In this document: positions 1-64,000 of the stretch, in pieces | Layout: every line of letters starts with the position of its first letter | Numbering within the stretch: position 1 is the first letter of the stretch | NCBI GenBank assembly: GCA_009692705.1 | Contig: SHYR01000003.1 | Coordinates: forward strand, 5,170 to 69,169 | Length of the DNA: 64,000 nt | Direction of reading: 5' to 3' | DNA from: Dehalococcoidia bacterium | Lineage (GTDB): Bacteria > Chloroflexota > Dehalococcoidia > UBA2979 | Made by a program: the position numbers and the translations under genes | Notes under the pieces: model-generated | The model's database searches: none | The model's input: the letters and a program-made list of their open reading frames with translations, nothing else | Told to the model about the DNA's origin: nothing

Positions 1-414
1 CGCGAGGTGCGGCGTGCCCCACGCGCGCGCCAGCTCGTCGCCCGCCTCCACGGACAGCCAGTAGTGCGAGTGCAGCAGGTCGTAGCGCAGCGCTTCGCGC
101 GCGCGGAACGCCTCCACCCCAGCGGCGAACTGCGCCGTGAACGGGATCATCGGTTCGTTCTCCAGCGGCTCCGCCGGCCCCGCGGCGACGTGCACGAGTC
201 GCGCGCCGGGCGCGATCAGCACCACCTCCGGCGTCGCCGGGGCGTCGCGGCGGGTGAATACATCGACAGCGACGCCGCCGGCGCCGAGCTGCTCGGCGAT
301 GCGCCGCACGTAGTAGTTCATGCCCCCGGCCTTACTGCTCCCCAGCGAGGCCAGCGGCGAGGTGTGCAGGGACAGCACCGCGATGCGAGTCAGGCGTGCC
401 ACCGGGACGGCCAC
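1..414 (-). CDS. Glycosyltransferase family 4 (GT-B fold, MshA/BshA-like), N-terminal part; gene runs off the left edge
   Basis: Own minus-strand translation from GTG at 414: VAVPVARLTRIAVLSLHTSPLASLGSSKAGGMNYYVRRIAEQLGAGGVAVDVFTRRDA..., a typical GT4 N-terminus. It is absent from the ORF track because it is truncated by the window edge. It starts 33 nt after the folE stop. Confidence 0.6.
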   Translation of the reverse strand, partial: MAVPVARLTRIAVLSLHTSPLASLGSSKAGGMNYYVRRIAEQLGAGGVAVDVFTRRDAPATPEVVLIAPGARLVHVAAGPAEPLENEPMIPFTAQFAAGVEAFRAREALRYDLLHSHYWLSVEAGDELARAWGTPHLA

Positions 415-446
415 CTCTCCCTGCTCGCGGCGCCGGGCGCGCCCGG

Positions 447-1109
447 CTAGCGGGCGCGGATCAACCCGAGGAACTCCTGCCGCGTGGCGGCGTCGCGCCG
501 GAACTGACCGCGCATCGAGGAAGTGACCATCGTCGCGCCCGACTTGCGCACGCCGCGCGCAGTCATGCAGCTATGCTCCGCCTCGATCACCACCCCGACG
601 CCCTTGGCGCCCAGCACCGACTCGATGCACTCGGCGAGTTGCGTCGTCAGGCGCTCCTGCACCTGCGGCCGACGCGCGAAGATGTCGAGCGCGCGCGCGA
701 TCTTGGAGAGCCCCACGATGCGCCCGTCCGGCAGGTAGCCGACGTGCGCCTCGCCGTGGAACGGCATGAAGTGATGCTCGCACATGGAGTAGAATGGAAT
801 CTGGCGCAGGATCACCATCTCGTCGTGACCGGCTTCGAAGCCCACGGAGAGCACAGCGGCTGGGTCCTGGCGCACCCCCTCGAACATCTCCTCGTACATC
901 TCGGCGATGCGACGGGGGGTGTCGCGCAGCCCCTCGCGCTCGGGGTCTTCGCCCAGCGCGCGGATCATCTCGCGCGCCAGCCGTTCGACCGTCGCGAGGT
1001 CTGGGGCGACCGGCACGGTGCTGGTCACAGGGCTGGTCACAGGCGCCTCGTTCCAGGCCCGGGAGGGCCACGCCGGCGGGCGCCCCTCGGCGTCCGCACC
1101 ATCGCCCAA
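447..1109 (-). CDS. folE: GTP cyclohydrolase I
   Basis: The 220-aa ORF carries the FolE core: [47 protein letters not shown]. The true start may lie downstream of the listed one. Confidence 0.9.
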
Positions 1110-1146
1110 AATCGTAGCACGCGACGCGGACCGCCCCCGCGCGCCG

Positions 1147-2220
1147 CTAGCTCCAGCCGAGAGCGCGCTCTACTGCCTCCACGTCGGCCGGCGCATCGTG
1201 GCGCACGGCTTCGATCGTGAGCGCGGTGTCGGGGTCCTTAAGGCCGCTGCCGGTGAGCACGCACACGGCGGTGCGCCCGGCGAACCGGGCGCCGGCGCGC
1301 GCCTGCGCGAACAGCCCGGCGACCGACGCGGCCGAGGCGGGCTCGCAGAAGATGCCCTCCTCGCGGGGCAGGCGGCGATAGGCTTCGAGGATCTCGTCGT
1401 CGGTGACCGCGGCGATGCGCCCGCCGGAGGCGTCGCGCGCCTCGATCGCACCCTGCCAGGAGGCGGGGTTGCCGATGCGGATCGCGCTCGCCACCGTCTC
1501 CGGGCGCTCCACCGGCGCGCCGAGCACCAGCGGCGCGGCGCCGGCGGCCTGGAAGCCCCACATCTGCGGGCGCCGCCGCGCGCGCTCCAGCCGGTAGTAC
1601 TGCTCGAACCCCCGCCAGTAGGCCGTGATGTTACCGGCGTTCCCCACCGGGATGCTGAGCACGTCCGGCGCGTCCGCGAGCTCGTCCACGATCTCGAACG
1701 CCGCCGTCTTCTGCCCCTCCAGTCGGTAAGGGTTCACCGAGTTCACGAGCGCGACGTGGTGCCGCTCGGCGAGCGCGCGCGCGATGCGCAGCGCATCGTC
1801 GAAGGAGCCGTCGATATGCACAATCTCCGCACCGTGAGCGATCGCCTGCGCGAGCTTGCCCGCCGCGATGCGCCCCGCCGGCACCAGCACGAACGCGTCC
1901 AGCCCGTGCAGCGCCGCGTACGCCGCCGCCGATGCCGACGTGTTGCCCGTCGACGCGCACAGCACCGCGGTCGCGCCATCCTCCACTGCCTTCGCCACCG
2001 CCACCACCATGCCGCGGTCCTTGAACGAGCCGGTGGGGTTCATGAAGTCGAGCTTGAAGTAGAGTGCGTCCAGCCCCAGCTCCGGCCCCAGCACGCGCGA
2101 CCGCACCAGCGGCGTGTCGCCCTCGCCGAGCGAGAGCCGCGGCGTGCGCTCGCTCAGCGGCAGCAGATCCGCGTAGCGCTCCAGGATCGACCGCGGCACA
2201 TCGCGCTTCCCCGCCGTCAT
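1147..2220 (-). CDS. thrC: Threonine synthase (short form)
   Basis: 357 aa. PLP-lysine motif [10 protein letters not shown], then [15 protein letters not shown] and [13 protein letters not shown]. It lies in an operon with hom. Confidence 0.9.
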
Positions 2221-3281
2221 CGCGCTGCCCCTGCCGCCGGCTGATCCGGCGGCTGCTCGATGCGCTCCGCGAAGCGCACCAGCAGCTCGCGCGCGCGCCG
2301 CCCGCTGCGCTCGATCTCGTCCACCTCGCGGCGTCCGGCCTCCAGTTCCACCTCGGTCCAGCGCCGAAACTGCTCCAGCACCAGCAGCCGCTGCGCCTCC
2401 AGCGCCTCGGCGAGCGCGCGCAGGCGGTTCTGCGCGGCGCCGGCCTGCTGGTGCAGCATCAGGCGCTCATCGACGCTCGACGTCAGATCGCGGCGCAGTT
2501 GCTCCAGCGTCTCCTCCACCGCGGCGAACCGCTGCTCCACACGCTGGCGCGTCGCGCGCTGCTGCTCCACCAGCTCGCGCAACTCCCCCTCCACCGTGCG
2601 CGCCGCGCGCAACGCCGCCACGGCGTCTTCCAACCGCCGGTGCTCCTCCGCCGCACCGCGCACGCACACAGCGAGGTCCGCGACCGCGGAACGCAGCTCC
2701 GGCAGCTGGGCGAGCGCGCGCGCGCGCTCGTCGCGCGTCGCCCGCGCCGCGTCGCGCTCAGCGCCCCCGGCCTCCTCCAGCGCCTCGACGCGCGCCACAA
2801 GCGACCGCACCTCGAGCCCCTGCGCCCCGAGATCAGTGGCGAGCCGGCGCCGCTGCTCGCCGTCGGAGGCGAGATGCTGCTCGGCCGCCGCCAGCCACGC
2901 GGCGAGCTGTTCCACGCCGCGCTCGGCCGCCGCCAGCTGCTCGTGCTCGGCCTGCGCGCGGCGGTCGCCGACGGCGGCGTGCTGGCGCCGCAGCTCCGCC
3001 TCCGCCTCGCTGCGCTCTGCGAGCGCGCCCAGCTCCTGCCTCAACTCGCGCGCGGCGTCCTGCCCCGCCTCGTGCCGGCGCGTGCGCCCGTCCAGCAGCG
3101 CCAGCGACTCATGCAACCGCACCAGCTCGGCCTGCTGGGCGGCAAGCGCCGCCTGCACGCGGGCCAGCTCGTGCGTCAGTTCATCCACCCGCGCGCGCGC
3201 GCGTTGCAGCTCGTCGCCGATCCAGCCGCCGCGGGCACGCTCCGCCTCGGCCGCTCCGGCGACAGCCGGCTCGCCGGTCAT
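2217..3281 (-). CDS. Ala/Glu/Arg/Leu-rich coiled-coil protein of unknown function, translationally coupled between hom and thrC
   Basis: Start taken at MTGEPAVAG (ATG 3281, 1 nt after the hom stop). The stop overlaps the thrC start (ATGA at 2217-2220). GC3 is high in this frame. There is no recognisable enzymatic motif, only long heptad-like AELxRL repeats. Confidence 0.55.
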   Translation of the reverse strand: MTGEPAVAGAAEAERARGGWIGDELQRARARVDELTHELARVQAALAAQQAELVRLHESLALLDGRTRRHEAGQDAARELRQELGALAERSEAEAELRRQHAAVGDRRAQAEHEQLAAAERGVEQLAAWLAAAEQHLASDGEQRRRLATDLGAQGLEVRSLVARVEALEEAGGAERDAARATRDERARALAQLPELRSAVADLAVCVRGAAEEHRRLEDAVAALRAARTVEGELRELVEQQRATRQRVEQRFAAVEETLEQLRRDLTSSVDERLMLHQQAGAAQNRLRALAEALEAQRLLVLEQFRRWTEVELEAGRREVDEIERSGRRARELLVRFAERIEQPPDQPAAGAAR

Positions 3282-3282
3282 C

Positions 3283-4587
3283 TCAGCCCGCCATCTGCAG
3301 CACGCTGCCGATCTCCACCACCTCGTCGAGCTCGCGGATCGTGGCGAGCGCGGCGTCCAGACGCCCACCGCGCGCCTTGTGCGTGGTGATCACCAGCTCC
3401 GCCGTGCGTGCATCCTCATCCACCTCGAACTGCACCACCGAGGCGATGCTGATGTCGTTGTCGCCCAGCGCCCCCGCGATCTTCGCCAGCACGCCCGCGC
3501 GGTCCGCGACCGTCACCCGCATGTAGTAGCGCGACTCCTGCTCCGACGGCGGCCGCACGACCGCCTTGCGATAACGGATCGCCTCCAGCGGACCACGACC
3601 GGCGACGACATCGCGCGCCACGTCGAGCACGTCGGCCAGCACCGCGCTGGCGGTCGGCTTCGGCCCGGCGCCCGGGCCCTCGAACAACACGCGGCCGACG
3701 AGGTCGCCCTCCACCTGCACCGCATTCAGCACGCCGTCCACCTTGCCCAGCGGCTCCTCGTAGGCGATGAGCGTCGGGCGCACCGAGACATCGAGCGCGC
3801 CGTCGACCAGCCGCCCACTGGCCAGCAGCTTGATCGTGTAGCCAAGCTCGTCGGCGTAGCGGAAGTCGCGCGCGGAGAGCCCGCTGATCCCCTGCCGCGC
3901 GATATCGTCGGGCGACACCGTGACGTGGAACGCGAGCCCGCAGAGGATCGCCAGCTTATACGCGGCGTCGATGCCCTCGACATCGTCCGTCGGATCCGGT
4001 TCCGCGTAGCCCAGGCGCTGCGCCTCGGCCAGTGCCTCCGCGTAGTCGCTGCCCTCGTAGGTCATCGCCGTGAGCACGTAGTTGGTGGTGCCGTTGATGA
4101 TCGCCGTCACCGCCGTGATCTCATTCGCCAGCAGGTCGCGCCCCAGCGGCCGCACGATCGGGATGCCGCCGCCCACCGACGCCTCGTACAGCAGCCGCAC
4201 GCCGTGCTCCGAGGCGAGCTCGAGCAGCTCGGGGCCGCACTTCGCCATCACCTCCTTGTTCGCCGTCACCACGTGGCGGCCGGAGGCCAGCGCGCGCGCG
4301 ATGTATTCGCGGGCGGGGTGCTCTCCACCCATCAGCTCCACGACGATCTGGGTCCGCTCGTCCTCCAGCACGTCCTCGAAGCGGTCGGTGAGCGCGCCCG
4401 CGGGCGCGCCCGCGCGCGGGCGCGCGCGGGCGCGCACCAGCACGCGCCGCAGCTCCAGCGGCCGGCCCACGCGCGCAGCGTAGCGCTCTGCGCCACGCTG
4501 CAGCGCCGCCAGCACGCCCGCGCCGACGTTGCCGGCGCCCAGCAGCGAGACGCCGATCGGCTCCATCGGCTCGCTCGCTTCGCTCAT
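3283..4587 (-). CDS. hom: Homoserine dehydrogenase with C-terminal ACT domain
   Basis: GVSLLGAGNVGAGV (NAD-binding), VVTANKEVMA, LLYEASVGGGIPI, and an ACT-like tail (YYMRVTVADRAGVLAKIAGALGDNDISI). Start taken at MSEASEP, which overlaps the upstream stop. Confidence 0.9.
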   Translation of the reverse strand: MSEASEPMEPIGVSLLGAGNVGAGVLAALQRGAERYAARVGRPLELRRVLVRARARPRAGAPAGALTDRFEDVLEDERTQIVVELMGGEHPAREYIARALASGRHVVTANKEVMAKCGPELLELASEHGVRLLYEASVGGGIPIVRPLGRDLLANEITAVTAIINGTTNYVLTAMTYEGSDYAEALAEAQRLGYAEPDPTDDVEGIDAAYKLAILCGLAFHVTVSPDDIARQGISGLSARDFRYADELGYTIKLLASGRLVDGALDVSVRPTLIAYEEPLGKVDGVLNAVQVEGDLVGRVLFEGPGAGPKPTASAVLADVLDVARDVVAGRGPLEAIRYRKAVVRPPSEQESRYYMRVTVADRAGVLAKIAGALGDNDISIASVVQFEVDEDARTAELVITTHKARGGRLDAALATIRELDEVVEIGSVLQMAG

Positions 4588-5594
4588 CGCACCTCTCCTG
4601 CCGCCGCACGCAAACGGGCGCGCACGCGCTCCTCGATCCATCCTCGCTCGCCGCCCGAGAGGTTGCTGCGCACGCCCGCCTCCCGCCGCGCCCCCGTCAG
4701 CCAGTCCTGGTACTGGCGCTCCGTGATGCGCGCGATCTGCGGCTCGTCCAACGCACGCGCCTGCTCGCGCCCGTCGACGCGGTAGAGACCGTAGAACGCG
4801 CCGCTGCGCACCAGCGCCGAGAAGCCGCCGACCGCCACCGCATCGAGGCTCTTCGCAGCCTCCTCGTCCAGCAGCATGGCGGGCAGCCAGCCCAGGTCGC
4901 CGCCGCTCGCCGCGGTGGCCGGATCCGGGTTGTGCGCCGCCGCAGCCTGCGCGAAGTCGCCGCCCGCGATCAACTGCTCGCGCACCCGCTGCGCCGTCGC
5001 CTCGTCGGAGAAGCGGATGCGCATCAGCTTTAGCTGCGGCGCCTGCGCGGGCACCTCGGCGCGGAAGCGATCGCGCATGCGCTGCGCGAGCACGCGCGCC
5101 CGCATGATGTCGTCGAACTCCGTGCGCGTCAGCCCGGAGATGTCCAGCGCGCGGCCGATCACCGTCTGCAGGTCGGCCCGCGCGAAGGCTGGATTGCCCG
5201 TGTCGGCCAGCCTGAACAACACCTTCACCGACTGCTCGATGTCGTCCGCGGTCGGCGCGGCGACCAGCGCGGGGGCGCGCTCGCGCAGCGCGACCTCCTC
5301 GGCGAGCCGGTCGAGCGCCGTTTCCGCCGGTGAAGGGCTACCGCCCGCGCTCTCGAAGGCCACCATGTAGGTGGCGCGGCTCGCCACCGCCGCGGCATCG
5401 AAATCGCTACCGCCCACGGTCAGCACATGCGCGTGCGGCGCGCGGTACTGGGTGACGTAGACGCCTGCCCCGATGATGGCTGCCACGGCCGCGAGCAGTG
5501 CGCCAGCGACCCACAGCACCTGCCGCTGGCGTCGTTGCGCCGCCCTGAGAGCCGCCCGTCTCCCCGAAGCCGCGGACTGCGTCCTGCCGGCCAC
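4584..5594 (-). CDS. Membrane-anchored parvulin-type peptidyl-prolyl isomerase (PpiC/SurA-like)
   Basis: N-terminal TM helix (VLWVAGALLAAVAAIIGAGVYV). C-terminal PpiC-like block: MRIRFSDEATAQRVREQLIAGGDFAQAAAAHNPDPATAASGGDLGWL. Confidence 0.7.
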   Translation of the reverse strand: MAGRTQSAASGRRAALRAAQRRQRQVLWVAGALLAAVAAIIGAGVYVTQYRAPHAHVLTVGGSDFDAAAVASRATYMVAFESAGGSPSPAETALDRLAEEVALRERAPALVAAPTADDIEQSVKVLFRLADTGNPAFARADLQTVIGRALDISGLTRTEFDDIMRARVLAQRMRDRFRAEVPAQAPQLKLMRIRFSDEATAQRVREQLIAGGDFAQAAAAHNPDPATAASGGDLGWLPAMLLDEEAAKSLDAVAVGGFSALVRSGAFYGLYRVDGREQARALDEPQIARITERQYQDWLTGARREAGVRSNLSGGERGWIEERVRARLRAAAGEVR

Positions 5595-5670
5595 CGCGCG
5601 TTCCCCTTCACCCCGCCAGCGAGGTCGGACCGGGGAGCTGCGGCGGCGCGCGGCCCGGCGGGACCGTCCG

Positions 5671-6087
5671 CTAGTAGCGCCTACTGCTGCCGGCCTGCAC
5701 GCCCGTCACGCGGATGTGCTCAGCGGTGTAGGGGAGCAACGCCATGAAGCGGGCGCGCTTCACGGCATTGCGCACCCAGCGCTGGTGCTTGGCGCAGGTG
5801 CCGACCTTGCGCCGCGGCTCGAGCTTGCCGCGGTCACCGACGTAGTGCCTCAGCCGGCCCACGTCCTTGTAGTCGAGCACGCTGATCTTGTTCACACAGA
5901 ACTCGCAGCCGCGCCGGCGCGCGCTAAAGCGCCGTCCGCCGCCATCGTCGTCGCGACCGCCGCGATCGCCGCGATCGTCACGGTCGCGTCCCTCGCGGCG
6001 CTCGCCCGTGCGCACCAGCGCGCGGCCCGCGCGCTCGCCAGCGGCCTGCTCGCCGCCATTGTCGCGTGTCTCGGGGTCGTTCGTCAT
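5671..6087 (-). CDS. rpsR: 30S ribosomal protein S18 with about 60-aa Arg/Asp/Gly-rich N-terminal extension
   Basis: C-terminal S18 core: CEFCVNKISVLDYKDVGRLRHYVGDRGKLEPRRKVGTCAKHQRWVRNAVKRARFMALLPY. It is part of the rpsF-ssb-rpsR gene order. Confidence 0.85.
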   Translation of the reverse strand: MTNDPETRDNGGEQAAGERAGRALVRTGERREGRDRDDRGDRGGRDDDGGGRRFSARRRGCEFCVNKISVLDYKDVGRLRHYVGDRGKLEPRRKVGTCAKHQRWVRNAVKRARFMALLPYTAEHIRVTGVQAGSSRRY

Positions 6088-6144
6088 TCGCTCGCGCTCA
6101 CTTCTTCTCCGCCACCGCGGCCGGTGCCCGGCTCCCCGGCCTGA

Positions 6145-6558
6145 TCAGAACGGCAGATCGTCTGCCTCGAGATCGCCCTCGCCGTCGGCGCCCACCGGCA
6201 GGCCCGGCGAAGCGGCTGCGCCGCTGCTCTCGCCGCGGCCCCCGAGGAACTGCACGTTGTCCGCGCGCAGCTCCCATGCGTAGTGCTTCTGCCCGTCTTG
6301 CCCGTCCCAGGAACGCGTCACGATGCGTCCCTCGACCAGCACGGCGCGACCCTTCTGCAGGTACTGGGCGCATGTCTCCGCCAGGCGCTCCCACGCCACC
6401 ACGCGGAACCACGTCGTGTCGTCGCGCCGCTCGCCTTCCTGCCCGCCGGCCCGGCGGTTCACCGCTACGTTGAACGTCGTCACGGCCTGGCCGTTGGCCG
6501 TGTACCGCATCTCCGGATCGGCCCCGAGGTTGCCGGCGATGATTACGCGCTGGAACAA
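6145..6558 (-). CDS. ssb: Single-stranded DNA-binding protein
   Basis: OB-fold N-terminus (MFQRVIIAGNLGADPEMRYTANGQAVTTFNVAVN...WFRVVAWERLAE) and an acidic tail ending DDLPF. Confidence 0.9.
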   Translation of the reverse strand: MFQRVIIAGNLGADPEMRYTANGQAVTTFNVAVNRRAGGQEGERRDDTTWFRVVAWERLAETCAQYLQKGRAVLVEGRIVTRSWDGQDGQKHYAWELRADNVQFLGGRGESSGAAASPGLPVGADGEGDLEADDLPF

Positions 6559-6609
6559 TGAAGCCCCCTCCGCTCGCGGGGAGACGCCCGGTCCACGCCC
6601 TGCGGCGGC

Positions 6610-7047
6610 CTACTCCGCCCCCACGGTGGCCGGTGATGGTTCCGCGACCGGCCCGGAGTCTCCGCCGGCATCCGGGCGCGAATCGGCCTCCCGCGGCGCG
6701 CTCACGCGCTCCTCGGACCCCCGGCTCACCGCTCCGGCGTCGCGGTCGTCCTCGCCGAGCGGGATGATGCCACGGATCAGGATGTGCCGCATGATGTCCT
6801 CGGAAATCGTGAGCTGCGACTCCAGCGCGCGCGTCGCCTCCGGCGGCAGGCGCAGCGTCACCAGGATGTAGGTGCCCTCGAGCTCGTGCTGGATCGGGTA
6901 GGCCAGCCGCTGCCGGCCCCAGTCGTCCGCCGTGAGCATCTCGCCGCCGACCTGCCGCACTACGCCGTTCACCCATTCGACCACGCCGGGCACGTCGTCG
7001 GCGCCCTTGCGGGGGTGGACGATGTACAGCAGCTCGTACTCGTTCAA
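6610..7047 (-). CDS. rpsF: 30S ribosomal protein S6 with acidic/Pro-rich C-terminal extension
   Basis: NEYELLYIVHP...WGRQRLAYPIQHELEGTYILV. TTG start with a GGAGG 6 nt upstream. Confidence 0.9.
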   Translation of the reverse strand: MNEYELLYIVHPRKGADDVPGVVEWVNGVVRQVGGEMLTADDWGRQRLAYPIQHELEGTYILVTLRLPPEATRALESQLTISEDIMRHILIRGIIPLGEDDRDAGAVSRGSEERVSAPREADSRPDAGGDSGPVAEPSPATVGAE

Positions 7048-7192
7048 GCGAACCTCCGCCGGTAGCAGCGTCGCGTACCGGGCGCCCCATGCGCCCGACG
7101 CGCCGCACCAGATCAGTGGCCCCCGAGATGAGCGTGCCCGGCGCCGTTCAGCGCCCGGGCCACGGCAGTCGCTGCGGACCCACAGCCGAAGC

Positions 7193-7222
7193 AGTATAGG
7201 GAATGCCCCGCCGGGGGGTCAA
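7193..7222 (-). promoter_or_regulatory. Sigma-70-like promoter for rpsF-ssb-rpsR (-35 TTGACC, 18-nt spacer, -10 TATACT)
   Basis: The minus strand reads TTGACCccccggcggggcattcccTATACT. The -10 maps to plus-strand 7193-7198 and the -35 to 7217-7222. It sits about 145 nt upstream of the rpsF start. Confidence 0.45.
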
Positions 7223-7482
7223 CGAAAAAAATGACCGGGTAGCTGGCAGGACTCCGGTAGCCGGTGCCCGATCTTCGCTTCATGGGCGCACTGGCTCCCC
7301 ACGTCGGGGCAAAAGCCGTGCTCTTGCCCGCTCACGACGAACTCGACCACCGTGTAGTTCCCTTGACCGGCGCATCTGCCGGACGGGTCACTGTGGACGG
7401 TTGTGACGATCGCAGACGATTCGCTGGACGCGCGGTCATGGGCGACCCAACCGCCGCCGAAGGCTGCTAGAACGATAGCCAC
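7219..7482 (-). CDS. Small hypothetical protein (possible N-terminal anchor, 4 Cys) in a lower-GC patch
   Basis: The 87-aa ORF is the only minus-strand ORF between glyA and the rpsF promoter. No family was recognised and the coding status is uncertain. Confidence 0.3.
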   Translation of the reverse strand: MAIVLAAFGGGWVAHDRASSESSAIVTTVHSDPSGRCAGQGNYTVVEFVVSGQEHGFCPDVGSQCAHEAKIGHRLPESCQLPGHFFR

Positions 7483-7575
7483 CGCAGAAACGGTGCGCGC
7501 TAGGCGGCGCTTCAGTTGCTTGTCCCCCCCCCGTGAACGCGCTCGCCGCTATCGTAGCGGCGGACGCCGCCGCGC

Positions 7576-8838
7576 TCACGCCGCGGGCACGCCCGGCGCC
7601 GGGTGCGCGGCGCACAGTTCCAGCACCTGCGCCCGCACCCGCTTCGACACCGCCGCGTCCTCCGGCGCGCGCATCACCTCGGCGATCAGCGCGCCCACGC
7701 GCCGCATCTCCGCCACGCCGAACCCGCGCGAGGTAAGCGCGGGCGTGCCGATGCGGACGCCGGACGCGACCGCCGGCGGCAGCGTGTCGAACGGGATCGC
7801 GTTCTTGTTGACGATGATGCTCGCACGCTCCAGCGCGTCGGCGGCGCGCTGGCCGTCCAGCTTCAGCGGCGTCACATCCACCAGCAGCAGGTGCGTGTCG
7901 GTGCCGCCGCTGACGACGCGCAGCCCGGCGTCCACCAGCACCTCGCCGAGCGCCTGCGCGTTCTCCACGATCTGCGCGGCGTGGGCGCGGAACTCCGCCG
8001 TCGCGGCCTCCTTCAGCATCACCGCCTTGCCGGCGATGACGTGCATCAGCGGCCCGCCCTGCTCGCCCGGGAACACGCCACGGTCGATGCGGCGCGCGAA
8101 CGGGCGGTCGCAGAGGATCATGCCGCCGCGCGGGCCGCGCAGCGTCTTGTGCGTGGAGGTCGTGATCACCTGCGCGAAGCCGGCCGGGGAGGGATGCACG
8201 CCGCCCGCGACCAGACCGGAGATGTGCGCCATGTCCGCCATCAGCATGGCGCCGGCCGCGTCGGCGATCGCGCGCGCGCGCGCGAAATCGATGCGCCGCG
8301 GGTAGGCGGTGGCGCCGACCACGATCAGCTTCGGGCGGTGCTCCTGTGCCAGCGCCTCCATCTCGTCGTAGTCGATCAGCTCGCTCTCGCGCTGCACGCC
8401 GTAGGACACGAAGTGGTAGAGCTTGCCGCTGGCGTTGACGCTGTGCCCGTGCGTGAGGTGCCCGCCGGCATCGAGCTTCATCCCCATCACGGTGTCGCCT
8501 GGCTTCAGCAGCCCGATGTAAACCGAAAGATTCGCCTGCGTCCCAGAGTGCGGCTGCACGTTGGCGTGCTCCATGCCGAAGAGCGCCTTCGCGCGCTCGA
8601 TCGCCAGCGATTCCACCTGGTCCACGAACTCGTTGCCGTGGTAGTAGCGCGCGCCGGGGTAGCCCTCCGCGTACTTGTTCGTGAGCACGCTGCCCACCGC
8701 CTCGATCACGGCGGCGCTGGCGTAGTTCTCCGACGCGATCATCTCGAGCGATTCGCGCTGGCGTCGCTCCTCGTGGCCGATCATCGCGGCCACGTCCGGA
8801 TCGACCCGCACCAGCATCGGGTGTGCCTGCGTGCTCAT
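7576..8838 (-). CDS. glyA: Serine hydroxymethyltransferase
   Basis: 420 aa with [38 protein letters not shown] and [14 protein letters not shown] (PLP-Lys). Confidence 0.95.
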
Positions 8839-8942
8839 CCCTGTCCCCCGTCACTCCCGCCACCGCGCACGCCGCGCGCCCGATGGACTGCCGATCGCAG
8901 GCCGACAGTATCGCAGCCGGGCGCTGAGCGCCGCCGCCGCCG

Positions 8943-10091
8943 TCAGGCGCCGGATGCACGCTCCCGTTCGCCCCACGCCCAGTCGTTGAGCAGCATCAGC
9001 ACGCCCGCCACCAGCGAATGGCCACCGAGCACCACCGGCACGGACGCGGCCGCCGCCTCCTCGGTCAGCGTGCGCAGCCCGCGGTCCGCGATCTCCCCCA
9101 CCAGCCCGAGGTCGGAGGCGAAGCGGTCGGCGCGCGAGGGCGCGAGGCCGAGCTGCACCAGCGCCGGCCGCGTGTCGATGAACGCCGCGTCGCAGAGCTC
9201 CGGCAGCAGCTCGCGGAAGAACCGCGCGGGCCCCACCGCCGCGATCAGCTGCCCGAGCAGCGAGCGCGCCTCGCCCCCGCTGTCGCGGCCGGCCGCGCCC
9301 ATGCCGCGCTCCTCGGCGAGCACGCGCACGCGGCAGGCAGTCTCGCGCTCTAGGTACTGCCAGCTGCGCGAGCTGACGCGGCCCGCCACCAGCACCTCCG
9401 CCTCGCGGTCGGTGAACGCCCTCGCCGCGCTCGCCAGCCGCTCGGTCGGCGGCGCCCAGCCCGCGAGCAGCGCGCCGAGCCGCGGTCCCGCGCTGCCGGC
9501 CAGCGCCAGCGCCGCAAGGTCGACCGGGGAGTCGAGGTTGAGCTGCGTGGCGAGGCTGCGCGGCAGCTCGCTCACGGCCACGCCGAGCTCCTCGTGCAGA
9601 CGGCGCGGCACCGCGTTGTCGGCGCCCGGCGCGGGGTCGAGCCGTGCCAGCAGCGCGGCCGGCGCGAGCGCGAAGAGGTCCGCGGAATAGAAGTTGTTGG
9701 TCACGCACACCGGTTCGCCCGGAGCCCCGCCGGCCACATCGCCCGCGACGCCGTCGGCCAGCGCCTCGAACTGCTCGCGGCCCAGCAGCGGCGCGCTGCC
9801 CCCGCCGAGGTACAGCAGGCGCTCAATGCCGTGGGCGGCGACCGCGCCGGCCAGCCGCCCGCCGTAGCTGAACGTCGTCCCGGGCGGGTCGAGGTCGACG
9901 ATCGTCCCGGCGGGGACGGGTAGCGACGGCACGCGATCGGCCAGCAGCAGCGCGCGCTCGAAGCGGCCGGTGGCGAGCGCCGCCTCGATGCCGTCGAGGG
10001 CGCTGGCCTCCAGCGCCCGGCGCAGCAGCGTCTCGAGCGGCCCGCCGTCCATGCCGCCGAGCATGACGACGAGCGAGAGCGGCGCGCTCAC
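8943..10091 (-). CDS. Hypothetical protein, 382 aa, no family recognised
   Basis: Long GC3-rich minus-strand ORF in line with its neighbours. No motif could be named. Confidence 0.5.
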   Translation of the reverse strand: MSAPLSLVVMLGGMDGGPLETLLRRALEASALDGIEAALATGRFERALLLADRVPSLPVPAGTIVDLDPPGTTFSYGGRLAGAVAAHGIERLLYLGGGSAPLLGREQFEALADGVAGDVAGGAPGEPVCVTNNFYSADLFALAPAALLARLDPAPGADNAVPRRLHEELGVAVSELPRSLATQLNLDSPVDLAALALAGSAGPRLGALLAGWAPPTERLASAARAFTDREAEVLVAGRVSSRSWQYLERETACRVRVLAEERGMGAAGRDSGGEARSLLGQLIAAVGPARFFRELLPELCDAAFIDTRPALVQLGLAPSRADRFASDLGLVGEIADRGLRTLTEEAAAASVPVVLGGHSLVAGVLMLLNDWAWGERERASGA

Positions 10092-10130
10092 GGCGGCGCC
10101 GGGGTGAGCGGGGGCGGGACGCGACGCGGG

Positions 10131-11087
10131 CTACCAGACGTGGGTGGGCTCCAGCACCGGCTCCACGCGCACGTCCCGTCGCAGCATCGCCACGTCGGCG
10201 GCACGGCAGAGCGCGGTGCCCGGCGTCATGCAGACGGCGGACCCGGCCGCGCACGCCAGGGTGAGCGCCGCGCGCCAGTCGCCCTCGCGCTTCAGGCCCA
10301 GCAGCAGCCCGGCGAGGAAGCCGTCGCCGGCGCCGATCGAAGAGTCCACCTCCACCGGCGGCGCGAGCACGCGGAACACGCCCGCCTCGGTCACGGCGAC
10401 CGCGCCGTAGGCGCCGCGCGTGATCACCACATTGGGCACGCCGCGCATGTGCAGCTCGCGCGCGGCCTCCAGCGCATCCTCCTCGCCGGGCAGCGGGCGG
10501 TGCAGCACGCGCCCGGCCTCGTGGTCGTTGAGCTTGAGCAGCGTCGGTCGCGCGTCGGAGCGCAGCACCGCCTCCACCACCGGCCCGTCAGCGTCGAGCG
10601 CGGTGAGGGCGCGGGCCGCCGCCGCCGCGCCGATCAGCTCGATGTGCAGCGAGGGGTCCAACGGCGGCGGGATCGAGCCTGCGAGCACCAGCCAGTCGCC
10701 CGCGCGCACGCGCCGCCGCAGGCGCTCGCACAGCAACGCCACGGCCTGCGGCGGCACCTGCGGGCCGGCCGTGGCCAGCACCGTCAGCGTGTGGCTGGAG
10801 CGATCGATGATGTGGATGTTGGTGCGGGTCTCGCCGGGGAAGCTGATCAGCTCGGTGCCGATCCCCAGATCCTGCAGCGAGTCCTCGATCATGCGACCGA
10901 GGTGGCCCGCCACGAACCCAGTCGCCACCGGCTCGAAGCCCAGCTCCTTGAGCACGCGCGCAACGTTGATGCCCTTGCCGCCGATGTCGCGGCGGATGGC
11001 GAGCACGCGGTTGGTGTCGCCGTAGATCAACCGCCCGACATCGACCATCTCGTCGATCGCCGGGTTGAGCGTCAGGGTGATGATCAC
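10131..11087 (-). CDS. PfkB-family sugar kinase (1-phosphofructokinase / tagatose-6-phosphate kinase type)
   Basis: ITLTLNPAIDEMV..., DIGGKGINVARVLKELG, and C-terminal DSSIGAGDGFLAGLL. Start taken at the GTG of VIITLTLNP, preceded by AGGTGGGG. The listed ORF extends further upstream across a repeat. Confidence 0.8.
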   Translation of the reverse strand: MIITLTLNPAIDEMVDVGRLIYGDTNRVLAIRRDIGGKGINVARVLKELGFEPVATGFVAGHLGRMIEDSLQDLGIGTELISFPGETRTNIHIIDRSSHTLTVLATAGPQVPPQAVALLCERLRRRVRAGDWLVLAGSIPPPLDPSLHIELIGAAAAARALTALDADGPVVEAVLRSDARPTLLKLNDHEAGRVLHRPLPGEEDALEAARELHMRGVPNVVITRGAYGAVAVTEAGVFRVLAPPVEVDSSIGAGDGFLAGLLLGLKREGDWRAALTLACAAGSAVCMTPGTALCRAADVAMLRRDVRVEPVLEPTHVW

Positions 11088-11213
11088 GGCGCACCCCACC
11101 TGCGATCGCAACGGCCGCCGGATCAGTCTACGCAGCGCGTGCGGGAGCAACCAGCCCGCGCCGCCTCGACGAGCAACAGTTGCACCGCGCAACCCGGCCG
11201 CCGCGTAGCCGCA

Positions 11214-11243
11214 CCACCAGATTCCACCAGATTCCACCAGATT
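11214..11243. repeat. Perfect 10-bp tandem repeat x3 (CCACCAGATT)
   Basis: Plus strand reads ccaccagatt ccaccagatt ccaccagatt. It lies in the spacer between the comF 3' end and the PfkB-kinase start. Confidence 0.9.
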
Positions 11244-11276
11244 CGAGCCAGCCACGCCCCACCGGGCGCCCGCGCG

Positions 11277-11829
11277 CTAGTCCTCGCGCGCCAGCGCCAG
11301 CGCGTACACGCGCTGCGCGCCCGCCCGCCGCAGCGCCCGCGCCAGTGGTCGTGACGTCGTCCACCAGCAGCAGCCGCGCAGGCGGCTCGCCCGCCACCGC
11401 GAACGCGCCGTCGAGGTTGCGCGCCCGCTGCTCGGCGCTGAGCCCGCTCTGCGGCGGCGTCGCCCGCACACGCCACAGCAGCGAGCAGTCGAGTGGCCGC
11501 GCCAGCGCCGCCGCGACCTCGCGCGCGACGATCTCCGACTGGTTGTGGCCGCGCCGCCGCTCGCGCGCCGCGTGCAGCGGCACCGGCACCACCGCCCCCA
11601 GCGTCGCCACCTCCCACTGCGCGGGGACGGCCGCCGCGGCCGCGCGCGCGAGCGGCGGCAGCAGCCGCGTCACGCCCCGGAACTTCGCCTCCAGCACCGC
11701 GCGCCGCGCGGCCCCCGCAAAGCGAAACGGCGTGCACAGCGCCGCGAAGGCCGGCGGCGCATCGAGGCAGCGATCGTGCAGCGCCGCGCCGAACGTGCCG
11801 CAGGCCAGACAGCGCTGCGGCAGCAACAC
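11277..11829 (-). pseudogene. comF: ComF-family phosphoribosyltransferase-like protein, frame-disrupted near its 3' end
   Basis: N-terminal Zn motif (CLACG...LHDRCL) and PRT motif (LLLVDDVTTTG) are in one frame (ORF 11128-11829). The canonical ComF C-terminus ALRRAGAQRVYALALARED-stop is in another frame (ORF 11277-11471). The switch occurs at a G/C run near 11336-11340. Confidence 0.6.
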
Positions 11830-11882
11830 CTCCGCCAGCTCCCCGGCGAGCAGCCGCCACCAGGCGCCGCCTGTATGCGGTC

Positions 11883-11888
11883 TATAAT
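11883..11888 (+). promoter_or_regulatory. Candidate -10 box TATAAT upstream of moaD-moaE
   Basis: ggtcTATAATcgagg lies 46 nt before the GTG start. No convincing -35 was seen. The same TATAATCGA(G/A)G string recurs at 60627. Confidence 0.3.
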
Positions 11889-11933
11889 CGAGGCACGAAC
11901 CCGCACACCCCGCCGCGAGTGGAGCACACCCCG

Positions 11934-12647
11934 GTGCGCGTACGCGTCAAGCTCTTCGCCGGCCTCAAGGACGTGATCGGCGGCGACCTCGAAGAGCGCT
12001 TCGAGGGCCCCACCGTCACGGTCCAGCAGCTGCACGAACGGCTGGAGCGCGCCTACCCGCTGCTCGCGCCCCGCCTGGCCGGCGTGGCGATCGCCGTCAA
12101 CCAGGAGTTCATGCTCGACGGCGGCCACGAGCTGCACGACGGCGACGAGGTGGCGCTGATCCCGCCGATCTCGGGCGGCTCAGGCGACGTCGAGCCCGGC
12201 GCTGACGCCGCGGGCACGCCGCACTTCCTGATCACCGAGCGCCCCCTCGACCCGCGCGCGCTGCGCGAGCTGGTGCGCGGCAACCACAGCGGCGCGATCG
12301 TGATCTTCGAGGGCGTCGTGCGCGACCGCCACGAGGGCTACGAGGTGCAGCGCATCGAGTACCACGCCTACGAGTCGATGGCGCTGAAGCAGCTGCAGGC
12401 GGTCGCCGAGGCCGTGCGCGCCGAGCTGGCGGTGCACGACATCGCGATCCACCACCGCACCGGCAGGCTCGAGATCGGCGAGGCCTCGCTCGTGGTCGCC
12501 GTCTCCGCGGAACACCGCGCCGAAGCCTTCGCCGCCGCGCTGCGCGCCGTCGACCGCGTGAAGGAGAGCGTGCCGGTGTGGAAGCGGGAGTTCACGCCCG
12601 ATGGCCCACGCTGGCAGGAGGGCTCGCCAGCCCGCCCGGTCAGGTAA
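11934..12647 (+). CDS. Fused molybdopterin synthase: MoaD (sulfur carrier, internal Gly-Gly) joined to MoaE (catalytic subunit)
   Basis: VRVRVKLFAGLKD...DGDEVALIPPISGG, then a 15-aa linker, then the MoaE core FEGVVRDRHEGYEVQRIEYHAYESMA...HHRTGRLEIGEASLVVAVSAEHRAEAF...VPVWKRE. GTG start at 11934 with GGAG upstream. The listed ORF start at 11493 is a GC-rich run-in. Confidence 0.85.
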   Translation: MRVRVKLFAGLKDVIGGDLEERFEGPTVTVQQLHERLERAYPLLAPRLAGVAIAVNQEFMLDGGHELHDGDEVALIPPISGGSGDVEPGADAAGTPHFLITERPLDPRALRELVRGNHSGAIVIFEGVVRDRHEGYEVQRIEYHAYESMALKQLQAVAEAVRAELAVHDIAIHHRTGRLEIGEASLVVAVSAEHRAEAFAAALRAVDRVKESVPVWKREFTPDGPRWQEGSPARPVR

Positions 12648-12690
12648 CGGGAGCCCCAGATACGCTGCGGCTAGAACGTCGGCCCAGCGA

Positions 12691-13069
12691 TCAGCTCGGA
12701 GCCTCGGCGCTATCGTCGTTGTCCACGCCATCACCGTCGCCAGCGCCAGGACCTGCCTCCGCCCGCAGGCGCGCCGCCAAAGATTCCTCGCGCCGCGCGA
12801 CGACTTCCCGGTTTGCTGGGATCAACCGAATCAAGATCAGACCGAGGACGCTGAACATCGCGCCCAGACTTCCCACGCAGCCACGGGCTGCGTCCCTTGT
12901 TTCGCGCAATATCAGCGCTAGTCCAGATTGAGAAGATCAAGAGCGCAGCGGGGACAGCTATGAAAAAGAAAAGGAGGAAAAAAAGTATACGAAATATCAG
13001 GGCGTGACGGAAGTTGGCACGACCGCATTCTAGCAGAGCGGCTAAGCGCGGCCCATCAGCGCCGCCCAT
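12691..13069 (-). pseudogene. Small two-TM membrane protein (KGRSPW-type) split by a +1 frameshift, in a low-GC islet
   Basis: Frame A reads ...ILFFLLFFFIAVPAALLIFSIWTSADIARNKGRSPWLRG. Frame B continues SLGAMFSVLGLILIRLIPANREVV...-stop. The switch is at plus-strand acttccc, about 12868-12874. Confidence 0.35.
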
Positions 13070-13125
13070 CGGGGCGTGCTCGCGACTGCCACAACCACCG
13101 GAGCAAGCCGAGGCCGGACCCGTCG

Positions 13126-14490
13126 CTAACCCGCCGCCGACCCCGCGAGGCGGTAGTCCGGCGCGAGGATCTCGTACACCACCACGGTGTCGAGGTCGGC
13201 GAGGCGCGAGCGGATGCGCGGCTCGATCTGCTTCAGCTCGAGATTGGTGGTGATCACGGTCGGCACCCGCCCGAGGTGGCGGTGGTTGAGCAGCTGATAC
13301 AGCTTCTCCTCCGCCCACGGGCTGGAGTGGTGCGCACCGAGGTCGTCCAGCACCAGCAGCCGCACCTCCAGCAGCCGCTGGAACGCGGTGTCGAAGCGCT
13401 CCGTCGCGGCCGGCGCGAAGGTCGAGCGCAGGCGGTCGAGCAGGTCGGGCACGGTGGCGAAGCAGACGGTGTCGCCCTGCTCCAGCCGCGCCCCCGCGAT
13501 CGCCGCCGCGAGGTGCGTCTTGCCGCAGCCGTTGGCGCCAATGAACACCAGCCAGCCGTCCGGCGCGGTCGCCCAGCTGCGCGCGGCGCGAAAGGCCCCC
13601 TCCAGGTTGTCGCGCTGCTTGCCGCGCAGCCCGCGCCCCGCGGGCTTGAAGGCGTCGAAGCTGAACGCCGCGAGCCGTTCGCGCGTCATGCCGCCGACCT
13701 CGAAGTAGGCGGGCAGCGTGCGCTCCTCCAGCGTCACGACCTGCGCGATCGCGGGGTCGGTGAGCCGCGCGCCGAGCCGCTGGTCGACCTCCGCCGGCGG
13801 GCGCTCACAGGTGAAGACGGTGGGCAGCGCGGCGTGGAAGCGGTGCGAGACCAGCTGCAGGAACTTCTCGCGCGCCCACGGCGTCTCGGCGTAGCTCTCC
13901 AGGTCGTCCAGCACCACCAGCGGCGCGGCGCGCAGCTGCTCCAGCAGCTGATCGTACGGCAGCTCCGCGCCCTCCTGGTAGGACGCGCGCAGATGGTCGA
14001 GCAGGTCCGCCACCGAGAGGAAGAGCGCCGGCTCGCCGCGCTCGATCGCGCGGTTTGCGATCGCCGCCGCCAGGTGCGTCTTGCCGCAGCCGGGCACGCC
14101 CGCGATCACCAGCCAGCCCTGCGGGTGCTCCGCGAAGCGCTCCGCCGCCGCCACCGCGTGCGCGTAGCGCTCGCGCGCCTCGCGCTGCGAGGAGCGCCCC
14201 TCGCGCAGCAGCGTGCCGAAGGTGAAGCGGGCCAGCGCCCCCAGCCGCGAGTAGCGCACGAGGCGGTCGCGGCGCGTGTGCACGTCCTCCTGTCGCACGC
14301 ACTGACACGGCTCGGGCTGGCCGAAGCGCGGGTCCGCGGGATCGCCGCTGACGCGCACGAAGCGCGCGCCGCCGCAGATCGGGCAACCCTCCGGCGTCTC
14401 CGGCGACGTCACGGCCGCGTCAGGGCCAGGAGCGCCGGGCGACCTTTGCAAAGGGGTCGTGGTCGCGAGAATCTCCCCCAGCCGTCGCAT
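13126..14490 (-). CDS. DnaC/DnaI-like helicase loader with N-terminal zinc knuckle and TWO tandem AAA+ modules
   Basis: CPICGG...PCQC comes first. Module 1 has GVPGCGKTHLAAAIA / LVVLDDL. Module 2 has GANGCGKTHLAAAIA / LLVLDDL / VITTN / RIRSRL. An alternative GTG start at 14412 would remove the 71-nt overlap with the upstream gene. Confidence 0.75.
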   Translation of the reverse strand: MRRLGEILATTTPLQRSPGAPGPDAAVTSPETPEGCPICGGARFVRVSGDPADPRFGQPEPCQCVRQEDVHTRRDRLVRYSRLGALARFTFGTLLREGRSSQREARERYAHAVAAAERFAEHPQGWLVIAGVPGCGKTHLAAAIANRAIERGEPALFLSVADLLDHLRASYQEGAELPYDQLLEQLRAAPLVVLDDLESYAETPWAREKFLQLVSHRFHAALPTVFTCERPPAEVDQRLGARLTDPAIAQVVTLEERTLPAYFEVGGMTRERLAAFSFDAFKPAGRGLRGKQRDNLEGAFRAARSWATAPDGWLVFIGANGCGKTHLAAAIAGARLEQGDTVCFATVPDLLDRLRSTFAPAATERFDTAFQRLLEVRLLVLDDLGAHHSSPWAEEKLYQLLNHRHLGRVPTVITTNLELKQIEPRIRSRLADLDTVVVYEILAPDYRLAGSAAG

Positions 14491-15106
14491 CGTCCCTCCC
14501 TTCCCGCTCCCAGCGGCGCAGCACCGCCTCCGCGTAGCGCCAGGAGCGCGCGTTGCGCTGCGCCGCCAGCCGCAGCGCCTCCACGATCCACGCCTCCGGG
14601 TAGCGCCCGGAGGCCTCCGCCAGCGCCTCCGCCACCGCCGGCGTGAGCGTACCGATCTCCTGCTCGTAGACGCGGGCGGGCGGCTCCGCGCTCTCGGCGG
14701 GCGGGGCCGGCCGCGCGCCCACGCCGGGCGCCGCGAGCGCGCCGCTGCGCACGCGCAGCAGGTTGCGGCGGCCGCCCTCGCTGTTCACGAAGTAGAGCGT
14801 GTCGCCATCCTCCAGCGGGCAAGCGAGCAGCGTGCCGCGCGCCGCCGCGCGCGCCAGCGCGCCGTCCAGCGCGTCGACACCCCCGCAGGGCGCGAGCCAG
14901 CGCGCGAGCGGCGGCTCCGCGCGCAGCTGGCTCGCCCGCACCGCGCGCAGCGCGCCGCGCCGCAGGGCGATCGCGTACAGCGCGTAGAGCGTCGCGCGCA
15001 GCTCCGCGGCATCCTCGATCGCCGGCAGCACCTCGACGAAGAGCTGCCCGGGCAGCGTCACCGCCGCGCCCCCGGTGATGAAGCCCGCAAACGGCGCCTC
15101 GGCCAT
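14420..15106 (-). CDS. DnaD-domain replication protein (helicase-loading accessory)
   Basis: C-terminal DnaD-like block: VYEQEIGTLTPAVAEALAEASGRYPEAWIVEALRLAAQRNARSWRYAEAVLRRWEREG. The ATG at 15106 overlaps the dnaB stop (TGATG). Confidence 0.7.
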   Translation of the reverse strand: MAEAPFAGFITGGAAVTLPGQLFVEVLPAIEDAAELRATLYALYAIALRRGALRAVRASQLRAEPPLARWLAPCGGVDALDGALARAAARGTLLACPLEDGDTLYFVNSEGGRRNLLRVRSGALAAPGVGARPAPPAESAEPPARVYEQEIGTLTPAVAEALAEASGRYPEAWIVEALRLAAQRNARSWRYAEAVLRRWEREGRDDATAGGDSRDHDPFAKVARRSWP

Positions 15107-16524
15107 CAGTCGAAGTCCGGGCTGGGCTCGCGCAGCACGAGGTCCTGGAAGGAGGCGGTGCGGTCGCGGAAGCGCACGGTGACGGTGTCGGTGGGGCCGT
15201 TGCGGTGCTTGGCGATGATGATCTGCGCCAGCCCCGACGGGTGCTGCCCGCCCGGCCGGTCCGGGTGCTCGTCCTGCCACTGCTCGGCGGTCTTGTAGAC
15301 GTCCTCGCGGTAGATGAACATCACCACGTCGGAGTCCTGCTCGATGGAGCCCGACTCGCGCAGATCCGAGAGCATGGGGATGTGCGGCGTGCGCGACTCC
15401 ACCGCGCGCGAGAGCTGGGCCGCCGCGATCACCGGCACATGCAGCTCGCGCGCCAGCTCCTTGAGCGAACGCGTGATGCCGCTGACCTCGTTGGCGCGGG
15501 TGTCAGCGCGGCCCGCGCCGTGCACCAGCTGCAGGTAGTCAACGACCACCAGATCCAGCCCGCGGTCCGCCTGCAGGCGGCGGCACTTGGCGCGGATCTC
15601 CGGCACCGTCAGCACCGCCGAGTCATCGATGTAGAGCGCGCTCTCGCTCAGCACGCCGATGGCGTGCATGATCCGCCGCTCCTCGTCGTCGCGGTGCTGC
15701 CCGAGCCGCAGCCGCGTCGCCGGCACATCTGCCTCCGCCGACAGCAGGCGCATCGCGAGCTGGTCGCCGCTCATCTCCAGCGAGAAGAAGGCGACCGCGG
15801 CGCGCTGCCCGATGGCGGCGTTGCGCGCGAAGTTCAACAGCAGCGCGGTCTTGCCCACGCCGGTGCGCGCCGCCAGCACCACGAGGTCGCCGCGCTTGAA
15901 GCCCCCGAGCACGGTGTCGAGGTCCATAAAGCCGCTACGCACGCTCTGCTCGAGGCTGCCGGGCGCCTCGCCGGGGTCCTCCAGGAACTGCTCCAGCAGC
16001 TGGCGCAGGCTCTTGAACTCGCCCGCGCGCTCGCTGGAGCGCACGCCCAGCAGCAGCTGCTCCGCCTCCGCCAGCACCCGGGCGGCGTCCGGCCCGCCCT
16101 GGTAGGCGGTCTGGGCGATGCGGCCCGCGACCTCGATCAGGCGGCGGTAGAGCGCGTCCCGCGCCACGATGCGCGCGTGCGCCTCCACGCCGACGGCGGT
16201 GAAGTACTTGCCCGCGATCTCGACCAGGTAGGCCTCGCCGCCGGCGGCGTCGAGGCGGCCCTGACGCTCCAGCTCGTGCGCCAGCGTGGGCAAGGTGACC
16301 GCGTCGCCGCGGTCGGCGAGCGCGATCGCCGCCTCGTAGCACCAGCCGTTCTGCTCGCGGAAGAAGTCGGAGACCTCGAGTATGGGCAGGACGCGCGGGT
16401 AGGCGTCCTCGTCCAGCAGCAGGGCGGCGATCACCGCCTCCTCAGCGCCGACGTCGTGCGGCGGCAGCCCGCCCTGGGGACGGCTCTGCGGCCGCAGCTG
16501 CGCCGGGCGGCCCTCGATCACCAC
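15106..16524 (-). CDS. dnaB: Replicative DNA helicase
   Basis: 472 aa. PPHDVGAEEAVIAALL, Walker A ARTGVGKTALLLN, and VVVDYLQLV, SRAVESR, LSDLRESGSIEQDSDVVMFIYRED. Confidence 0.95.
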   Translation of the reverse strand: MVIEGRPAQLRPQSRPQGGLPPHDVGAEEAVIAALLLDEDAYPRVLPILEVSDFFREQNGWCYEAAIALADRGDAVTLPTLAHELERQGRLDAAGGEAYLVEIAGKYFTAVGVEAHARIVARDALYRRLIEVAGRIAQTAYQGGPDAARVLAEAEQLLLGVRSSERAGEFKSLRQLLEQFLEDPGEAPGSLEQSVRSGFMDLDTVLGGFKRGDLVVLAARTGVGKTALLLNFARNAAIGQRAAVAFFSLEMSGDQLAMRLLSAEADVPATRLRLGQHRDDEERRIMHAIGVLSESALYIDDSAVLTVPEIRAKCRRLQADRGLDLVVVDYLQLVHGAGRADTRANEVSGITRSLKELARELHVPVIAAAQLSRAVESRTPHIPMLSDLRESGSIEQDSDVVMFIYREDVYKTAEQWQDEHPDRPGGQHPSGLAQIIIAKHRNGPTDTVTVRFRDRTASFQDLVLREPSPDFD

Positions 16525-16611
16525 GGCCTGGGACCGCGAATCGCGCGCGACCGCTCACGGGACGGCTGCCGCGCCGCCGGGCGGCGCTCTGCGTGCGGCA
16601 AGGCCGGGGGC

Positions 16612-17277
16612 CTAGGGGGCCGGCTCGTCCTCCCCCGCAGCGCCGCGAGTGCGCGCGGAACCGGGGGCGGAGGCGGGCTCGGTGGATGTGTCGTTGCCCG
16701 GCTCCGACGCGCCAGCGGCGCTGGCGTCGCCGGTGCTGCCCACCGCTGTGACCGCGGGCGCGGCCGCCGGCTCCGCCTCGAGAGGCGGGGCCAACAGGCG
16801 TTGCACGGCCGTCTCGACGCCTTCCGGCGCCTCGACGTCCACCACGGCCACCTGCACACTCGCCGTCACATTACGCGACAGGCGGATGGGCACGGTGTAC
16901 AGCCCGACGCTCCGAATCACCTCGGGCAGCAGGATGCGACGCCGGTCCAGTTCCTCGCCAAGAATCTCCCCAGCCTTCTCGGCGATGTCACCGTTGGTGA
17001 CGGAACCGTACAGGCGCCCCTGCTCGCCCACCCTGACGGCCACAACGAGCGTCCGGTCCGCGAGCTTGCCGACGAGCTCGCGAGCCTGCTCGTCCTGGAC
17101 CCGCTGCCGCTCCGCCTCGATCGCGGCGAGCGTTTCGGCCCGCCTGAGGACGTGCGGCGTTGCCGGCGCGGCGAGGCCGCGCGGCAAGAGGAAGTTGCGG
17201 GCGTACCCATTGGCGACGTCTTTGACATCGCCCATGGCGCCCGATCCCTCAACGGACTCCAGGAACACGACCTTCAC
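16612..17277 (-). CDS. rplI: 50S ribosomal protein L9 with about 75-aa Ala/Pro/Glu-rich C-terminal extension
   Basis: VKVVFLESVEGSGAMGDVKDVANGYARNFLLPRGLA. GTG start at 17277 preceded by GAGGG. Confidence 0.85.
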   Translation of the reverse strand: MKVVFLESVEGSGAMGDVKDVANGYARNFLLPRGLAAPATPHVLRRAETLAAIEAERQRVQDEQARELVGKLADRTLVVAVRVGEQGRLYGSVTNGDIAEKAGEILGEELDRRRILLPEVIRSVGLYTVPIRLSRNVTASVQVAVVDVEAPEGVETAVQRLLAPPLEAEPAAAPAVTAVGSTGDASAAGASEPGNDTSTEPASAPGSARTRGAAGEDEPAP

Positions 17278-17743
17278 GGTGAACACCCTCTCGGCGTGTC
17301 GGAGCCGGGACGCCGCACATCGTAGCGGAGCGCACCCGGCGCGGAAGCGCACTTATCGGCAGAGCTGTCCAAAATCCACCGAGCAGCGGCTCCGCGCGAA
17401 TCTGGGAGACAGTGGATAGCGTGTGGCTCCTTGTGGGGAGCCGCGCCCCGCCCCTCGCGGGCCGGGGAGGTAGCGTACCGACGGCCCCTGCCGAGCGCAA
17501 TCCGGGAACCGGCTCGCCCAGCGCCGCCTCGACGGCGGCTGCATCAATGCAAGAACAGGTGTTCCACTATTGTCAAACTGATGTTCTGAGGAGGGAAGTG
17601 CAGAATCCAAGCGTGTCCGGGAGAAGATGACGCTGAGCGCGGCCACTTATGCGACCCGCCGCAACACCTCCCACACACGCTCGATCTCCCCGCCCGCAGC
17701 AGTGGCTGCCAAGCGCGCGTTCCCCCCTACGCCGCGGCGCCCC

Positions 17744-18250
17744 CTACGCGAACTCCACGCGGTACCGCACCTGCACCGCGCCGCGCTCCAGCTTCTCCCC
17801 GCCGTCCTCGCGCCAGCCAGCGATCGTGTAGAACCGCCGCGCGCGCGCGTTGTCGCGGAACACCCACAGCGTGGCGACGCTGAAGCCACGCCGGCGCAGG
17901 TCGTTGACGGCGTGCGCGAAGAGCGCGCGGCCAACCCCGGCGCCCGCCCACTCCCGCTCGAGGTAGATCGCCGTCACCTCGCCGGTGCCAGTCGCGGCCT
18001 CCGCGTCGTCGCTCGGCGCGGTGTGCGCGAAGCCCACGATGCGGCCACCGCCGTCCGCAACCCACAGCCGGTGCTCCCCCGGCAGCTCGCTCGCCATGCG
18101 CGACCAGTAGTCGATGTAGCGCTGCTCCGGCAGCGTCGCCAGCACCTCGTCCGGCACGACTCCCGGGTACGCCCAGCGCCAGCCGCGCACGTGCAGCGAG
18201 CCGATCGCGGGGCCCTCGTCGGCGGCCGCCCGCCGCAGCGTGATCTCCAT
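17744..18250 (-). CDS. GNAT-family N-acetyltransferase
   Basis: Start at MEITLRRAAADE. Acetyl-CoA motif region VTAIYLEREWAGAGVGRALFAHAVNDLRRRGF. Confidence 0.8.
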   Translation of the reverse strand: MEITLRRAAADEGPAIGSLHVRGWRWAYPGVVPDEVLATLPEQRYIDYWSRMASELPGEHRLWVADGGGRIVGFAHTAPSDDAEAATGTGEVTAIYLEREWAGAGVGRALFAHAVNDLRRRGFSVATLWVFRDNARARRFYTIAGWREDGGEKLERGAVQVRYRVEFA

Positions 18251-18279
18251 GCGCTCCGCGATCTCCGCGATCTCCGCGC

Positions 18280-20502
18280 CTACCCCGCCAGCGCGCGCTC
18301 CAGCCCGCCCTCGCAGGCCTCGCGCATGGCGTCCAGCGCGGCGTCCAGCGGCCCCAGCCGCAGCCGTGCCCCGCCCGCGCGCCCGAGCAGCGTCGCCGGC
18401 ACGGCGGCGTCGCGCGCGAGCGCCAGCAGCGCCGCCAACGCGGCGGGCTCGCACACCCCGACCAGGAAGCGCGACTGCGCCTCGCCGAAGAGCGCGGCGT
18501 CCAGCCGCGCGCCCAGCTCCAGCCCCGCCGCCGCCTCGAAGCCCGTGCCGCCGGCCAGGCAGCACTCCGCCAGCGTGACGGCGAGGCCGCCGTCGGAGCA
18601 GTCGTGCGCGGCGGCGAGCAGCGCGCGCGCGTGCGCCTCCAGCACCAGCCGCTGCACGCGCGCCTCCAGCTCCAGGTCCAGGCGCGGGCGGCCCGCGACG
18701 CGGCCGTGCGCGCGCGCCAGGTACTCGCTACCGGCCAGGCTCTCCGCGGGCTGCGCGGGCGAGGCGCCCAGCAGCACCACGGCGTCGCCGGCGCGCAGCG
18801 CGGGGGTGAGGTGGCGCTCCACGTCCTCCAGCACCCCCAGCATCCCCACCGCCGGCGTCGGCAGCACCGCGCCCTGCGGCGTCTCGTTGTACAGCGAGGC
18901 GTTGCCGGAGACCACCGGCGTGCCGAGCGCGCGCGCGGCCTCCGAGAGCCCGATGATCGCCTGCTCTAGCTCGTAGGCAACCTCCGGCTTCTCCGGGTTG
19001 CCGAAGTTCAGGCAGTCGGTGAGCGCGACCGGCGTCGCGCCGGTGGCGACGACGTTGCGTGCCGCCTCGGCGACCGCGATCTGCGCGCCCACGCGCGGGT
19101 CGAGCCACACCAGCCGCCCGTTGCCGTCGGTCGCCAGCGCGATCCCGCGGCGCGTGCCGCCGCCGAGCGCCAGCACCGCGGCGTCGCCGCCCGGCCGCAC
19201 CACGGTGTGGTTGCCGACCTGGTGGTCGTACTGCCGCCAGATCCAGCGCCGGCTGGCGATGTTCTCGCAGCCCAGCAGCTCCAGCAGCGCCGCATTCGCG
19301 CGCGCGGCGTCGAGGTCCGGCAGCGCGCCGAGGTTCTCGCCGTGCAGGCGGTCGAGGCGCTCCGGGCGGCGGCCCTGCAGCGGGTACTGCGGCGCCTCCG
19401 CCAGCACCGCCACGGGCACGCGCGCCACCACCGCGTCGCCGTCGCGCACGGTCGCCATGCCGTCGTCGGTGACCACGCCCACCACGTCGGCGTGCAGCTC
19501 CCAGCGCCGGAAGAGCGCAACCACGTCGTCGAGGTGCTCGCGCTTCGGGATCACGAGCATGCGCTCCTGCGACTCCGAAAGCATGACATCGTAGGGGGTC
19601 ATGCCGCGCTCGCGGCGCGGCACCTTCGCTACATCGATCTCGATGCCGGTGCCGGCGCGATGCGCCGACTCCACGGCGCTGGAAGTGAGGCCCGCCGCGC
19701 CGAGGTCCTGCAGCCCCTCGATCCAGTCGCGGTGCTGCTCCGCCAGCTCGACGCAGGCCTCCATCAGCAGCTTCTCGAGGAAGGGGTTGCCCACCTGCAC
19801 GGCGGGGCGGCGCTCCCCCGAGCCCTCGTCGAGCTCCACCGAGGCGAAGGTCGCGCCGTGGATGCCGTCGCGCCCGGTGTCGGCGCCCACCAGCAGCAGC
19901 GGGTTGCCGGGGCCGCGTGCGGCGGCGGAGAGCAGGTGCTCGCGCCGCCCCACGCCCACGCACATCGCGTTCACCAGCGGGTTGCCGCTGTACGCGCGGT
20001 CGAACTGCACCTCGCCTCCCACCGTCGGCACGCCGACGCAGTTGCCGTAGCCGCCGATGCCGGCCACGACGTTGCGGAAGAGGTAGCGCTGGTGCGCGTC
20101 GTCCAGCAGCCCGAAGCGCAGCGAGTCGAGCAGCGCCACCGGCCGCATGCCCATCGCGAAGATGTCGCGCAGGATACCGCCGACGCCGGTGGCCGCGCCC
20201 TGGTACGGCTCCAGCGCCGAGGGGTGGTTGTGCGACTCCATCTTGAAGACCGCGATCCAGCCGTCGCCGAGGTCGATCGCCCCCGCGTTCTCCTCGCCGA
20301 TCTTGGTCAGCACGTAGGGGCCGGTGGTGGGGAAGTGGTGGAAGAGCGGCCGCGAGTGCTTGTAGCCGCAGTGCTCCGACCACAGCGCGCCCGCCATCCC
20401 CAGCTCCACCTCCGTGGGCTCGCGGTCGAGGCGCGCGACGAGCAGCGCGTACTCGTCGCGCGACATCGCCACCTGCTCGAGCGTACGGTCGTCGACGGTC
20501 AT
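18280..20502 (-). CDS. purL: Phosphoribosylformylglycinamidine synthase subunit PurL
   Basis: Start at MTVDDRTLEQVAMSRDEY. SEHCGYKHS, ESHNHPSALEPYQGAATGVGG and VGNPFLEK are present. The listed ORF start at 20886 reads through a palindromic repeat and is not credible. Confidence 0.95.
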   Translation of the reverse strand: MTVDDRTLEQVAMSRDEYALLVARLDREPTEVELGMAGALWSEHCGYKHSRPLFHHFPTTGPYVLTKIGEENAGAIDLGDGWIAVFKMESHNHPSALEPYQGAATGVGGILRDIFAMGMRPVALLDSLRFGLLDDAHQRYLFRNVVAGIGGYGNCVGVPTVGGEVQFDRAYSGNPLVNAMCVGVGRREHLLSAAARGPGNPLLLVGADTGRDGIHGATFASVELDEGSGERRPAVQVGNPFLEKLLMEACVELAEQHRDWIEGLQDLGAAGLTSSAVESAHRAGTGIEIDVAKVPRRERGMTPYDVMLSESQERMLVIPKREHLDDVVALFRRWELHADVVGVVTDDGMATVRDGDAVVARVPVAVLAEAPQYPLQGRRPERLDRLHGENLGALPDLDAARANAALLELLGCENIASRRWIWRQYDHQVGNHTVVRPGGDAAVLALGGGTRRGIALATDGNGRLVWLDPRVGAQIAVAEAARNVVATGATPVALTDCLNFGNPEKPEVAYELEQAIIGLSEAARALGTPVVSGNASLYNETPQGAVLPTPAVGMLGVLEDVERHLTPALRAGDAVVLLGASPAQPAESLAGSEYLARAHGRVAGRPRLDLELEARVQRLVLEAHARALLAAAHDCSDGGLAVTLAECCLAGGTGFEAAAGLELGARLDAALFGEAQSRFLVGVCEPAALAALLALARDAAVPATLLGRAGGARLRLGPLDAALDAMREACEGGLERALAG

Positions 20503-20675
20503 GGAGCCCTCACCCTCACCCCTGCCCCTCTCCCATCGGGGAGAGGGTGGCGAGCCGGAGGCGAGCCGGGGTGAGGGCCTCAGCGTAGCAGCGGCGCTCG
20601 CTTGCCTCACCCCCACCCCTCTCCCCCCGGGGGAGAGGGGTGGGGGTGAGGCAAGCGAGCCGGGTGAGGGTCCTA
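20503..20675. repeat. Two adjacent REP-like GC-rich palindromic elements (core CCCCTCTCCCC/GGGGAGAGGGG)
   Basis: A perfect inverted repeat with 30-nt arms spans 20596-20660 (gctcgcttgcctcacccccacccctctccc...gggagaggggtgggggtgaggcaagcgagc). An imperfect copy sits at about 20503-20580. The direct repeat GCGAGCCGGG(G)TGAGGG(C/T)CCT flanks both. Confidence 0.85.
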
Positions 20676-21266
20676 ACGCATCGAGAACGGCGGGTAGGCG
20701 TCCACCTGCAGCAGAATGTACGCGGTCACCCGGGCGCCCCAGCGGCCGACGCCGACGAGGTAGTAGAACGCCCCCCGCGGGAAACGCCCGGTCACGACCA
20801 CTGCCACCACCGCGAACAGCCACACGAACACTCCCACGAAGACAAGGAAGCCAAGCGCGACGTAGTGCGGCACCACGATCAGCCACTTCACCAGCGGCAG
20901 CCAGCGGTTGTACCGTTCCTGCCTCGACACGTCATAGCGCAGGTGCGGGTAAGCGCCGGCGTCGAACGAGAACGGCGGATACGGACCGTCGCGGAAGAGC
21001 GCGTAGGCGCAGACGTTGTACTGCCAGCGCGTGGCGCCCACCACCAGGCGGAAGATACTCTCCGGATAGCGCGACTTAAACAGAATCACCCAGAACGCGA
21101 GGAACGCCAGTACCGCGGCGAGGTTGCTCAACACGTTCACCACCAACAACTGGGGGATCACGAGCAGCCAGCGCACGAGGATCAGCCCGCGCGACACCTG
21201 CTCCTGGTAGTCCAACTCGAAGCGCACCGGGTACTCCGGGGACTTGCTGACGGCCATCGCGCTCAT
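20673..21266 (-). CDS. DUF4389-like integral membrane protein
   Basis: YPVRFELDYQEQVSRGLILVRWLLVIPQLLVV and a second half RWLPLVKWLIVVPHYVALGFL. Start at MSAMAVSK with GGAGG 5 nt upstream. Confidence 0.6.
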   Translation of the reverse strand: MSAMAVSKSPEYPVRFELDYQEQVSRGLILVRWLLVIPQLLVVNVLSNLAAVLAFLAFWVILFKSRYPESIFRLVVGATRWQYNVCAYALFRDGPYPPFSFDAGAYPHLRYDVSRQERYNRWLPLVKWLIVVPHYVALGFLVFVGVFVWLFAVVAVVVTGRFPRGAFYYLVGVGRWGARVTAYILLQVDAYPPFSMR

Positions 21267-21364
21267 CACCACCTCCGTTCCCGCTCGCATACGCGTGCGC
21301 GCACACCGTAGCCCACAGCGGGGGGCGCGCCAAACGGCCTAAGCGCGCGACTGCGCGGGCGGCC

Positions 21365-22105
<741 letters not shown>

Positions 22106-22158
22106 GCCCAGAGTATAGGCAGGCGCGACGGCAGCCTCGACCGCACAGGCCGCGAGCG

Positions 22159-24137
22159 CTAGGCGTCGTCCGGCGGGCCGGCCGGCGGCGTCCCACGACG
22201 CGACGGGGGCCACGGCTCCGGCGCGGGTGCGGCCTCGTCCTCCCCGTCGCCGCCGGCGAACCGCGAGCGCCGCTGGGCGGGCGCCGGCGTAGCGGCGCGG
22301 GCGGCGCGCTCGCGCGCGGTGGGCTGCGGGTACTCCACGCGCTGGTGGAAGGCCGCGTGCAGGGTGTCAATGAACGTGCCGGCGACCACGCGCAGGTCGC
22401 GCAGGTCGCACTGGCCCTCCTCGAGGCGCTCGCGGAGCGTGCCCTCCACGATCGCGCGCAGGCGCTCGTCGGAGCGGTCCGGCGAGGCGCGCGCGGTCGC
22501 CTCGCAGCCGTCGGCGAGCATCACCAGCGCGGTCTCGCGCGACTGCGGCCGGGGGCCGGGGTAGCGGAACGGCTCGGCGTCCGCGTCGACGTCCAGCGCG
22601 GCGGCGCGGCGGTAGAAGTACGTCATCAGGCGCGTGCCGTGGTGCTCCGAGATGAAGCGCGCCCGCACGTCACCGGCAGCCCCTCGCGGTGCGCCAGCTC
22701 GAGCCCGCCGGTGACGTGCGGGTGGATCACGCGCGTGCTCTGCAGCAGGTCGAGCCCGGCGTGCGGGTTCGCGCCGGCGGCGAAGTTCTCGATGAAGAAG
22801 TCAGGCGCCACCAGCTTACCGATGCCGTGGTAGTAGGCGCCGACGCGCACCAGCAGCGCATCCGCGCCGATGCGGCCGGCGTCGCGTCCGCCATGTTGCC
22901 GACCAACACCGCGTGCTGGAAGGTCCCGGCGCCTCGTCCTGCAGCCGCCGCAGCAGCGGATGGCTAAGTTCTGCGAGCTGCATCAGCGCGGCGCGCGTGG
23001 CGATCCCCAGCGCCGGGCTCAGCAGCGCGAACGCGCCCGCCGCGATCAGCGCCGACAGCAGCCCGTCTGCCGTCGAGACGCCCGCGATCCGGAGCAGGTC
23101 GGCTGCGCTGCGCTCGGGGGCGAGCAGCCAGAACAGCACCAGCGCCGCGGCGATCGCGAGCGCGGCGCCCAGCCAGGCGAGCAGGTAGCGCGGCAGCCGC
23201 TCCGCTCGCAGCGCCAGGTAGCCCCCGGCGACCGAGGCGCCGCTGACCGCGAACCACGTGCGCGCCGCCTCCAGCTGCACCGCCGCGGGGTCGATCGTGG
23301 GCAGGTAGACGGGACGAAGACCGCGATCGCGGCCAGCAGCATGGTCAGCAGCAGTGCGGTGGTGAGATCGAGCAGCACCGCCGCCGCGATCGGCGCCACG
23401 GCCAGCGGCACGGCGTAGGCGAGGAAGTGGCGGCCGCCGTCCGGCAGCAGCGCCGGGAACGCGAACTTCGCCGCCAGCACCGGCACCACCAGCAGCAGGC
23501 CGAAGAGCGTGAGCCGGCGCATCCCCGCTAGCGCGCGCGGCGCCGCCACCACGAGATACCCGGCGGCGGCCGCTCCCGCCAGCGCGGCGACCAGCGCGCT
23601 CGCGGCGATCTTGCGCGGCTCCGCGTTCTCGGAACGCAGGCCGAGCGCCCCCAGCAACTCGTTGCGCGACGCGGTCAGCGCCTGGCCCGCGGCGACCAGC
23701 ACCGCGGCGGAGCGCACCGACAGCTTCACGCCCCCCACCGCGCGCATCCGCGACTCCTTCGTGGACGCGGCCAGCGACTGGGTGGCGCGGATGGCGTTGA
23801 TATCGCGCAGCTGCGTCGCGAGCTGGGCGAGCTGGCGGTCGCGGATGCGCGAATCGAACACCAGCACATCCTCCACCGCGCCGGCGGCCTGGTCGCGCCG
23901 CTACTCCGTGAGCACGGCGGACTCGTAACTGAAGTCGCGCAGAGCGGTCACGGTGCGAGGGGCGCGCGCGCCCTCCCGCAGCAGCGCGCGGCCGGGGAAG
24001 ACCGGGAACAGCGCGGCGAACAACGCCAGCGCGAGCAGCGCCCCGAAAGCGACGGCGCCCCCGTGCCCGCGCGCGCGGGCCGCTGCCGGGAGCCGGCTTA
24101 CCAACCCACCAGCGCGATCCCGCCCGGCGCGATGCAT
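22159..24137 (-). pseudogene. 7TM-HD membrane phosphohydrolase (PgpH/YqfF family), disrupted by one nonsense codon and four frameshifts
   Basis: Colinear pieces lie in four ORFs and frames: the N-terminal ectodomain, TM helices, then LLRRLQDEAPG / TFQHAVLVGNMADA / GRIGADALLVRVGAYYHGIGKLVAPDFFIENF...HPHVTGGLELAHREGLP / VRARFISEHHGTRLMTYFYRRA. The lesions are an in-frame TAG at 23901-23903, frame switches near 23310, 22923 and 22670, and a 5-bp tandem duplication GCGTC-GCGTC at 22879-22888. Confidence 0.7.
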
Positions 24138-24141
24138 GGCA

Positions 24142-24591
24142 TCAGCCAGAGGCGAGCAGCTCCCGCACCAGCTCGCTGGCGCGGCGCCCGTCGGCGCGAC
24201 CCTCGAGCCGCGGCACGAGCTGGCCCATCACCTTGCCGAGGTCGCCCGGTCCGCTCGCGCCCGCAGCCGCGATCGCGGAGCGCGCAAGCGCCCGCAGCTC
24301 GTCGTCGGAAAGCGCGGCCGGGACGAAGGAGGCGATCACCTCCAGCTCTTCCTCCTCGGCGCGGGCTAGGTCTTCCCGCCGGCCCTTGCGGTACTCGGCG
24401 ATCGAGTCGCGGCGCTGCTTCGCCTCGCGCTGCAGCACGGCGATACATTCGCGGTCGTCGAGCTCGTGGCCGGCCGCGATGCGGCCGTTGCCGATGGCGG
24501 AGAGCAGCAGACGCATAATGTCGCGACGGCGCGTGTCGCCGCCCTTGATCGCCGCGGTCAGCTCGAAACGGACAGTCTCTTCGATCGGCAT
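24142..24591 (-). CDS. GatB/YqeY-domain protein
   Basis: MPIEETVRFELTAAIKGGDTRRRDIMRLLLSAI...LQREAKQRRDSIAEYRKGRREDLARAEEEELEVI...GDLGKVMGQLV. ATG at 24591 with GGGAGG upstream. The order rpsU-yqeY matches Firmicutes. Confidence 0.8.
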   Translation of the reverse strand: MPIEETVRFELTAAIKGGDTRRRDIMRLLLSAIGNGRIAAGHELDDRECIAVLQREAKQRRDSIAEYRKGRREDLARAEEEELEVIASFVPAALSDDELRALARSAIAAAGASGPGDLGKVMGQLVPRLEGRADGRRASELVRELLASG

Positions 24592-24630
24592 CGCGCCTCC
24601 CGGGACCAAGGCCCCGGCGTGGCCGGGGGC

Positions 24631-24840
24631 TCAGACGCGAAGCCGCTCCTCCTGCTTGCGCACCACCTTGCGCAACTTGCGCAGGCGTGCGGCCGCCTTC
24701 TTCTTGCGCCGCTCGGAGGGCTTCTCGTAGTACTCGTGCCGCCTGGCTTCGGTGAGGATCCCGTCCGCCTGCACGCGCTTGTTAAAGCGCTTCAGCGCAC
24801 CCTCCAGAGACTCCCCTTCGCCGACATGGACTTCGCTCAC
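24631..24840 (-). CDS. rpsU: 30S ribosomal protein S21
   Basis: 69 aa. SLEGALKRFNKRVQADGILTEARRHEYYEKPSERRKKK. Confidence 0.9.
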   Translation of the reverse strand: MSEVHVGEGESLEGALKRFNKRVQADGILTEARRHEYYEKPSERRKKKAAARLRKLRKVVRKQEERLRV

Positions 24841-24991
24841 GTGCCGCCCGTACCCCCTGCCGCACCACTCGGGCGCAGCCTCGGCGCCCGTTCCACACAG
24901 CGCGCGCGTCGATCGCGCGCACAGCCAGCGTAGGCAGGCGGCCGTGAGCGCGTCAAACGTGCGCTGCCGCCGCCACGCCCCGCCCGACCGG

Positions 24992-25135
24992 TCAGTCGGC
25001 CGAGGGCAGCACCTTGGGCTGCAACTCCTCCAGCGGACGGCCGTCGATCTTGAGGTCGCAGGTGCCCGGCTTGATGCAGAGCAGTTCGACGTTCGTCTGT
25101 GCGTCCTTGTAGCGCTTGCCGAGAGCTACCGCCAT
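24992..25135 (-). CDS. Unannotated small ORF (47 aa), paralogous to the ORF just upstream; GKRY...LPSAD type
   Basis: Own translation: MAVALGKRYKDAQTNVELLCIKPGTCDLKIDGRPLEELQPKVLPSAD. GGAG lies 7 nt before the ATG. It is below the ORF-track size cut-off. Confidence 0.4.
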   Translation of the reverse strand: MAVALGKRYKDAQTNVELLCIKPGTCDLKIDGRPLEELQPKVLPSAD

Positions 25136-25144
25136 GCCACGCTC

Positions 25145-25261
25145 CTATACTCGCACGAGTTCGTCGTCGCCATGGCGCAGGGTGCCTTCCCCGCCGCGCG
25201 TGACGATGAACTCGGCCCCGCACTTCGGACAGCGGTACCGCTTCCCCGTTTCGAGAGCCAT
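25145..25261 (-). CDS. Unannotated small ORF (38 aa), zinc-ribbon-like with a single CxxC
   Basis: Own translation: MALETGKRYRCPKCGAEFIVTRGGEGTLRHGDDELVRV. GGGGAGG lies directly upstream. High GC3. Confidence 0.45.
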   Translation of the reverse strand: MALETGKRYRCPKCGAEFIVTRGGEGTLRHGDDELVRV

Positions 25262-25340
25262 CGCCTCCCCCGCTCCCTGCCGGCGCGTTCGGTGCGCCCG
25301 TGCTCCCACCATCAACGTACCGCGCCGGCGCCCCGCGCAA

Positions 25341-26357
25341 CTACTGGACCGTCAGCGCCACCCGCATGCCAAGCTGGTAGTGGCCCGGCAGGTTGCAGAT
25401 CAGACTGTACTTCCCGGCCGCCAGCGTCAGCGTGAGGTCCTTCGTCTGGCCCGCCGGTAATTGCGCGATGCGCCCCAGCACCTTGAGTTGCTTCTCGTCC
25501 ACCGCGCCGCCGGCCTGTGGCAGCGCGTCTATCGCTGCTCCGCTCTGCGTCACCACGAACTCGTGCGCGATCACTCCCTTGTTGGCGACACGGAAGGTAG
25601 CCAGGCCGGCGTCGAGCGTTGCCGCCCCCATCTTGATCCCGTACGGGGCATCGCTGAGGGTAACCTCATTCAGCCTGGAGCCCGCGGGCGGTGGGCCCTG
25701 CGTCGCGGTCGCCACCGGCGTGCCGGCGGCCGCGGGCGCCGCTGGCGTCGCTGAGAAGGGGTCGCGCATGCGGAAGCTCTGCGCGGTCTCGCTGGCGAAC
25801 TGGCCGCAGTTGTTGCTGGTGACGGCAAGCGTGGCAGGGTCCTTCACCACGATCGCGGCGACCTGCTGCGCGGTCAGGCCCTCATCCGCATGCGCGGACT
25901 CCTCCGCCACTAGGTCCCAGCGGCCATTGGTGATCATCGTCACCACGTGGTTGACCTGCGTGTCGGAGAGCGGCCCCCCGAAGTGCTGGCTCCACGGCGG
26001 CATGAAAGTGTTGCTGCGCCCGCAGGAGATGGTGCTAAAGAGGAAGCTGCGGATGCCGTCCGCCTCCGCCGGCGAGGTCGGCGCAAGGCCGTACCGGTTG
26101 CCTTCGCCGAGGATCAGGAACGCGGGGCTGTTCAGCTTCGCGCCGACCCCGCCCTCCTCGGCGCCCCAACCTTCCAGCCCGTGGCAAGTGCGGCAGTTCT
26201 GCACGAAGAGGCGCGCGCCGCGGTTCGCGTTGCGCTCCGTGACCTCCCGGCGCGCGTCCACCTCGCGGCGCTGCTCGTTCACGAAGTAGCCACCGAAGAG
26301 CACGAAGCTGATGAACAGCAGGCCGATCATCACGTTCACTTGCTTGCCGGTGTTCAT
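25341..26357 (-). CDS. Membrane-anchored mono-haem cytochrome c fused to a C-terminal type-1 copper (cupredoxin) domain
   Basis: N-terminal TM helix, haem motif CRTCH (nt about 26181-26195), a Pro/Ala linker, then a cupredoxin with ligands AHEF...CNLPGHYQLGM. Confidence 0.8.
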   Translation of the reverse strand: MNTGKQVNVMIGLLFISFVLFGGYFVNEQRREVDARREVTERNANRGARLFVQNCRTCHGLEGWGAEEGGVGAKLNSPAFLILGEGNRYGLAPTSPAEADGIRSFLFSTISCGRSNTFMPPWSQHFGGPLSDTQVNHVVTMITNGRWDLVAEESAHADEGLTAQQVAAIVVKDPATLAVTSNNCGQFASETAQSFRMRDPFSATPAAPAAAGTPVATATQGPPPAGSRLNEVTLSDAPYGIKMGAATLDAGLATFRVANKGVIAHEFVVTQSGAAIDALPQAGGAVDEKQLKVLGRIAQLPAGQTKDLTLTLAAGKYSLICNLPGHYQLGMRVALTVQ

Positions 26358-26393
26358 CGACCCGCCGATCCGTCGCAGCGTGACACGCGGGCG

Positions 26394-27074
26394 CTAGGTG
26401 GCAAGGCCGGGGGCCTGGATCGCGCGCTGCGGGTTGTCCGGTCCGCCCGGTACGCGCGCGCCCGTCTGCACCGTGATGTTGCCGCTGGCGTCGACGTCGA
26501 TCTTCATCGTGTCCATCGAGCGCGGTGCCGGCCCGAACACGCGTACCCCGGCCTTGGTGTACGTGGAGCCGTGGCATGGGCAGCGAAACCAGCCGGTGTC
26601 GCCCTCGAAGGTGAAGTTGTTGCGCCACGGCACCGTGCAGCCCAGGTGCGGGCACTTGTGCCACAGCGCCAGCAGCCCGGCGGCGGCGCCGCTGCCGCCC
26701 GGGCGCTTCTCGGCGGGGTCCAAGTTGACGATCCAGAACTGCCCCTCGAGAAAGTGCTTGGGGTCCGCGCCCCTAGCGTAGTCCTTCACATTGCCGGCCG
26801 GCACCGGCGCGCCGAAGCCGCGCACGTTTCGCGGGTAGAAGAAATCGAGGAACAGCCCGACCGAGCCCAGCAGCGTGGCGCCGAGGCCGGTCCAAAACGA
26901 GGCGCGGATGAACCTGCGGCGCGAGAGCTCCGCCGACAGCGGCTGCGCCTGCGCGGCGGGCACGATCTGGCCCTCGCGCAGCTGCGTCCTGCGCGTGGCG
27001 ATCGCCTCACGCCAAGCGTCGGGCGGGCCGCCCGCCGTCCCCGCGGACTCGGTGGTCCGGGTTTCGCTGCTCAC
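26394..27074 (-). CDS. Rieske [2Fe-2S] subunit of a cytochrome bc/b6f-type complex
   Basis: Rieske boxes CPHLGC and CPCHGS, plus an N-terminal TM anchor. GTG start. Confidence 0.9.
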   Translation of the reverse strand: MSSETRTTESAGTAGGPPDAWREAIATRRTQLREGQIVPAAQAQPLSAELSRRRFIRASFWTGLGATLLGSVGLFLDFFYPRNVRGFGAPVPAGNVKDYARGADPKHFLEGQFWIVNLDPAEKRPGGSGAAAGLLALWHKCPHLGCTVPWRNNFTFEGDTGWFRCPCHGSTYTKAGVRVFGPAPRSMDTMKIDVDASGNITVQTGARVPGGPDNPQRAIQAPGLAT

Positions 27075-27114
27075 TGCACCACTCTCACTCGCTGCGCCGC
27101 CCTAGATTCGCTCG

Positions 27115-27996
27115 TCACGACACCGCAGGCTTCACGTCCCAGAACCAGAACAGCTCCATGCCCGAGCCACGGAAGAAGGTGCCGCTGATCGTAAGCGTGA
27201 GGAAGACGGCGATAAAGCCGGAGAACTGCACAATCATGTGGTCGCGTCGCGTCTTCGCGATCCCTAGCCGCCAGAGCACCAGCGAGAGCAGCAGCGGCAG
27301 CCCGACCATGAAGCTCACGGGGATGACCTGCTCCACCAGCACCGCCGGCAGGTTCACATCCAGATCGACCTTCGGCAGTCCCAGCAGGTCGGTGCGCAGC
27401 ACCTTGCTTCCGAGCGGGATGTGCCGCCACGACTCCGGCCAGGCGATGTTGTTCTGGATCGAACGCGCGTTGCGCAGCCAATTCAGCTTCGCCGGCCACT
27501 CCGCCACGTCGTGGCCCGTGAGTCGCGCCCACAGCACCACGTGCTTCTGGCCGTCCCACAGGATCAGCAGGATCGTGCCGACCGTGCCCACCACCGCACC
27601 GATCGCCGTCATCGTCCACGCGCGTGGGGTCGCCAGCCACTCGCCCTGGTGCTCGAGACTGCGGTCGAAGTATGGGATCGCGGCCAGCGCGGCCAGCGCC
27701 ACCGTCGGTACGATCACGCCGGCCAGCGCCGGGTGCATGTGCAGCAGCAGCTCCTGCAGGTTGAGGAAGTACCACGGCGCCTTCGAGGGGTCGGGCGTGT
27801 GTGCCGGGTTCGCGCGGTCCTGCAGCGGCGCATCGATCAGCACCGACAGCAGCGTGAAGGAGAGCGTGAACAGCACCGCCGAGATGAACTCGACGAAGAC
27901 GAGGTCGGGCCAGACCAGCAGCTCCTCTTCGCGCGAGCGGCGGGAGCGCGCACGCACGGCCGGCGACTGCGCCGCCGCCTGGGTGCTGATGACCAT
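27115..27996 (-). CDS. Cytochrome b C-terminal half / subunit IV-like protein (PetD/QcrB-C type) with extra C-terminal TM helices
   Basis: VWPDLVFVEF..., and PDPSKAPWYFLNLQELL (the PEWYFL-type motif). Multiple TM segments. Confidence 0.8.
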   Translation of the reverse strand: MVISTQAAAQSPAVRARSRRSREEELLVWPDLVFVEFISAVLFTLSFTLLSVLIDAPLQDRANPAHTPDPSKAPWYFLNLQELLLHMHPALAGVIVPTVALAALAAIPYFDRSLEHQGEWLATPRAWTMTAIGAVVGTVGTILLILWDGQKHVVLWARLTGHDVAEWPAKLNWLRNARSIQNNIAWPESWRHIPLGSKVLRTDLLGLPKVDLDVNLPAVLVEQVIPVSFMVGLPLLLSLVLWRLGIAKTRRDHMIVQFSGFIAVFLTLTISGTFFRGSGMELFWFWDVKPAVS

Positions 27997-28019
27997 CGCG
28001 GTCCTCCGCCCCTACGGTG

Positions 28020-28775
28020 CTACAGCGGTCTGGCCAGTCCGCCGTCGCGGCGAATGCGCCAGAAATGCACGGTCATGAATACCGCCGCCAGCAACGGCAG
28101 CCCCACCACGTGCAGCGTATAAAAACGGATCAGCGCCGACGCCCCGACGTCGAAGCCGCCGATCAGCACGAAGCGGTTCGGCTCACCGAGGATCGGTGCC
28201 GAGCCCACCATGTTGGTGCCCACGGTGATCGCCCACAGCGAGAGCTCGTCCCACGGCAGCAGGTAGCCGGTGAACGACAGCAGCAGCGTGAGCACCAGCA
28301 GCACCACGCCCACTACCCAGTTGAACTCGCGGGGGGGCTTGTAAGCGCCAGTGTAGAAGACCCGCATCATGTGCATCAGCACCGCCAGCACCATGCCATG
28401 CGCCATCCAGCGGTGCAGATTGCGCATCAGCATCCCGAAGCGCACGTCCGTCTGGATGCGCTGCATGTCCTCGTACGCGCGCTCCACCGAGGGCACGTAA
28501 TAGAACATCAGCAGCACGCCGGTGATCGTGAGCCCCAGGAAGAGGAAGAACGAGAGCCCGCCGAGGCAGAACGTATGCGTGATCTTGACGTGCGTGCGGT
28601 GGATGCGCGTCGGGTGCAGGTGCAGGAAAACGTTGGTAGCGACGGCCAGCATCTGGTTGCGGGGGGTATTGGGGTAGCCGGAGCGGAATACCGAGCGCCA
28701 CACGTAGTTGTGGAAGATCGCGTCGTAGACGCGGTCGCCGAGCGGGCGGCTTTCCGGGCGCTCCGTCGTCACCAT
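28020..28775 (-). CDS. Cytochrome b (b6-type, N-terminal four-helix haem-binding half)
   Basis: [40 protein letters not shown]..., [10 protein letters not shown] and RFYTLHV, with the His ligands in place. Confidence 0.9.
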
Positions 28776-28832
28776 CAGCGTCCCCGTTCCCAGCGCGCTC
28801 GCGACCGCACCTGCGGCTGTCGCGCTCGCGCC

Positions 28833-28940
28833 CTAGGCTTCCCACCAGCGGCCGAGCACGACCAGCACCGCCAGCGTGCCGAGCAGGGTTACGAATACGC
28901 CCACCAGCTCCAGCGCCTCGCCGACCTCGCCGAAGATCAC
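28833..28940 (-). CDS. Unannotated single-TM micropeptide (35 aa) immediately upstream of cytochrome b; possible small complex subunit
   Basis: Own translation from GTG 28940: (M)IFGEVGEALELVGVFVTLLGTLAVLVVLGRWWEA. GGAGG lies 5 nt upstream, and the ORF ends 57 nt before the cytochrome b start. Confidence 0.3.
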   Translation of the reverse strand: MIFGEVGEALELVGVFVTLLGTLAVLVVLGRWWEA

Positions 28941-29119
28941 CGCCGCCTCCGAGTCCGAGCGCTGTCGCGCGACGCGCCTGCGGCGACAGCCGCCCGTCGG
29001 TGACCGCCTTCACAAGCGGGCCGATGCTAGCCCCGGTCCGATCTAGCGTCAAGGAATCCGGCAGGCGGCGCCCCAGCGGCGGCGCCGCCGCCGCTGGGGC
29101 GCCGCCGCACGTAACCGCC

Positions 29120-29863
29120 TCACGCTCGCGGCACCAGCGGCACGCCGCCCGCGCGCAACCGCCAGATGCCGCGCAGGTCCTCAATCGCGGTGCGCACGAT
29201 CGCCACGCGGCTGTCTGGATCGTCGGTCCAGCGCACCGGCACCTCGCGCAGCCGGAAGCCATTCGCCTGCGCCACCACCAGCAGCTCGGAGTCGAAGAAC
29301 CAGCGCGTATCCCGCACCAGCGGCAGCAGCTGCCGCGCCGCCGCGCGCGAGATCGCCTTGAAGCCGCACTGCGCGTCGCTCACCCGCAGCCCGATCACCA
29401 GCCGCAGGATCGCGATGTACGCGCGAGAGATCAGCTCGCGCCGCAGCCCGCGACGGGTCTGCGAGCGCGCGTGCAACCGCGTTCCGTAGGCGATGTCCGC
29501 CTCCCCCACCGCAATCGGGTCGACCAGCTCCGGCAGGTGCGCCAGGTCGGTCGCCAGGTCCACGTCCATGTAGGCGCACACGTCCGCCGGCGAGGTCAGC
29601 CAGGCGACCCGCAGCGCGATGCCGCGCCCCTTCGCTGGCACGTGCAGCGCCACCACCCGACCGGGGTGTTCCTCCTGCAGCCGCCGCGCGATCGCCAGCG
29701 TGCCGTCAGTGGAAGCGTTGTCCGCCACCACCACGCGCCAGTCGTGCCGCGGCTCGCCGGGGTGGTCGTCGAGCCAGCGCAGCACGCTGGCAACGCTCTG
29801 CGCGAGCGCACGCTGCTCATTGTAGACTGGGAGCACGAGGTCGATGGAGGCCACAGCGGCCAT
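29120..29863 (-). CDS. Family 2 glycosyltransferase (polyprenol-phosphate sugar transferase type)
   Basis: Start at MAAVASIDLVLPVYNE. ADNASTDGT, YMDVDLATD (the DxD motif) and CGFKA are present. Confidence 0.8.
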   Translation of the reverse strand: MAAVASIDLVLPVYNEQRALAQSVASVLRWLDDHPGEPRHDWRVVVADNASTDGTLAIARRLQEEHPGRVVALHVPAKGRGIALRVAWLTSPADVCAYMDVDLATDLAHLPELVDPIAVGEADIAYGTRLHARSQTRRGLRRELISRAYIAILRLVIGLRVSDAQCGFKAISRAAARQLLPLVRDTRWFFDSELLVVAQANGFRLREVPVRWTDDPDSRVAIVRTAIEDLRGIWRLRAGGVPLVPRA

Positions 29864-29936
29864 GCTAGCGCGCCGCGCGCCTAGCGGCGGCCGGCGCGCG
29901 GACGCAGCACGCACCGGGGCGCTGCGCGCGGCCTAG

Positions 29937-31502
29937 CTAGTGCCGGAAGTGCCGCACTCCGGTGGTGAGCAGCGAGACGCCGAGGCGGTTCGCCGCGACC
30001 ACCGAGGCGTCGTCGCGGATCGAGCCGCCGGTGTGCATCACGCAGCTGACGCCGAAGGCGGCGCACACCTCCACTGTGTCCGGGAACGGGATCAGCGCGT
30101 CCGTGGCCGCTACCGCACCCCGCGCGCGCTCCCCCGCCGCCTCGCCCGCGATGCGCGCGCTGGCGGCGCGGTTCGGCTGTCCCGCGCCCATCCCCACCAG
30201 CACGCCATCGCGCACCATCGCCACCGCATTCGACTTCACGTGCTTGCAGACCTTCCACGCCAGCGCTAGGTCGGCGAGTTCCAGCGCCGTGGGCTGCCGC
30301 TCGCTCACCACCTCGAAGCGCGTCTCCTCCGAGACGTCGGCCTCCTGCACCAGCACCCCCCCGCGCACGGCGCGGAAATCCAGCCGCGCGCGGTGCGGGT
30401 CGCCAGCGGGCGCGGTGAGGATGCGCAGGTCCTGCGACTTCTTCTTCAGGTGCTCCAGCGCCTCCGGATCGGCGCCCGGCGCCACTACAATCTCGTAGAA
30501 CATCCGCTCCCCGCTGGCGGGGCTGCGCAGCTCACGCAGCGCGCGCGTGGTGTCCATGTCCAGCGGCCGGTTGATCGCGACGATGCCGCCGTACGCGGAG
30601 AGGCAGTCGCCCTCGGTGAGCGCGCGCTCGTAGAGCCCCGCCATGCCAGCGCCAGCACGCCCGGCGGCGAAGCAGCAGGGGTTCGTGTGCTTGATGATCG
30701 CCACCGCCGGCTGCTCGCACTCCAGCACGAGGTTGTAGGCGGCGTCGGCGTCGAGGATATTCACGAACGACAGTGCCTTGCCGTGGTGCTGCGTGTAGGC
30801 GCCGATGCCCTCCGCCGGCACAAGCACCGAATCATGCGCGTAGAACGCGCCCCGCTGGTGCGGGTTCTCGCCGTAGCGCAGCAGCTCGCGCCGCGTCATC
30901 GCCACCGTCAGCTCAGCGGGCAGCGCCGCCGGCTCGCCGCGCAGGTACTCCGCCACCAGCGTGTCGTAGCGCGCCACGTGCGCGAACGCCTTCGCCGCCA
31001 GCGCCCGGCGCGCGGCGGCGTCCGGGCCGCCCGCCCACAGCTGCTCCAGCACGAGGGAGTAGTCGGCGGGGTCGACCAGCGGGATCACCGCCGGGTGGTT
31101 CTTCGCGGCGGCGCGGATCATCGTGGGACCGCCGATGTCGATCTGCTCCAGCGCCTCGGCGAGCGTCGCGCGCCCGCCCGCGACCGTCTGCTCGAATGGG
31201 TAGAGGTTGCCCGCCACGAGGTCGATGCCGCGGATGCCGTGCCGCGCTACCTCGGCCTCGTCGCCAGGGTGGCCGCGGCGGTAGAGCAGCCCGCCGTGCA
31301 CCAGCGGGTGCAGCGTCTTCACCCGCCCCTCCAGCATCTCGGGGCTGCCGGTGAGCTCGGTGATCGAGGTCACGGCGACGCCGGCCTGCTGCACGGCGCG
31401 CAGCGTGCCGCCGGTGGAGTAGAGCTCCCAGCCGAGCGCTTGCAGCCCGCGCGCCAGATCCTCGATGCCACTCTTGTCGTACACGCTGAGAATCGCGCGC
31501 AC
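29937..31502 (-). CDS. purH: Bifunctional AICAR transformylase / IMP cyclohydrolase
   Basis: GTG at 31502 (VRAILSVYDKSGIEDLARGL) with GGGAGGGGG upstream. GRVKTLHPLVHGG, IDIGGPTMIRAAAKNH, and a C-terminal end FRH. Confidence 0.95.
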   Translation of the reverse strand: MRAILSVYDKSGIEDLARGLQALGWELYSTGGTLRAVQQAGVAVTSITELTGSPEMLEGRVKTLHPLVHGGLLYRRGHPGDEAEVARHGIRGIDLVAGNLYPFEQTVAGGRATLAEALEQIDIGGPTMIRAAAKNHPAVIPLVDPADYSLVLEQLWAGGPDAAARRALAAKAFAHVARYDTLVAEYLRGEPAALPAELTVAMTRRELLRYGENPHQRGAFYAHDSVLVPAEGIGAYTQHHGKALSFVNILDADAAYNLVLECEQPAVAIIKHTNPCCFAAGRAGAGMAGLYERALTEGDCLSAYGGIVAINRPLDMDTTRALRELRSPASGERMFYEIVVAPGADPEALEHLKKKSQDLRILTAPAGDPHRARLDFRAVRGGVLVQEADVSEETRFEVVSERQPTALELADLALAWKVCKHVKSNAVAMVRDGVLVGMGAGQPNRAASARIAGEAAGERARGAVAATDALIPFPDTVEVCAAFGVSCVMHTGGSIRDDASVVAANRLGVSLLTTGVRHFRH

Positions 31503-31572
31503 CGCTTCCCCCTCCCTGCCCCGTCCACTCCCTGACCCGGCCCACCCGTCTTGCCCGTCTGGCCCATCGACG

Positions 31573-32640
31573 CTAGCGATCGCCCTCCAGCCCGCGCACC
31601 GCCGGCTCGTCCGCCGCCCGCGCGACGGCCTCACCGATGCGCCACGCCCCCGGCAGCGCGGCCAGCACCGCGCCCGCGTCGGCCGCCGCGACCGCGACGA
31701 TCGCGCCCACGCCCATGTTGAAGGTGCGCCACATCTCACGCTCCGGCACGTTGCCCGTGCGGCGGATCAGCTCAAACAGCGGCGGCGCCGTCCACGAGCC
31801 GCGATCGAGCCGCGCGCCGAGAGCGGCCGGCAGGATGCGCGGCAGGTTGCCCGGGATGCCCCCGCCGGTGATGTGCGCGATGCCGTGCAGGCGGGGCCGC
31901 AGCGGCCGCAGCGCCTCCCAGAACGACGGGTGGGCCGCGACCAGCGCCTCCCCGAGCGTGCCGCCCAGCTCCGCGTAGCGCGTCTCCAGCGCCGCCCGGT
32001 CGTGCGCGAGGCCGCGGCCCTTGCCGAGGCCCCAGATCGCGCGCACCAGCGAGTAGCCGTTGGTCATCAGCCCGTTCGAGGGCAGCGCGATCAGCGCGTC
32101 CCCGGCGGCGATTGTCGAGCCATCGATCAGCGCATCGCGCTCCACCACGCCCACCGCAAAGCCTGCCAGGTCGAAGTCGCCCGCGCGGTAGAGGTCCGGC
32201 ATGTCGGCGGTCTCGCCGCCGAGCAGCGCGATGCCCAGCGCGTCGCAGGCCTGCGCGATGCCCTCCACGACCTCCACCCGCGCCTCCTGCGGCAGCGCGT
32301 TGGTCGCGATGTAGTCGAGGAAAAAGAGCGGCTCGGCGCCGGTGGTGATGAGGTCGTTGACGTTGTTGTGGACGGCGTCGTGCCCGGCGAGGCGCAGCGT
32401 CCCCAGCGCCGCGTGCAGCAGCACTTTCGTGCCCACGCCGTCGGTGGTGCCAACGATCACTGGGTCGCGGTAGCCGGCGCCGAGGCGGAACAGCCCCGCG
32501 AACGCCCCCGGCGGCGTCAGCACCCGCGGGCCGTGTGTGCGCTGCGCGATCGCGCCGAAGCGCGCCGCGGTGGCCTCGCGCGCGTCGAGGTCGACGCCGG
32601 CGGCGGCGTAGCTGTGCGGGCGGTCGCTCGCGGAGGTCAT
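31573..32640 (-). CDS. purM: Phosphoribosylformylglycinamidine cyclo-ligase (AIR synthetase)
   Basis: SYAAAGVDLD, GTTDGVGTKV, DAVHNNVNDLITTGAEPLFFLDY and GGETADMP. Start taken at MTSASDR. Confidence 0.9.
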   Translation of the reverse strand: MTSASDRPHSYAAAGVDLDAREATAARFGAIAQRTHGPRVLTPPGAFAGLFRLGAGYRDPVIVGTTDGVGTKVLLHAALGTLRLAGHDAVHNNVNDLITTGAEPLFFLDYIATNALPQEARVEVVEGIAQACDALGIALLGGETADMPDLYRAGDFDLAGFAVGVVERDALIDGSTIAAGDALIALPSNGLMTNGYSLVRAIWGLGKGRGLAHDRAALETRYAELGGTLGEALVAAHPSFWEALRPLRPRLHGIAHITGGGIPGNLPRILPAALGARLDRGSWTAPPLFELIRRTGNVPEREMWRTFNMGVGAIVAVAAADAGAVLAALPGAWRIGEAVARAADEPAVRGLEGDR

Positions 32641-32706
32641 CGCCGGATCAGCTTCCTCGCGGGCGGGGAGCGCGCGGGCGGGCGCCGCGCCGGGCACGGC
32701 GACGCC

Positions 32707-34164
32707 TCAGCGCGCCGGCCTCAGCGCGACCAGCGGCAGGTCGTGACGGTCACGGCGCGGGCTCGCCTCGAGCACGAGTTTGTCGAGCTCCAGTGGCACC
32801 TCGCTGGGGTAGCGGCCGGAGAAGCATGCGGTGCACAGCGCGCCGTCGGTGGAGCGCGTGGCCCCGATCGTGCCCTCCAGCGAGAGGTAGCCGAGCGAGT
32901 CGGCGCCGACGTGCCGGCGGATCTCCTCCACGCTCTGGTTGGCGGCGATCAGCTCGCCGCGCGTCGCCATGTCGACGCCGTAGAAGCAGGGGTGCATGAT
33001 CGGCGGCGAGGTGATGCGCATGTGCACCTCGCTCGCGCCGGCGCGGCGCAGCATCGCCACCACGCGCGGCGTGGTAGTGCCGCGCACGATCGAGTCGTCC
33101 ACCACCACCAGCCGCTTGCCCTCCAGCACCTCCCGCAGCGGGTTGAACTTCAACTGCACGCCCTGCTCGCGCAGGCGCTGATCGTGCTGGATGAAGGTGC
33201 GCCCGACGTAGCGGTTCTTCATCAGCCCCTCCCCGTAGGGGATGCCGGACTCCGCCGCGTAGCCGAGCGCCGCCGCCGTCGCCGAGTCCGGCACGCCGAT
33301 CACGAGGTCGGCCTCCACCGGGTGCTCGCGCGCCAGCCGCGCGCCCATGCGCATGCGCACCGGGTGCAGCAGCTCGCCATCGAGGCGCGAATCGGGCCGC
33401 GCGAAGTAAATGTACTCCAGCAGGCACAGCGCCCGCCGCGGCCGGTTCGCTTCGCCCAGCGGGAAGCTCGTGTGCAGGCCGCTGGCGTCCAGCCGCACCA
33501 GCTCGCCGGGTTCGACCTCGCGCAGTAACTCCGCGCCCAGGTGATCCAGCGCGCAGCTCTCGGACGCGATCACGTAGCCGCCGTTGAGCCGGCCGATGCA
33601 CAGCGGGCGGATGCCGTTGGGGTCGCGCACGCCGTACACCGCGTCCGCCGTCAGCACCGTGAGCGAGTAGGCGCCGTTGGCCCGCCGCATCATCACACGG
33701 AAGCGACCTTCCCAGTCCACACCGGTGGCGGTGGCGAGCAGTTGCGCGATCACCTCGGTATCGCTGCTGCGCGTGAACTCCACGCCCTGCTCGACGAGGT
33801 CGGCGCGCAGCATCTCGGCGTTCACGATGTTGCCGTTGTGTGCCACGGCGACCGGGCCCGCCGGCCCCTGCACGAGGATCGGCTGGGCGTTGCCCACCAC
33901 GCTTGACCCGGTGGTGGAGTAGCGGGTGTGGCCGATGGCAGCGATCCCGGGCAGCCCCTCCAGCACGTCCTCGCGGAAGATCTGCGTCACCAGGCCCATG
34001 TCGGCGTAGATGTGCAGCCGCTGGCCGTCACTGGTCGCGATCCCGGCGGATTCCTGACCGCGGTGCTGGAGCGAGAAGAGGCCGAAGAAGGTGACGCGGG
34101 CTACGTCTTCACCCGGCGCGTAGACGCCGAAGACGCCGCATTTCTCGCGCAGGCTCGGGATCAA
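32707..34164 (-). CDS. purF: Amidophosphoribosyltransferase
   Basis: TTG start. An 8-residue propeptide precedes the catalytic Cys (MIPSLREK-CGVFGV). LQHRGQESAGI, and PRT motif LVVVDDSIVRGTT. Confidence 0.95.
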   Translation of the reverse strand: MIPSLREKCGVFGVYAPGEDVARVTFFGLFSLQHRGQESAGIATSDGQRLHIYADMGLVTQIFREDVLEGLPGIAAIGHTRYSTTGSSVVGNAQPILVQGPAGPVAVAHNGNIVNAEMLRADLVEQGVEFTRSSDTEVIAQLLATATGVDWEGRFRVMMRRANGAYSLTVLTADAVYGVRDPNGIRPLCIGRLNGGYVIASESCALDHLGAELLREVEPGELVRLDASGLHTSFPLGEANRPRRALCLLEYIYFARPDSRLDGELLHPVRMRMGARLAREHPVEADLVIGVPDSATAAALGYAAESGIPYGEGLMKNRYVGRTFIQHDQRLREQGVQLKFNPLREVLEGKRLVVVDDSIVRGTTTPRVVAMLRRAGASEVHMRITSPPIMHPCFYGVDMATRGELIAANQSVEEIRRHVGADSLGYLSLEGTIGATRSTDGALCTACFSGRYPSEVPLELDKLVLEASPRRDRHDLPLVALRPAR

Positions 34165-34201
34165 ATCTCGGGCTTCCGGCTGCGGAGACCGCTAGGTAAG
34201 G

Positions 34202-34210
34202 AGTATACCA
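34202..34210 (-). promoter_or_regulatory. Candidate extended -10 (TGgTATACT) upstream of purF
   Basis: The minus strand reads ggcTGGTATACTcc, about 40 nt upstream of the purF TTG start. Confidence 0.3.
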
Positions 34211-34227
34211 GCCGCGTACCGCGGCGG

Positions 34228-34614
34228 CTACGCAGGCCGGGCCCCCAGCCGCCGGTGCTCCACCTTCGTGCAGCGGTCCATCACCACCTCCATGCCGGCG
34301 CGGCGTGCGCGCTCCGCCGCCTGCTCGTTCTCGATCCCGAGCTGCATCCAGACCGCCCGCGCGCCCGCCACGATCGCATCCTCCACGACCGGCCCCACGA
34401 ACTCCGAGCGGCGGAACACGTCCACGATGTCGACCGGCTCCGGCAGCTCCCGCACGCTGGCGTAGACCGGCCGCCCCAGCAGCGGCTGCGTTAGCGTCGG
34501 GTTGACCAGGTACACGACGTAACCCGCCTCGATCAGGTAGCGGGCGACATCGTGCGAGTCGCGCCGGGGGTCGTCGGACACCCCCACGACAGCGATCGTC
34601 CTGGCGTCCCGCAT
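34228..34614 (-). CDS. CoA-binding domain protein (YccU/YneT-like)
   Basis: MRDARTIAVVGVSDDPRRDSHDVARYLIEAGYVVYLVNP...VDIVDVFR...VWMQLG. ATG at 34614 with GGAG upstream. Confidence 0.8.
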   Translation of the reverse strand: MRDARTIAVVGVSDDPRRDSHDVARYLIEAGYVVYLVNPTLTQPLLGRPVYASVRELPEPVDIVDVFRRSEFVGPVVEDAIVAGARAVWMQLGIENEQAAERARRAGMEVVMDRCTKVEHRRLGARPA

Positions 34615-34639
34615 CAGCTCCACGGAACGGTCCACCACG

Positions 34640-35353
34640 CTACTCCTCTCCCGCACCGGCCGGCGGTGGAAGCCGCCGCCGGTGCAGCCTGCGGCGGCCG
34701 GCTGGCGCCGCCTCGCGCTGCGCCCCGCCCACACGCTCGCCGGCCGCCGGCGCCGCCGCGGCCGTCACCGCCGGCAGCTCCGCCGGCCGCGCCTCCACGC
34801 CGGTGAGCGCGCCCACGGCCTGCGCCAGGCGGTTGGCGCGCGCCAGCGCCTCGGCGGCGAACGGCCGTGCGGCGACCGCGGTGCCGAGCGCCAGCACGCG
34901 GCCGTTGTCCTTCACCAGCCGCACGTCCCACTGCACGAAGTCCTGCCGCTCGCCGCTCGTCAGCTCCTGCTCGTAATCGCCCGCCACCGCGACGTGGTCG
35001 ATGCGCGAGAACGGCACCATCTCGGCGGTGCCGAGGCCCAGGCCCAGCAGCCCCTGCTGGAAGCACACCGCCTGCTTCGCGCGCTCGATGCTCACGGTGC
35101 TGCCGGCGACGTTGTAGACCAGACCGAGGATCGCCGCCGGGCCCAGGATCAGCGTGCAGACCAGCAGCAGCATCAGCAGCCACAGCGGGCCGTCGCGGGC
35201 CAGCAGCTGCACCACGAGCCACACCGCGCCGCCAGCGAGCAGCGCCTGGATCAGCGGCGCGACCAGCCGCCCTCGGCCGGGGCGTACCGTGATCGAGTCG
35301 TCGCGCACCACCGCGACCGCCCGCTGCAACGGGATGCGTTCGAGCTGCGCCAC
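34640..35353 (-). CDS. Hypothetical two-TM membrane protein
   Basis: 237 aa with two adjacent hydrophobic helices (LVAPLIQALLAGGAVWLVVQLL / LWLLMLLLVCTLILGPAAILGLV). No family recognised. Confidence 0.5.
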   Translation of the reverse strand: MAQLERIPLQRAVAVVRDDSITVRPGRGRLVAPLIQALLAGGAVWLVVQLLARDGPLWLLMLLLVCTLILGPAAILGLVYNVAGSTVSIERAKQAVCFQQGLLGLGLGTAEMVPFSRIDHVAVAGDYEQELTSGERQDFVQWDVRLVKDNGRVLALGTAVAARPFAAEALARANRLAQAVGALTGVEARPAELPAVTAAAAPAAGERVGGAQREAAPAGRRRLHRRRLPPPAGAGEE

Positions 35354-35473
35354 GCGCTCCCGCCTCTCCCTGCCGGTGCGGCCCCGCGGCCGCGAGTCTA
35401 GCGCGCCGGGCGGTTTGCACGCCGCCCGCGCGCGTTCCTATCATCCCCCGGACGCGCCACAGGGGAGTGCCGC

Positions 35474-35689
35474 ATGCGCCGCGACCTGATGGAAATCCTC
35501 GCCTGCCCCGTCTGCAAGGGCGAACTCACGCTCCACATCGAGGCCGAGGAGGGCGACGAGATCGTCGCCGGATTCCTACACTGTGCGGCCTGCGACGAGC
35601 GCTACCCGATCGTCGAGGGCATCCCGAACCTGCTGCCGCCGGAGCTACGCCGCGCGCTGGAAGCGGAGCAGGCGCGGCGCGGCTCGTGA
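35474..35689 (+). CDS. Trm112/UPF0434-family zinc-ribbon protein
   Basis: LMEILACPVCKGELTL...LHCAACDERYPIVEGIPNLL. Confidence 0.8.
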   Translation: MRRDLMEILACPVCKGELTLHIEAEEGDEIVAGFLHCAACDERYPIVEGIPNLLPPELRRALEAEQARRGS

Positions 35690-35768
35690 GCGCGCGCCGC
35701 TCGCGCCGCACGGGGCGGGCGCTGATAGCCGCCCGCGCCTAATCCCGACCCGCCTCGCCTGTCGCCAC

Positions 35769-36293
35769 CTACCACCAGCCCGGCCCCGCCAGCAGCGCCA
35801 CGCCCGCCCGCTCGTCCCCCGGCAGCGCGTCGAGCAGCGCGCGCACGCTGCGCTCGAGCACCGGGTGCATGAGCGCCGGTGCGATCTCCGCCAGCGGCGC
35901 CAGCACGAACGCGCGCTCGTGCAGCCGCGGGTGCGGCACCGCGAGGTCCGGCGCCGCCACCAGCTCGCCCTCGATCAGCAGCACGTCGATGTCCAGCGGG
36001 CGCGCGCTGTTGCGCGACGCGGCGAAGTCGCGCCCAGCCGCCAGCTCGATGCGCTTGCACAGCGCCAACAGCTCGTGCGCGGTGAGCGCACAGCGGCCCG
36101 CGACCGCGCTGTTGGCGTAGCGCGGCTGCGCCTCGCCGCCCGCCGCGCCCCACGGCGGCGTGTCATAGAGCGAGGACACCGCGCCCACCGTCACGCCCCC
36201 GGCCGCCAGCGCCTCAAGCCCCCGCCGCAGGCTCGCGACGCGGTCGCCGAGGTTCGCGCCGAGCGCGAGCCAAACCGCGCGCTGCTCGCTCAC
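35769..36293 (-). CDS. folK: 2-amino-4-hydroxy-6-hydroxymethyldihydropteridine pyrophosphokinase
   Basis: GTG at 36293 overlaps the folP stop (GTGA). [20 protein letters not shown] and [19 protein letters not shown]. Confidence 0.85.
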
Positions 36294-37144
36294 GGCGGCG
36301 GCCAGCCCCGCACCACCGCGTCGGCCATGCGCGCCACCTCCGCCATCTCGCGCACGTCGTGCACGCGCACGATGTCCGCGCCCCCCTGCACCGCCAGCGC
36401 CACCGTCGCCGCCGTGCCCCACGCGCGCTCCCCCTCCGCCCGCCAGAGCACCGCGCCGATCGCCGACTTACGCGAGCTGCCGACCAGCAGCGGGCGCCCG
36501 AGCGCGCGCAGCTCGCCGAGGCGTCGCAGCAGCTCGAGGTTCTGCGCCACCTCCCAGCCGAAGCCGAAGCCCGGGTCGAGCAGCAGCCGCGAGCGCTCGA
36601 CGCCCGCGCGCTCCGCGAGCTCCAGGCTGGCCTCCAGGCCCGCACGCGCGTCGGCGATCGCGTCGCCACTGGAGACGCGGCCGCGCTGGTTGTGCATCAA
36701 CACCGCCGGGCAGCCCGCGCGCGCCAGCAGCAGCGCCATCGCCGCGTCGCCGCGCAGCCCGTGGATGTCGTTGATCGCGTCGGCCCCGGCCTCCAGCGCC
36801 CGGCGCGCCACCTCCGCCTTCGCGGTATCGACGCTCACCGGCACCAGCACCGCCGCGCGCACGGCGCGCAGCACCGGCGCCAGCCGCCCCCACTCCTCCG
36901 CGGCGTCCACCGCCGGCGCGCCGGGCCGCGAGGACTCCGCACCGATGTCGATCAGCGCAGCGCCATCCGCGACCATTTGCGCCGCCTGCTCCGCCGCGCG
37001 CGCGGGGTCCAGCGCGCCGTCGCCGGAGAACGAGTCCGGGGTCGCGTTCACGATCCCCATGACGTAGGTGCGTGTGCCCCAGTGAAACTCGTGCCCGCCG
37101 ATGCGCATCGGCGCGGGGTGCGCGAAGGCGGGCCCGCCGCTCAT
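36290..37144 (-). CDS. folP: Dihydropteroate synthase
   Basis: [40 protein letters not shown] and INDIHGL. Confidence 0.9.
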
Positions 37145-37157
37145 GCCAGCGCGCCGC

Positions 37158-37589
37158 TCATGCCAGCTCCAGCGGCTCTTCCTCGATCGTGCCGCCGCGC
37201 CGGATCAGGAAGGCGCGCACCGCCGGCGGCTCCGCCGCCAGCGAGACAATGATGTAGCAGGTCTGCGGGTACATCGGCTCCTGCTCGACCGCGCCCGGCG
37301 GCCAGAAGGCCATGCGCACATCCGTGGGCGAGGGCCTCGCCTCCGAAGCGACGTGCGAGTGGTAGATCGCGAACAGCGTCTCGCCGGTGCGGTCGCGCTG
37401 CTGCTCGAGTTGCAGCATGCGGCGCGGGTCCATCTCGTAGCGATACGGGCTGGCTGCAGCGTTGGTCACGCGGTACACCGCCGCCGCCGCGCCGCCGACC
37501 GCGTGGATCATGCCGCAGGCCTCGTTGGGGAGATCCGCGCGCGCGTGCGCGATCACCTCGTCCACGAAGGCGCGGGGGATGCGCGGCAT
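37158..37589 (-). CDS. JAMM/MPN+ metalloprotease (Mec/CysO-hydrolase type)
   Basis: NEACG (the catalytic Glu region) and the JAMM motif HSHVASEARPSPTD. 143 aa, single domain. Confidence 0.85.
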   Translation of the reverse strand: MPRIPRAFVDEVIAHARADLPNEACGMIHAVGGAAAAVYRVTNAAASPYRYEMDPRRMLQLEQQRDRTGETLFAIYHSHVASEARPSPTDVRMAFWPPGAVEQEPMYPQTCYIIVSLAAEPPAVRAFLIRRGGTIEEEPLELA

Positions 37590-37595
37590 GTGGCC

Positions 37596-38042
37596 TCAGA
37601 GCTCCCACGCCTGCGTCTCGCCGTCGTCGATGCACGCCCCCGCCGCCTGCCACATCTGCAGGAAGGCGGCGCTGAACGGCTCGGCCGCGAGGTGCTCGAT
37701 CCAGTGCGGCCACTCCTGCTCCGGCAGGCGCGCCACGAACTCCGCAAACGGCAGGTGCACCGTCCCGTCCGGCGCGATCCCGAGATCCAGCGACCAGCGC
37801 CCCGCCAGCGCCACCCGCCCCACGGTGCGCGTGCGTTGCATCTGCGCGCCGCGTTCGCGGTAGCGTCGCAGCACCGCGACCCGGAACCGCAGCTGCAGCC
37901 GCCCCGGCTCGCGTGCGGCGAGCGCGCCCGCCAGCAGCGTGCGCTGCTGCGCCGCCGCCGGCGCGATCTCGGACGGCTCGGCTAGACCGGTCACGCGCCT
38001 GGCTGCCCTGCTACCGCCCGCTGCCGGCTGCGACGGCGGCAC
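37596..38042 (-). CDS. Hypothetical protein (about 148 aa) between rhodanese and JAMM protease
   Basis: GC3-rich minus-strand ORF. The stop lies 6 nt before the JAMM start and the start is uncertain. No motif recognised (Trp-rich C-terminus EQEWPHWIEHL...FLQMWQAAGACIDDGETQAWEL). Confidence 0.5.
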   Translation of the reverse strand: MPPSQPAAGGSRAARRVTGLAEPSEIAPAAAQQRTLLAGALAAREPGRLQLRFRVAVLRRYRERGAQMQRTRTVGRVALAGRWSLDLGIAPDGTVHLPFAEFVARLPEQEWPHWIEHLAAEPFSAAFLQMWQAAGACIDDGETQAWEL

Positions 38043-38054
38043 CTGGCGGATCGC

Positions 38055-38879
38055 TTACTTCTCGATCGGGACATCGACCAGCGAACCGTACTCGGTCCAC
38101 GAGCCATCGTAGTTCCGGACATCCTTGAACCCCAGCAGGTGCCGCAGCACAAACCAGGTGTGCGAGGAGCGTTCGCCGATGCGGCAGTAGGCGATCACGG
38201 GCTCGCCGTCCTTGAGGCCCGCGGCGCCGTACAGCGCCCTCAGCTCCGCGGGCGACTTGAACGTGCCGTCCTCGTTCACGGCGCGCGCCCACGGCACACT
38301 CAGCGCGCGCGGGATGTGCCCGCCGCGCTGCGCCGTCTCGCTCATGCCAGGCGGGGCGATCACCTCGCCGCTGAACTCGGCCGGGCTCCGCACGTCGACC
38401 AGCTGCACGCCGCCTTGCGCAACCACCTTCAGCACATCGTCGCGGCGCGCGCGCACCGCCCGGTCGGCATCCTTGGCCCGGTAGCTGGTGCGCCGCGGGT
38501 GGGATTCCTCCTTCGTCACCGGACGACCGTCGGCAAGCCACTTCGCCCGTCCGCCGTCCATCAGCGAGGCCTGCGCGTGTCCGTACAACTCGAGCACCCA
38601 CAGCGCGTAGGCGGCGAACCAGTTGCTGTTGTCGCCGTAGAGCACGACGTGGGTATCGCTGGCGACCCCGGAGGCGCTTGCCAGCTCCTCCAGCGCCTGC
38701 TTCGTCATGACATCGCGCCGCACCGGATCCTGCAGCTGGGTACTCCAGTTCCAACCGGCCGCGCCCCGGATGTGCCCCTCGGCGTAGGCCGCGGTGTCCA
38801 CGTCCACCTCCACGAGGCGCACGTTGGCGTCGTTGCCGTGCTCGGCCACCCACTGGCAGGTCACAAGCTTCTCCACCAT
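38055..38879 (-). CDS. Two-domain rhodanese sulfurtransferase (thiosulfate/3-mercaptopyruvate type)
   Basis: Start at MVEKLVTCQWV with GGGAGGG upstream. HIRGAAGWNW in domain 1 and the active-site loop YCRIGERSSHTWF in domain 2. Confidence 0.85.
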   Translation of the reverse strand: MVEKLVTCQWVAEHGNDANVRLVEVDVDTAAYAEGHIRGAAGWNWSTQLQDPVRRDVMTKQALEELASASGVASDTHVVLYGDNSNWFAAYALWVLELYGHAQASLMDGGRAKWLADGRPVTKEESHPRRTSYRAKDADRAVRARRDDVLKVVAQGGVQLVDVRSPAEFSGEVIAPPGMSETAQRGGHIPRALSVPWARAVNEDGTFKSPAELRALYGAAGLKDGEPVIAYCRIGERSSHTWFVLRHLLGFKDVRNYDGSWTEYGSLVDVPIEK

Positions 38880-39249
38880 CACCCTCCCCTGGGGCCCCTG
38901 CCCGGCGCTCAGCGCGCGCCGCACCGCCTGGCAAGCGCCTGCGGACGTTCGGCGCCCCGTCGATGATCGGATGTGCGGCTGCGACACGCCGCCGCCTGAA
39001 GGTACCACCGGAAAGTTTCACTTGCTCGCGTGCTATGCGACACCTGCGGCCAGCCAATCATCGGCGACGGCTTCGAGCTGCCATTGCTGCCCGGCACGCT
39101 GGTGGCGGATCGGGGCTCCTCCTTCCGCCGCCCCATCTCGGTCACCGCGAGCGTGATCTCCGTCGTCCTCTGCGTGGCCTGTGGCGGGCGCCTGATCGCC
39201 ATCCTGCATCACAAGCTACAAGCCCTGCCCCGCCTGCGAGGTGGCCCCG

Positions 39250-39284
39250 GCAGGGAGCCGCCGCGCAGCGCGGCGGCTCCCTGC
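39250..39284. terminator. Perfect 16-bp-stem GC hairpin between the convergent cysM and a small plus-strand ORF (possible bidirectional terminator)
   Basis: gcagggagccgccgcg-cag-cgcggcggctccctgc. There is no U-tract, as is common in GC-rich genomes. Confidence 0.4.
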
Positions 39285-39350
39285 GCCATCAGCGCAAGGG
39301 CGAGCAGGCCGCCTGACACGCGCGCCTGCGCGCCGGCCCGCCGCGCGCGG

Positions 39351-40286
39351 CTACCACCAGAGCTTCGCGCTCACGGCCTCTGCGATCTCGTCGTAGTCGC
39401 GGGTCCACAGCCCAGTCGACAGGTACTTCCAGCCACCGTCCGCCAGCAGGCACACGATTTGCCCCTGCTCCATGCGCTCCGCGACCTTCTGTGCCGCTCG
39501 CACCACGGCCCCGCTCGAGATGCCAGCGAAGATGCCGGTGCGGCGCGCCAGCTCCTTGGTGGCGCGGAACGAGCTGGCGGAGTCCACGACGATGCGCCCG
39601 TCCAGCACCGACTCATCGAACACCGGCGGGATGTAGCCCTCTTCCAGGCTGCGCAGTCCCTGCACGAGGTCACCGGGGTGCGGTGCGGCGGCCACGATGC
39701 GCACGCCGGGGCGGTACTGCTTCAGCCGCCGCCCGACGCCGGTGAGCGTGCCGCCGGTGCCCAGGCCCGCCACGAAGACGTCGATCTCAGGCACGTCCGC
39801 GATGATCTCGGGCGCGGTGGTCTCGTAGTGCGCGCGCGGATTCTGCTCGTTCTCATACTGAAACGGCATGAACCAGTCAGGGTGCTCCGCGTGAAGGCGC
39901 TGCGCCATCGCCACCGCGCCGTTGGTGCCCAGCTCGCCGGGCGAGTAGATGATCTCCGCACCGAAGGCGCGCAGCAGCTCCGAGCGCTCGGCGCTCACGG
40001 CGTCTGGCATCACCACCGTCACCGGGTAGCCGCGCAGCTGACCGATCAGCGCCAGCGAGATGCCGGTGTTGCCGGAGGTCGGCTCCAGGATGCGCTGCCC
40101 GGGCCGCAGCCGGCCGCTACGCTCCCCCTCCGCGATCATGAACTTGGCAATGCGGTCCTTCACCGAGCCGGTGGGGTTCTGCCCCTCGAGCTTCGCGAAC
40201 AGCCGCACCGCGGGCTTCGGCGAGAGCACGGAGATCTCCACCACCGGCGTGTTGCCCACCAGGTCCAGCAGGCTCGCGTAGCGCAT
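39351..40286 (-). CDS. cysM: CysM-type cysteine synthase (candidate CysO-thiocarboxylate-dependent O-phosphoserine sulfhydrylase)
   Basis: NPTGSVKDRIA (PLP-Lys), EPTSGNTGISLA and GLGTGGTLTG. It lies immediately downstream of a GG-terminated sulfur carrier. Confidence 0.85.
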   Translation of the reverse strand: MRYASLLDLVGNTPVVEISVLSPKPAVRLFAKLEGQNPTGSVKDRIAKFMIAEGERSGRLRPGQRILEPTSGNTGISLALIGQLRGYPVTVVMPDAVSAERSELLRAFGAEIIYSPGELGTNGAVAMAQRLHAEHPDWFMPFQYENEQNPRAHYETTAPEIIADVPEIDVFVAGLGTGGTLTGVGRRLKQYRPGVRIVAAAPHPGDLVQGLRSLEEGYIPPVFDESVLDGRIVVDSASSFRATKELARRTGIFAGISSGAVVRAAQKVAERMEQGQIVCLLADGGWKYLSTGLWTRDYDEIAEAVSAKLWW

Positions 40287-40303
40287 CGCCCCGCCCGGCG
40301 GCG

Positions 40304-40579
40304 CTAGCCGCCGGCCAGCGCGGGGAGGATGGAGACGGCGTCGCCGTCCTTGAGCGCCGTGCCGCGGCCGCCCAGGTAGCGGATGTCCTCGTCGTTAAGG
40401 TAGATGTTCACGAAGCGGTGCAGCTCGCCGGCTTCGTCTTCCAGCTGGCGGCGAAACCCCGGATAGCGGCGATCGATGTTCGCGATCAGCTCGGCGATCG
40501 TGCGGCCCTCCGCCTCGAACGACTTCTGGCCGTTGACGGCCTTCTGGATCACCGACGTGACGTGTACCTGCACCGGCAA
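40304..40579 (-). CDS. cysO: MoaD/ThiS-family sulfur-carrier protein ending in Gly-Gly (CysO-like)
   Basis: 91 aa. ...RFVNIYLNDEDIRYLGGRGTALKDGDAVSILPALAGG-stop. Confidence 0.85.
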   Translation of the reverse strand: MPVQVHVTSVIQKAVNGQKSFEAEGRTIAELIANIDRRYPGFRRQLEDEAGELHRFVNIYLNDEDIRYLGGRGTALKDGDAVSILPALAGG

Positions 40580-40649
40580 CTGGGCACCTTTCCGTTGCTG
40601 CTCGCGGCGATGGCGCGATGCGCCCGCCGCACCGCCCGGCCACGACGGC

Positions 40650-41783
40650 TCAGTGGCGAGCGGCGATCGCGGCGGCCTCTTCCGCCAGCGGCGGCGTGCC
40701 GCAGAACTGGTCGTAGTCGATCAACTCGGTAACCGTCGGGTGCTCGCCGCACAGCGGGCAGCGCGGATCACGCCGCAGCTTCATCGTGCGGAACTCCATC
40801 GTCAGCGCGTCGACCAGCAGTAGCCGCCCGACCAGCGACTGGCCGATGCCGAGGATCTGCTTGAACACCTCGGTTGCCTGGATCGAGCCCACAATGCCGG
40901 TGATCGAGCCCAGCACGCCCGCTTCCGCGCACGACGGCACCAGTCCCGGCGGTGGCGGCGATGGGTAGAGGCAGCGGTAGCAGCCGCCGCCCGGCTTAAA
41001 GACCGTGGCCTGGCCGTCGAACAGCAGGATCGACCCGTCCACCAGCGTTTTGCCCAGCAGGTAGCAGGCGTCGTTCACCAGGTAGCGGGTGGCGAAGTTG
41101 TCGGCGCCGTTCACCACGATGTCGTAATCGCGGATAATCTCCATCGCGTTATCGGAGGTCAGCGGGGCGCCGTGCGGACGCACCGTGACATGCGGGTTGT
41201 AGGCCGCCAGCTTCTCCTGCGCCGAGAGCAGCTTCGACTTGCCGATGTCCGGCGTCTGGTGCAGCAGTTGCCGCTGCAGGTTCGAGAGCTCGACGATGTC
41301 GAACTCCGCGATCCCCACCGTGCCGACGCCCGCCAGCGCCAGGTAGATCGCCACCGGCGAGCCGAGCCCGCCCGCGCCCACCACCAGCACCTTCGCGTTG
41401 CGCAGCTTGCGCTGCCCGCTCGGGCCCACCGGCCCCATGATGATGTGCCGCGAGTAGCGCATCACCTCGTCCGGCGTCATCGCCACCGAGGCGGCGCCGC
41501 CGTCCGCTGCGCCGCCCGCCAGCGCCGGGATGACCGCGATCTGGTCCCCGTCTGCCAGCGCCGTCTCGACCCCCTCCAGCTCGTGGATCTCGCGGTTGTT
41601 GACGTAGATGCTGATGTGCTGCGGCACCCGCCGCGCACCGTCGTAGACCAGCATCTCGAAGCCGGGGTAGCGCGCGGTCAGCGCCTCCAGCACCTCGGCC
41701 ACGCTGCCACCCTCCACGCTCACGTAGTCGTGATCGTGGGTCAGCCGCCGCCACGGCGAGGGGATGTACACGCTCACGGTCAT
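40650..41783 (-). CDS. Fusion of an N-terminal MoaD/ThiS-like beta-grasp domain (internal ...IPALAGG) to a ThiF/MoeB/MoeZ-type E1 adenylyltransferase
   Basis: Residues 1-91 parallel CysO (ISIYVNNREIHELEGVETALADGDQIAVIPALAGG). The linker is AADGGAASVA. The E1 core has RYSRHI, VLVVGAGGLGSP, CYRCLYP...SCAEAGVLG...CPLCG. There is no C-terminal rhodanese domain. Confidence 0.85.
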   Translation of the reverse strand: MTVSVYIPSPWRRLTHDHDYVSVEGGSVAEVLEALTARYPGFEMLVYDGARRVPQHISIYVNNREIHELEGVETALADGDQIAVIPALAGGAADGGAASVAMTPDEVMRYSRHIIMGPVGPSGQRKLRNAKVLVVGAGGLGSPVAIYLALAGVGTVGIAEFDIVELSNLQRQLLHQTPDIGKSKLLSAQEKLAAYNPHVTVRPHGAPLTSDNAMEIIRDYDIVVNGADNFATRYLVNDACYLLGKTLVDGSILLFDGQATVFKPGGGCYRCLYPSPPPPGLVPSCAEAGVLGSITGIVGSIQATEVFKQILGIGQSLVGRLLLVDALTMEFRTMKLRRDPRCPLCGEHPTVTELIDYDQFCGTPPLAEEAAAIAARH

Positions 41784-41841
41784 CGGCGCCGTTCTCTTTC
41801 CGTTGCTCGTCCCACCGCTCCGGCCGCGCCCGCTGCCAGCG

Positions 41842-42789
41842 TCACAGCGGCACGCTCAAGTAGCGCTCGCCGGTGTCGCAGAGCATCGTCACCACGCGCT
41901 TGCCCGCCCCGAGCTGGCGCGCGACCTGGAGCGAGGCCCAGACGTTGGCTCCCGAGGAGATGCCGACCAGCAGCCCCTCCTCGCGCGCCAGCCGCTTCGT
42001 CATCGCGAACGCGTCCTCGTCCCGCACCGCCATCACCTCGTCGTAGATCGCGGTGTTGAGCACGCTTGGCACGAACGACGCGCCGATGCCCTGGATGCCG
42101 TGCACGCCGGCGCGGCCGCCCTGCAGCACCGGCGCCCGCGCCGGTTCCACCGCCACCACGCGCGCGTGCACCCCGGCGTCGCGCAGCACCTCGCCGACGC
42201 CGGTGATCGTGCCGCCGGTGCCGACGCCGGCCACGAAGGCGTCCAGCTGCCCGCCGGTGGCCTCCAGGATCTCGGGGCCGGTGGTGCGTCGGTGGATCTC
42301 CGGGTTCGCCTGGTTGTCGAACTGCTGCGGCATGAAGTAGCCATGGCGCTCCTGCAGCTCCCGCGCCGCGTACACCGCGCCGGTCATGCCCTCGATCGCC
42401 GGCGTGAGCACCAGCTCGGCGCCCAGCCGCTCCAGCAGCCGCCGTCGCTCCACGCTCATGTCCTCCGGCATCGTCAGCACCAGCCGGTAGCCCTTGCGCG
42501 CGCATACCACCGCCAGCCCGACCCCGGTGTTGCCGGACGTGGGCTCCACCAGCGTGTCGCCGTGGTGGATGCGGCCTTCACGCTCCGCCGCCTCCACCAT
42601 GCTCAGCGCGATGCGATCCTTCACCGAGCCGCCGGGGTTGCGCGCCTCCACCTTGCCCAGGATCTCCGCCACGCCCTCCGGCGCGATGCGCGCCAGCCGC
42701 ACGAGCGGGGTCGCGCCGATCAGCTCCAGCACGGAGCCGGCGATCAGGGGTTGGCCGCGCAGGGTGGCAGGCATCGGCGCCTCCGCCAT
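41842..42789 (-). CDS. cysK: O-acetylserine sulfhydrylase (cysteine synthase A)
   Basis: NPGGSVKDRIALSM, EPTSGNTGVGLA, GVGTGGTITG, GIQGIGA and SSGAN. Confidence 0.9.
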   Translation of the reverse strand: MAEAPMPATLRGQPLIAGSVLELIGATPLVRLARIAPEGVAEILGKVEARNPGGSVKDRIALSMVEAAEREGRIHHGDTLVEPTSGNTGVGLAVVCARKGYRLVLTMPEDMSVERRRLLERLGAELVLTPAIEGMTGAVYAARELQERHGYFMPQQFDNQANPEIHRRTTGPEILEATGGQLDAFVAGVGTGGTITGVGEVLRDAGVHARVVAVEPARAPVLQGGRAGVHGIQGIGASFVPSVLNTAIYDEVMAVRDEDAFAMTKRLAREEGLLVGISSGANVWASLQVARQLGAGKRVVTMLCDTGERYLSVPL

Positions 42790-42796
42790 CGTGATC

Positions 42797-43258
42797 TCAG
42801 ATCTTGTAGTGGGGCGCGGCGGCCATCACCCGCTCGGCCCGCTCGCGCTCGCGCTCGCGCTCCGTGAGGTCGGCCAGCGAGATCGCGGCCAAGCGCCGGC
42901 GCATCTCGTCGAAGATCTCGCGCCACACCCACTGCTGCCCGCAGAGCGGGTCGTGCGCGTCGTCCGCTGGGTCGTCGGAGAGGCAGCCCAGCGGCGCCAG
43001 CGAGCCCTCGAGGCTCTCCAGCACGTGCAGCAGGCAGATCTCGGCGGGTGGCCTCGCCAGCTCGTGCCCGCCGCCCGGGCCCCGCGTGCTGCGGATGAAC
43101 CCGTCTCGCCGCAGCTGTGCCAGCAGGTGGTCCAGGTACGACTCCGGAATCTGCCGCCGGTGCGCGATGTCGGCCCGCTGCACCGGGCCTTCGCCCTCGT
43201 GCAGGGCGAGCTCGATCAGCGCGCGCACACCATAGTCCCCCTTGGTGCTGATTTTCAC
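42797..43258 (-). CDS. Rrf2-family transcriptional regulator (CymR/IscR-like)
   Basis: MKISTKGDYGVRALIELAL..., IPESYLDHLLAQLRRDGFIRSTRGPGGG. It is the first gene of the cysK operon. A TACAAT -10-like hexamer lies at 43309-43314 (minus strand). Confidence 0.85.
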   Translation of the reverse strand: MKISTKGDYGVRALIELALHEGEGPVQRADIAHRRQIPESYLDHLLAQLRRDGFIRSTRGPGGGHELARPPAEICLLHVLESLEGSLAPLGCLSDDPADDAHDPLCGQQWVWREIFDEMRRRLAAISLADLTERERERERAERVMAAAPHYKI

Positions 43259-43431
43259 GTCCGCGTCTCAAGCCTGTCCGGCGCTGTACCAGAGATTGTC
43301 GAGCGATTTAGTCAGCATTGTAGCACGAGCGGCGGAAGGCCCCACGCGCTCACCCGGCCGCCGCCCGCCGAGGCGTAACATGGCGAGCCATCAACCGGGC
43401 CCGGAATGCCCTACGCGAACGAGGATCGAGG

Positions 43432-43629
43432 ATGGCAAGGCACCGGATCGAGATCGAGCTTCCGGCGACGATCTTGCACAAGGACGCGCGGTTCACGGTC
43501 TACTCCGATGGCGCGAAGCTGGGTGAACTCCACGTCAGCCAGGGCACGATCGACTGGAAACCGGTAAGCCGCCAGCGGCCGATCAGGCACACCTGGGAGC
43601 GGTTCGCTAGGCTGATGGAATCCCGGTAG
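43432..43629 (+). CDS. Small hypothetical protein (65 aa) in a lower-GC patch
   Basis: MARHRIEIELPATILHKDARFTVYSDGAKLGELHVSQGTIDWKPVSRQRPIRHTWERFARLMESR. GAGGA precedes the ATG. No family recognised. Confidence 0.45.
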   Translation: MARHRIEIELPATILHKDARFTVYSDGAKLGELHVSQGTIDWKPVSRQRPIRHTWERFARLMESR

Positions 43630-43680
43630 CGCCGGATGGTCCGGCCTAAACGCGTGCGTGGCCCGGCGCGCCGCGCACCG

Positions 43681-43956
43681 CTACCCGCCCGCGACCGCCG
43701 GCACGATCGATACCTCGTCACCTTCGCCGAGCGCGGTCGCCAGCCCCTGCAGGAAGCGCACGTCCTCGCCGTTGACGTAGACGTTGACGAAGCGGCGCAG
43801 CTCCCCGGACGCCTCGCACAGCCGCTCGCGCATCCCCGGGTAGCTGCGCTCCAGCTCGCTCACGAGCTCAGCGATCGAGCCGCTCCCCGCCGCGACCGTC
43901 TCGAGGCCGCTGGTGAGTGTGCGCAGGGGGGTCGGGATCTTGACGGTGACGGCCAT
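43681..43956 (-). CDS. Second free-standing MoaD/ThiS-family sulfur carrier ending in Gly-Gly (MetO/HcyS-like by context)
   Basis: 91 aa. ...RFVNVYVNGEDVRFLQGLATALGEGDEVSIVPAVAGG-stop. It is a paralogue of the carrier at 40304-40579. Confidence 0.8.
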   Translation of the reverse strand: MAVTVKIPTPLRTLTSGLETVAAGSGSIAELVSELERSYPGMRERLCEASGELRRFVNVYVNGEDVRFLQGLATALGEGDEVSIVPAVAGG

Positions 43957-44040
43957 CGCTTGCCCCTGAATACCTGTCTGCTCCGGCTGCTGCGGCTGGC
44001 CTGCTGCGGGCTGCCGGGCCCGCCCCGCGGGCGCGCCATG

Positions 44041-44286
44041 CTATCGGTCGACGATGTCACCGAGCGTGGGGTCGTCGACGCGCACGCCGAGCTCGCGCGC
44101 CCACGCGAGGGCGCGCTCGATCTCGTCGCGCTCGCCCTCCAGCTCCAGCACCACCCAGCCCACGTGCTCGTCCACGTCCGCCATGCGGATGTTAGTCACG
44201 ATCTGGAACTTGTGCCCGAGCTGGTAGATCACCGGCTCCAGGATCAGCCCCGGCTCGAACGTCATGCGCACGCGCTTGCTCACCAT
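44041..44286 (-). CDS. NIL-domain protein (stand-alone)
   Basis: 81 aa. VRMTFEPGLILEPVIYQLGHKFQIVTNIRMADVDEHVGWVVLELEGERDEIERALAWARELGVRV. The fold and motif match the C-terminal domain of MetN. Confidence 0.75.
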   Translation of the reverse strand: MVSKRVRMTFEPGLILEPVIYQLGHKFQIVTNIRMADVDEHVGWVVLELEGERDEIERALAWARELGVRVDDPTLGDIVDR

Positions 44287-44288
44287 CG

Positions 44289-45536
44289 CTACGCTCCCGT
44301 CGTCACGGCCAGGCGCGCGGCCAGCGTGGCCTCGAAGGCGCGCGCGTTCGCCGGCACCCGCAGCGGCGCCTCCAGCCGGTCCACCACCGCCTCCACGGTC
44401 TTCAAGCCGGCGCCGGTAATGAAGGCCACGGTCTCCTCGTCGCGCCGGATGTGGCCGCTCTTCACCATGCGCTTCAGGCAGGCGATCGTCACCCCGCCGG
44501 CGGTCTCCGCGAAGATGCCCTCGGTCTCCGCCAGCAGCTTCACGCCCTCGATGATCTCATCATCGCTCGCCATCTCCGCGCCGCCGTTGGTCTCCTGCAT
44601 CGTCTTCAGCGCATAGTAGCCGTCCGCCGGGTTCCCGATCGCGAGCGAGCGCGCGATCGTGTTCGGCTTCTGCGGCACGAAGTTGAACGTGCCGGCCGCG
44701 TAGGCGGTGGTGATCGGCGAGCAGCCGCTCGCCTGCGCGCCCGACATGCGCGTGTGCGGCTCTTCGATCAGACCGATGCGCGCGAACTCCTTGAAGCCCT
44801 TCCATATCTTGGTGTAGAGCGAGCCCGACGCCATCGGCACCACCACGTGATCCGGCGCGCGCCAGCCGAGCTGTTCGGCGACCTCGAAGGCCAGCGTGCG
44901 CGATCCCTCGGCGTAGTAGGGACGGACGTTGATGTTCACGAACGCCCACTGGCGCGAGCCGGAGAGCTCCGTGCAGAGGCGATTCACGTCGTCGTAGGAG
45001 CCCTCCACCATCACCAGCGTGGGGCGGTAGATCGCGCTGCCCACGACCTTGCCCTGCTCGAGGTCCTGCGGGATGAAGACGTAGGCCTGCATGCCGGCGT
45101 GCGCGGCGTGCGCGGCGACGGCGTTCGCGAGGTTGCCGGTGCTCGCGCAGGCCAGCGCCTCGAAGCCGAACTGGCGAGCGCGCGCGATCGCCACCGCCAC
45201 CACGCGATCCTTGAACGACCACGTGGGGTTCACGGTGTCGTTCTTCAGCCACAGCCGCTCCAGCCCCAGCCGCGCGCCGAGGCGCTCGGCGCGGATCAGG
45301 GGCGTGAACCCGGTCCCGAGATCGACCTTGTACGCAGGATCGCAGGGCAGCAGCTCGGCGTAGCGCCACAGCGTCTTCGGACCGGCGGCGATGTGCTCAC
45401 GCGAGGTCGCGCGCGCGATCGCGTCGTAGTCGTAATCGACCTCCAGCGGGCCGAAGCAGAACTCGCACGAGAAGATCGGCGTCAGCGAGTACTCGCGGCC
45501 GCATTCGCGGCAGCGCAGGGCCCTCTCGTAGGACAT
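44289..45536 (-). CDS. Threonine-synthase-family PLP enzyme with N-terminal zinc ribbon (second ThrC paralogue; candidate sulfur-carrier-dependent homocysteine synthase)
   Basis: Start at MSYERALRCRECGREYSLTPIFSCEFCFGPLEV. PLP-Lys NPTWSFKDRV and ASTGNLANAVAAHAA. It is translationally close-packed with the NIL and ThiS-like genes. Confidence 0.85.
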   Translation of the reverse strand: MSYERALRCRECGREYSLTPIFSCEFCFGPLEVDYDYDAIARATSREHIAAGPKTLWRYAELLPCDPAYKVDLGTGFTPLIRAERLGARLGLERLWLKNDTVNPTWSFKDRVVAVAIARARQFGFEALACASTGNLANAVAAHAAHAGMQAYVFIPQDLEQGKVVGSAIYRPTLVMVEGSYDDVNRLCTELSGSRQWAFVNINVRPYYAEGSRTLAFEVAEQLGWRAPDHVVVPMASGSLYTKIWKGFKEFARIGLIEEPHTRMSGAQASGCSPITTAYAAGTFNFVPQKPNTIARSLAIGNPADGYYALKTMQETNGGAEMASDDEIIEGVKLLAETEGIFAETAGGVTIACLKRMVKSGHIRRDEETVAFITGAGLKTVEAVVDRLEAPLRVPANARAFEATLAARLAVTTGA

Positions 45537-45779
45537 CGGATCACACTCTCTCTGCGCGGGATGGGATGGCGCCGGGGATGCCCGCGCCCACGGCCGCACG
45601 CAGCGGCCGCGACCGGGCTAGCGCATCGCCATGCGGTCCAAGCGGTGGCGTCGTGCGATCACCGCTGTCGCCCTTCGTTCATCGCTGCCGGGCACCGCAA
45701 CCACGCCGCCGCCGGTGCGGAACCGCACCGCCCGCCCCGATGCATTCGAGGCTAGGAGCGCGCCCGCGCTGCTGTCAAC

Positions 45780-46052
45780 TCAACTGCGCGCGACCGCCGC
45801 CGCCAGCGCGCGCCGCAACGCAGCGAGGTCGAGCGGGGCGACCGCCAGCTCGCGGCCCTCCACCGCCACCACGGGCACGCGCTCGCCGAAGCGGCGCTCC
45901 AGCTCCGCATCGCCCTCCACGTTCACCTCGCGCAGCTCGAAGGCCAGCGCCGGGCGCAGCGCGCGCAGCGCCTCACCCGCCTGCTCGCAGAGGTGGCAGC
46001 CGGGACGCCAGTAGAGTGTGACGGTGGAGCCCGCGGGCCTGCGCTCAGCCAC
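45780..46052 (-). CDS. Glutaredoxin-like small thiol-disulfide protein (CxxC)
   Basis: VTLYWRPGCHLCEQAGEAL...RVPVVAVEGRE. The GTG start overlaps the lgt stop. Confidence 0.7.
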   Translation of the reverse strand: MAERRPAGSTVTLYWRPGCHLCEQAGEALRALRPALAFELREVNVEGDAELERRFGERVPVVAVEGRELAVAPLDLAALRRALAAAVARS

Positions 46053-46938
46053 GGCGGCGGCGCTCCGCGCGCGTGCCCCGCCGCACCGGGATGCGCCCCG
46101 GCGGCGCGCCGGGCGCATCCGCCAGCGGCGGCCGCGTGGCGAAGTACCAGGCGCCGGGGATCAGCGCGACGAGCACCAGCAGCGAGACCAACTGCGGCAC
46201 GCGTAGCCCCAGCACCTCCGAAGAATCGACGCGCAGATACGTGAGGAAGAAGCGCATCACGGCGTAGCCGCCGAGGTAGAAGCAGAAGGTGAGGCCGGGG
46301 CGCCGCCGCAGTGGCCCGAAGAACAGCCAGAACATCACGCCGAGGATTACGAGGTCGCCGAGCAGCTCGTAGGTGGTGGCCGGGTGGTGCGGGCCCACCG
46401 TCACCGAGTACGCGAAGGCCGGGGACTGCGGGTCGGTGTAGATCACGCCCCACGGCAAGTTCGTGGCGCGCGCGAGATGCTCGCCGTTGACCAGGTCGCC
46501 GATGCGTCCGATCGCCTGCCCGAGGATCAGCCCGAAACCGCCGGCGTCCAGCCCGCGCGCGATCGGGTAGCGGCGCCAGAGCGCAAACGCCAGCCCGCCG
46601 CCCACGCCGCCGAGGATCGCTCCCCAGATCGAAATGCCGCCCTCGGTGAGGACCACGATATCGAACGGGTTGCGGCTGTAGAAGTCCCAGCGCTCGATCA
46701 CGTACAGCAGCCGCGCCCCGACCACCCCACTCGGCACCGCCACCAGCGCGAGCGCGTAGGCGTCATCGTCGTCGTAGCCGCCGGCGCGCGCGATGCGGCG
46801 GCCGAGCTGCACCCCGGCGAGGATGCCGATCGCGGTGAAGAGGCCGTGCCACGTCAGCAGGAAGCCGCCGATGCCGGCGATGTTGGGGTCCCACGGGATC
46901 TCGATCACCAGCATCAGGCCCGGCACGGCGGCCTCCAC
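46045..46938 (-). CDS. lgt: Prolipoprotein diacylglyceryl transferase
   Basis: LTWHGLFTAIGILAG, GARLLYV, GGISIWGAILGG, GRIGDLVNGEH and WGV. Confidence 0.9.
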   Translation of the reverse strand: MEAAVPGLMLVIEIPWDPNIAGIGGFLLTWHGLFTAIGILAGVQLGRRIARAGGYDDDDAYALALVAVPSGVVGARLLYVIERWDFYSRNPFDIVVLTEGGISIWGAILGGVGGGLAFALWRRYPIARGLDAGGFGLILGQAIGRIGDLVNGEHLARATNLPWGVIYTDPQSPAFAYSVTVGPHHPATTYELLGDLVILGVMFWLFFGPLRRRPGLTFCFYLGGYAVMRFFLTYLRVDSSEVLGLRVPQLVSLLVLVALIPGAWYFATRPPLADAPGAPPGRIPVRRGTRAERRRRG

Positions 46939-46974
46939 CAGCGGACGGGGGGTTCGATGCTACAGCAGCGGTCG

Positions 46975-47805
46975 CTAGCGGGCTGTCGCCGTGGGCGTGG
47001 CTGCGGGCGTGCCAGTAGGCGTGGCAGTGGCGGTCACACCGAAGAGCCGCTCGTACAGCCTGCGCACCTGCGCCGGCGGCAGGCCCGCACCGAGGAAGCT
47101 GTCTCCGACGCGCACCTCCACGTGCGGATGCAGCTCGGTGCCGGGGGCGGTCACGAACTCCGGCGTCCCCGACTCCCCGACTGCGCCGATCAGCTGGCCC
47201 TGCCGCACCTCCGCACCGGCGGCGATGCCAGCCGCGATCGCGCTCAGGTGCGCGTAGCGGCTCACGATGCCGTTGCCGTGGTCGATCCAGACCTGGCGGC
47301 CGCGGAAGGCGTCGAGGATCGCCGCATCGGAGCAGCTGCACGCCGCCGTGCGCGCTGTGAGGTCAGCGAGCGTGCGCGGCGTGAGGTCCTGGTAGTCTAG
47401 ATCCGCGCGGACCAACACACCCCGGTACATCGCCTTCACCGCCGTCCCGCGCTCGACGCGCGCGCAGCCCGCGCGGTCGTACCAGTCGACGCCCTCGTGC
47501 ACGCCGTTGCGGTAGGGGCGCGGCGCATTCGGCATCAGGTCGTCGCTGCCGGGCAGGCATGCGCCGTCGACCGGCCAGGCGAAGCCGCGCAAGTCTGAGG
47601 GGACCAGGTCGCTGGCGACCACGGTCGGCGTGCGCGCCGCCGCCGGTGTACGCGCCGCCGCCGGCGCCGGCGCGCCGTCGTCCACAGCCACGGACGCCGG
47701 TCCATCGCCACCGCACGCCGCGAACGCCAGCGCGGCCACGATCCACACCACTGGCGCCCACGCCGCAGCGGCGCGGCGCCCACCCGCACGGCTCGCATCA
47801 CTCAC
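46975..47805 (-). CDS. M23/LytM-family peptidase, predicted lipoprotein
   Basis: Lipobox-like LAFAAC. HEGVDW, IDHGNGIVSRYAHL, GESGTP and HPHVEV. Confidence 0.8.
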   Translation of the reverse strand: MSDASRAGGRRAAAAWAPVVWIVAALAFAACGGDGPASVAVDDGAPAPAAARTPAAARTPTVVASDLVPSDLRGFAWPVDGACLPGSDDLMPNAPRPYRNGVHEGVDWYDRAGCARVERGTAVKAMYRGVLVRADLDYQDLTPRTLADLTARTAACSCSDAAILDAFRGRQVWIDHGNGIVSRYAHLSAIAAGIAAGAEVRQGQLIGAVGESGTPEFVTAPGTELHPHVEVRVGDSFLGAGLPPAQVRRLYERLFGVTATATPTGTPAATPTATAR

Positions 47806-47859
47806 GCGGTCAGCCCTGCCGGGCCGTCGAACGCGCGACGCCGCGGTCGGGCGCTTCGC

Positions 47860-48648
47860 TCACCACCGCACCGCCGCGCGCGCCCGCCCGCGCTGCCGCG
47901 CGACCGCCGCCGCTGCGCGGTGCGCGCGCTCGGCGTACGGGTCATCGAGCGCGAGCAGCTCGGCCCCACCATCGCCATAGCGGTGACGCAGCGCCGCGCG
48001 CAGCAGGTGGTCGGTGAGCGCGGGGTTCTTCGGCAGCACCGAGCCGTGCAGGTAGGTGCCAATCGCGGCGCCGGCGAGCGCGCCCTCGGCGCCGTCGTCG
48101 CCGTTGTTGCCGTAGCCGTACAGCACCTGCGCGAACGGCCGCGCGCGCGGGCCGAGGTAGGTGCGGCCCCCGTGGTTCTCAAAGCCCACGACCTCGCCCA
48201 CGCCCTCGATCTCCGCACGCGCCAGCACGTCGCCGATGCAGCGCTGCCAGCCAGGGCCCGGCGCCACCGTGACCGCATCGAAGATGCCGACGCCGGGCAG
48301 CTCGTCGCCGGCCGCGGTGCGGTAGGAACGGCCGAAGAGCTGGAAGCCGCCGCACACCGCCAGCATCGCCGCGCCCTGCTCCGCCCACTCGCGCAGCAGC
48401 GCGCCGCGACCGGCCAGCTCGCCGGCAATGCGCCGCTGCTCGCGGTCCTGCCCGCCGCCGATCAGCACTAGGTCGGCCTCCGCCGGCAGCCGGTCGCCGA
48501 TGCCGATCGCGGTGACCTGGCACCCGATGCCCGACCGCAGGCAGCGCGCCACCAGCGCGATCATGTTGCCGCGGTCGGCGTACACGCCCATGACGTCGGG
48601 GTAGAGCGAGACCACCCGGATCGCGAGGCCGGCGCGCGCGACGGTCAC
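47860..48648 (-). CDS. gatD: CobQ-like glutamine amidotransferase GatD (lipid II isoglutaminyl synthase, glutaminase subunit)
   Basis: LIGGGQDREQ, catalytic AVCGGFQLFG, and GFENHGGRT...GTYLHG. The start overlaps the murT stop (GTGA). Confidence 0.8.
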   Translation of the reverse strand: MTVARAGLAIRVVSLYPDVMGVYADRGNMIALVARCLRSGIGCQVTAIGIGDRLPAEADLVLIGGGQDREQRRIAGELAGRGALLREWAEQGAAMLAVCGGFQLFGRSYRTAAGDELPGVGIFDAVTVAPGPGWQRCIGDVLARAEIEGVGEVVGFENHGGRTYLGPRARPFAQVLYGYGNNGDDGAEGALAGAAIGTYLHGSVLPKNPALTDHLLRAALRHRYGDGGAELLALDDPYAERAHRAAAAVARQRGRARAAVRW

Positions 48649-50126
48649 GACGCCGCCCCCCAGTAAGGCGCCACGCCGGTGCGGTTCGCCAGCGCCTCGC
48701 GCAGCTCCACCATCGCGGTGTAGGTCGCGAGCACGTCCAGCCGCGCCCCCGGCGGCGTGAGCTCGATCGCGCGCTCCAGCGCGGAGGCGAGATGCGGCTC
48801 CACCAGCGCCGGCTCCAGGCCGGCGAGCACCAGCCGCAGCGCCAGCTCATCGGCGCGCGTGCCGGAGACCACGATCGTGGCTGCACGCCCCTGCAGCAGC
48901 TCCAGGTCGGCATCGTAGATCCAGGACACGTCGCGACCGTCCGCCACGCCGTCATTCAGGACCGCGAGCAGGTGCAGCACGGGGCCGGGCGGAGCCGGCG
49001 TCACCAGCGTGCGCAACAGCTCGTTCATGCCCGCCGGGTTCTTCGCCAGCAGCAGCCGCACATCGCGGTCGTAGACACGGAAGCGCTCCTGCCGCCCGAA
49101 GGCGGGCCCTGCCCCCTCGAGCGCGTGCGCGATCGCTGTCACCGGCAGCCCCAGCGCGTGCGCGCCGGCCGCGGCGGCGAGCGCATTGTAGACGGAGTGC
49201 AGCCCCGCCAGCGGTAGCGCCACCGCCAGCGTCTCGCCCGGCAGCGCCAGCTCGAAACGCACGCCGTCTGCAAGCAGCTCGACGGCGCGCGCGCTCACCG
49301 CCGGCGTCTCCCGCCGGCGGCCGCAAGCGTCGCAGCGCCAGTGACCAAGGTGGCCGATGAACACCGCGTCGTACGCATAGAGTGCGCCGCAGTCGCAGAA
49401 CCGCGCGTCGGCGGCGTGCTCCACACCCGCCAGCGCCACGTCGCAGTCCTCGACGCCGAAGGTCACGACCTCGCCGCCCGCCGCCCCGGCGAGCCGCGCA
49501 ATCGACGGGTCGTCGGCGTTCAGCACCAGCGTGAGGCCGGAAGCGTCACCTTCCAGCGCGCCCCACCAGCCCTCGGCGAGCGAGTCCACCTCACCGTAGC
49601 GGTCGAGCTGGTCACGGAAGAGGTTGAGGAAGAGCGCCGCGCGCGGCCGCAGCCGCGGCAGCACGCCCGGCAGCGCCGCCTCGTCGACCTCGAACACACC
49701 GAGGCGCCGGAACGCCACCGGCAGGCGCCCCCCGGCGGTCATCGCCGCCACGAAGGCGCTCACGATCCCGCGCTCCAGGTTGGAGCCGGAGTGGTTGGCG
49801 AGCGGCTGCAGCCCGGCGGCACGCGCCGCCGCGCTCAACAGATGCGCGGTGGTGGTCTTGCCGTTGGTGCCGGTGACGGTAACACTGCCGTGACCCGGCA
49901 GCCGCCCGAGCTCTTCCAGCAGCGCCGGCGCGAGCGCCGTCGCCACCAGCCCCGGCAGCGCGGTGCCGCCGCCGCGACGCAGCCAGCGGGTGGCGGCGCC
50001 GGCGCCGCGAGCCAGCAGCAACGCACCGCGCTCCCGCAGGCTTCCCGCCAACCCGGACGCGCCTGAGCCGTCGCCGATCATGGCAACCATTGTCCTACGG
50101 TCTGCCTCCGGCCGCGCGGGGCGCAT
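48645..50126 (-). CDS. murT: Mur-ligase-family MurT (lipid II isoglutaminyl synthase)
   Basis: VTVTGTNGKTTT, a Cys4 ribbon (FCDCG...WRCDACG) and a C-terminal DUF1727-like region. The start may be the downstream Met (MVAMIGDG, about 50090). Confidence 0.85.
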   Translation of the reverse strand: MRPARPEADRRTMVAMIGDGSGASGLAGSLRERGALLLARGAGAATRWLRRGGGTALPGLVATALAPALLEELGRLPGHGSVTVTGTNGKTTTAHLLSAAARAAGLQPLANHSGSNLERGIVSAFVAAMTAGGRLPVAFRRLGVFEVDEAALPGVLPRLRPRAALFLNLFRDQLDRYGEVDSLAEGWWGALEGDASGLTLVLNADDPSIARLAGAAGGEVVTFGVEDCDVALAGVEHAADARFCDCGALYAYDAVFIGHLGHWRCDACGRRRETPAVSARAVELLADGVRFELALPGETLAVALPLAGLHSVYNALAAAAGAHALGLPVTAIAHALEGAGPAFGRQERFRVYDRDVRLLLAKNPAGMNELLRTLVTPAPPGPVLHLLAVLNDGVADGRDVSWIYDADLELLQGRAATIVVSGTRADELALRLVLAGLEPALVEPHLASALERAIELTPPGARLDVLATYTAMVELREALANRTGVAPYWGAAS

Positions 50127-50195
50127 CGCGCGATCGCAGGCGCCCGTCCACTGCGGCGGACGCGCTGGGGTGGGGGCGCAGAAGAACCGAGGGCG

Positions 50196-50513
50196 CTAGC
50201 CGGAGACGCGCTCGATGAAGACGTCCATGACGCCGCCGCAGATCTTGTCGTCGCCGTCCACCGGCTCGGTGAGGTCCACCTGCACGAGGCGCGGCCGGCC
50301 GTCGGCCATCGTCTCCATCGCGCCCTGCCAGACCTCGGCCTCGCCGCAGCCGCCGCCGACGGTGCCGCTGAACGTGCCGTCCGGCCGCAGCAGCATGTGC
50401 GCGCCGGCCTTGCGCGGCGTCGAGCCACGGGTCGCCGCGACCGTGGCGAGCACGCGCAGCTCGCCCGCCTCGATGGCGGCGCGGATCTCGGCGAATAACT
50501 CTTTCGACATCAC
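50196..50513 (-). CDS. Stand-alone XdhC/CoxI N-terminal-domain protein
   Basis: LATVAATRGSTPRKAGAHMLLRPDGTFSGTVGGGCGEAEV. 105 aa with GGAG upstream. Confidence 0.7.
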   Translation of the reverse strand: MMSKELFAEIRAAIEAGELRVLATVAATRGSTPRKAGAHMLLRPDGTFSGTVGGGCGEAEVWQGAMETMADGRPRLVQVDLTEPVDGDDKICGGVMDVFIERVSG

Positions 50514-50653
50514 ACGACTCCGGATCGGGGGTAGCGCGCGTACAACAGACCCCGGATACTATTGTAGCCCGTGCAGCTTGCAGTGGAGCCTGTAGCCGGC
50601 CGCGGCGGTCGCCCGGCAGCGGGTGAGGAGAGATCCGCCGCCCGCGCCGCGCC

Positions 50654-50833
50654 GTAGACGTAGACGTATCAGTCGATGAACCTGCCGCTCCGGACAACGC
50701 CGGACAACATGAATGCCCCCGGCCCCATGCCACAGAAGGAAGCCATGCCACGGAGGGAATGCGCGACCAGGGGAAACTGCCGCTCCGGATAGCATGAAGG
50801 CCGGGTTGCCCCGGCCCCATGCCCCAGAGGGAA
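50654..50833. repeat. Cluster of short direct repeats in a 455-bp lower-GC spacer
   Basis: GTAGAC x2.5 at 50654-50668. CCGGACAACG x2 at about 50690-50708. CTGCCGCTCCGGA occurs twice (about 50682 and 50778). CCATGCC(A/C)C(A/G)GA(A/G)GGAA occurs three times (50725-50741, 50743-50759, 50817-50833). Confidence 0.8.
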
Positions 50834-50968
50834 CTGGAGTTGCAGTATAGCAGCTTCAGGAGCGCGCAAGCCCTGCGCGTCCACGATGATCTCCGCCTCG
50901 TATTCCCACTCGCCCGTATTTGAATCGCCTCAAATCTCGTCTCGCGCCTCTGCTCACGCCCTGTGCCG

Positions 50969-51937
50969 CTACGTGTTGAGCGGCGGACGCCGCACCTGCA
51001 TCGGCGCGCCGCTGCCCCCGCGCCGCACCATCAGCACCTCCGCCAGGATCGAGAGCGCGATCTCCTCCGGGGTCTCCGCACCGATGTCGAGCCCGACCGG
51101 GGTGTGCACCGCCTCCAGCGCCGCGCGGTCCAAGCCCTCGTCCAGCAGGTGCTGCAGCACGGTGTGCGTGCGCCGGGGGCTACCGATCATGCCCACGAAC
51201 GCCGCTCCCCGCCCGAGCGCGTGCCGCAGCGCCAGCTCGTCCTGCCGGTGCCCGCGCGACACCATCACGATGTAGCTCGAGCTGTCGATCGCCAGCTCGT
51301 CCATGGCGGCGTCGATCTCGCCCGCGAGCACCCGCTCCGCCATCGGGAAGCGCTCGCGGTTGGCGAACTCCTCGCGGTCGTCCAGCACCGTGATCTCGAA
51401 GCCCAGCAGCTCGCCGATGCGCGCCAGCGCCAGCCCGATGTGGCCGCCACCGACGATCACCAGCCGCGCCGGCGACTCGAACAGCTCCACCATCACCGTC
51501 GCGTCGGACGCCGAGGCCTGCGACCGCCGGTCGACGACCGCGCCGCCGGCGCCCACCCACACCGTCTCCACCGTCACGCGCGGCGTCGTGGTGAGCTGCG
51601 CCAGCGCCGCGGCGCGCACGGCGGCCTCGGCGGGCCCGCCGTCGAGCCGCCCGAGCGTGCTGCCGTCGCCGCGCACCAGCAGCTTCGCGCCGGCCGCCAG
51701 CGCCGCGCCGCCGCCGCTGGTGACTGTCGCCACCGCCACCGCCGGGCCGTCGTCGAGCGCGCGCTCCACCTCGCGCGCGATCTGCTCCCGCGCGTCCTGC
51801 TCCCGCGAGCCGACGAGATCGATCACGCGTCCCCCCGCTCGCGGTGCCTCGCCGCCCGCCACGCGGCCGGCGCGATCATAGCGCGCGCGGTGCTCCCCGA
51901 TCAGCGCCGGCGACGCGACCGCGAGCAGCAGCGACAT
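50969..51937 (-). CDS. xdhC: XdhC-family molybdoenzyme maturation protein (full length: XdhC_CoxI plus Rossmann-like XdhC_C)
   Basis: ATVTSGGGAALAAGAKLLVRGDGSTLGRLDGG, LVIVGGGHIGLALARIG, MVSRGHRQD and VGMIGSPRR. Confidence 0.8.
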   Translation of the reverse strand: MSLLLAVASPALIGEHRARYDRAGRVAGGEAPRAGGRVIDLVGSREQDAREQIAREVERALDDGPAVAVATVTSGGGAALAAGAKLLVRGDGSTLGRLDGGPAEAAVRAAALAQLTTTPRVTVETVWVGAGGAVVDRRSQASASDATVMVELFESPARLVIVGGGHIGLALARIGELLGFEITVLDDREEFANRERFPMAERVLAGEIDAAMDELAIDSSSYIVMVSRGHRQDELALRHALGRGAAFVGMIGSPRRTHTVLQHLLDEGLDRAALEAVHTPVGLDIGAETPEEIALSILAEVLMVRRGGSGAPMQVRRPPLNT

Positions 51938-51946
51938 CGCGCAACC

Positions 51947-53038
51947 CTAGAGGTTGAACAGCACGTTCAGCACGTCGCCGTCCTGCACCTCGTAACCCCT
52001 GCCCTCGGTGTGCAGCTTGCCCTGCCGGCGCAGCTCCGCGATCGAGCCTGCGGCCACCATCTCATCCCAGCGCGCCACCTCCGCGCGGATGAAGCCGCGC
52101 TCAAGGTCGGAATGGATGCGCCCGGCGGCCTCCGGCGCGAGCGCGCCCCGGCGCACGGGCCACGCGCGGCACTCGTCCTCACCGGCGGTGAGAAACGACT
52201 GCATGCCAAGCAGCTCGTAGGAGCCGCGGATCGCGCGGTCCAGCGGCGAGTCGGCGGGGAGCCCGAGGTCGAGGCGGAACTCCGCCGCCTCCGCGGGCTC
52301 CAGCGCGGCCAGCTCCGCCTCGATCTTCGCGCACAGCGCCGACACCGCCACGCCGCGGCCACCGTGGCGCTGCGCGAACTCCGCCTCCACCTCCGCCGCG
52401 CGCGCGAGATCGGACTCGCCGATATTCACCACCAACAGCTCCGGCAGCCGCGTCACGAACTGGTACTGCGCGAGCTGCTTGCGCAGCTCCTCGCTGAGCT
52501 CGAGCGCGCGCAGCGCACGCCCCGCCTCCAGCTCGCGCTGCAACGTGCCGAGCAGCTCGCGGTCGCGCTCCAGCGCGCCGCGCGCCGCCGCCTTCACGGA
52601 ACGCATCTCCGCCTCCAGCCGCGCCAGCCGGCGCTCGATCAGCGCGAGGTCGGCGAACGCCAGCTCCAGCTCCAGCGCCTCCACATCGCGGTGGGGGTCG
52701 ACGTTGACCAGGGGGTGCGGCACCGCCTCGTCCTCGAAGGCGCGCACCACGTGCACGAGCGCATCCATGCCCGCGAGGTCGGCGAGAAAGCGCCCGCCCG
52801 GGCCCTCGGCGGTGAAGCCCGCGACGGGGTAGTCCACCCAGCGCACCTCGGCGTAGGTGACCTTCTTCGGCTTGAAGAGCGCCGCCAGCGCATCAACACG
52901 CGGGTCCGGCACCCGCACCACGCCCACGTTCGGCTCCTCGCGCGAGGAGTAGGTGCCGATCGCCGCGCGGCCGCGCGTGACGGCGTTGAAGAGCGAGCTC
53001 TTGCCGCTGCGCGCGAGGCCGATGATGCCGAGTTCCAT
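51947..53038 (-). CDS. ychF: Ribosome-binding ATPase YchF
   Basis: Start at MELGIIGLARSGKSSLFNAVT. The C-terminal TGS-like end is YEVQDGDVLNVLFNL. Confidence 0.9.
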   Translation of the reverse strand: MELGIIGLARSGKSSLFNAVTRGRAAIGTYSSREEPNVGVVRVPDPRVDALAALFKPKKVTYAEVRWVDYPVAGFTAEGPGGRFLADLAGMDALVHVVRAFEDEAVPHPLVNVDPHRDVEALELELAFADLALIERRLARLEAEMRSVKAAARGALERDRELLGTLQRELEAGRALRALELSEELRKQLAQYQFVTRLPELLVVNIGESDLARAAEVEAEFAQRHGGRGVAVSALCAKIEAELAALEPAEAAEFRLDLGLPADSPLDRAIRGSYELLGMQSFLTAGEDECRAWPVRRGALAPEAAGRIHSDLERGFIRAEVARWDEMVAAGSIAELRRQGKLHTEGRGYEVQDGDVLNVLFNL

Positions 53039-53221
53039 GCCGCCAGTGTCCGCGCGCGCCCAATGCCACGCAACGCGCGCGCCGCGCCGCGCGACGGAGC
53101 GGCCGCGGGCGGCGCGCCCCGGGGCCGTCGCGCTCAAGCCGCGCCCTCGCGCAGCGCCAGCGTCAGACAGTCGCCAGCGATGCGCGACGCGGGACCGGCC
53201 GCCCGGCCGCCCGCACCACCG

Positions 53222-53671
53222 CTAGCCCTGCGCCCAGCCGGGGATCGTGGCACCGGCCACGGAGTCGTAGTGTGGAATGTACGGCTTCACGTCGAGCACT
53301 GGCGTGCCGTCGACGAGGTCCAGCCCCTCGACGCGCAGGGCGTCGCCCTCCACCGCCAGCAGGCGACAGACGGTCACGGACAGCGGGTTGGGCCGCGCGC
53401 CGCCGCGCAGCACCAGCGCCCCCTGCAGCGGCAGCCGCTCGTCACCGCCGGGGTGGGCGCGACGCCGTGCGCGCAACTCGGCGGGCACGCGGTCGAGCCA
53501 GCCCACCACGATCACGTGCGAGTAGCCGGCGAACCCGAGCAGCGCCTCGCCCAGCCCCGCCTGCAGGCGAATCTCGCTGCGCGCGCGCGACCAGTCGCGG
53601 CGCGCGAGCTGGTGCTCGGCGCTCGCCACCACCCCGATCGGAACCAGCTCGATGGGCTCCACCCCGCGCAT
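53222..53671 (-). CDS. tsaA: TsaA/YaeB (TrmO)-family tRNA methyltransferase-like protein
   Basis: IELVPIGVV..., RPNPLSVTVCRLLAVEG..L.VEGLDLVDGTPVLDVKPY. Confidence 0.8.
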   Translation of the reverse strand: MRGVEPIELVPIGVVASAEHQLARRDWSRARSEIRLQAGLGEALLGFAGYSHVIVVGWLDRVPAELRARRRAHPGGDERLPLQGALVLRGGARPNPLSVTVCRLLAVEGDALRVEGLDLVDGTPVLDVKPYIPHYDSVAGATIPGWAQG

Positions 53672-53735
53672 TCTACGGGCGCGGCGCGCCCGCCGCCGGG
53701 AGGCGCGCTCTCAGGGGATATTGCGAGAGCATTAA

Positions 53736-56051
<2,316 letters not shown>

Positions 56052-56120
56052 CTACGGCCTCTGCCCGCGCGTGCCTGCGCAGCGTTTGAGAATCGCGCCC
56101 GCGAGGCGCACGATCGCCCC

Positions 56121-56672
56121 ATGACCGACGCCAGCGACGCGACCGACGGGCCGCAGCCGCCCGCCCATCAGCGACGGCTGACCGAGTACGAGCGCTGGCT
56201 CGCCGCGCCCACGCCGTCCAGCCTCGTCCTGCGCTGGCTGATGGGTCCGCTCGGCGCGTTCTTCGCCAACAGCCCGCTCTTCCGGCTGCCGGAGAGCCTG
56301 CAGCTCCAGCCCTCGCTGCGGCCGACGAGCGCCGCGCCGGCCGGCCACTGCGTCTCGCGCACGCCTCGGCGACCGCGCTGCCATTCCGCTCGGCGACCTT
56401 CAACCTCGTGCTCTGCGGCCACGTGCTCAAGCACCTCGATGACGAGGAGCCGCTGGCGCTGTCGTGCGAGGTGCGCCGCGTGCTGGCGGTGCGCGGGCTG
56501 GCGCTGCTGTGGGAGTTCGCGCCCACCGACAAGCCACGCCTTGATGCCTTCAGCCGTCGTATGCTCGAGCGCGGTGTGCACACGTCGAGGCTGCGCTCCA
56601 CGGCCGCGCTGCTGCAGGCTGCCGCCGATCCAGCGCGCCTCGATCCTGCTCGGCGTCCCGCCCGCTCCCTAG
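56121..56672 (+). pseudogene. Remnant of a class I SAM-dependent methyltransferase (SAM-binding motif I missing, reading frame broken)
   Basis: The N-terminal 60 codons (high GC3) read ...YERWLAAP...LQLQP in frame 1. The post-motif-I part LAAADERRAGRPLRLAHASATALPFRSATFNLVLCGHVLKHLDDEEPLALSCEVRRVLAVRGLALLWEFAP is in another frame. No GxGxG block lies between them, and the second frame has no nearby stop. Confidence 0.45.
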
Positions 56673-57262
56673 CCGCCGCCGTACAGGCCCAGCTCCGCGA
56701 TCACCGCCTGCACGGTCTGCGACACCAGCACGTCCAGAGAGCGCCCGGCGCGCGCGCGCGCGCGCAGCTCCGTGGACGACACCCACAGCGACGGCATCGT
56801 CACGGGGTCCAGGCGTGCCTCCACCCCCGGCACCGCCCGCGCCAGCTCGCCCAGCGCGAGCGCCGCGTCCGGCCGCTGCGCCACCGCCAGCCGCGCCACC
56901 GCCAGCAGCCGCTGCGGCTCGTGCCAGCGCGGCAGGTCGGCGAGCGCGTCGGCGCCGAGCACGAACCACCACTCGCCGCCGCCTTGCGCCAGCGCGGTCA
57001 TCGTGTCGCTGGCGTAGGAAGGGCCGCTCCGCTCCAGCTCCACGGTGCTCGCCTCGGCCCACACCAGCGGAGCGATCGCTCCGCGCAGCATGCGCAGCCG
57101 TGTCACCGCCGGCGATACCGCGCGCTCCGCCTTGAGCCAGGGGTCAGCCGCCACCACGAACATCACGCGGTCCAGCGCCAGCGCCCGCCGCGCCGCGGCC
57201 GCCAGCACCAGGTGCGCGAGGTGCGGCGGATCGAAGGTGCCGCCCACCACCCCGGTCCTCAC
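56669..57262 (-). CDS. nadD: Nicotinate-nucleotide adenylyltransferase
   Basis: GVVGGTFDPPHLAHL and the SSTELR motif (VSSTELRARA). Confidence 0.9.
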   Translation of the reverse strand: MRTGVVGGTFDPPHLAHLVLAAAARRALALDRVMFVVAADPWLKAERAVSPAVTRLRMLRGAIAPLVWAEASTVELERSGPSYASDTMTALAQGGGEWWFVLGADALADLPRWHEPQRLLAVARLAVAQRPDAALALGELARAVPGVEARLDPVTMPSLWVSSTELRARARAGRSLDVLVSQTVQAVIAELGLYGGG

Positions 57263-57269
57263 GCCGCGC

Positions 57270-58547
57270 TCACCCCTCCCACATCAGTTCCACCTCGCCG
57301 ATGCGCACCACTTCACCCGCCACTACCCCCTGACGCTGCAGCGCCCGCGCCACCCCCATGCGGCGCAGCCGCTGCAGCAGCTCGTACCGCGCCTCGCGGT
57401 CGTCGAGGTCCAGCGTGCGCGCCCAGTGCTCCACGGAGCGCCCATCCACCACCACCATCCCGCTGCGCCCGTCACGTGTCACGGTAAAACGGGCGCGGCG
57501 TGGCTCCGGCCGTAGCACCGGCAGTGGCCGCTCCGCCGCCTCCACCTCCCGCTGCTGGCGTAGCAGTTGCAGCGTCCGCCGGGCCAGTTCGCGCGTGCCC
57601 TCGGTGGTCAGCGCCGAGATCGTCACCGCCGGTCCGTGCGGCTCTCCTTGTTCTTGCAGCAACTCCAGTTGCGCGCGCCCGTCTGGAAGATCGACCTTGT
57701 TCAGTGCCAGCAACTGTGGCTTTGCATCGAGCCCGTGCCCGAACGCCGCCAATTCGCCGTCAATCAGTGCGCGACCTGCCAGTGGATCGTCAGCGGTGAG
57801 GTCGATCACATGTACAAGCACACGCGTGCGTTCAATATGGCGCAGAAACTCATGGCCTAGGCCTGCGCCCCGGCTTGCACCCTCAATCAGCCCGGGCATG
57901 TCCGCCGCTACGAAGCTCCCACCATCCACCTCTACCACCTCTACCACACCCAGCTCCGGCTCTAGCGTGGTAAATGGATAGGCTGCCACCTTCGGACGTG
58001 CCGCGCTCCACGCGCGCAGTAGTGTCGACTTACCTGCGTTCGGCAGCCCGATCAGGCCGACGTCCGCTAATAGCTTCAACTCGATGCGCAGCTGCCGCCA
58101 TTCCCCCACCTCACCACTCTGTGCGAACTGTGGCGCCTGCCGCGTGGAGGTTGTGAACCGTTTGTTGCCCCAGCCCCCGCGTCCGCCACGACAGATCACT
58201 ACTGCCATACCATCTTCAGAGAGATCCGCTAGCGGCTCCGCTCCCTCGCCGCGCTCCGTGTCCCACAACACGCTACCCACAGGCACACGCAACTCAAGCT
58301 CTGCACCATTAGCCCCGTGGCGCAGCTTCGAACCGCCGTTTCCGCCATCGACGGCGGCGCGTGCCCGCCCGTCGCTGTACTCGCGCAGCGTGGCTCGGCC
58401 GCGGTCGGCGCGTATCACCACGGCGCCTCCGCGACCGCCGTCGCCACCGTCCGGCCCACCGCGTGGCACAAATTTCTCGCGGCGGAATGACACCGAACCG
58501 TCGCCCCCGCGACCAGCGCACACCTCAAACTTGACCGAGTCAATCAC
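57270..58547 (-). CDS. obg: GTPase Obg/CgtA
   Basis: MIDSVKFEVCAGRGGDGSVSFRREKFVPRGGPDGGDGGRGG, GLPNAGKSTLL, DMPGLIEGA and NKVD. Confidence 0.95.
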   Translation of the reverse strand: MIDSVKFEVCAGRGGDGSVSFRREKFVPRGGPDGGDGGRGGAVVIRADRGRATLREYSDGRARAAVDGGNGGSKLRHGANGAELELRVPVGSVLWDTERGEGAEPLADLSEDGMAVVICRGGRGGWGNKRFTTSTRQAPQFAQSGEVGEWRQLRIELKLLADVGLIGLPNAGKSTLLRAWSAARPKVAAYPFTTLEPELGVVEVVEVDGGSFVAADMPGLIEGASRGAGLGHEFLRHIERTRVLVHVIDLTADDPLAGRALIDGELAAFGHGLDAKPQLLALNKVDLPDGRAQLELLQEQGEPHGPAVTISALTTEGTRELARRTLQLLRQQREVEAAERPLPVLRPEPRRARFTVTRDGRSGMVVVDGRSVEHWARTLDLDDREARYELLQRLRRMGVARALQRQGVVAGEVVRIGEVELMWEG

Positions 58548-58636
58548 AACGGGGCATCGAACGCGGGATATACACAGGGTTCTCAGTTCTGATGGTCAAG
58601 ATCACAACTTAGGAGGATTGCAAAGGACAGAGACCA

Positions 58637-58664
58637 TAGTAGTAGTAGTAGGCGCTGTGGATGC
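58637..58664 (+). promoter_or_regulatory. DnaA-trio-like array: (TAG)x5, GC cluster GCGC, DnaA-box-like TGTGGATGC
   Basis: The plus strand reads TAGTAGTAGTAGTAG-GCGC-TGTGGATGC. Read 3' to 5', the repeats are GAT trinucleotides, abutting a box through a short GC cluster. Confidence 0.5.
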
Positions 58665-58798
58665 GTGGAGGGAGATTCCGGCGCGAACCAGCGCGATAAT
58701 GGGTGATGTGTGTACGTGCGTGGATAAAGTGGTGAGGGATCGACGCTGACATGTCTGCACGGAGCTGTTGTGGGAGCGCTGGCTCGTGGATTGGACTG

Positions 58799-58807
58799 TT
58801 ATCCACA
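58799..58807 (+). promoter_or_regulatory. Consensus DnaA box TTATCCACA
   Basis: Exact 9-mer match. Confidence 0.7.
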
Positions 58808-58949
58808 GCGCGCAGCGGTTGCTGCACACGTGTGAGCCGGTTTATCAACCGCTGGCTCACAGTAAACAGCCAACTGCATATGCGGCAAAACTTATACGGG
58901 CTGTAGATGGTGTTGGCTGGGAAATGGGAGGGTGAGTGCCAGGGAACGG

Positions 58950-60293
58950 TCAGGCAACCTCGCGTGCCTGCTCGACCATCTCGCGCAGGCTGCCGATGTC
59001 GCGCTTAATCTCCAGATCGATGTTCTGGGCGCGCTCCATCTTGCGCCATCCGTGGTGCACGGTGGAGTGATCGCGGTGGCCGAGCAAGTCGCCGATCTCC
59101 ACTAGTGAGCGGTGTGCGAGCTCGCGCATTAGGTACATCGCCAACTGGCGTGGGTACGCTACCCGCTTCGCGCGGCTCTTGGATAGCAGCTCCTCGGGGC
59201 TGAGCGTGAAGTAGCGGCAGATCACGCTCATGATCAGCTGCGGTGACGGCGGCAGCCGCGGCTCCGACGCCGCGAGCGACGCGAGCGCGGACTGCACCAG
59301 CGCCGGCGTCAGCGGATCGCCGGTGAGCCGAGAGTAGGCGAACACCCGCGTCAGCGAGCCCTCCAGCTCACGGATGTTGTTGGTGAAGCGCCCTGCGATT
59401 ACGTGCAGCACGTCGTCCGGCACGCGTGCGTGCTGCTCCGCGGCCTTGGCGCGCAGGATCGCGACGCGGGTCTCGATGTCGGGCGCCTGGATGTCGGCGA
59501 TCAGCCCCCACTCGAAGCGGGTGCGCAGGCGCTCCTCCAGCCGCGGGATCAGCGCCGGGCTCTCGTCGGACGTGATTACGATCTGGTGGCCGGCCTCGTG
59601 GAGGTCGTTGAAGGTGTGGAAGAACTCCAGCTGCGTCTGTTCGCGCCCGGCGATGAACTGGATGTCGTCGATTAGCAGCGCGTCGGCCAGACGGTAGCGG
59701 GCGCGGAACTCTTCCTGGCGGCGCTGCTGGATGGCGGTGATCAACTCGCTGGTGAACTGCTCGGAGGAGACCACCACCACGCGCAGGCCGGCCCGCACGA
59801 GGCGGTGGCCGATGGCGTGCAGCAGGTGGGTCTTGCCGAGACCGACGGGACCGTAGATGAAGAGCGGGTTGTACAGCCGGCCCGGCGCCGCCGCGGAGCC
59901 TTCGGCCGCGGCGTGGGCGAGGCGGTTGCCGGGGCCGACGATGAAGTGCTCGAAGGTGTAGCGGTCCCGCAGCCGTGGCCGTCCGCTGGGCGACGCCGGG
60001 GGGACGGCGACCTCTGCCAGCGCAGGGGTGGCCTCCTCGTGGGCGCGCAGCGGTTCGAAGCGGATATCGAGCGGGTCGCCGGCGAGGTCGGTGAGGGTGC
60101 GGATGATCAGCGGGCGCAGGCGCTTCTGCAGCCACTCGGTTACGAACTCGGAGCGCGTGCCCACGACCAGTGCGCCCTCGTTGAGGCGCATGCCTTCGGT
60201 GCCTTCGAGCCAGGTCTCGTAGTTGGCGCGTGAGACGTGCTGCGCCAGGTGGCGTAGCGCTTCGGTCCAGAGGGCTGCGGGATCGGCGGTCAC
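58950..60293 (-). CDS. dnaA: Chromosomal replication initiator protein DnaA
   Basis: GTG at 60293 (VTADPAALWTEALRHL). YNPLFIYGPVGLGKTHLLHAIG, LLIDDIQF, NIRELEG, and C-terminal HTH RQLAMYLMRELAHRSLVEIGDLLGHRDHSTVHHG. The listed start at 60524 runs through the DnaA boxes and is not credible. Confidence 0.95.
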   Translation of the reverse strand: MTADPAALWTEALRHLAQHVSRANYETWLEGTEGMRLNEGALVVGTRSEFVTEWLQKRLRPLIIRTLTDLAGDPLDIRFEPLRAHEEATPALAEVAVPPASPSGRPRLRDRYTFEHFIVGPGNRLAHAAAEGSAAAPGRLYNPLFIYGPVGLGKTHLLHAIGHRLVRAGLRVVVVSSEQFTSELITAIQQRRQEEFRARYRLADALLIDDIQFIAGREQTQLEFFHTFNDLHEAGHQIVITSDESPALIPRLEERLRTRFEWGLIADIQAPDIETRVAILRAKAAEQHARVPDDVLHVIAGRFTNNIRELEGSLTRVFAYSRLTGDPLTPALVQSALASLAASEPRLPPSPQLIMSVICRYFTLSPEELLSKSRAKRVAYPRQLAMYLMRELAHRSLVEIGDLLGHRDHSTVHHGWRKMERAQNIDLEIKRDIGSLREMVEQAREVA

Positions 60294-60365
60294 GACACGT
60301 TGCCCCCGAGGCCCTCGAGCGCCCGACAGGAGCGAGCGCGCCAACCTCACCGTGCGCGAAGCACG

Positions 60366-60396
60366 ATATCCACAGACGCTCAACGTTTGTGGATAT
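60366..60396. promoter_or_regulatory. Inverted pair of DnaA boxes (ATATCCACA ... TGTGGATAT) upstream of dnaA
   Basis: ATATCCACA at 60366-60374 and TGTGGATAT at 60388-60396, 13 nt apart, about 75-100 nt upstream of the dnaA start. Confidence 0.6.
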
Positions 60397-60626
60397 GCCG
60401 TTTCATGAGAGTGACGCCCCCCGGGGGGCCTGATTAGTCCGTCGTTATCGTCGGTCGCGTCCCGCTGCCGCCGACGGGAAACCGAACGGTCGCGAGAGTA
60501 GCACCGCGCGAAAAGCAGGCGCAAGGGTCTTATGTGGAGTCACCTTGCGAAGTCGCCGATCTTGAGATCGCGCGTGCCGTGGGTGGCCGTCGCGCCGCGG
60601 GCGGCGGGGCGCGCTCGGTGCGACGG

Positions 60627-60632
60627 TATAAT
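60627..60632 (+). promoter_or_regulatory. Candidate -10 box TATAAT upstream of coaX
   Basis: cggTATAATcgaag lies 33 nt before the coaX start. No good -35. Confidence 0.3.
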
Positions 60633-60664
60633 CGAAGCCCCGCGCGCCCGGCCGGCAGCTGCCG

Positions 60665-61483
60665 GTGCGTACTGCGAAAGGCGTGGTCGTGAGCGCGTCA
60701 CCGCTGCTGCTCGTGATCGACATCGGCAACACGAGCGTCGCGATGGGCGTGTACGACGGCGACCGCTTGCGGGCGACGTTCCGCATCGCGACCGATCAGG
60801 AGAACCTGCCCGACGAGTACGCGATGCTCGTGCTGTCGCTGCTGCGATCGCATGAGGTCGAGCCGCGCGACGTCGGCGCCGCGGTGGTGTCGTCCACGGT
60901 GCCGCCACTGATCGGCACCTTCCAGCAAGTGTGCCGGCGCTATTTCGATGTGGAGCCGCTGGTGATTGGCATCGGCGTGAAGACCGGCGTGCGCGTGCGC
61001 TACGATAACCCGCGCGAGGTGGGGCCGGACCGCATCCTGCACGCGGTGGCGGCGCTGGCGCGCTACCATCCGCCGCTGGTGATCATCGATGTCGGGACGG
61101 CGCTGGTGTTCGACGCGGTGTCGCGGGAGGGCGATTATCTCGGCGGGGCGATCGCGCCCGGCATCGTGATCGCGTCGCAGGCGCTGTTTGCGCGCGGGGC
61201 GATGCTGCACCGTGTGAGCATCGAGCGGCCGGAGCACGTGATCGGCCGCAACACGGCGCACTCGCTACAGGCGGGCATCTACTACGGCTACGTGGAGATG
61301 GTGAGCGGCATGGTGAGGCGCTTCAAGGCCGAGATCGGCGAGGACGCCACGGTGATCGCCACCGGCGGCTACGCCAGCCTGATCGCCGCCGACGTGGATA
61401 GCATCGATGCGATCGATGAGCACCTCAACCTCGAAGGCCTGCGGCTGGTGTGGCTGGCGAACCGCGCGGCGGTCGGCACGTGA
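60665..61483 (+). CDS. coaX: Type III pantothenate kinase
   Basis: LLVIDIGNTSVAMGVY, NPREVGPDRI, IIDVGTALVFD, GGAIAPG and ATGG. The exact start among several GTGs is uncertain. Confidence 0.9.
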   Translation: MRTAKGVVVSASPLLLVIDIGNTSVAMGVYDGDRLRATFRIATDQENLPDEYAMLVLSLLRSHEVEPRDVGAAVVSSTVPPLIGTFQQVCRRYFDVEPLVIGIGVKTGVRVRYDNPREVGPDRILHAVAALARYHPPLVIIDVGTALVFDAVSREGDYLGGAIAPGIVIASQALFARGAMLHRVSIERPEHVIGRNTAHSLQAGIYYGYVEMVSGMVRRFKAEIGEDATVIATGGYASLIAADVDSIDAIDEHLNLEGLRLVWLANRAAVGT

Positions 61484-62676
61484 GCAGCCCGCTCGCCGGA
61501 CGGCACGTGCTGCTGGGCGTCTCCGGCTCGGTGGCGGCCTACAAGGCCGCCGAGATCGCCAGCCGGCTGGTGCAGGCTGGCGCCGCCGTCGACGTGGCGC
61601 TGACGCCAGCGGCGGCGCGCTTCATCGCGCCGCTCACTTTTCGCTCGCTCACCGGCCGCGAGCCGCACCTCGACCCGTTCGCGCCTCGCGGCGAGGTGGG
61701 GGAGCCGCACGTCGAGCTGGCGCGCGGCATCGACCTAATGCTGATCGCCCCCGCCAGCGCCACCACGATGGCACGGCTTGCGCACGGGCTGGCGGGGGAC
61801 TTCGTCTCGCTGGTGGCGCTCTCGACGCGGGCGCCGCTGCTGCTCGCCCCGGCGATGGACAGCCAGATGTGGGAGCACGCGGCGACGCAGGCGAACCGCG
61901 CCACGCTCGAGGGGCGCGCGGTGCAGCTGGTGGGGCCGGTGGCGGGCCGCCTGGCCTCCGGGCGCACCGGCGCCGGGCGCATGGCCGAGCCGGAGACGAT
62001 CGTGGACGCCGTGAAGGCGCGTCTCGGGCGCGAGCACGGTGACCTCGCCGGCCGCTGCATCGTGGTCACGGCGGGGGGGACGCGCGAGGCGCTGGACCCG
62101 GTGCGGTTCATCGGCAACCACTCCACCGGGAAGATGGGCTACGCGGTGGCGGAGGCGGCGCGCGACCGCGGGGCAGAGGTGGTGCTGATCAGCTCGGCGG
62201 CGCTCCCGGACCCGGTGGGCGTGCGCGTGGTGCGCGTGGAGTCCGCGCTCGAGATGCAGCAGGCGCTGCAGCGCGAGGCCGCCGGCGCGGCGGCGGTGGT
62301 GATGGCGGCGGCGGTGGCGGACTACCGGCCGGCGGAGCCGGCGGCGCGCAAGATCAAACGCGCATCGCGCGCGCGGCTGGAGCTCGGGCTGGTCGAGACC
62401 CCGGACCTGATCGCCTCGCTGCAGGGGCCCTTCATCAAGGTGGCGTTTGCGGCCGAGACCGACGACCTACTGGAAAACGCGCGCCTGAAGCTGGCCGCGA
62501 AGGGCGCGCACCTGGTGGTCGCTAACGACGTCACCGAGCCGGGCTCGGGCTTCGGCACGGACACCAACCGCGTCACGATCCTCGACCGTGACGGTGGTAC
62601 GGACGCGCTGCCGCTGCTCCCCAAGTACGAGGTCGCGGTGCGCCTGCTGGACCGCGTGGCGGCGCTGCTGCGCTAG
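61480..62676 (+). CDS. coaBC: Bifunctional phosphopantothenoylcysteine decarboxylase / synthetase
   Basis: GTG at 61480 overlaps the coaX stop (GTGA). LLGVSGSVAAYKAAEI, PAMDSQMW, TAGGTREALDPVRFIGNHSTGKMG and AAAVADYRP. Confidence 0.9.
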   Translation: MSSPLAGRHVLLGVSGSVAAYKAAEIASRLVQAGAAVDVALTPAAARFIAPLTFRSLTGREPHLDPFAPRGEVGEPHVELARGIDLMLIAPASATTMARLAHGLAGDFVSLVALSTRAPLLLAPAMDSQMWEHAATQANRATLEGRAVQLVGPVAGRLASGRTGAGRMAEPETIVDAVKARLGREHGDLAGRCIVVTAGGTREALDPVRFIGNHSTGKMGYAVAEAARDRGAEVVLISSAALPDPVGVRVVRVESALEMQQALQREAAGAAAVVMAAAVADYRPAEPAARKIKRASRARLELGLVETPDLIASLQGPFIKVAFAAETDDLLENARLKLAAKGAHLVVANDVTEPGSGFGTDTNRVTILDRDGGTDALPLLPKYEVAVRLLDRVAALLR

Positions 62677-62708
62677 CGCCGGGCCGGGTGCTCCGCCGCG
62701 CTGCGGCG

Positions 62709-64000
62709 CTAGCCGCGGGCGCGGCCCAGCACGAAGTGCACCAGCGTGCGCACTGCGGCGCCGGTGCTGCCCTTCACCAGCTCGCCGTGATCGCGGGCGG
62801 AGCTCATCACCCCGGCGATGTCCAGGTGCGCCCACGGCACGTCGCCGGCGAAGCGCTGCAGGAACTTGGCGGCGGTGATAGAGCCCGCGGGCGCGCCGCC
62901 GGTGTTCTTCATGTCGGCGACGTCGGACTTGATCTGCTCCGCGTACTCCTCGTCCAGCGGCATGCGCCAGAGCCGCTCCCCGGCGGCGCCCGCGGCGCGC
63001 TCCAGATCGCCCCAGAGGCGGTCGTCGTTGGCGAAGACGCCGGCCCGCAGGTGACCGAGCGCGGTGGTGATCGCACCGGTGAGCGTGGCCACGTCGACGA
63101 GCGTGGTGCAGCCCTGCGCCCGGGCGTAGGCCAGGCCGTCGGCGAGCACGAGGCGGCCCTCGGCGTCGGTGTTGATGACCTCGATCGATTGCCCGTCCAT
63201 CGCGTAGACGACATCGCCGGGCTTGGTGGCGGAGCCGCCGGGCATGTTCTCGGTGCAGGGCGCGATCGCCAGCACGTTCACGCGTGGTTGCAGGCGCGCG
63301 ATCGCCTGCATGGCCGCGATCACGGCGGCGGCGCCGCTCATGTCGCCCTTCATTGCCTCCATGTTGGCCGCGGGCTTGAGTGAGATGCCGCCGGTATCGA
63401 AGGTGATGCCCTTGCCCACCAGCGCGATGCAGCGACCGCCGCGGCCCCCGCGGTAGCGGAGCACGATGAACTTCGGCGGCTGCACGGAGCCGTTGGCGAC
63501 CGAGAGGTAGGAGCCCATCTGCAGCCGCTCCGCCTCCAGCCGCTCGATGATCTTGCACTCCATGCCGGTGCGCTCCGCGAGCTCCAGTGCGCGGCCTGCC
63601 ATGATCGACGGCGTCATCAGGTTGGCCGGCTCGTTGGCGAGGTCGCGCGCGAAGTTCGTGGCCTCCGCCAGCACCACGCCGGTTTCGACGCCGCGTCGCA
63701 GCGCGGCGGCCGCGTGCGCGCTCGGCGCCACCAGCGTGACCGCCTCGATGCTGCCGCTGACGCGGTCGGCGGCGCGCGTGTGGTGGCGATCGAAGCGGTA
63801 GAGGCCGAGCAGCAGACCCTCGGCGAGCGCGCAGCCGGCGGCCGCCGGGTCGAGGCCGGCGGTGAGGCCCTGCGCGGCGAGCGCCACGCGCGCGGCGCCC
63901 GCCCCGCGCAGCTGGCGCGCGGCCTCCCCGCTGCGAGCGCGCAGGCGGTCGACCGTCCACTGGCCGCGCGGACCGATGCCGAGCACCACCACCCGCTTCG
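62709..64000 (-). CDS. pepA: Leucyl aminopeptidase (M17), N-terminus beyond the right edge
   Basis: VGKGITFDTGGISLKP, MKGDMSGAA and NTDAEGRLVLADGLAYA. The ORF is still open at the window end. Confidence 0.85.
   Translation of the reverse strand, partial: KRVVVLGIGPRGQWTVDRLRARSGEAARQLRGAGAARVALAAQGLTAGLDPAAAGCALAEGLLLGLYRFDRHHTRAADRVSGSIEAVTLVAPSAHAAAALRRGVETGVVLAEATNFARDLANEPANLMTPSIMAGRALELAERTGMECKIIERLEAERLQMGSYLSVANGSVQPPKFIVLRYRGGRGGRCIALVGKGITFDTGGISLKPAANMEAMKGDMSGAAAVIAAMQAIARLQPRVNVLAIAPCTENMPGGSATKPGDVVYAMDGQSIEVINTDAEGRLVLADGLAYARAQGCTTLVDVATLTGAITTALGHLRAGVFANDDRLWGDLERAAGAAGERLWRMPLDEEYAEQIKSDVADMKNTGGAPAGSITAAKFLQRFAGDVPWAHLDIAGVMSSARDHGELVKGSTGAAVRTLVHFVLGRARG

Follow-up and report, generated by a model that had tools for sequence, protein, structure and literature searches.

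Adjoining protein-thiocarboxylate pathways for cysteine and homocysteine/methionine predicted in a Dehalococcoidia (Chloroflexota) locus

The analysed locus, which lies in a 64,000-nucleotide window of a Dehalococcoidia (Chloroflexota) genome, contains two described protein-thiocarboxylate pathways side by side, one leading to cysteine and the other to homocysteine/methionine. With a probability of roughly three in four, we regard it as a consolidated sulfur-amino-acid biosynthesis cluster in which these two known pathways accompany the classical sulfide route. The Pfam, NCBIfam and PDB searches backed each gene call, and the genes and motifs listed in an earlier sequence-only reading were borne out at their positions, all of them on the minus strand (Table 1). 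Likewise, matches to ThiS, ThiF and Prok-JAB confirmed its carrier, E1 and JAMM calls. The pathways themselves are known, while the NIL protein, the carrier fused to the E1 and the rhodanese-linked cysteine protein X are uncharacterised.

Two modules, each moving independently of the other, make up the locus. The first, module A, has the order metM-NIL-metO, and module B the order rrf2-cysK-Ubl~E1-cysO-cysM, then rhodanese-X-JAMM-folP-folK. Three adjacent operons had been proposed: operon 3 (ThrC-like, NIL and ThiS-like proteins), operon 2 (Rrf2, CysK, a ThiS+ThiF fusion, CysO-like and CysM-like proteins) and operon 1 (a two-domain rhodanese, protein X, JAMM, folP and folK). Their gene content and strand held, but between operons 3 and 2 runs a coding-like gene in the opposite orientation. 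Moreover, the locus has three beta-grasp carriers (MetO, CysO and Ubl3, the last fused to the E1) and not the two first counted. The folP and folK genes are tightly spaced downstream of the JAMM gene in the same orientation, and the JAB-FolP-FolK order is also present in loci L008 and L086; this synteny is conserved, but no sulfur-pathway role is evident. As synteny of the entire block extends to relatives with a MetM of only 77% identity, and protein X is conserved as well, the gene cluster appears to be more than chance.

Table 1. Features of the locus and their coordinates in the window
Feature	Position	Strand	Match or remark
MetM-like PLP enzyme (ThrC paralogue), 415 aa	44289..45536	-	PALP 1.7e-69; thrC TIGR00260 283 bits
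Stand-alone NIL-domain protein, 81 aa, no cysteine	44041..44286	-	PF09383 3.5e-15
MetO-like sulfur carrier, 91 aa, ThiS/MoaD fold	43681..43956	-	ThiS 2e-17; MoaD_arch 51.5 bits; SAMP1 60.7 bits
Coding-like gene	43432-43629	opposite to locus	between operons 3 and 2
Rrf2-family transcription regulator	42797..43258	-	Rrf2 1.2e-35; first gene of cysteine operon
CysK, classical O-acetylserine sulfhydrylase A	41842..42789	-	TIGR01139 434 bits, cutoff 351
ThiS+ThiF fusion (Ubl3~E1)	40650-41783	-	ThiS 7e-12, aa 14-91; ThiF 1.4e-78, aa 110-343
Ubl3, third beta-grasp carrier, aa 1-91, ends IPALAGG	41511..41783	-	N-terminal on E1; ThiS 7e-12
MoeB/ThiF-type E1 adenylyltransferase core, no C-terminal rhodanese domain	40650..41483	-	ThiF 1.4e-78
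CysO-like sulfur carrier, 91 aa	40304..40579	-	ThiS 4.8e-15; MoaD_arch 52.7 bits
CysM-like O-phosphoserine sulfhydrylase (CysO-thiocarboxylate-dependent type)	39351..40286	-	best PDB match 3dwg/3dki
Hairpin	39250..39284	-	16-bp perfect stem, -43.2 kcal/mol, z = -3.5; 67 nt 3' of cysM
Two-domain rhodanese, CysA/thiosulfate-sulfurtransferase type, 274 aa	38055..38879	-	Rhodanese 4.7e-29, two stretches
Protein X, conserved hypothetical, 132 aa (NCBI call)	37596..37994	-	~112 homologues
JAMM/MPN+ zinc hydrolase (Mec-like)	37158..37589	-	Prok-JAB 4.7e-19
folP + folK	35769..37144	-	Pterin_bind 2.8e-73; HPPK 9.4e-33
folP	36290-37144	-	
folK	35769-36422	-	
Canonical ThrC, 357 aa	1147-2220		TIGR00260 301 bits

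In module A, the ATG at 45536 is the true start of MetM and gives a product identical to the NCBI protein P0001. Its N-terminus carries a CxxC...CxxC ribbon (a Zn-ribbon extension), which is an extra element, since solved ThrC structures align to MetM only from residue 53-58 on. MetM is a predicted homocysteine synthase that would use O-phosphohomoserine and MetO-thiocarboxylate; its probable membership in the MetM/MetO family, described in GapMind 2026 (bioRxiv 10.1101/2024.10.14.618325) and PMC12172450, rests on gene context and a transitive identity argument. The C-terminus of MetO, SIVPAVAGG, ends in GG and is kept across phyla. The pairing of carrier and enzyme is nevertheless not strict, as L008 has MetM-NIL and lacks MetO. 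The NIL gene adjoins MetM in 25 of 75 loci (15/22 in Chloroflexota, 8/8 in Nitrospirota), and in L037 NIL is fused to MetO. Weak similarity links the NIL protein to the C2 domain of MetN, which binds methionine, and its Asn32 aligns with N295 there (PMC6233128). It has no cysteine and most likely binds a small molecule of the methionine type, as a regulatory or adaptor subunit of MetM/MetO.

The cysteine operon is headed by the Rrf2 protein, which scored 95.7 bits against CymR and 92.9 bits against IscR, each under its cutoff. The region upstream of rrf2 includes an AT-rich promoter patch of the TACAAT type, with a similar one in relatives. The idea that a single Rrf2 governs all three operons is unsupported: the operons are separate transcription units, and no operator common to their three upstream regions was found. 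At the other end, the hairpin 3' of cysM is likely to be the operon terminator, though it lacks a T-tract. Over its full length, the CysM-like protein matched the M. tuberculosis enzyme (CysM, 3dwg/3dki; PDB annotation 'O-phosphoserine sulfhydrylase') with E 1e-88, and it keeps the equivalent of Arg220, the OPS-specificity arginine (GLRSLEEG versus ALRNMDEG); the CysO-like C-terminus, ILPALAGG, ends in GG. The nearest structures to the E1 are E. coli MoeB (1jw9) and ThiF (1zfn), and its 365-bit match to MoeZ NF005902 (cutoff 647) covers only model positions 14-284 of 392. Of the top 120 homologues, 119 likewise carry Ubl3 joined to the E1; 118 of these 119 fusions retain the junction motif (I/V)PAxAGG, after which comes a linker that varies between 11 and 35 aa. 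In L015, with a GGVR end, and in L086, Ubl3 is a separate gene. With the GG kept, Ubl3 would most likely be freed by the JAMM and then serve as a further carrier; in MoaX, a MoaD-MoaE fusion, cleavage at GG is needed for activity (PMC4326299).

The rhodanese gene starts with an ATG preceded by a GGGGAGGG ribosome-binding site, and its product has the active-site loop CRIGERS. It matched PDB 3aax/3hwi, annotated as thiosulfate sulfurtransferases, with E 5e-94, a nearly identical active-site loop and an identical CRIGERSSHTWF stretch, and is the predicted sulfur donor to the E1 in trans. Protein X, for which 148 aa had been read where the NCBI call gives 132, is conserved at the protein level in its homologues and has one invariant cysteine (GACIDDGE). 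It gave no sequence match in Pfam, NCBIfam or PDB, and a Foldseek search of its AlphaFold2 model (pLDDT 84.8) against PDB returned nothing below E 0.15. Protein X adjoins a two-domain rhodanese in all seven contexts examined and is a predicted rhodanese partner. The catalytic motifs of the JAMM are intact (NEACG and HSHx7SxxD; HSHVASEARPSPTD fits HxHx7SxxD), and it matched PDB 2kks with 1.3e-18.

Gene content, motifs, conservation and linkage can be read from the sequences themselves, and from these we infer all the chemistry of the locus. The rhodanese would accept sulfane sulfur in the form of a cysteine persulfide, and the invariant cysteine of protein X might relay it. Judging by its family, the E1 would adenylate the C-terminal Gly-Gly of CysO and MetO, and the persulfide sulfur would convert the carrier acyl-adenylate into a thiocarboxylate, with the rhodanese acting in trans where MoeZ has it fused. 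By homology to M. tuberculosis, CysM would join O-phosphoserine and CysO-COSH into a CysO-cysteine adduct, which the Mec-like JAMM would split into L-cysteine and free CysO. MetM, by homology to S. albulus MetM/MetO, would form homocysteine from O-phosphohomoserine and MetO-COSH, and the JAMM may handle any C-terminal trimming or adduct release in that branch. CysK would make cysteine from O-acetylserine and sulfide, and Rrf2 would control at least its own operon.

The ThrC paralogue might be merely a further threonine synthase, or else catalyse some other beta/gamma replacement, with the NIL and ThiS-like proteins serving Moco, thiamin or tRNA thiolation. MetM scores above the cutoffs of the NCBIfam models for threonine synthase (PRK08197, 304.9 versus a cutoff of 303; TIGR00260, 283 versus 167), its public annotation is 'threonine synthase' in every case, and ThrC and deaminase activities in vitro were reported for a Microcystis homologue (PMC12172450). 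However, this label is a frequent misannotation of MetM ('often misannotated', GapMind 2026, bioRxiv 10.1101/2024.10.14.618325), the window holds a higher-scoring canonical ThrC to which MetM is 36% identical, no moaE, thiG or ttuA turned up in the window genes covered by Pfam or NCBIfam scans (all locus genes included), and a ThiS-like gene (MetO) adjoins MetM in 67 of 75 loci spanning at least five phyla (Chloroflexota, Nitrospirota, Actinomycetota, Cyanobacteria and others), which together make this reading very unlikely. A SAMP/TtuB-type ubiquitin-like conjugation system made up of the beta-grasp proteins, the E1 and the JAMM, with the JAMM as deconjugase and sulfur transfer secondary or absent, is also very unlikely. 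MetO does score 60.7 bits on the NCBIfam SAMP1 equivalog, enough to reach its cutoff of 60, the SAMP-activating E1 UbaA is the fourth-ranked match of the locus E1, and desampylase (NF041370) is the sole NCBIfam match of the JAMM; but UbaA (317 versus 450 bits) and desampylase (67 versus 130) fall far under their cutoffs, CysO scores 45.8 on SAMP1, each carrier gene adjoins one for a PLP enzyme with characterised homologues that draw on carrier thiocarboxylates, and the rest of the neighbourhood is purely sulfur-amino-acid metabolism. The reading of two thiocarboxylate routes, to cysteine and homocysteine, is supported, both by the closeness of CysM to its M. tuberculosis counterpart and by the recurrent pairing of MetO with an enzyme distinct from canonical ThrC.

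Whether the two branches are coupled is a separate matter. The modules could be adjacent yet functionally independent, the locus E1, JAMM and rhodanese serving CysO (and Ubl3) only and MetO using an E1 encoded elsewhere, as it must in most metM-metO genomes. Of the 49 MetM loci flanked by 5 kb or more on each side, eight had an E1 within 10 kb (0/12 in Actinomycetota, 0/18 in Cyanobacteria, 2/13 in Chloroflexota) and 41 had none, and L086 has the Cys/rhodanese/JAMM block with no MetM in ~5 kb upstream of it; the adjacency seen here could therefore be partly historical. MetM-NIL-MetO also stands alone in many Dehalococcoidia, the opposite-strand gene separates the modules in the window, and the JAMM, rhodanese and X genes share an operon with folate genes, which counts against coupling. 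Tabulated neighbourhoods, though, showed linkage in other phyla besides the synteny in relatives: CysK-E1-MetM-MetO-NIL-E1-JAMM in Nitrospirota, Rrf2-MetM-MetO~NIL-Rhd~E1-Ubl-JAMM-CysM in Syntrophaceae and CysK-MetM-MetO-E1-CysM in Nitrospinota. With such differing orders and fusions, the linkage of module A with E1, JAMM and cysteine synthases arose independently. Moreover, MetO, CysO and Ubl3 are paralogues (~40% identical) with the same C-terminal tail, and several carriers per E1 are known in this family, one MoeZR serving both CysO and MoaD (PMC3227635). Independence of the modules is accordingly unlikely. The novelty implied for the shared machinery is not supported, as Mec and MoeZ, which act in the CysO pathway, also belong to the MetO pathway as published (GapMind 2026, appendix 4; bioRxiv 10.1101/2024.10.14.618325), and a 2006 catalogue (PMC1779556) lists JAB/E1/ThiS/cysteine-synthase operons, one of them from Chloroflexus. 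With one of each in the locus and the combination recurring in other phyla, we infer only that one E1, one JAMM and one rhodanese could plausibly be common to both routes.

A 2024 study of Streptomyces albulus reportedly described a ThrC-like, O-phosphohomoserine-dependent homocysteine synthase with its own carrier, and module A matches this MetM/MetO pair in having a ThrC-like homocysteine synthase, here predicted, and a carrier. A SAM riboswitch was reported for S. albulus metM (PMC12172450), whereas none was found at the present locus. Module B matches the CysO/CysM/Mec system of M. tuberculosis, with the OPS-specificity arginine conserved. However, the rhodanese domain that is part of MoeZ is absent from the locus E1, and a separate CysA-type gene is present instead.

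Profile searches backed each gene call of the sequence-only reading, and all of the genes it named were found on the minus strand. The number of beta-grasp carriers given there had to be raised from two to three, the third being an N-terminal domain of the E1. The adjacent operons described in that reading are present, but the metM-NIL-metO operon and the operon beginning with rrf2 are parted by a coding-like gene on the opposite strand. The G+C content of the window is ~72%, and the hairpin 3' of cysM has a 16-bp perfect stem (-43.2 kcal/mol, z = -3.5).

Features of the locus and its surroundings (window positions)
Feature	Coordinates	Strand	Evidence or remark
folE (GTP cyclohydrolase I)	447-1169	-	adjoins canonical ThrC
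Canonical ThrC, 357 aa	1147-2220	-	TIGR00260 301 bits
Purine biosynthesis genes	18280-34164	-	purL-like 18280-20886; purH 29937-31739; purM-like 31573-32697; purF-like 32707-34164
Cytochrome b and Rieske genes	~26.4-28.8 kb
folK	35769-36422	-	HPPK
folP	36290-37144	-	Pterin_bind
JAMM	37158-37589	-	Prok-JAB 4.7e-19; HSHVASEARPSPTD
Protein X, 132 aa (NCBI call)	37596-37994	-	unknown ORF
Two-domain rhodanese	38055-38879	-	CRIGERS present
CxxC...CxxC protein	39030-39276	+	between cysM and rhodanese
CysM-like	39351-40286	-	alignment to 3dwg/3dki
CysO-like	40304-40579	-	ThiS 4.8e-15; C-terminus PALAGG
ThiS~ThiF fusion (E1)	40650-41783	-	ThiS 7e-12, ThiF 1.4e-78
CysK	41842-42789	-	TIGR01139 434 bits, above cutoff
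Rrf2 regulator	42797-43258	-	Rrf2 1.2e-35
65-aa ORF	43432-43629	+	between metO and rrf2
ThiS-like (MetO-like)	43681-43956	-	C-terminus AGG
NIL protein, 81 aa	44041-44286	-	PF09383 3.5e-15
ThrC-like (MetM-like), 415 aa	44289-45536	-	PALP 1.7e-69 and N-terminal zinc ribbon
DUF836, glutaredoxin-like	45780-46118	-	directly upstream of metM, overlaps end of lgt
MurT/GatD pair, M23 peptidase, Lgt	47860-50126	-	upstream of the locus
gyrB	53736-56051	+
dnaA	58950-60539	-

The 65-aa ORF shows a coding-like codon bias (GC3 0.86, GC2 0.45) and 39% identity to hypothetical proteins of two Gordonia plasmids, with no family match; in the relatives' loci L001-L003 a GNAT acetyltransferase stands in its place. 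The small CxxC...CxxC protein has a counterpart in locus L086 (4762-5043, minus strand), a 93-aa gene in the corresponding position with 42% identity. In the window the frame has no stop before 40307 and the C-terminal part matches in a different frame, which suggests a frameshift or a pseudogene; the gene was not found in L001-L003 or in the Dehalococcoidia locus L008. The position of the DUF836 gene is kept in L001-L003, and its product could provide reducing equivalents for acyl-persulfide or disulfide intermediates. The MurT/GatD pair (a Mur ligase with a MurT C-terminal domain and a GATase_3 protein), the peptidase and Lgt are likewise syntenic with L001-L003, with the purine biosynthesis genes on the downstream side of the locus. 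The GC skew switches sign near 58-60 kb and its cumulative minimum lies at ~58 kb; the chromosomal replication origin is probably inside the window.

The ThrC paralogue carries a zinc-ribbon extension of ~55 residues that none of the solved threonine synthases has. A role of this enzyme as the housekeeping threonine synthase was ruled out by the canonical ThrC elsewhere in the window, which scores above the paralogue with TIGR00260 and shares 36% identity with it. The NCBI protein identical in sequence to the ThrC-like protein comes from a Dehalococcoidia (Chloroflexota) MAG. The analysis of 80 loci, one genome per species, anchored on the ThrC-like protein and scored by tblastn with the window proteins, showed a ThiS-like gene adjacent to metM in 67 of the 75 loci with enough flank, spanning Chloroflexota, Nitrospirota, Actinomycetota, Cyanobacteria, Verrucomicrobiota, Nitrospinota and Syntrophaceae. 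The window has its carrier gene 330 bp downstream of metM, with the NIL gene in between. The MetO tail SIVPAVAGG is nearly invariant across the loci. Several orthologues have residues past GG (GGCF in L006; GGR, GGH, GGAA, GGTSCRM, GGAPNPLSL and others elsewhere) and would need trimming by the JAMM hydrolase; the window MetO ends exactly at GG and needs none.

Judged from gene context and an indirect chain of identities, the ThrC-like protein and its carrier probably belong to the family described as MetM/MetO. Identity to the window protein is 59-61% for cyanobacterial members of the family and 54% for a Micromonosporaceae member, and the link to MetM of S. albulus is indirect, running through a Microcystis member reported to be 51.6% identical to it (PMC12172450). 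Cyanobacterial homologues are reported to have a neighbouring metO-like gene (PMC12172450). Appendix 4 of GapMind 2026 (bioRxiv 10.1101/2024.10.14.618325) sets out the pathway with MetO as carrier, Mec as hydrolase, MoeZ as ligase and MetM as homocysteine synthase, and describes MetM as frequently misannotated as threonine synthase.

Alignment of the CysM-like protein to M. tuberculosis CysM (PDB 3dwg/3dki, deposited as O-phosphoserine sulfhydrylase; E 1e-88) covers the full length. The equivalent of Arg220 of the mycobacterial enzyme, the O-phosphoserine specificity residue, is kept (GLRSLEEG in the query vs ALRNMDEG). The CysO-like carrier, GG-ended and of the ThiS/MoaD fold, is encoded 17 bp upstream of cysM, and the catalytic motif E...HxHx7SxxD of the JAMM protein is intact (NEACG and HSHVASEARPSPTD). 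The rhodanese matches PDB 3aax/3hwi, deposited as thiosulfate sulfurtransferases, with E 5e-94 and an identical CRIGERSSHTWF loop; these entries are mycobacterial CysA-type enzymes. The E1 has a MoeB/ThiF core and ends after the ThiF domain, and the MoeZ model NF005902 reached 365 bits vs a cutoff of 647, matching model positions 14-284 of 392. The MoeZ architecture, in which a C-terminal rhodanese is fused to the E1, is absent, and the rhodanese is encoded by a separate gene, so that sulfur must be delivered in trans. On these alignments the cysteine module would thus work like the CysO/CysM/Mec/MoeZ system of M. tuberculosis, but with an E1 of other architecture than MoeZ.

The ThiS+ThiF architecture was found in 119 of the 120 closest E1 homologues. 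Among these fusions, 118 of 119 carry (I/V)PAxAGG at the junction, with a variable linker of 11-35 residues behind it, and in loci L015 and L086 the third carrier is a separate gene. The conserved GG within the fusion argues for proteolytic release of the carrier by analogy with MoaX, a MoaD-MoaE fusion that is cleaved at GG (PMC4326299). In L008 (10001-11512), MetM-NIL is followed by epoxide-hydrolase-like genes with no MetO, and the carriers are limited to the CysO-like protein and the E1-fused domain in the upstream cysteine block; the carriers may therefore be partly interchangeable and the pairing of carrier and enzyme perhaps flexible.

The NIL gene lies between metM and metO in 15 of 22 Chloroflexota loci and directly after metO in all eight Nitrospirota loci, and no NIL gene adjacent to metM was found in the 16 Actinomycetota or 24 Cyanobacteria loci examined. 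In the Syntrophaceae locus L037 the domain is fused to the C-terminus of MetO, right behind the GG. The window protein consists of the NIL domain alone. A function as persulfide carrier was ruled out because there is no cysteine in the window version or in those of L037 and the Nitrospirota locus L009. Structurally the NIL protein comes closest to the C2 domains of MetN, a weak match (E 0.016-0.19) in which its Asn32 aligns with MetN N295. The MetN C2 domains bind L-methionine for trans-inhibition, and N295 is a methionine contact (PMC6233128). We infer from the sequence a ligand-binding regulatory or adaptor role for the NIL protein; among the papers searched, none links a NIL domain to a thiocarboxylate pathway.

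Protein X represents a conserved family of 120-135 aa with ~112 homologues, mostly from Dehalococcoidia. Its invariant motifs are RTxTVGR, WSLDxGI and GACIDDGE, the last of which holds the one invariant cysteine. There was no match in Pfam, NCBIfam or PDB sequences, and the AlphaFold2 model, a confident alpha/beta fold (pLDDT 84.8), had no Foldseek PDB match better than E 0.15. A two-domain rhodanese is its neighbour in each of the seven contexts examined, whichever of the two genes comes first, and in three of them (L084, L087 and a JGI 3300047160 contig) the neighbourhood is without E1, JAMM and CysM. Protein X is a candidate new rhodanese partner, possibly as a persulfide acceptor.

The whole block including its flanks is syntenic in relatives with MetM 77% identical, which shows shared ancestry only. 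Distant genomes show two separable modules. MetM-NIL-MetO stands alone in many Dehalococcoidia, and L086 has the order Rrf2-CysK-ThiS-ThiF-ThiS-CysM-Rhd-X-(DUF559)-JAB-FolP-FolK, with no MetM in the ~5 kb covered upstream of this cysteine block. The block is upstream of MetM-NIL in L008 and downstream in L015, there without the rhodanese, and of the 49 MetM loci flanked by 5 kb or more on each side only 8 have an E1 within 10 kb. Linkage of MetM-MetO to E1, JAMM and cysteine synthases nevertheless recurs in other phyla, in other gene orders. The Nitrospirota loci (L009, L012, L014, L020, L026, L029, L031 and L069) have CysK-E1-MetM-MetO-NIL-E1-JAMM with two flanking E1 genes; JAMM was not detected in L026 and L031, where the sequence covered ends soon after the second E1. 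The order is CysK-MetM-MetO-E1-CysM in Nitrospinota and Rrf2-MetM-MetO~NIL-Rhd~E1-Ubl-JAMM-CysM in L037. Such repeated and independent clustering gives good grounds for a functional coupling of MetM-MetO with E1, JAMM and the cysteine synthases. A 78-aa ThiS-like gene was also seen upstream of CysK in L009. In L037 (11279-11800 and 11834-13039) the MetO~NIL fusion is accompanied by an E1 with an N-terminal rhodanese, whose ORF is split by a frame change.

Control of the three operons by a single Rrf2 regulator, as first proposed, was not supported: the search for an operator that all three upstream regions have in common gave only GC-rich chance matches. The AT-rich patch upstream of rrf2 resembles that of the relatives, and no consensus could be established. 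The regulator scored 121 bits with the Rrf2 superfamily model vs a cutoff of 73 and stayed below the equivalog cutoffs of both CymR (95.7 vs 195) and IscR (92.9 vs 207). No riboswitch or other RNA element was detected with Rfam in the whole window at the gathering threshold or in 35.5-46.2 kb at E <= 1, and the promoter and terminator scan gave no excess over shuffled controls on the relevant strand.

These results are best read as two thiocarboxylate routes, one leading to cysteine and the other to homocysteine, to which we give a probability of about 0.75. The pathway inference made from the sequence was largely right, although each of the pathways, with Mec and MoeZ common to the two, is already known, and no new kind of system is revealed. 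MoeZR serves several carriers (PMC3227635), and both pathways have been published as using Mec and MoeZ; together with the independent clustering this makes it likely, and not new, that activation and hydrolysis are shared by the two routes. Clustering with independent re-clustering in other phyla adds a genetic argument for such common machinery. What is new here is the physical joining of the modules, the split rhodanese and E1, the NIL partner, the E1-fused third carrier and the rhodanese-X pair. Assignment to a SAMP/UbaA/desampylase system was weighed with the NCBIfam equivalogs: MetO passed the SAMP cutoff at the border (60.7 vs 60), but the set as a whole fell short, with 45.8 vs 60 for CysO, 317 vs 450 for the E1 and 67 vs 130 for JAMM.

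A wider reading, in which the locus is a hub distributing sulfur through three carriers and NIL, the E1-fused carrier and protein X are its three uncharacterised components, appears rather unlikely. There, the NIL protein would be a methionine-sensing allosteric subunit gating MetM/MetO, replacing the SAM riboswitch reported for S. albulus metM; JAMM would free the E1-fused carrier to serve a third acceptor, which may be the neighbouring CysK-type enzyme; and protein X would act with CysA-type rhodaneses as a new partner in persulfide relay. The reading of two thiocarboxylate routes has consequences for annotation. The MetM family members listed, that of the window included, are called "threonine synthase" wherever a public record names them, the E1 "MoeB" and protein X "hypothetical", and with these labels metabolic reconstructions would wrongly predict methionine or cysteine auxotrophy in Chloroflexota, Nitrospirota and other uncultured lineages. 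The value of the locus thus lies in the correction of a widespread misannotation and in three concrete testable components: NIL, the fused carrier and X.

Compared with CysO-CysM-Mec-MoeZ(R) of M. tuberculosis, the locus likewise has a GG-ended carrier beside a CysM with the O-phosphoserine-specific Arg, a JAMM hydrolase, a MoeB-type E1, a CysA-type rhodanese and a classical CysK in the same organism. Unlike MoeZ, the E1 carries the third carrier at its N-terminus and no fused rhodanese; a two-domain rhodanese is encoded separately and paired with protein X, JAMM is encoded away from cysO-cysM in the rhodanese-X-JAMM-folPK operon, and the regulator is of the Rrf2 family.

In S. albulus, according to GapMind 2026 and PMC12172450, which summarise Hasebe et al. 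2024, MetM converts O-phosphohomoserine to homocysteine via the MetO thiocarboxylate, with Mec and MoeZ. The window shares with it the ThrC-homologous PLP enzyme and ThiS-like carrier, the coexisting canonical ThrC, the availability of JAMM and E1, and the wrong public name "threonine synthase". It differs in the NIL protein between metM and metO, in the physical joining to the cysteine module and in having no SAM riboswitch, a reported feature of S. albulus metM that is regulatory and not defining. In Wolinella succinogenes, as cited in PMC5764234, HcyS/HcyF/HcyD/MetY carry out thiocarboxylate-dependent homocysteine synthesis, and there too a carrier, an E1 and a JAMM protein feed a PLP homocysteine synthase; MetY is an O-acetylhomoserine sulfhydrylase, whereas the window enzyme, a ThrC paralogue, is of fold type II and would act on a phospho-ester.

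The NIL domain is also genetically tied to homocysteine formation in the DUF39 + NIL/ferredoxin route of methanogens and Desulfovibrio, which uses aspartate semialdehyde (PMC5764234). In contrast, the window NIL protein has neither a ferredoxin domain nor a cysteine, and the MetM route starts at O-phosphohomoserine; the scanned window genes include no DUF39, and a NIL-4Fe-4S ferredoxin fusion is not present. Finally, N-terminal Ubl-ThiF fusions and JAB/E1/ThiS/cysteine-synthase operons were catalogued by Iyer, Burroughs and Aravind in 2006 (PMC1779556). As in that catalogue, the window has a beta-grasp domain N-terminal to the adenylating domain and stand-alone carriers as well, and, as in MoaX, GG at the junction; the 2006 examples come mainly from thiamin operons of epsilon/delta-proteobacteria and Firmicutes, whereas the Chloroflexota cysteine cluster has the fusion as its standard E1.

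Follow-up and report, generated by a model that had tools for sequence, protein, structure and literature searches.

Sulfur carriers of the ThiS/MoaD type require a terminal Gly-Gly, so why would a cell make one in a single chain with the enzyme that activates it? The question is raised by an open reading frame on the minus strand (40650..41783) of a contig from a Dehalococcoidia bacterium (SHYR01000003.1), of which we analysed a 64,000-nucleotide stretch, referred to below as the window. The encoded protein (377 aa, 40.2 kDa) joins a ThiS and a ThiF Pfam domain, that is, a ubiquitin-like carrier (Ubl) and its E1. The preliminary description of the locus saw two possibilities: a pro-protein cleaved after the Gly-Gly, and an uncleaved docking or regulatory domain. 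The comparative evidence favours the former, with the latter as a live rival. We put at about 60% the probability that the fusion is a pro-carrier released by the JAMM protease encoded at 37158..37589.

Residues 1-91 (41511..41783) form a CysO/SAMP1-type beta-grasp carrier domain, which would have a mass of 9.99 kDa if released. The ThiS family PF02597 matches residues 14-91 (E 7e-12, 46.1 bits versus a cut-off of 22.5), while the NCBIfam SAMP1 and moaD_arch matches of the fusion fall below their cut-offs. The domain closes with AVIPALAGG, the Gly90-Gly91 codons lying at 41511-41516, and its tail (...DGDQIAVIPALAGG) is nearly identical to that of a free CysO-like protein (...DGDAVSILPALAGG) whose gene starts 70 nt past the stop of the fusion. 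A nine-residue linker of Ala, Gly and Asp with a terminal Ser-Val, AADGGAASV (residues 92-100, 41484..41510), leads into a MoeB/ThiF-type E1 adenylyltransferase (residues 101-377, 40650..41483). The E1 part matches ThiF PF00899 at residues 110-343 (E 1.4e-78, 263.8 bits) and scores 288 bits against a cut-off of 266 for the MoeB subfamily PRK05690. The linker is followed by ...MTPDEVMRYSRH, GAGGLG, C268xxC271, C285 and C342xxC345, listed as invariant across 21 aligned fusions, and RYSRH is likewise among the invariant columns. The hallmarks of MoeB/ThiF-type E1 enzymes, a Rossmann GxGxxG, an N-terminal Arg motif, two CxxC zinc sites and a loop cysteine, are all present. A rhodanese domain is absent: the protein stops about 30 residues past the second CxxC, and the MoeZ model is matched at model positions 14-284 of 392 only (365 versus a cut-off of 647). 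This is the sole MoeB/ThiF-type E1 found in the genome. In all these respects the preliminary description, which had recognised a full MoaD/ThiS-like domain, the shared C-terminal block, the 70-nt spacing and the Ala/Gly linker before a CxxC...CxxC enzyme, proved accurate.

The reading frame is continuous from 40650 to 41783. Inspection of the sequence at 41480-41515, where a missed stop or frameshift had been named as a possible source of the fusion, revealed neither a stop nor a change of frame. Production of a separate E1 from an internal start was rejected, since Met102 is unconserved (consensus A-L-T-P) and is not preceded by a clear ribosome-binding site. A scan for promoters and terminators gave no signal above the shuffled expectation. 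In the primary product the Gly-Gly is therefore internal (residues 90-91 of 377), with 286 residues after Gly91, and the fused domain would acquire the terminal Gly-Gly of ThiS/MoaD carriers only once cleaved.

Structure prediction gives the N-domain a beta-grasp fold, the absence of which would, according to the preliminary description, have spoken against a carrier. Modelled alone with AF2, the domain has a pLDDT of 88, and its best Foldseek matches are the CysO proteins of M. tuberculosis (3dwg_C, TM 0.85/0.88) and A. orientalis (4n6e_B), with TM values of 0.85-0.91 to the two structures. The phmmer match to 3dwg_C (2e-11) runs along the full length of the domain, so that CysO is its best match in both sequence and structure. 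The E1 part resembles MoeB 1jw9_B and ThiF 1zud (Foldseek target-normalised TM 0.87-0.90). These comparisons establish the identity of both domains. In the AF2 model of the full-length protein (pTM 0.63) pLDDT drops below 50 at residues 87-117, and the linker is predicted to be disordered.

The fusion is widespread. Both Pfam domains are found in 119 of the 120 best homologues, which come from independent assemblies (the lone exception, P0002, is an unfused E1), and the internal Gly-Gly, as PxxxGG, is kept in 118 of these 119. A full-length fusion without an internal stop occurs in 15 of 201 sampled Chloroflexota genomes. At least eight Chloroflexota families have the arrangement, as do records bearing Acidobacteriota and Moorellaceae labels, and we recovered 28 fused loci whose labels span several phyla. 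Identity to the window protein is 97% in the tail (residues 83-91), 60% in the Ubl core, 34% in the linker and 81% in the E1. No segment of the protein is better conserved than the nine-residue tail, near-invariant as AVIPA[LIVM]AGG, and the linker next to it is among the least conserved. Across phyla, 9 to about 45 residues separate the Gly-Gly from RYSRH, the linker varying about five-fold in length, and therefore no fixed interdomain geometry is conserved.

Close relatives of the fused Ubl are mostly made with a masked Gly-Gly: among the 129 nearest representatives, the Gly-Gly is terminal in 31, followed by 1-12 extra residues in 49, joined to an E1 in 22 and extended by other long tails in 27. 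Two genomes encode the Ubl and the E1 as neighbouring genes in one frame with a single stop between them, and these split Ubls still carry residues after the Gly-Gly (GG-VE or GG-SLIPSLTGEG). On a poorly resolved tree of the Ubl domain (91 columns), parsimony gives 10 changes of the fused state. At most this suggests repeated fusion, since the well-supported branches force only one change.

The fusion lies in an island of sulfur assimilation genes, all on the minus strand. An Rrf2-family regulator (42797..43258; PF02082, 1.2e-35) heads the operon and is followed by a CysK of the O-acetylserine sulfhydrylase A type (41842..42789; TIGR01139, 434 bits versus a cut-off of 351) and the fusion, an order that is conserved in relatives. 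Regulation by an Rrf2 protein paired with CysK is known from Bacillus. Because the CysK of the window scores as an ordinary one, we rejected it as the enzyme that would accept sulfur from the fused domain. Downstream lie the free CysO-like carrier (40304..40579, 91 aa, ending ALAGG-stop) and a CysM-like PLP-dependent cysteine synthase (39351..40286; PF00291, below the cysK and cysM equivalog cut-offs). They are followed by a tandem-rhodanese sulfurtransferase (38055..39008; PF00581 in two stretches), the position of which is conserved in relatives, a 148-aa ORF without a Pfam match (37596..38042) that has 54% identical orthologues at the same position, and the JAMM gene. The tandem rhodanese is the likely persulfide donor for the fusion E1, because the latter has no rhodanese domain of its own. 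Upstream of the regulator are a free MetO-like carrier (43681..43956, 91 aa, ending AVAGG-stop) and a ThrC-like PLP enzyme with an N-terminal Cys4 ribbon, a MetM-like candidate (44289..45599; PF00291, start codon uncertain). Between them lies a stand-alone NIL-domain ORF of 81 aa (44041..44286), where relatives carry a PF09383 gene. PMC13759103 lists the MetM/MetO pathway. Residues 1-91 of the fusion align without gaps to both free carriers, with 36% identity to each.

The JAMM/MPN+ metalloprotease, Mec+/desampylase-like, had been put forward as the candidate processing enzyme, and its metal-binding motif (E23 ... H77-S-H79-x7-S87-x2-D90) is indeed intact (PF14464, 4.7e-19); its PDB relatives include 2kks_A and PfJAMM1 (5lda). 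It is the only clear JAB found in the genome. The same window contains a second linear Ubl fusion, MoaD-MoaE (11934..12647, plus strand), in which the Gly-Gly is again internal (...IPPISGG|SGDVEPGADAAG..., ending at 12179), and which, as a fusion of a type shown by experiment to require cleavage, needs a Gly-Gly-specific endopeptidase. Since MoaD and MoaE are found in this genome only as this fusion, a fifth carrier ends in GGH and one clear JAB is present, the genome needs a Gly-Gly protease in any case.

Gene context in relatives links the fusion with cysteine synthesis genes. Of the 28 fused loci, 26 encode a CysM/K-type PLP enzyme and 23 a JAMM within about 4 kb, and in 19 no other carrier is found over that distance. 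At one locus (L035), the genes for CysM, the fusion, a JAMM and a rhodanese overlap or nearly touch, and the Acidobacteriota-labelled loci have the order PALP-JAMM-Ubl~E1~rhodanese. We do not count co-occurrence with the JAMM as evidence of cleavage, because the JAMM goes with any carrier gene in the vicinity, fused or not, and because the loci cluster phylogenetically. At the genome level the comparison is uninformative: a JAMM is present in 14 of the 15 fused genomes and in 164 of all 201. At the level of these clustered loci it is present in 23 of 28 fused and 10 of 48 unfused ones (Fisher p 2e-7), and unfused loci with a Ubl have it in 8 of 15 cases.

We infer cleavage, the protease responsible and the enzyme that would accept sulfur from the released carrier as follows. 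The CysO-type carrier would be translated in one chain with the E1, and the cluster JAMM would cut the proposed scissile bond, Gly91|Ala92, in the disordered linker, yielding a 30-kDa E1 and a 10-kDa carrier that ends in a Gly-Gly carboxylate. As a dimer, the E1 would adenylate the freed carrier as well as the free CysO-like and MetO-like carriers and MoaD released from the MoaD-MoaE fusion. The tandem rhodanese would then provide persulfide sulfur to form thiocarboxylates, from which the CysM-like and ThrC/MetM-like PLP enzymes would make cysteine and homocysteine. In the mycobacterial CysO pathway, enzymes of the JAMM type hydrolyse carrier-Cys adducts, and elsewhere they trim capped carriers.

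We favour the pro-carrier because the Gly-Gly tail is far more constrained than the rest of the N-domain while the linker, predicted to be disordered, is free to vary; because the fused domain is a full-length paralogue of free carriers and the only carrier in many relatives' cysM/JAMM operons; and because its close relatives mostly have a masked Gly-Gly, the split ones still carrying residues after it. A further reason is that JAMM cleavage of linear MoaD-MoaE fusions is established experimentally: DR0402 cleaves the fusion of D. radiodurans (PMC8832034), and the function of MoaX requires a cut after Gly82 (PMC4326299). For ThiS/MoaD domains in fusions, release by a JAB was proposed by Iyer et al. 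2006 (PMC1779556). In the literature searched, we found no bench test of cleavage in any Ubl-E1 fusion.

A permanently tethered ubiquitin-fold module that is never cleaved is clearly less probable and is the most serious alternative. It could dock the E1 to carrier-recognising enzymes (CysM, the ThrC-like enzyme, the JAMM or the rhodanese), aid dimer assembly or folding, or compete with the free carriers as a built-in regulator. The cluster already has free CysO-like and MetO-like carriers, so that a third looks redundant here, and Mec+-type hydrolysis of carrier-Cys or carrier-Hcy adducts already accounts for the JAMM; both observations count against a pro-carrier. So do the E1s of Caldilineales and Anaerolineae, in which a rhodanese, presumably acting uncleaved, occupies the N-terminal position of the same E1 family, and T. 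thermophilus 1v8c, a MoaD-like fusion with an internal Gly-Gly that was crystallised intact. By the same reasoning from neighbouring carriers, Iyer et al. 2006 argued that the ThiF-fused Ubl differs in role from adjacent stand-alone ThiS (PMC1779556), and a MoaD fusion tag improves heterologous protein expression (PMC3906898). However, docking needs neither an invariant Gly-Gly nor a tail conserved at 97% beside a linker that varies in both sequence and length, and most of the fused loci encode no other carrier beside the cysteine synthase and JAMM. The chemistry of carrier adenylation also weighs against tethering, as a peptide-bonded tail cannot enter the active site of the E1 or of CysM as a substrate.

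More doubtful, and compatible with cleavage, is the idea of an E1 zymogen, in which the fusion would be more than a convenient precursor. Before cleavage, the tethered carrier or its peptide-bonded tail would occupy the adenylation site, either of the same subunit or of the partner subunit, and the only E1 detected in the genome would be closed to CysO, MetO, MoaD and the GGH carrier alike. A cut by the JAMM would then license all thiocarboxylate-dependent pathways together, and the first adenylation would already be primed in situ.

It is improbable that the released domain acts mainly as a protein modifier of the SAMP/TtuB/Urm1 type and not primarily as a sulfur donor, with the E1 conjugating it to target lysines and the JAMM removing it. 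The sequences do resemble SAMP1, the SAMP-activating E1 UbaA and desampylase, and archaeal SAMP1 both carries sulfur and modifies MoaE, a modification reversed by HvJAMM1 (PMC4443979). Yet the three NCBIfam matches all fall below their equivalog cut-offs (52 versus 60, 317 versus 450 and 67 versus 130 bits), and the neighbouring genes belong to sulfur assimilation into cysteine and methionine under an Rrf2 regulator, with no E2-like gene among them. Finally, an assembly or sequencing artefact, in which a lost stop codon or a frameshift joined two genes, has a negligible chance of being right and is rejected on sequence and conservation: the two split relatives and a MAG locus (L046) with the parts in different frames would fit it, but the 119 fused homologues, the 15 Chloroflexota genomes and the 28 loci labelled as several phyla do not.

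The Ubl-E1 arrangement is widespread and already catalogued; the pairing extends through Chloroflexota, Acidobacteriota-labelled records and elsewhere. Annotation pipelines name such proteins only 'MoeB', and the carrier is therefore missed. If cleavage is confirmed, it would extend the rule that ubiquitin-like proteins are made as linear precursors freed by a JAMM, known for MoaD-MoaE fusions, capped carriers and archaeal and eukaryotic ubiquitin, to a carrier synthesised on its own E1, and the single JAMM of such genomes would be a general maturase for several carriers. For sulfur assimilation in uncultured Chloroflexota the insight is useful but incremental.

Like polyubiquitin and the Ub-L40 and Ub-S27a precursors, the fusion would be a linear beta-grasp modifier released at Gly-Gly by a dedicated peptidase. 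The Caldiarchaeum pro-ubiquitin is processed by Rpn11, a JAMM (PMC6043591). Unlike ubiquitin precursors, the window fusion lies in a sulfur-transfer context without E2 or E3, and its partner is the E1 itself. In the capped-carrier pairs QbsE/QbsD (thioquinolobactin) and CxnE/CxnF (chuangxinmycin), residues after the Gly-Gly are removed before adenylation, and the JAMM is encoded nearby (PMC5925218). Such caps are those on 49 of the 129 nearest relatives of the fused domain, whereas the 'cap' in the window fusion is a whole 286-residue enzyme. HcyS-Ala/HcyD of Wolinella is a further capped carrier trimmed by a JAMM.

MoaX of M. tuberculosis and DR2607 of D. radiodurans (cut by DR0402) are MoaD-MoaE fusions cleaved at Gly-Gly, as function requires, with a JAMM as the protease in Deinococcus (PMC4326299, PMC8832034). 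They share with the window fusion a ThiS/MoaD carrier, an internal Gly-Gly, a small residue next to it, a linker and a partner enzyme, and a fusion of their type sits in the same window. Unlike them, the fusion studied here has an activating E1 as its partner and not a sulfur-acceptor enzyme. The Ubl-ThiF architecture was catalogued by Iyer, Burroughs and Aravind 2006, with one example among cysteine synthase genes (PMC1779556), and Makarova and Koonin 2010 described a 'Ubl-E1-TBP ... shared with bacteria' architecture (PMC2948915). These also have an N-terminal ubiquitin-fold domain on a ThiF/MoeB-type E1; the ThiF-fused family of 2006 was called 'distinct from ThiS', whereas the window domain is a standard CysO-type carrier with an invariant Gly-Gly. 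The closest likeness in the domain itself is to the CysO-CysM-Mec+-MoeZ cysteine route of M. tuberculosis (3dwg/3dwm), and the window cluster similarly has a CysM-like PLP enzyme, a JAMM, an E1 and a rhodanese. In MoeZ the rhodanese is C-terminal, whereas here it is a separate gene. Unlike the mycobacterial route, the island adds a MetO/MetM-like carrier and PLP enzyme pair and a CysK, and one copy of the carrier is covalently joined to the E1.

The Ubl~E1 fusion, in which a ubiquitin-like (Ubl) sulfur-carrier domain precedes an E1, is encoded by a single unbroken frame of 377 codons (40650-41783, minus strand). Pfam places ThiS on residues 14-91 (7e-12) and ThiF on residues 110-343 (1.4e-78), both exceeding their cut-offs. 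Residues 1-91 align without gaps to two free carriers of 91 residues each, one CysO-like (40304-40579, minus strand) and one MetO-like (43681-43956, minus strand), with 36% identity to each. The carrier domain ends in AVIPALAGG and is followed by a nine-residue linker, AADGGAASV; directly past the linker the N-terminal helix of a MoeB-type E1 starts in its normal form, AMTPDEVMRYSRH. GAGGLG, C268xxC271, the loop Cys285 and C342xxC345 follow in this order, and all four, like the linker-flanking helix, are invariant in an alignment of 21 fusions. The preliminary description, a full MoaD/ThiS-like domain followed by an Ala/Gly linker and a ThiF/MoeB-type domain with paired CxxC motifs, is right in every detail.

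An N-terminal domain lacking the beta-grasp fold would have counted against that description, but modelling contradicts this. The predicted structure of this domain alone has a pLDDT of 88 and superposes on CysO of M. tuberculosis (3dwg_C, TM 0.85/0.88) and Amycolatopsis (4n6e_B); CysO is its best solved relative by sequence as well (2e-11, full length). The E1 part matches MoeB 1jw9_B and ThiF 1zud with target-normalised TM of 0.87-0.90. By sequence and fold, the fusion is a ThiS/MoaD and MoeB/ThiF family member. The MoeB subfamily model alone exceeds its NCBIfam cut-off, with the MoeZ and UbaA equivalogs scoring below theirs. The fusion protein contains no rhodanese domain and is therefore not a MoeZ. 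As translated, it lacks the terminal GG of ThiS/MoaD carriers.

Judged by its sequence distribution, the fusion is neither an artefact nor rare. The suspicion of a hidden frameshift is contradicted by the uninterrupted frame and by the joining of the domains in independent assemblies: of the 120 highest-ranking database homologues, which share 66-83% identity and come from independent assemblies named mostly as Chloroflexota or Dehalococcoidia MAGs, 119 have both Pfam domains. PxxxGG ahead of the E1 is kept in 118 of these 119. The sole exception, P0018 (385 aa), has the tail AVIPALAAG, a change from GG to AG resting on one member sequence, in which sequencing error and real variant are indistinguishable. 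Full-length fusions free of internal stops occur in 15 of 201 evenly sampled Chloroflexota genomes, from 8 families. A scan of species-representative genomes recovered 28 clear fusions, with record titles including Chloroflexota lineages, Acidobacteriota and one Moorellaceae strain; JGI names such proteins 'adenylyltransferase/molybdopterin converting factor small subunit'. Where the record is labelled Acidobacteriota, the E1 is in turn followed by a rhodanese, so that the protein has three domains and is of CysO~MoeZ type. These proteins of ~500 aa (L050-L057, L060-L062, L069, L071, L072 and L076, one record being labelled Bifidobacteriaceae) lie in the conserved order PALP-JAMM-fusion-Rrf2, PALP being a PLP-dependent enzyme family. 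In Caldilineales/Anaerolineae records (L085, L088, L095, L105) an N-terminal rhodanese replaces the Ubl on the E1 (…GGFNGWKNAGL…RYSRH), and a Ubl is encoded on its own upstream. At L027-L029 (genomes G161, G179, G116) only one stop codon separates a single-domain rhodanese gene from the E1 downstream of it, with both in one frame, which looks like a near-fusion of the two.

The fusion lies in a sulfur island, encoded entirely on the minus strand, whose order is kept in relatives: ThrC-like PLP enzyme, NIL ORF, MetO-like carrier; Rrf2, CysK, Ubl~E1, CysO-like carrier, CysM-like enzyme; tandem rhodanese, 148-aa ORF, JAMM, folP, folK. The JAMM (37158-37589), the candidate protease, has a complete motif (E...HSHx7Sx2D) and solved relatives in 2kks_A and Pyrococcus JAMM1. 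The 148-aa ORF (37596-38042, minus strand) has no Pfam match; it holds the same position in relatives, with ~54% identity in L001 and L002, and also in L039, L040, L045, L046 and L047. The NIL ORF (44041-44286, minus strand) stands alone, and carrier-GG-NIL fusions occur among database relatives of the MetO-like carrier (e.g. P0202, P0224, P0268).

We consider release of the carrier domain by cleavage after GG a better reading than a permanent tether, with a probability of about 0.6. Carriers can be adenylated, and can enter the CysM site, only with a free Gly carboxylate. Across 20 fusions, the nine-residue tail (residues 83-91) is 97% identical to that of the window protein, compared with 81% for the E1, 60% for the Ubl core and 34% for the linker. 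Close relatives have Ala, Ser or Asp immediately behind GG, and the distance from GG to RYSRH ranges from 9 to ~45 residues across phyla. Conservation of the tail at the level of a functional carrier, next to a spacer whose length is not fixed, is better explained by a cleavage site and a substrate tail than by docking in a fixed geometry. In 19 of 28 fused loci no carrier other than the fused domain lies near cysteine synthase and JAMM; at L035 the cysM, Ubl~E1, JAMM and rhodanese genes overlap or almost touch. Among the 129 nearest Ubl representatives, only 31 stop at GG and 49 bear short caps; another 22 are fused to an E1, and the remaining 27 have long tails of other kinds, which include NIL, rhodanese and second-Ubl domains. 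In two genomes Ubl and E1 are separate genes in the same frame, the Ubl ending GG-VE or GG-SLIPSLTGEG. At L003 (9120-9449) a CysO-like carrier adjoining cysM has 18 residues past GG (ALAGG|DGRAGGSVRPVSGGWGRLR), including further GG pairs.

The genome (1.18 Mb, 77% complete) was searched for E1, JAB and ThiS domains, yielding one ThiF-family E1, the fusion itself, one clear JAB and five ThiS-family domains. Besides the fused domain and the two free carriers, these are the MoaD of a MoaD-MoaE fusion (~11934-12647, plus strand; internal ...IPPISGG|SGDVEPGADAAGTPHF...) and an 88-aa free ThiS-like protein (contig 43, L008 1492-1758, plus strand) ending IPAIAGGH, one residue past GG. A CoxL/xanthine-dehydrogenase-like molybdenum subunit is encoded immediately upstream of the latter. 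Since the MoaD-MoaE fusion holds the only MoaE match detected, molybdopterin synthase also depends on cleavage after GG; this fusion and the GGH carrier mean that the genome needs a GG endopeptidase anyway. In MoaX the cut after Gly82 is essential and Gly81 is required for recognition (PMC4326299), the D. radiodurans JAMM DR0402 cleaves a MoaD-MoaE fusion (PMC8832034), and QbsD and CxnF are proposed trimmers of capped carriers (PMC5925218). Iyer et al. (2006) suggested that JAB frees fused ThiS/MoaD (PMC1779556). The literature searched contained no bench test of cleavage for any Ubl-E1 fusion.

The main competitor, a carrier domain permanently tethered and never cleaved, is less likely, although several points count against cleavage. 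Two free carriers are already present in the window, and Mec+-type hydrolysis of adducts accounts for the JAMM, whose presence tracks any carrier gene, fused or unfused. Rhodanese occupies the same N-terminal E1 position in Caldilineales and Anaerolineae relatives, in 1v8c a MoaD-like fusion carrying an internal GG is intact, and a different role was envisaged for a Ubl fused to ThiF beside solo ThiS (Iyer et al. 2006, PMC1779556). The conserved tail and variable spacer, however, suit cleavage more than such a tether. A modifier role and an artefact together take the small remainder. A further, improbable reading is that the genome's sole detected E1 stays inactive for as long as the fusion is uncleaved, its licensing being the task of the JAMM.

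Judged by its genes, the window's system works like mycobacterial CysO/CysM/Mec+/MoeZ. By analogy, the fusion, if cleaved, would share its pro-carrier logic with MoaX and DR2607. Ubl-E1 architectures were listed in 2006 by Iyer et al. (PMC1779556) and in 2010 as 'Ubl-E1-TBP ... shared with bacteria' (PMC2948915), so the fusion belongs to an already known kind: it is real, well conserved and unsurprising to a specialist.

Follow-up and report, generated by a model that had tools for sequence, protein, structure and literature searches.

The window, that is, the whole 64,000-nt stretch of Dehalococcoidia bacterium DNA analysed here (GCA_009692705.1, SHYR01000003.1:5170-69169), contains three closely spaced genes encoding a paralogue of the threonine synthase ThrC, a stand-alone NIL-domain protein and a small ThiS/MoaD-like carrier, as well as an ordinary threonine synthase gene found together with hom:

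44289..45536, minus strand: ThrC-family paralogue, MetM-like, 415 aa (ATG at 45536, stop at 44289-44291)
44041..44286, minus strand: stand-alone NIL-domain ORF, 81 aa, no cysteine (PF09383, 56 bits, cut-off 24)
43681..43956, minus strand: ThiS/MoaD carrier, MetO-like, 91 aa, ending in ...PAVAGG-stop (PF02597, 64 bits)
1147..2220, minus strand: ordinary threonine synthase (thrC), 357 aa (TIGR00260, 301 bits)
3283..4641, minus strand: homoserine dehydrogenase (hom) (PF00742, 207 bits; PF03447, NAD_binding_3; C-terminal ACT)

The NIL gene is separated by 2 nt (44287-44288) from the stop codon of the ThrC-like gene and by 84 nt (43957-44040) from the carrier gene. The coordinates and spacings of the trio and the location of thrC with hom are correct to the base in the original prediction, which also counted two ThrC-family genes in the window; a tblastn search of the MAG found only these two (44289-45536 and 1147-2220) and no third. 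Alignments with homologues of 415-425 aa begin at residue 1 of the product of the ATG start at 45536, and the ATGTC start of the MetM-like gene is kept in the alignment of related leaders. A longer alternative ThrC-like ORF of 436 aa begins with GTG at 45599. The same trio was found again in ~70 Chloroflexota loci and, in other gene order, in six further phyla. Because of this recurrence the arrangement is not a product of chance, and the co-conservation that the original prediction would entail is borne out across the Chloroflexota loci.

Family placement of the ThrC-like enzyme

The 415-aa protein contains a PALP domain (235 bits) and scores above the cut-offs of two curated threonine synthase models, TIGR00260 (284 bits, cut-off 167) and the equivalog NF006050 (304.4 bits, cut-off 303), the latter with ~1 bit to spare. 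In spite of these matches, phylogeny and active-site motifs set it outside ThrC, and both models evidently also cover MetM. Its nearest solved structures are likewise threonine synthases (6CGQ, E 3e-62), and its relatives are named "threonine synthase" in their sources.

In the ThrC-family tree, a branch with 99% support splits the MetM-like clade (72 rows) from ThrC. The enzyme of the window is located within Chloroflexota, with a sister subclade including five named Streptomyces sequences, while the ordinary ThrC of the window groups with Nitrospirota ThrC, apart from the MetM clade. The paralogue is 53-55% identical to the five Streptomyces sequences (~400 aa) versus 36% to its own ThrC. 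It thus groups with metM-type genes of Streptomyces and not with ThrC, as had been predicted. The clade carries the motifs SFKDRVV, ACASTGNLA, P.ASGS and ETAGG; at the PLP site, SFKDRVV, P.ASGS and ETAGG stand in place of SFKDRG, PVGN and EP.SA of ThrC. An N-terminal Cys4 ribbon, C9-x2-C12 ... C24-x2-C27 (MSYERALRCRECG...SCEFCFGPLEV), is common to the entire MetM-like clade and is not present in ThrC proper.

A related-locus search with an actinobacterial query returned no Streptomyces. The Streptomyces loci were reached by searching DNA for a pattern encoding the clade motif AIGNPADG. Its 120 matches lie without exception in MetM-like genes, and among the loci then tested 13 came from named Streptomyces. 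The Streptomyces comparators were chosen by the published layout (SAM riboswitch, enzyme, carrier) and not by the sequence of S. albulus MetM itself.

Genes of the MetM-like clade are single-copy and widely distributed, like a core biosynthetic gene, and in ~240 of ~260 loci from a dozen phyla they are linked to a carrier of the ThiS family with a Gly-Gly end. The ThiS gene is not adjacent to the enzyme gene in some loci, namely those of the L046-L064 clade and of Acidobacteriota. A cysteate synthase identity was rejected, since the corresponding model gives 63 bits where its cut-off is 325. Judged from its sequence, the 415-aa paralogue is most likely a MetM-like homocysteine synthase of PLP fold-type II. 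A MetM-like gene is also present in one Aquifex MAG and in many Acidimicrobiia MAGs.

The carrier, the sulfur cluster and the leader

The product of the third gene closely resembles the carriers encoded 3' of the Streptomyces metM-type genes (VRIPT.LRT..G...FVNVYVN..DVRF..GL.T....G..VSI.PAVAGG). The original prediction treated the trio alone; its MetM/MetO-like core stands, but the genes belong to a larger cluster shared with an E1 enzyme, a Mec-like JAMM protease, a rhodanese and a CysO/CysM pair:

42797..43258, minus strand: Rrf2-family regulator, CymR/IscR-like (PF02082, 123 bits)
41842..42789, minus strand: CysK, cysteine synthase A (TIGR01139, 434 bits, cut-off 351)
40650..41783, minus strand: E1-like adenylyltransferase of the MoeB/MoeZ/UbaA type (ThiF, 264 bits; ThiS, 46 bits; NF004281, 288 bits, cut-off 266)
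40304..40579, minus strand: CysO-like ThiS/MoaD carrier, 91 aa, Gly-Gly end (PF02597, 56 bits)
39351..40286, minus strand: CysM-like cysteine synthase (TIGR01136, 342 bits; PALP, 239 bits)
38055..39008, minus strand: two-domain rhodanese sulfurtransferase (PF00581, 101 bits in two stretches)
37158..37589, minus strand: JAMM/Mec-like metalloprotease (PF14464, Prok-JAB, 68.8 bits)

The N-terminal ThiS-like domain of the E1 protein ends in an internal Gly-Gly. tblastn detected no second E1 in the MAG, and this one is likely the activator of both carriers, which share 46% identity. The CysM-like cysteine synthase is the partner of the CysO-like carrier. The E1 protein itself lacks a rhodanese domain, and the product of the separate rhodanese gene is its likely sulfur donor. 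The Rrf2-family protein scores 95.7 bits with the CymR model and 92.9 bits with the IscR model, each under its cut-off; its gene sits between the methionine and cysteine halves of the cluster, a position kept in relatives.

The region upstream of the MetM-like gene has the following organization:

45580..45778, minus strand: operon leader with promoter-like elements (TTGACA at 45773-45778, 18-nt spacer, TAGCCT at 45749-45754)

It carries a conserved box, ATGGCGATGCGCTAGCCC, at 45615-45632, which reads as a mini-ORF, Met-Ala-Met-Arg-stop. This box recurs without mismatch in 23 related loci; the window holds a single copy, where chance would give 0.05. A stem GCCCG...CGGGC (45580-45618) encloses a hairpin, with compensatory changes at six pairs. 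The fold of the whole leader is no better than that of shuffled sequences (z = +1.4), and leaders lacking the SAM aptamer have no convincing RNA structure in common in the stretch from promoter to box.

Neither the window nor its leader gave any Rfam match, SAM-I included, with the threshold relaxed to E<=5. SAM-I does stand ahead of the same trio in close relatives (79-84% identity), among them L005-L007 at 82-84%, and it lies before the entire MetM-NIL-ThiS trio in 12 Chloroflexota loci out of 22 tested. The order SAM-I, enzyme, ThiS carrier with Gly-Gly end is found in 13/13 named Streptomyces loci, and all 16 other actinobacterial loci likewise have SAM-I ahead of the MetM-like gene. The riboswitch is not obligatory for the metM family, as Microcystis is without one. 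Either/or control, with the NIL protein as a substitute for the SAM riboswitch, was ruled out, both being present in 12/22 of the tested Chloroflexota loci.

Proposed homocysteine synthesis and competing readings

The MetM/MetO route, which the original prediction had named for Streptomyces, does exist: Hasebe et al. 2024 (Appl Environ Microbiol 90:e01247-24; as summarised in PMC13759103 and PMC12172450) reported it for Streptomyces albulus. According to these summaries, MetM and MetO convert O-phospho-L-homoserine to homocysteine together with MoeZ and Mec. The GapMind description of the pathway comprises four components, and NIL is not included (PMC13759103).

Like the S. albulus system, the operon in the window encodes a ThrC-homologous enzyme followed by a ThiS/MoaD carrier with a Gly-Gly end, with an E1 enzyme and a JAMM protease available, and many members of the family are under SAM-I riboswitch control. 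In contrast to S. albulus, an 81-aa NIL gene is located between enzyme and carrier, the SAM-I aptamer is missing, and the operon forms part of a sulfur-carrier cluster that serves both cysteine and methionine and includes an Rrf2 regulator. Unlike MoeZ, the E1 protein has an N-terminal ThiS-like domain and its rhodanese is encoded by a separate gene. Since the carrier ends in a bare Gly-Gly, no C-terminal trimming is needed.

The metabolic context agrees with this comparison. MetA and Cys_Met_Meta_PP (MetB/Y/Z-type) enzymes are absent from the MAG (77% complete) and from 11 complete Dehalococcoidia genomes, and COG1900 (HcyBio, PF01837) is absent from the MAG and 14 related genomes. A MetX-like sequence occurs in one of the 11 complete relatives. 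Because the MAG is only 77% complete, the absence of other homocysteine routes leans on these complete genomes. Homoserine kinase thrB is present in the MAG (199.8 bits, contig C53) and in 11/11 relatives, and a MetH-type methyltransferase domain is found in the MAG and in all 11 complete relatives. The trio probably represents a MetM/MetO-type homocysteine synthase operon, as had been proposed; clade membership, the MetO-like carrier, the missing conventional routes (metA, metX, metB and metY, with the MetX-like sequence in one relative as the exception) and co-conservation all support this reading.

The family assignment of the enzyme, the gene neighbourhood, the SAM riboswitches of relatives and the lack of alternative routes are all observed. 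The homocysteine chemistry of the trio is read across from the characterised S. albulus system and would proceed as follows. Hom, encoded in the window, and ThrB would make O-phosphohomoserine, a pool common to the ordinary ThrC. The E1 enzyme (40650-41783) would adenylate the MetO-like carrier at its C-terminal Gly-Gly, and the carrier would then be thiocarboxylated with sulfur relayed by the neighbouring rhodanese. The MetM-like enzyme could swap the gamma-phosphate of O-phosphohomoserine for the thiocarboxylate sulfur of the carrier, yielding homocysteine, which the MetH-type enzyme would methylate to methionine. The JAMM protease may, in the manner of Mec, resolve adducts or precursors of the carrier.

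Three other readings of the enzyme were weighed. It is very improbable that the window encodes two true threonine synthases, the 415-aa protein being one of the "archaeal-type" with a zinc ribbon, and that its gene neighbours are unrelated. Such an identity agrees with the TIGR00260 and NF006050 matches, the threonine synthase structures and the names of its relatives, but a canonical ThrC is already encoded beside hom, the tree sets the paralogue apart, its PLP-site motifs differ, a carrier is linked to nearly all clade members, and relatives are under SAM-riboswitch rather than threonine control. MetM, moreover, is often misannotated as threonine synthase (GapMind 2026, PMC13759103). A function as O-phosphohomoserine sulfhydrylase using free sulfide, with the carrier and NIL protein serving, for example, the CysO/CysM route or tRNA thiolation, is improbable as well. 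The loci without an adjacent ThiS gene and the presence of CysK and a CysO/CysM pair in the cluster speak for it. Against it, the operon has a second dedicated carrier, distinct from the CysO-like one and resembling the Streptomyces MetO type, almost every gene of the clade has a carrier gene next to it, and the characterised system uses the MetO thiocarboxylate. The synthesis by the trio of a sulfur compound other than homocysteine, e.g., a thio-amino acid that enters a cofactor or a natural product, would have a precedent in the recruitment of the ThrC family to other chemistry, such as cysteate synthase, and is hardly credible here: the cysteate synthase model scores far below its cut-off, SAM riboswitches tie the operon specifically to methionine, the genomes have MetH without any other homocysteine source, and the clade is distributed like a core biosynthetic gene.

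The proposed MetM/MetO-type pathway also has parallels in other organisms. CysO, CysM, Mec and MoeZ of Mycobacterium tuberculosis perform thiocarboxylate-dependent cysteine synthesis, and in Wolinella succinogenes HcyS, HcyF, HcyD and MetY use a protein thiocarboxylate as sulfide donor to a PLP enzyme. As in these systems, E1 would activate the carrier in the window and a JAMM protease is present, and a CysO/CysM-like pair lies 3.4 kb 3' of the trio in the same cluster. The CysO/CysM and HcyS systems, however, employ CysM or MetY-type enzymes acting on O-phosphoserine or O-acetylhomoserine, with no known NIL partner, whereas the enzyme of the window is a ThrC homologue with O-phosphohomoserine as the proposed substrate. 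It shares PLP fold-type II and the proposed substrate with ThrC (TIGR00260; 6CGQ, 2ZSJ, 1UIM, 2D1F), differing in the N-terminal Cys4 ribbon, the altered PLP-site motifs and the linkage to a sulfur carrier.

The MetM assignment would explain methionine supply in Dehalococcoidia and other lineages lacking MetA/X/B/Y/Z and COG1900, and would fill a gap to which attention was drawn in 2018 in Aquifex and Acidimicrobium. It also raises an annotation concern, thousands of MetM-clade genes being named "threonine synthase".

The NIL-domain partner

Apart from the protein encoded at 44041-44286, the genome has no NIL domain, and a MetN-type NIL is lacking from all the genomes studied. MetM is accompanied by NIL in 69/72 Chloroflexota, 22/23 Nitrospirota and in other phyla, the partnership being spread over at least seven phyla; among Actinomycetota it was found in none of 100. 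The "extra NIL component" of the original prediction does accompany the MetM/MetO pair, but it is found with MetM throughout the lineage and not just in this genome. Catalysis does not require NIL, because Streptomyces and cyanobacteria run the enzyme/carrier pair without it, and no NIL-specific feature was seen in the length or sequence of the MetM C-terminal tail. In the literature searched, NIL as part of the MetM/MetO route is not described.

The AF2 model of the protein (pLDDT 87.8) has a beta-alpha-beta-beta-alpha-beta fold. The top 10 Foldseek matches in the PDB are all C2 domains of the transporter ATPase MetN (TM 0.71-0.82), the model superimposes on C2 in full-length MetNI chains with an rmsd of 0.9-1.5 Å, and a profile search of the PDB found only MetN (3DHX, E 5.6e-9). 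In the profile alignment N32, A36 and V38 correspond to N295, A299 and M301 of MetN; in the E. coli protein N295 forms a hydrogen bond with bound L-Met, and A299 and M301 are located in the strand of the dimer interface (PMC6233128). Among 102 NIL partners, A36 is conserved in all, V38 in 96 and N32 in 83, with Ser at the last position in 17; R34 is invariant, whereas MetN has Ile there. Sequence comparison and predicted structure thus identify the NIL protein as a stand-alone counterpart, homologous to the C2 domain with which MetN binds methionine. It belongs to the same Pfam family and has the same fold as C2 of E. coli MetNI (3DHW, 3DHX, 3TUZ, 6CVL), differing in being a free 81-aa protein rather than an ATPase tail and in its location in a biosynthetic, not a transport, operon.

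The likeness to MetN C2 in sequence and fold, including the L-Met-contacting Asn, lends support to methionine sensing as a candidate role, one of two that had been suggested. The other, a persulfide relay, is disfavoured and was ruled out in its cysteine-persulfide form: cysteine is missing from 89 of the 102 partners and conserved at no position. In the sensing role NIL could dimerise, bind L-methionine or a close metabolite, and exert protein-level feedback on the carrier and the enzymes that handle it. Sensing is a plausible assignment that falls somewhat short of probable; the Ser in place of the methionine-binding Asn in 17/102 proteins counts against it. Tentatively, NIL may be regarded as a dedicated third component of the MetM/MetO system, a free MetN-C2-like methionine sensor acting on the carrier or its enzymes and not on a transporter, with a carrier-GlyGly-NIL precursor released by JAMM in some lineages.

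Natural fusions count for the tie between NIL and the pathway and also bear on an alternative role. A ThiS domain ending in Gly-Gly is joined through a linker to NIL in at least 8 representative clusters, as well as in loci L074 and L132, in each of which the fusion gene is directly behind a MetM gene; a natural JAMM-NIL fusion also exists. Such proteins, like the ThiS-E1 fusion of the window itself, which exemplifies a carrier fused to a binding protein, would be expected if NIL were a non-regulatory adaptor or chaperone, docking MetO or holding it for E1, JAMM or MetM without metabolite sensing. Carriers of the ThiS family tend to be fused to binding proteins, e.g., MoaD-MoaE. An adaptor role is nevertheless somewhat unlikely, as is the variant in which some lineages make a carrier-GG-NIL precursor cut by JAMM, the MetM/MetO core being unaffected. 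The only characterised NIL relatives are methionine-binding regulatory domains, whose Met-contacting Asn and interface strand are kept, and actinobacterial and cyanobacterial systems do without such an adaptor. In the AF2 model of a natural ThiS-NIL fusion (pTM 0.49), both domains are confident and the linker is disordered, but their packing against each other is not confident.

If NIL does act as a methionine sensor, it would be a general "methionine-status" module, recruited independently by MetN uptake, the COG1900 route and the MetM/MetO route, and would be an example of a small molecule controlling a ubiquitin-like sulfur-carrier system in prokaryotes. The end product would then tune flux through a protein-thiocarboxylate pathway, and NIL domains would be unified in methionine homeostasis. 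Since the core pathway has been described before and the new part is the NIL partner, whose role is a proposed one, the operon stands as a solid refinement of a known system and not as one of a new kind.

A NIL domain beside a non-canonical homocysteine synthase is also found in methanogens and Desulfovibrio, where COG1900 (DUF39, MA1821) is accompanied by a NIL/ferredoxin protein (MA1822). Membership in that pathway was rejected, PF01837 being absent from the MAG and 14 related genomes. In contrast to MA1822, the 81-aa NIL protein of the window has no ferredoxin domain and no cysteine, and the genomes studied have no COG1900 gene. The substrates differ as well: aspartate semialdehyde in the COG1900 route and, as proposed, O-phosphohomoserine in the pathway encoded in the window.

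Gene cluster around the second ThrC-family gene

The window encodes a 415-aa ThrC-family protein on the minus strand (ATG at 45536, stop at 44289-44291), followed after 2 nt by a stand-alone NIL gene (44041-44286) and after a further 84 nt by a ThiS/MoaD-like carrier gene (43681-43956), as originally predicted. Homologues of 415-425 aa align to the enzyme from residue 1, indicating that the ATG, and not an upstream GTG, is the correct start. Its N terminus, MSYERALRCRECG...SCEFCFGPLEV, carries a Cys4 ribbon (C9/C12/C24/C27) that is kept across the whole MetM-like clade and is missing from threonine synthase (ThrC) proper. The ordinary thrC (1147-2220, TIGR00260 301 bits) and hom (3283-4641), also predicted in the window, were both confirmed, and tblastn detected no further ThrC-family genes in the source MAG (1.18 Mb in 58 contigs, 77% complete; window on contig C3). 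The closest relatives of the window are Dehalococcoidia/Chloroflexota MAGs. The trio begins a longer minus-strand cluster.

Genes of the trio and its surroundings (bit scores from Pfam)
45780-46118, minus, glutaredoxin-like protein
44289-45536, minus, MetM-like enzyme, 415 aa, PALP 235 bits
44041-44286, minus, NIL protein, 81 aa, NIL 56 bits
43681-43956, minus, MetO-like carrier, 91 aa, ThiS 64 bits, ending ...PAVAGG followed by the stop
42797-43258, minus, Rrf2 regulator
41842-42789, minus, CysK
40650-41783, minus, ThiS-like domain fused to MoeB/ThiF E1
40304-40579, minus, CysO-like carrier
39351-40286, minus, CysM
38055-39008, minus, two-domain rhodanese
37596-38042, minus, 148-aa ORF, no Pfam family
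37158-37589, minus, JAMM (Prok-JAB) protease

Counterparts of all four Streptomyces-route components named in GapMind 2026 (MetO, Mec, MoeZ, and MetM) are present within 8.4 kb. No second E1 gene was detected in the recovered MAG. At its N terminus the E1 protein bears an entire ThiS-like domain, which terminates in ...IPALAGG and after which comes an Ala/Gly linker; several relatives encode the two parts as separate ORFs. The internal Gly-Gly of the fusion would need cleavage, plausibly by the JAMM protease of the cluster. The position of the 148-aa ORF, between the rhodanese and JAMM genes, suggests co-translation with the sulfur-carrier machinery.

The MetO-like carrier is close to those behind Streptomyces metM-type genes, sharing the pattern VRIPT.LRT..G...FVNVYVN..DVRF..GL.T....G..VSI.PAVAGG, and is distinct from the neighboring CysO-like carrier (46% identity). 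In many of its homologues the chain continues past Gly-Gly (as GGC, GGCHG, and others), accounting for the requirement for a JAMM protease; the window copy stops at Gly-Gly.

Probable assignment of the enzyme to MetM and the predicted source of homocysteine

According to the summaries in GapMind 2026 (PMC13759103) and PMC12172450, the MetM/MetO route of Streptomyces albulus (Hasebe et al., 2024) forms homocysteine from O-phospho-L-homoserine and MetO thiocarboxylate, metM is preceded by a SAM riboswitch and adjoined by metO, and MetM “is often misannotated” as threonine synthase. Streptomyces loci were found by scanning genomes for DNA that could encode AIGNPADG, a motif specific to the clade; each of the 120 matches lay in a MetM-like gene. 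The order SAM-I riboswitch, enzyme, ThiS-GG carrier was present in 13/13 named Streptomyces loci tested.

A maximum-likelihood tree built from 79 sequences sets 72 MetM-like sequences apart from ThrC, including the window's own ThrC, by a long branch supported at 99%. One MetM subclade comprises Actinobacteria, including Streptomyces, and its sister (99%) comprises Chloroflexota, Nitrospirota, Cyanobacteria, and others, with the window enzyme nested among Dehalococcoidia. The phylogeny thus bears out the suspected affinity of this paralogue to Streptomyces metM-type genes. The enzyme is 84% identical to its nearest relative, 61-63% to homologues from Nitrospirota, Acidimicrobiia, Aquifex, and cyanobacteria, 53-55% to those of Streptomyces, and 36% to its own ThrC; identities in a class-wide search fell into the same two tiers (at least 59% for orthologues, at most 43% for other ThrC paralogues). 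Clade-specific motifs occupy the PLP-site loops (SFKDRVV, P.ASGS, and ETAGG in MetM-like enzymes versus SFKDRG, PVGN, and EP.SA in ThrC), ACASTGNLA being a further one of the MetM-like enzymes. The protein nevertheless passes the NCBIfam “equivalog” model for threonine synthase, NF006050 (304.4 bits, cut-off 303), and its relatives bear that name in public sources, apparently a systematic misannotation of the clade.

A SAM-I riboswitch (RF00162) lies directly upstream of the metM-like gene in 16/16 named Actinomycetota loci, 13 of them Streptomyces, and in 16/16 other actinobacterial loci. It also precedes the full MetM-NIL-ThiS trio in 12 of the 22 Chloroflexota loci tested, including L005, L006, and L007, whose proteins are 82-84% identical to that of the window.

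The MAG and 11 complete Dehalococcoidia genomes bearing the same operon (2.5-3.7 Mb) were searched for conventional homocysteine genes, which had been expected to be absent. This expectation largely held: neither MetA, COG1900, nor Cys_Met_Meta_PP enzymes were found in these genomes (partial matches to the last at most 35 bits, controls hundreds of bits), and a MetX-like gene occurred in one genome only. All encode thrB and a MetH-type homocysteine methyltransferase domain; O-phosphohomoserine is thus made and homocysteine needed, leaving the operon as the only recognizable source. By analogy with Streptomyces, the trio very probably performs a MetM/MetO-type conversion of O-phosphohomoserine and carrier thiocarboxylate to homocysteine.

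The window system is of the MetM/MetO kind, but differs from that of Streptomyces in the NIL insert, the N-terminal ThiS-like domain of E1 with rhodanese encoded separately, the lack of a riboswitch, and integration with a CysO/CysM/CysK/Rrf2 cluster.

Aquifex aeolicus and Acidimicrobium ferrooxidans were listed without any known homocysteine route (Price et al., 2018). A MetM-like gene is present in members of both groups, an Aquifex sp. MAG (L082) and many Acidimicrobiia loci (L090-L116), in the latter accompanied by a SAM-I riboswitch and carrier.

The NIL partner

No mention of a NIL partner of MetM was found in the literature searched. Its occurrence was counted at MetM-like loci with enough downstream sequence, as a small same-strand gene within 3 kb.

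Loci with an adjacent NIL gene (fusions uncounted; sampling biased)
Chloroflexota, 69/72
Nitrospirota, 22/23
Nitrospinota, 2/2
Abditibacteriota, 2/2
Planctomycetota, 3/4
Omnitrophota, 3/5
Elusimicrobiota, 1/1
Actinomycetota, 0/100
Cyanobacteriota, 0/7

In Chloroflexota the genes run enzyme-NIL-carrier, and at other loci they run enzyme-carrier-NIL(-E1). Each of 13 NIL-bearing genomes searched encodes exactly one NIL domain, in the MetM operon.

A 52-sequence NIL profile matched only the methionine-binding C2 domains of MetN in the PDB (3DHX, E 5.6e-9). The AF2 model (pLDDT 87.8, beta-alpha-beta-beta-alpha-beta) had MetN C2 domains as its ten best matches (TM up to 0.82), with ACT domains next in rank. 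Invariant residues are F10, P18, R34, and A36, with G43 and G51 near-invariant (101/102 each); position 32 is Asn in 83/102 and Ser in 17/102. N32, A36, and V38 align with E. coli MetN N295, A299, and M301; the N295A mutation abolishes binding, and A299 and M301 belong to the register-shifting interface strand (PMC6233128).

A profile search covering 1.84 billion representative proteins returned 1,588 matches. The top 150 include carrier-GlyGly-linker-NIL fusions (P0152, P0160, P0181, P0199, P0218, P0141, P0215, and P0221), a JAMM-NIL fusion (P0140), and tandem NIL-NIL proteins; P0121 also belongs to this set of natural metagenomic proteins. An apparent PALP-NIL fusion, P0126, was not counted, its Arg/Gly-rich linker looking like read-through. 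Carrier-NIL fusions lie directly behind MetM-like genes in L074 (7247-7777, Nitrospirota) and L132 (5275-5820, Omnitrophota). In the AF2 model of the former, both domains are confident and the linker around Gly-Gly is disordered (pTM 0.49), which fits a cleavable precursor and is silent on any interface.

The original prediction offered methionine sensing or persulfide relay as NIL roles. The MetN C2 fold and the retained ligand-binding and dimerization features support the former; the latter is disfavored because no Cys position is conserved, 89/102 partners being cysteine-free. Substitution for the SAM riboswitch was rejected, since the two co-occur in those 12/22 Chloroflexota loci. The data favor a protein that physically associates with the carrier machinery, as in the ThiS and JAMM fusions, while keeping the ligand-binding and dimerization features of a methionine sensor. 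Protein-level end-product feedback is the preferred role, although tentatively; its main rival, a non-regulatory docking or chaperone protein, is somewhat less likely.

The Acidimicrobiia-like genome G014 (L317, 5171-6561) encodes MetM-MetO with a SAM riboswitch but without NIL beside it. The one stand-alone NIL gene of this genome (95 aa) lies elsewhere, with a gene for a PP-loop ATP pyrophosphatase (SGGVDS motif, LarE/ThiI-like) directly upstream of it and one for a 4HBT thioesterase downstream, so NIL may also partner other sulfur-transfer enzymes. In Thermodesulfovibrionales/Nitrospirota (L125, L130, L138, L142-L144, and L157), ordinary ThrC directly follows MetM-carrier-NIL in one gene string, co-encoding two O-phosphohomoserine consumers. 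A Dehalococcoidia clade (L046-L064) has MetM-NIL without a carrier gene within 3 kb; in L048, L050, L051, L053-L056, L058, and L062 a very divergent ThrC-family paralogue (~130 bits) is located ~4 kb downstream.

The operon leader

The window leader (45537-45779) was compared with L005, L006, L007, L010, L011, L013-L015, and L021. No SAM-I riboswitch was detected in the window, even at E<=5, nor in L008, L009, L012, L016-L018, L020, L024, or L030, while the closest relatives (82-84% protein identity) carry one upstream of the trio. Only a 3' P1-like stretch, GCGATGAACGAAGGGCGAC, remains in the window; several lineages thus appear to have lost the aptamer or to retain it in degenerate form.

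The minus-strand leader segment 45580-45778 contains a promoter-like TTGACA, an 18-nt spacer, and TAGCCT. In 23 related Dehalococcoidia loci, with or without the SAM-I aptamer, an 18-nt box, ATGGCGATGCGCTAGCCC, is preserved exactly; it reads as a mini-ORF (Met-Ala/Val-Met-Arg-stop) and, in addition, forms a hairpin of 5 bp. The mini-ORF stop codon overlaps the 5' arm of a GCCCG...CGGGC stem, which encloses a covarying hairpin and is followed by no U-tract. These features may mark a methionine-codon leader or attenuator, or some other RNA element.
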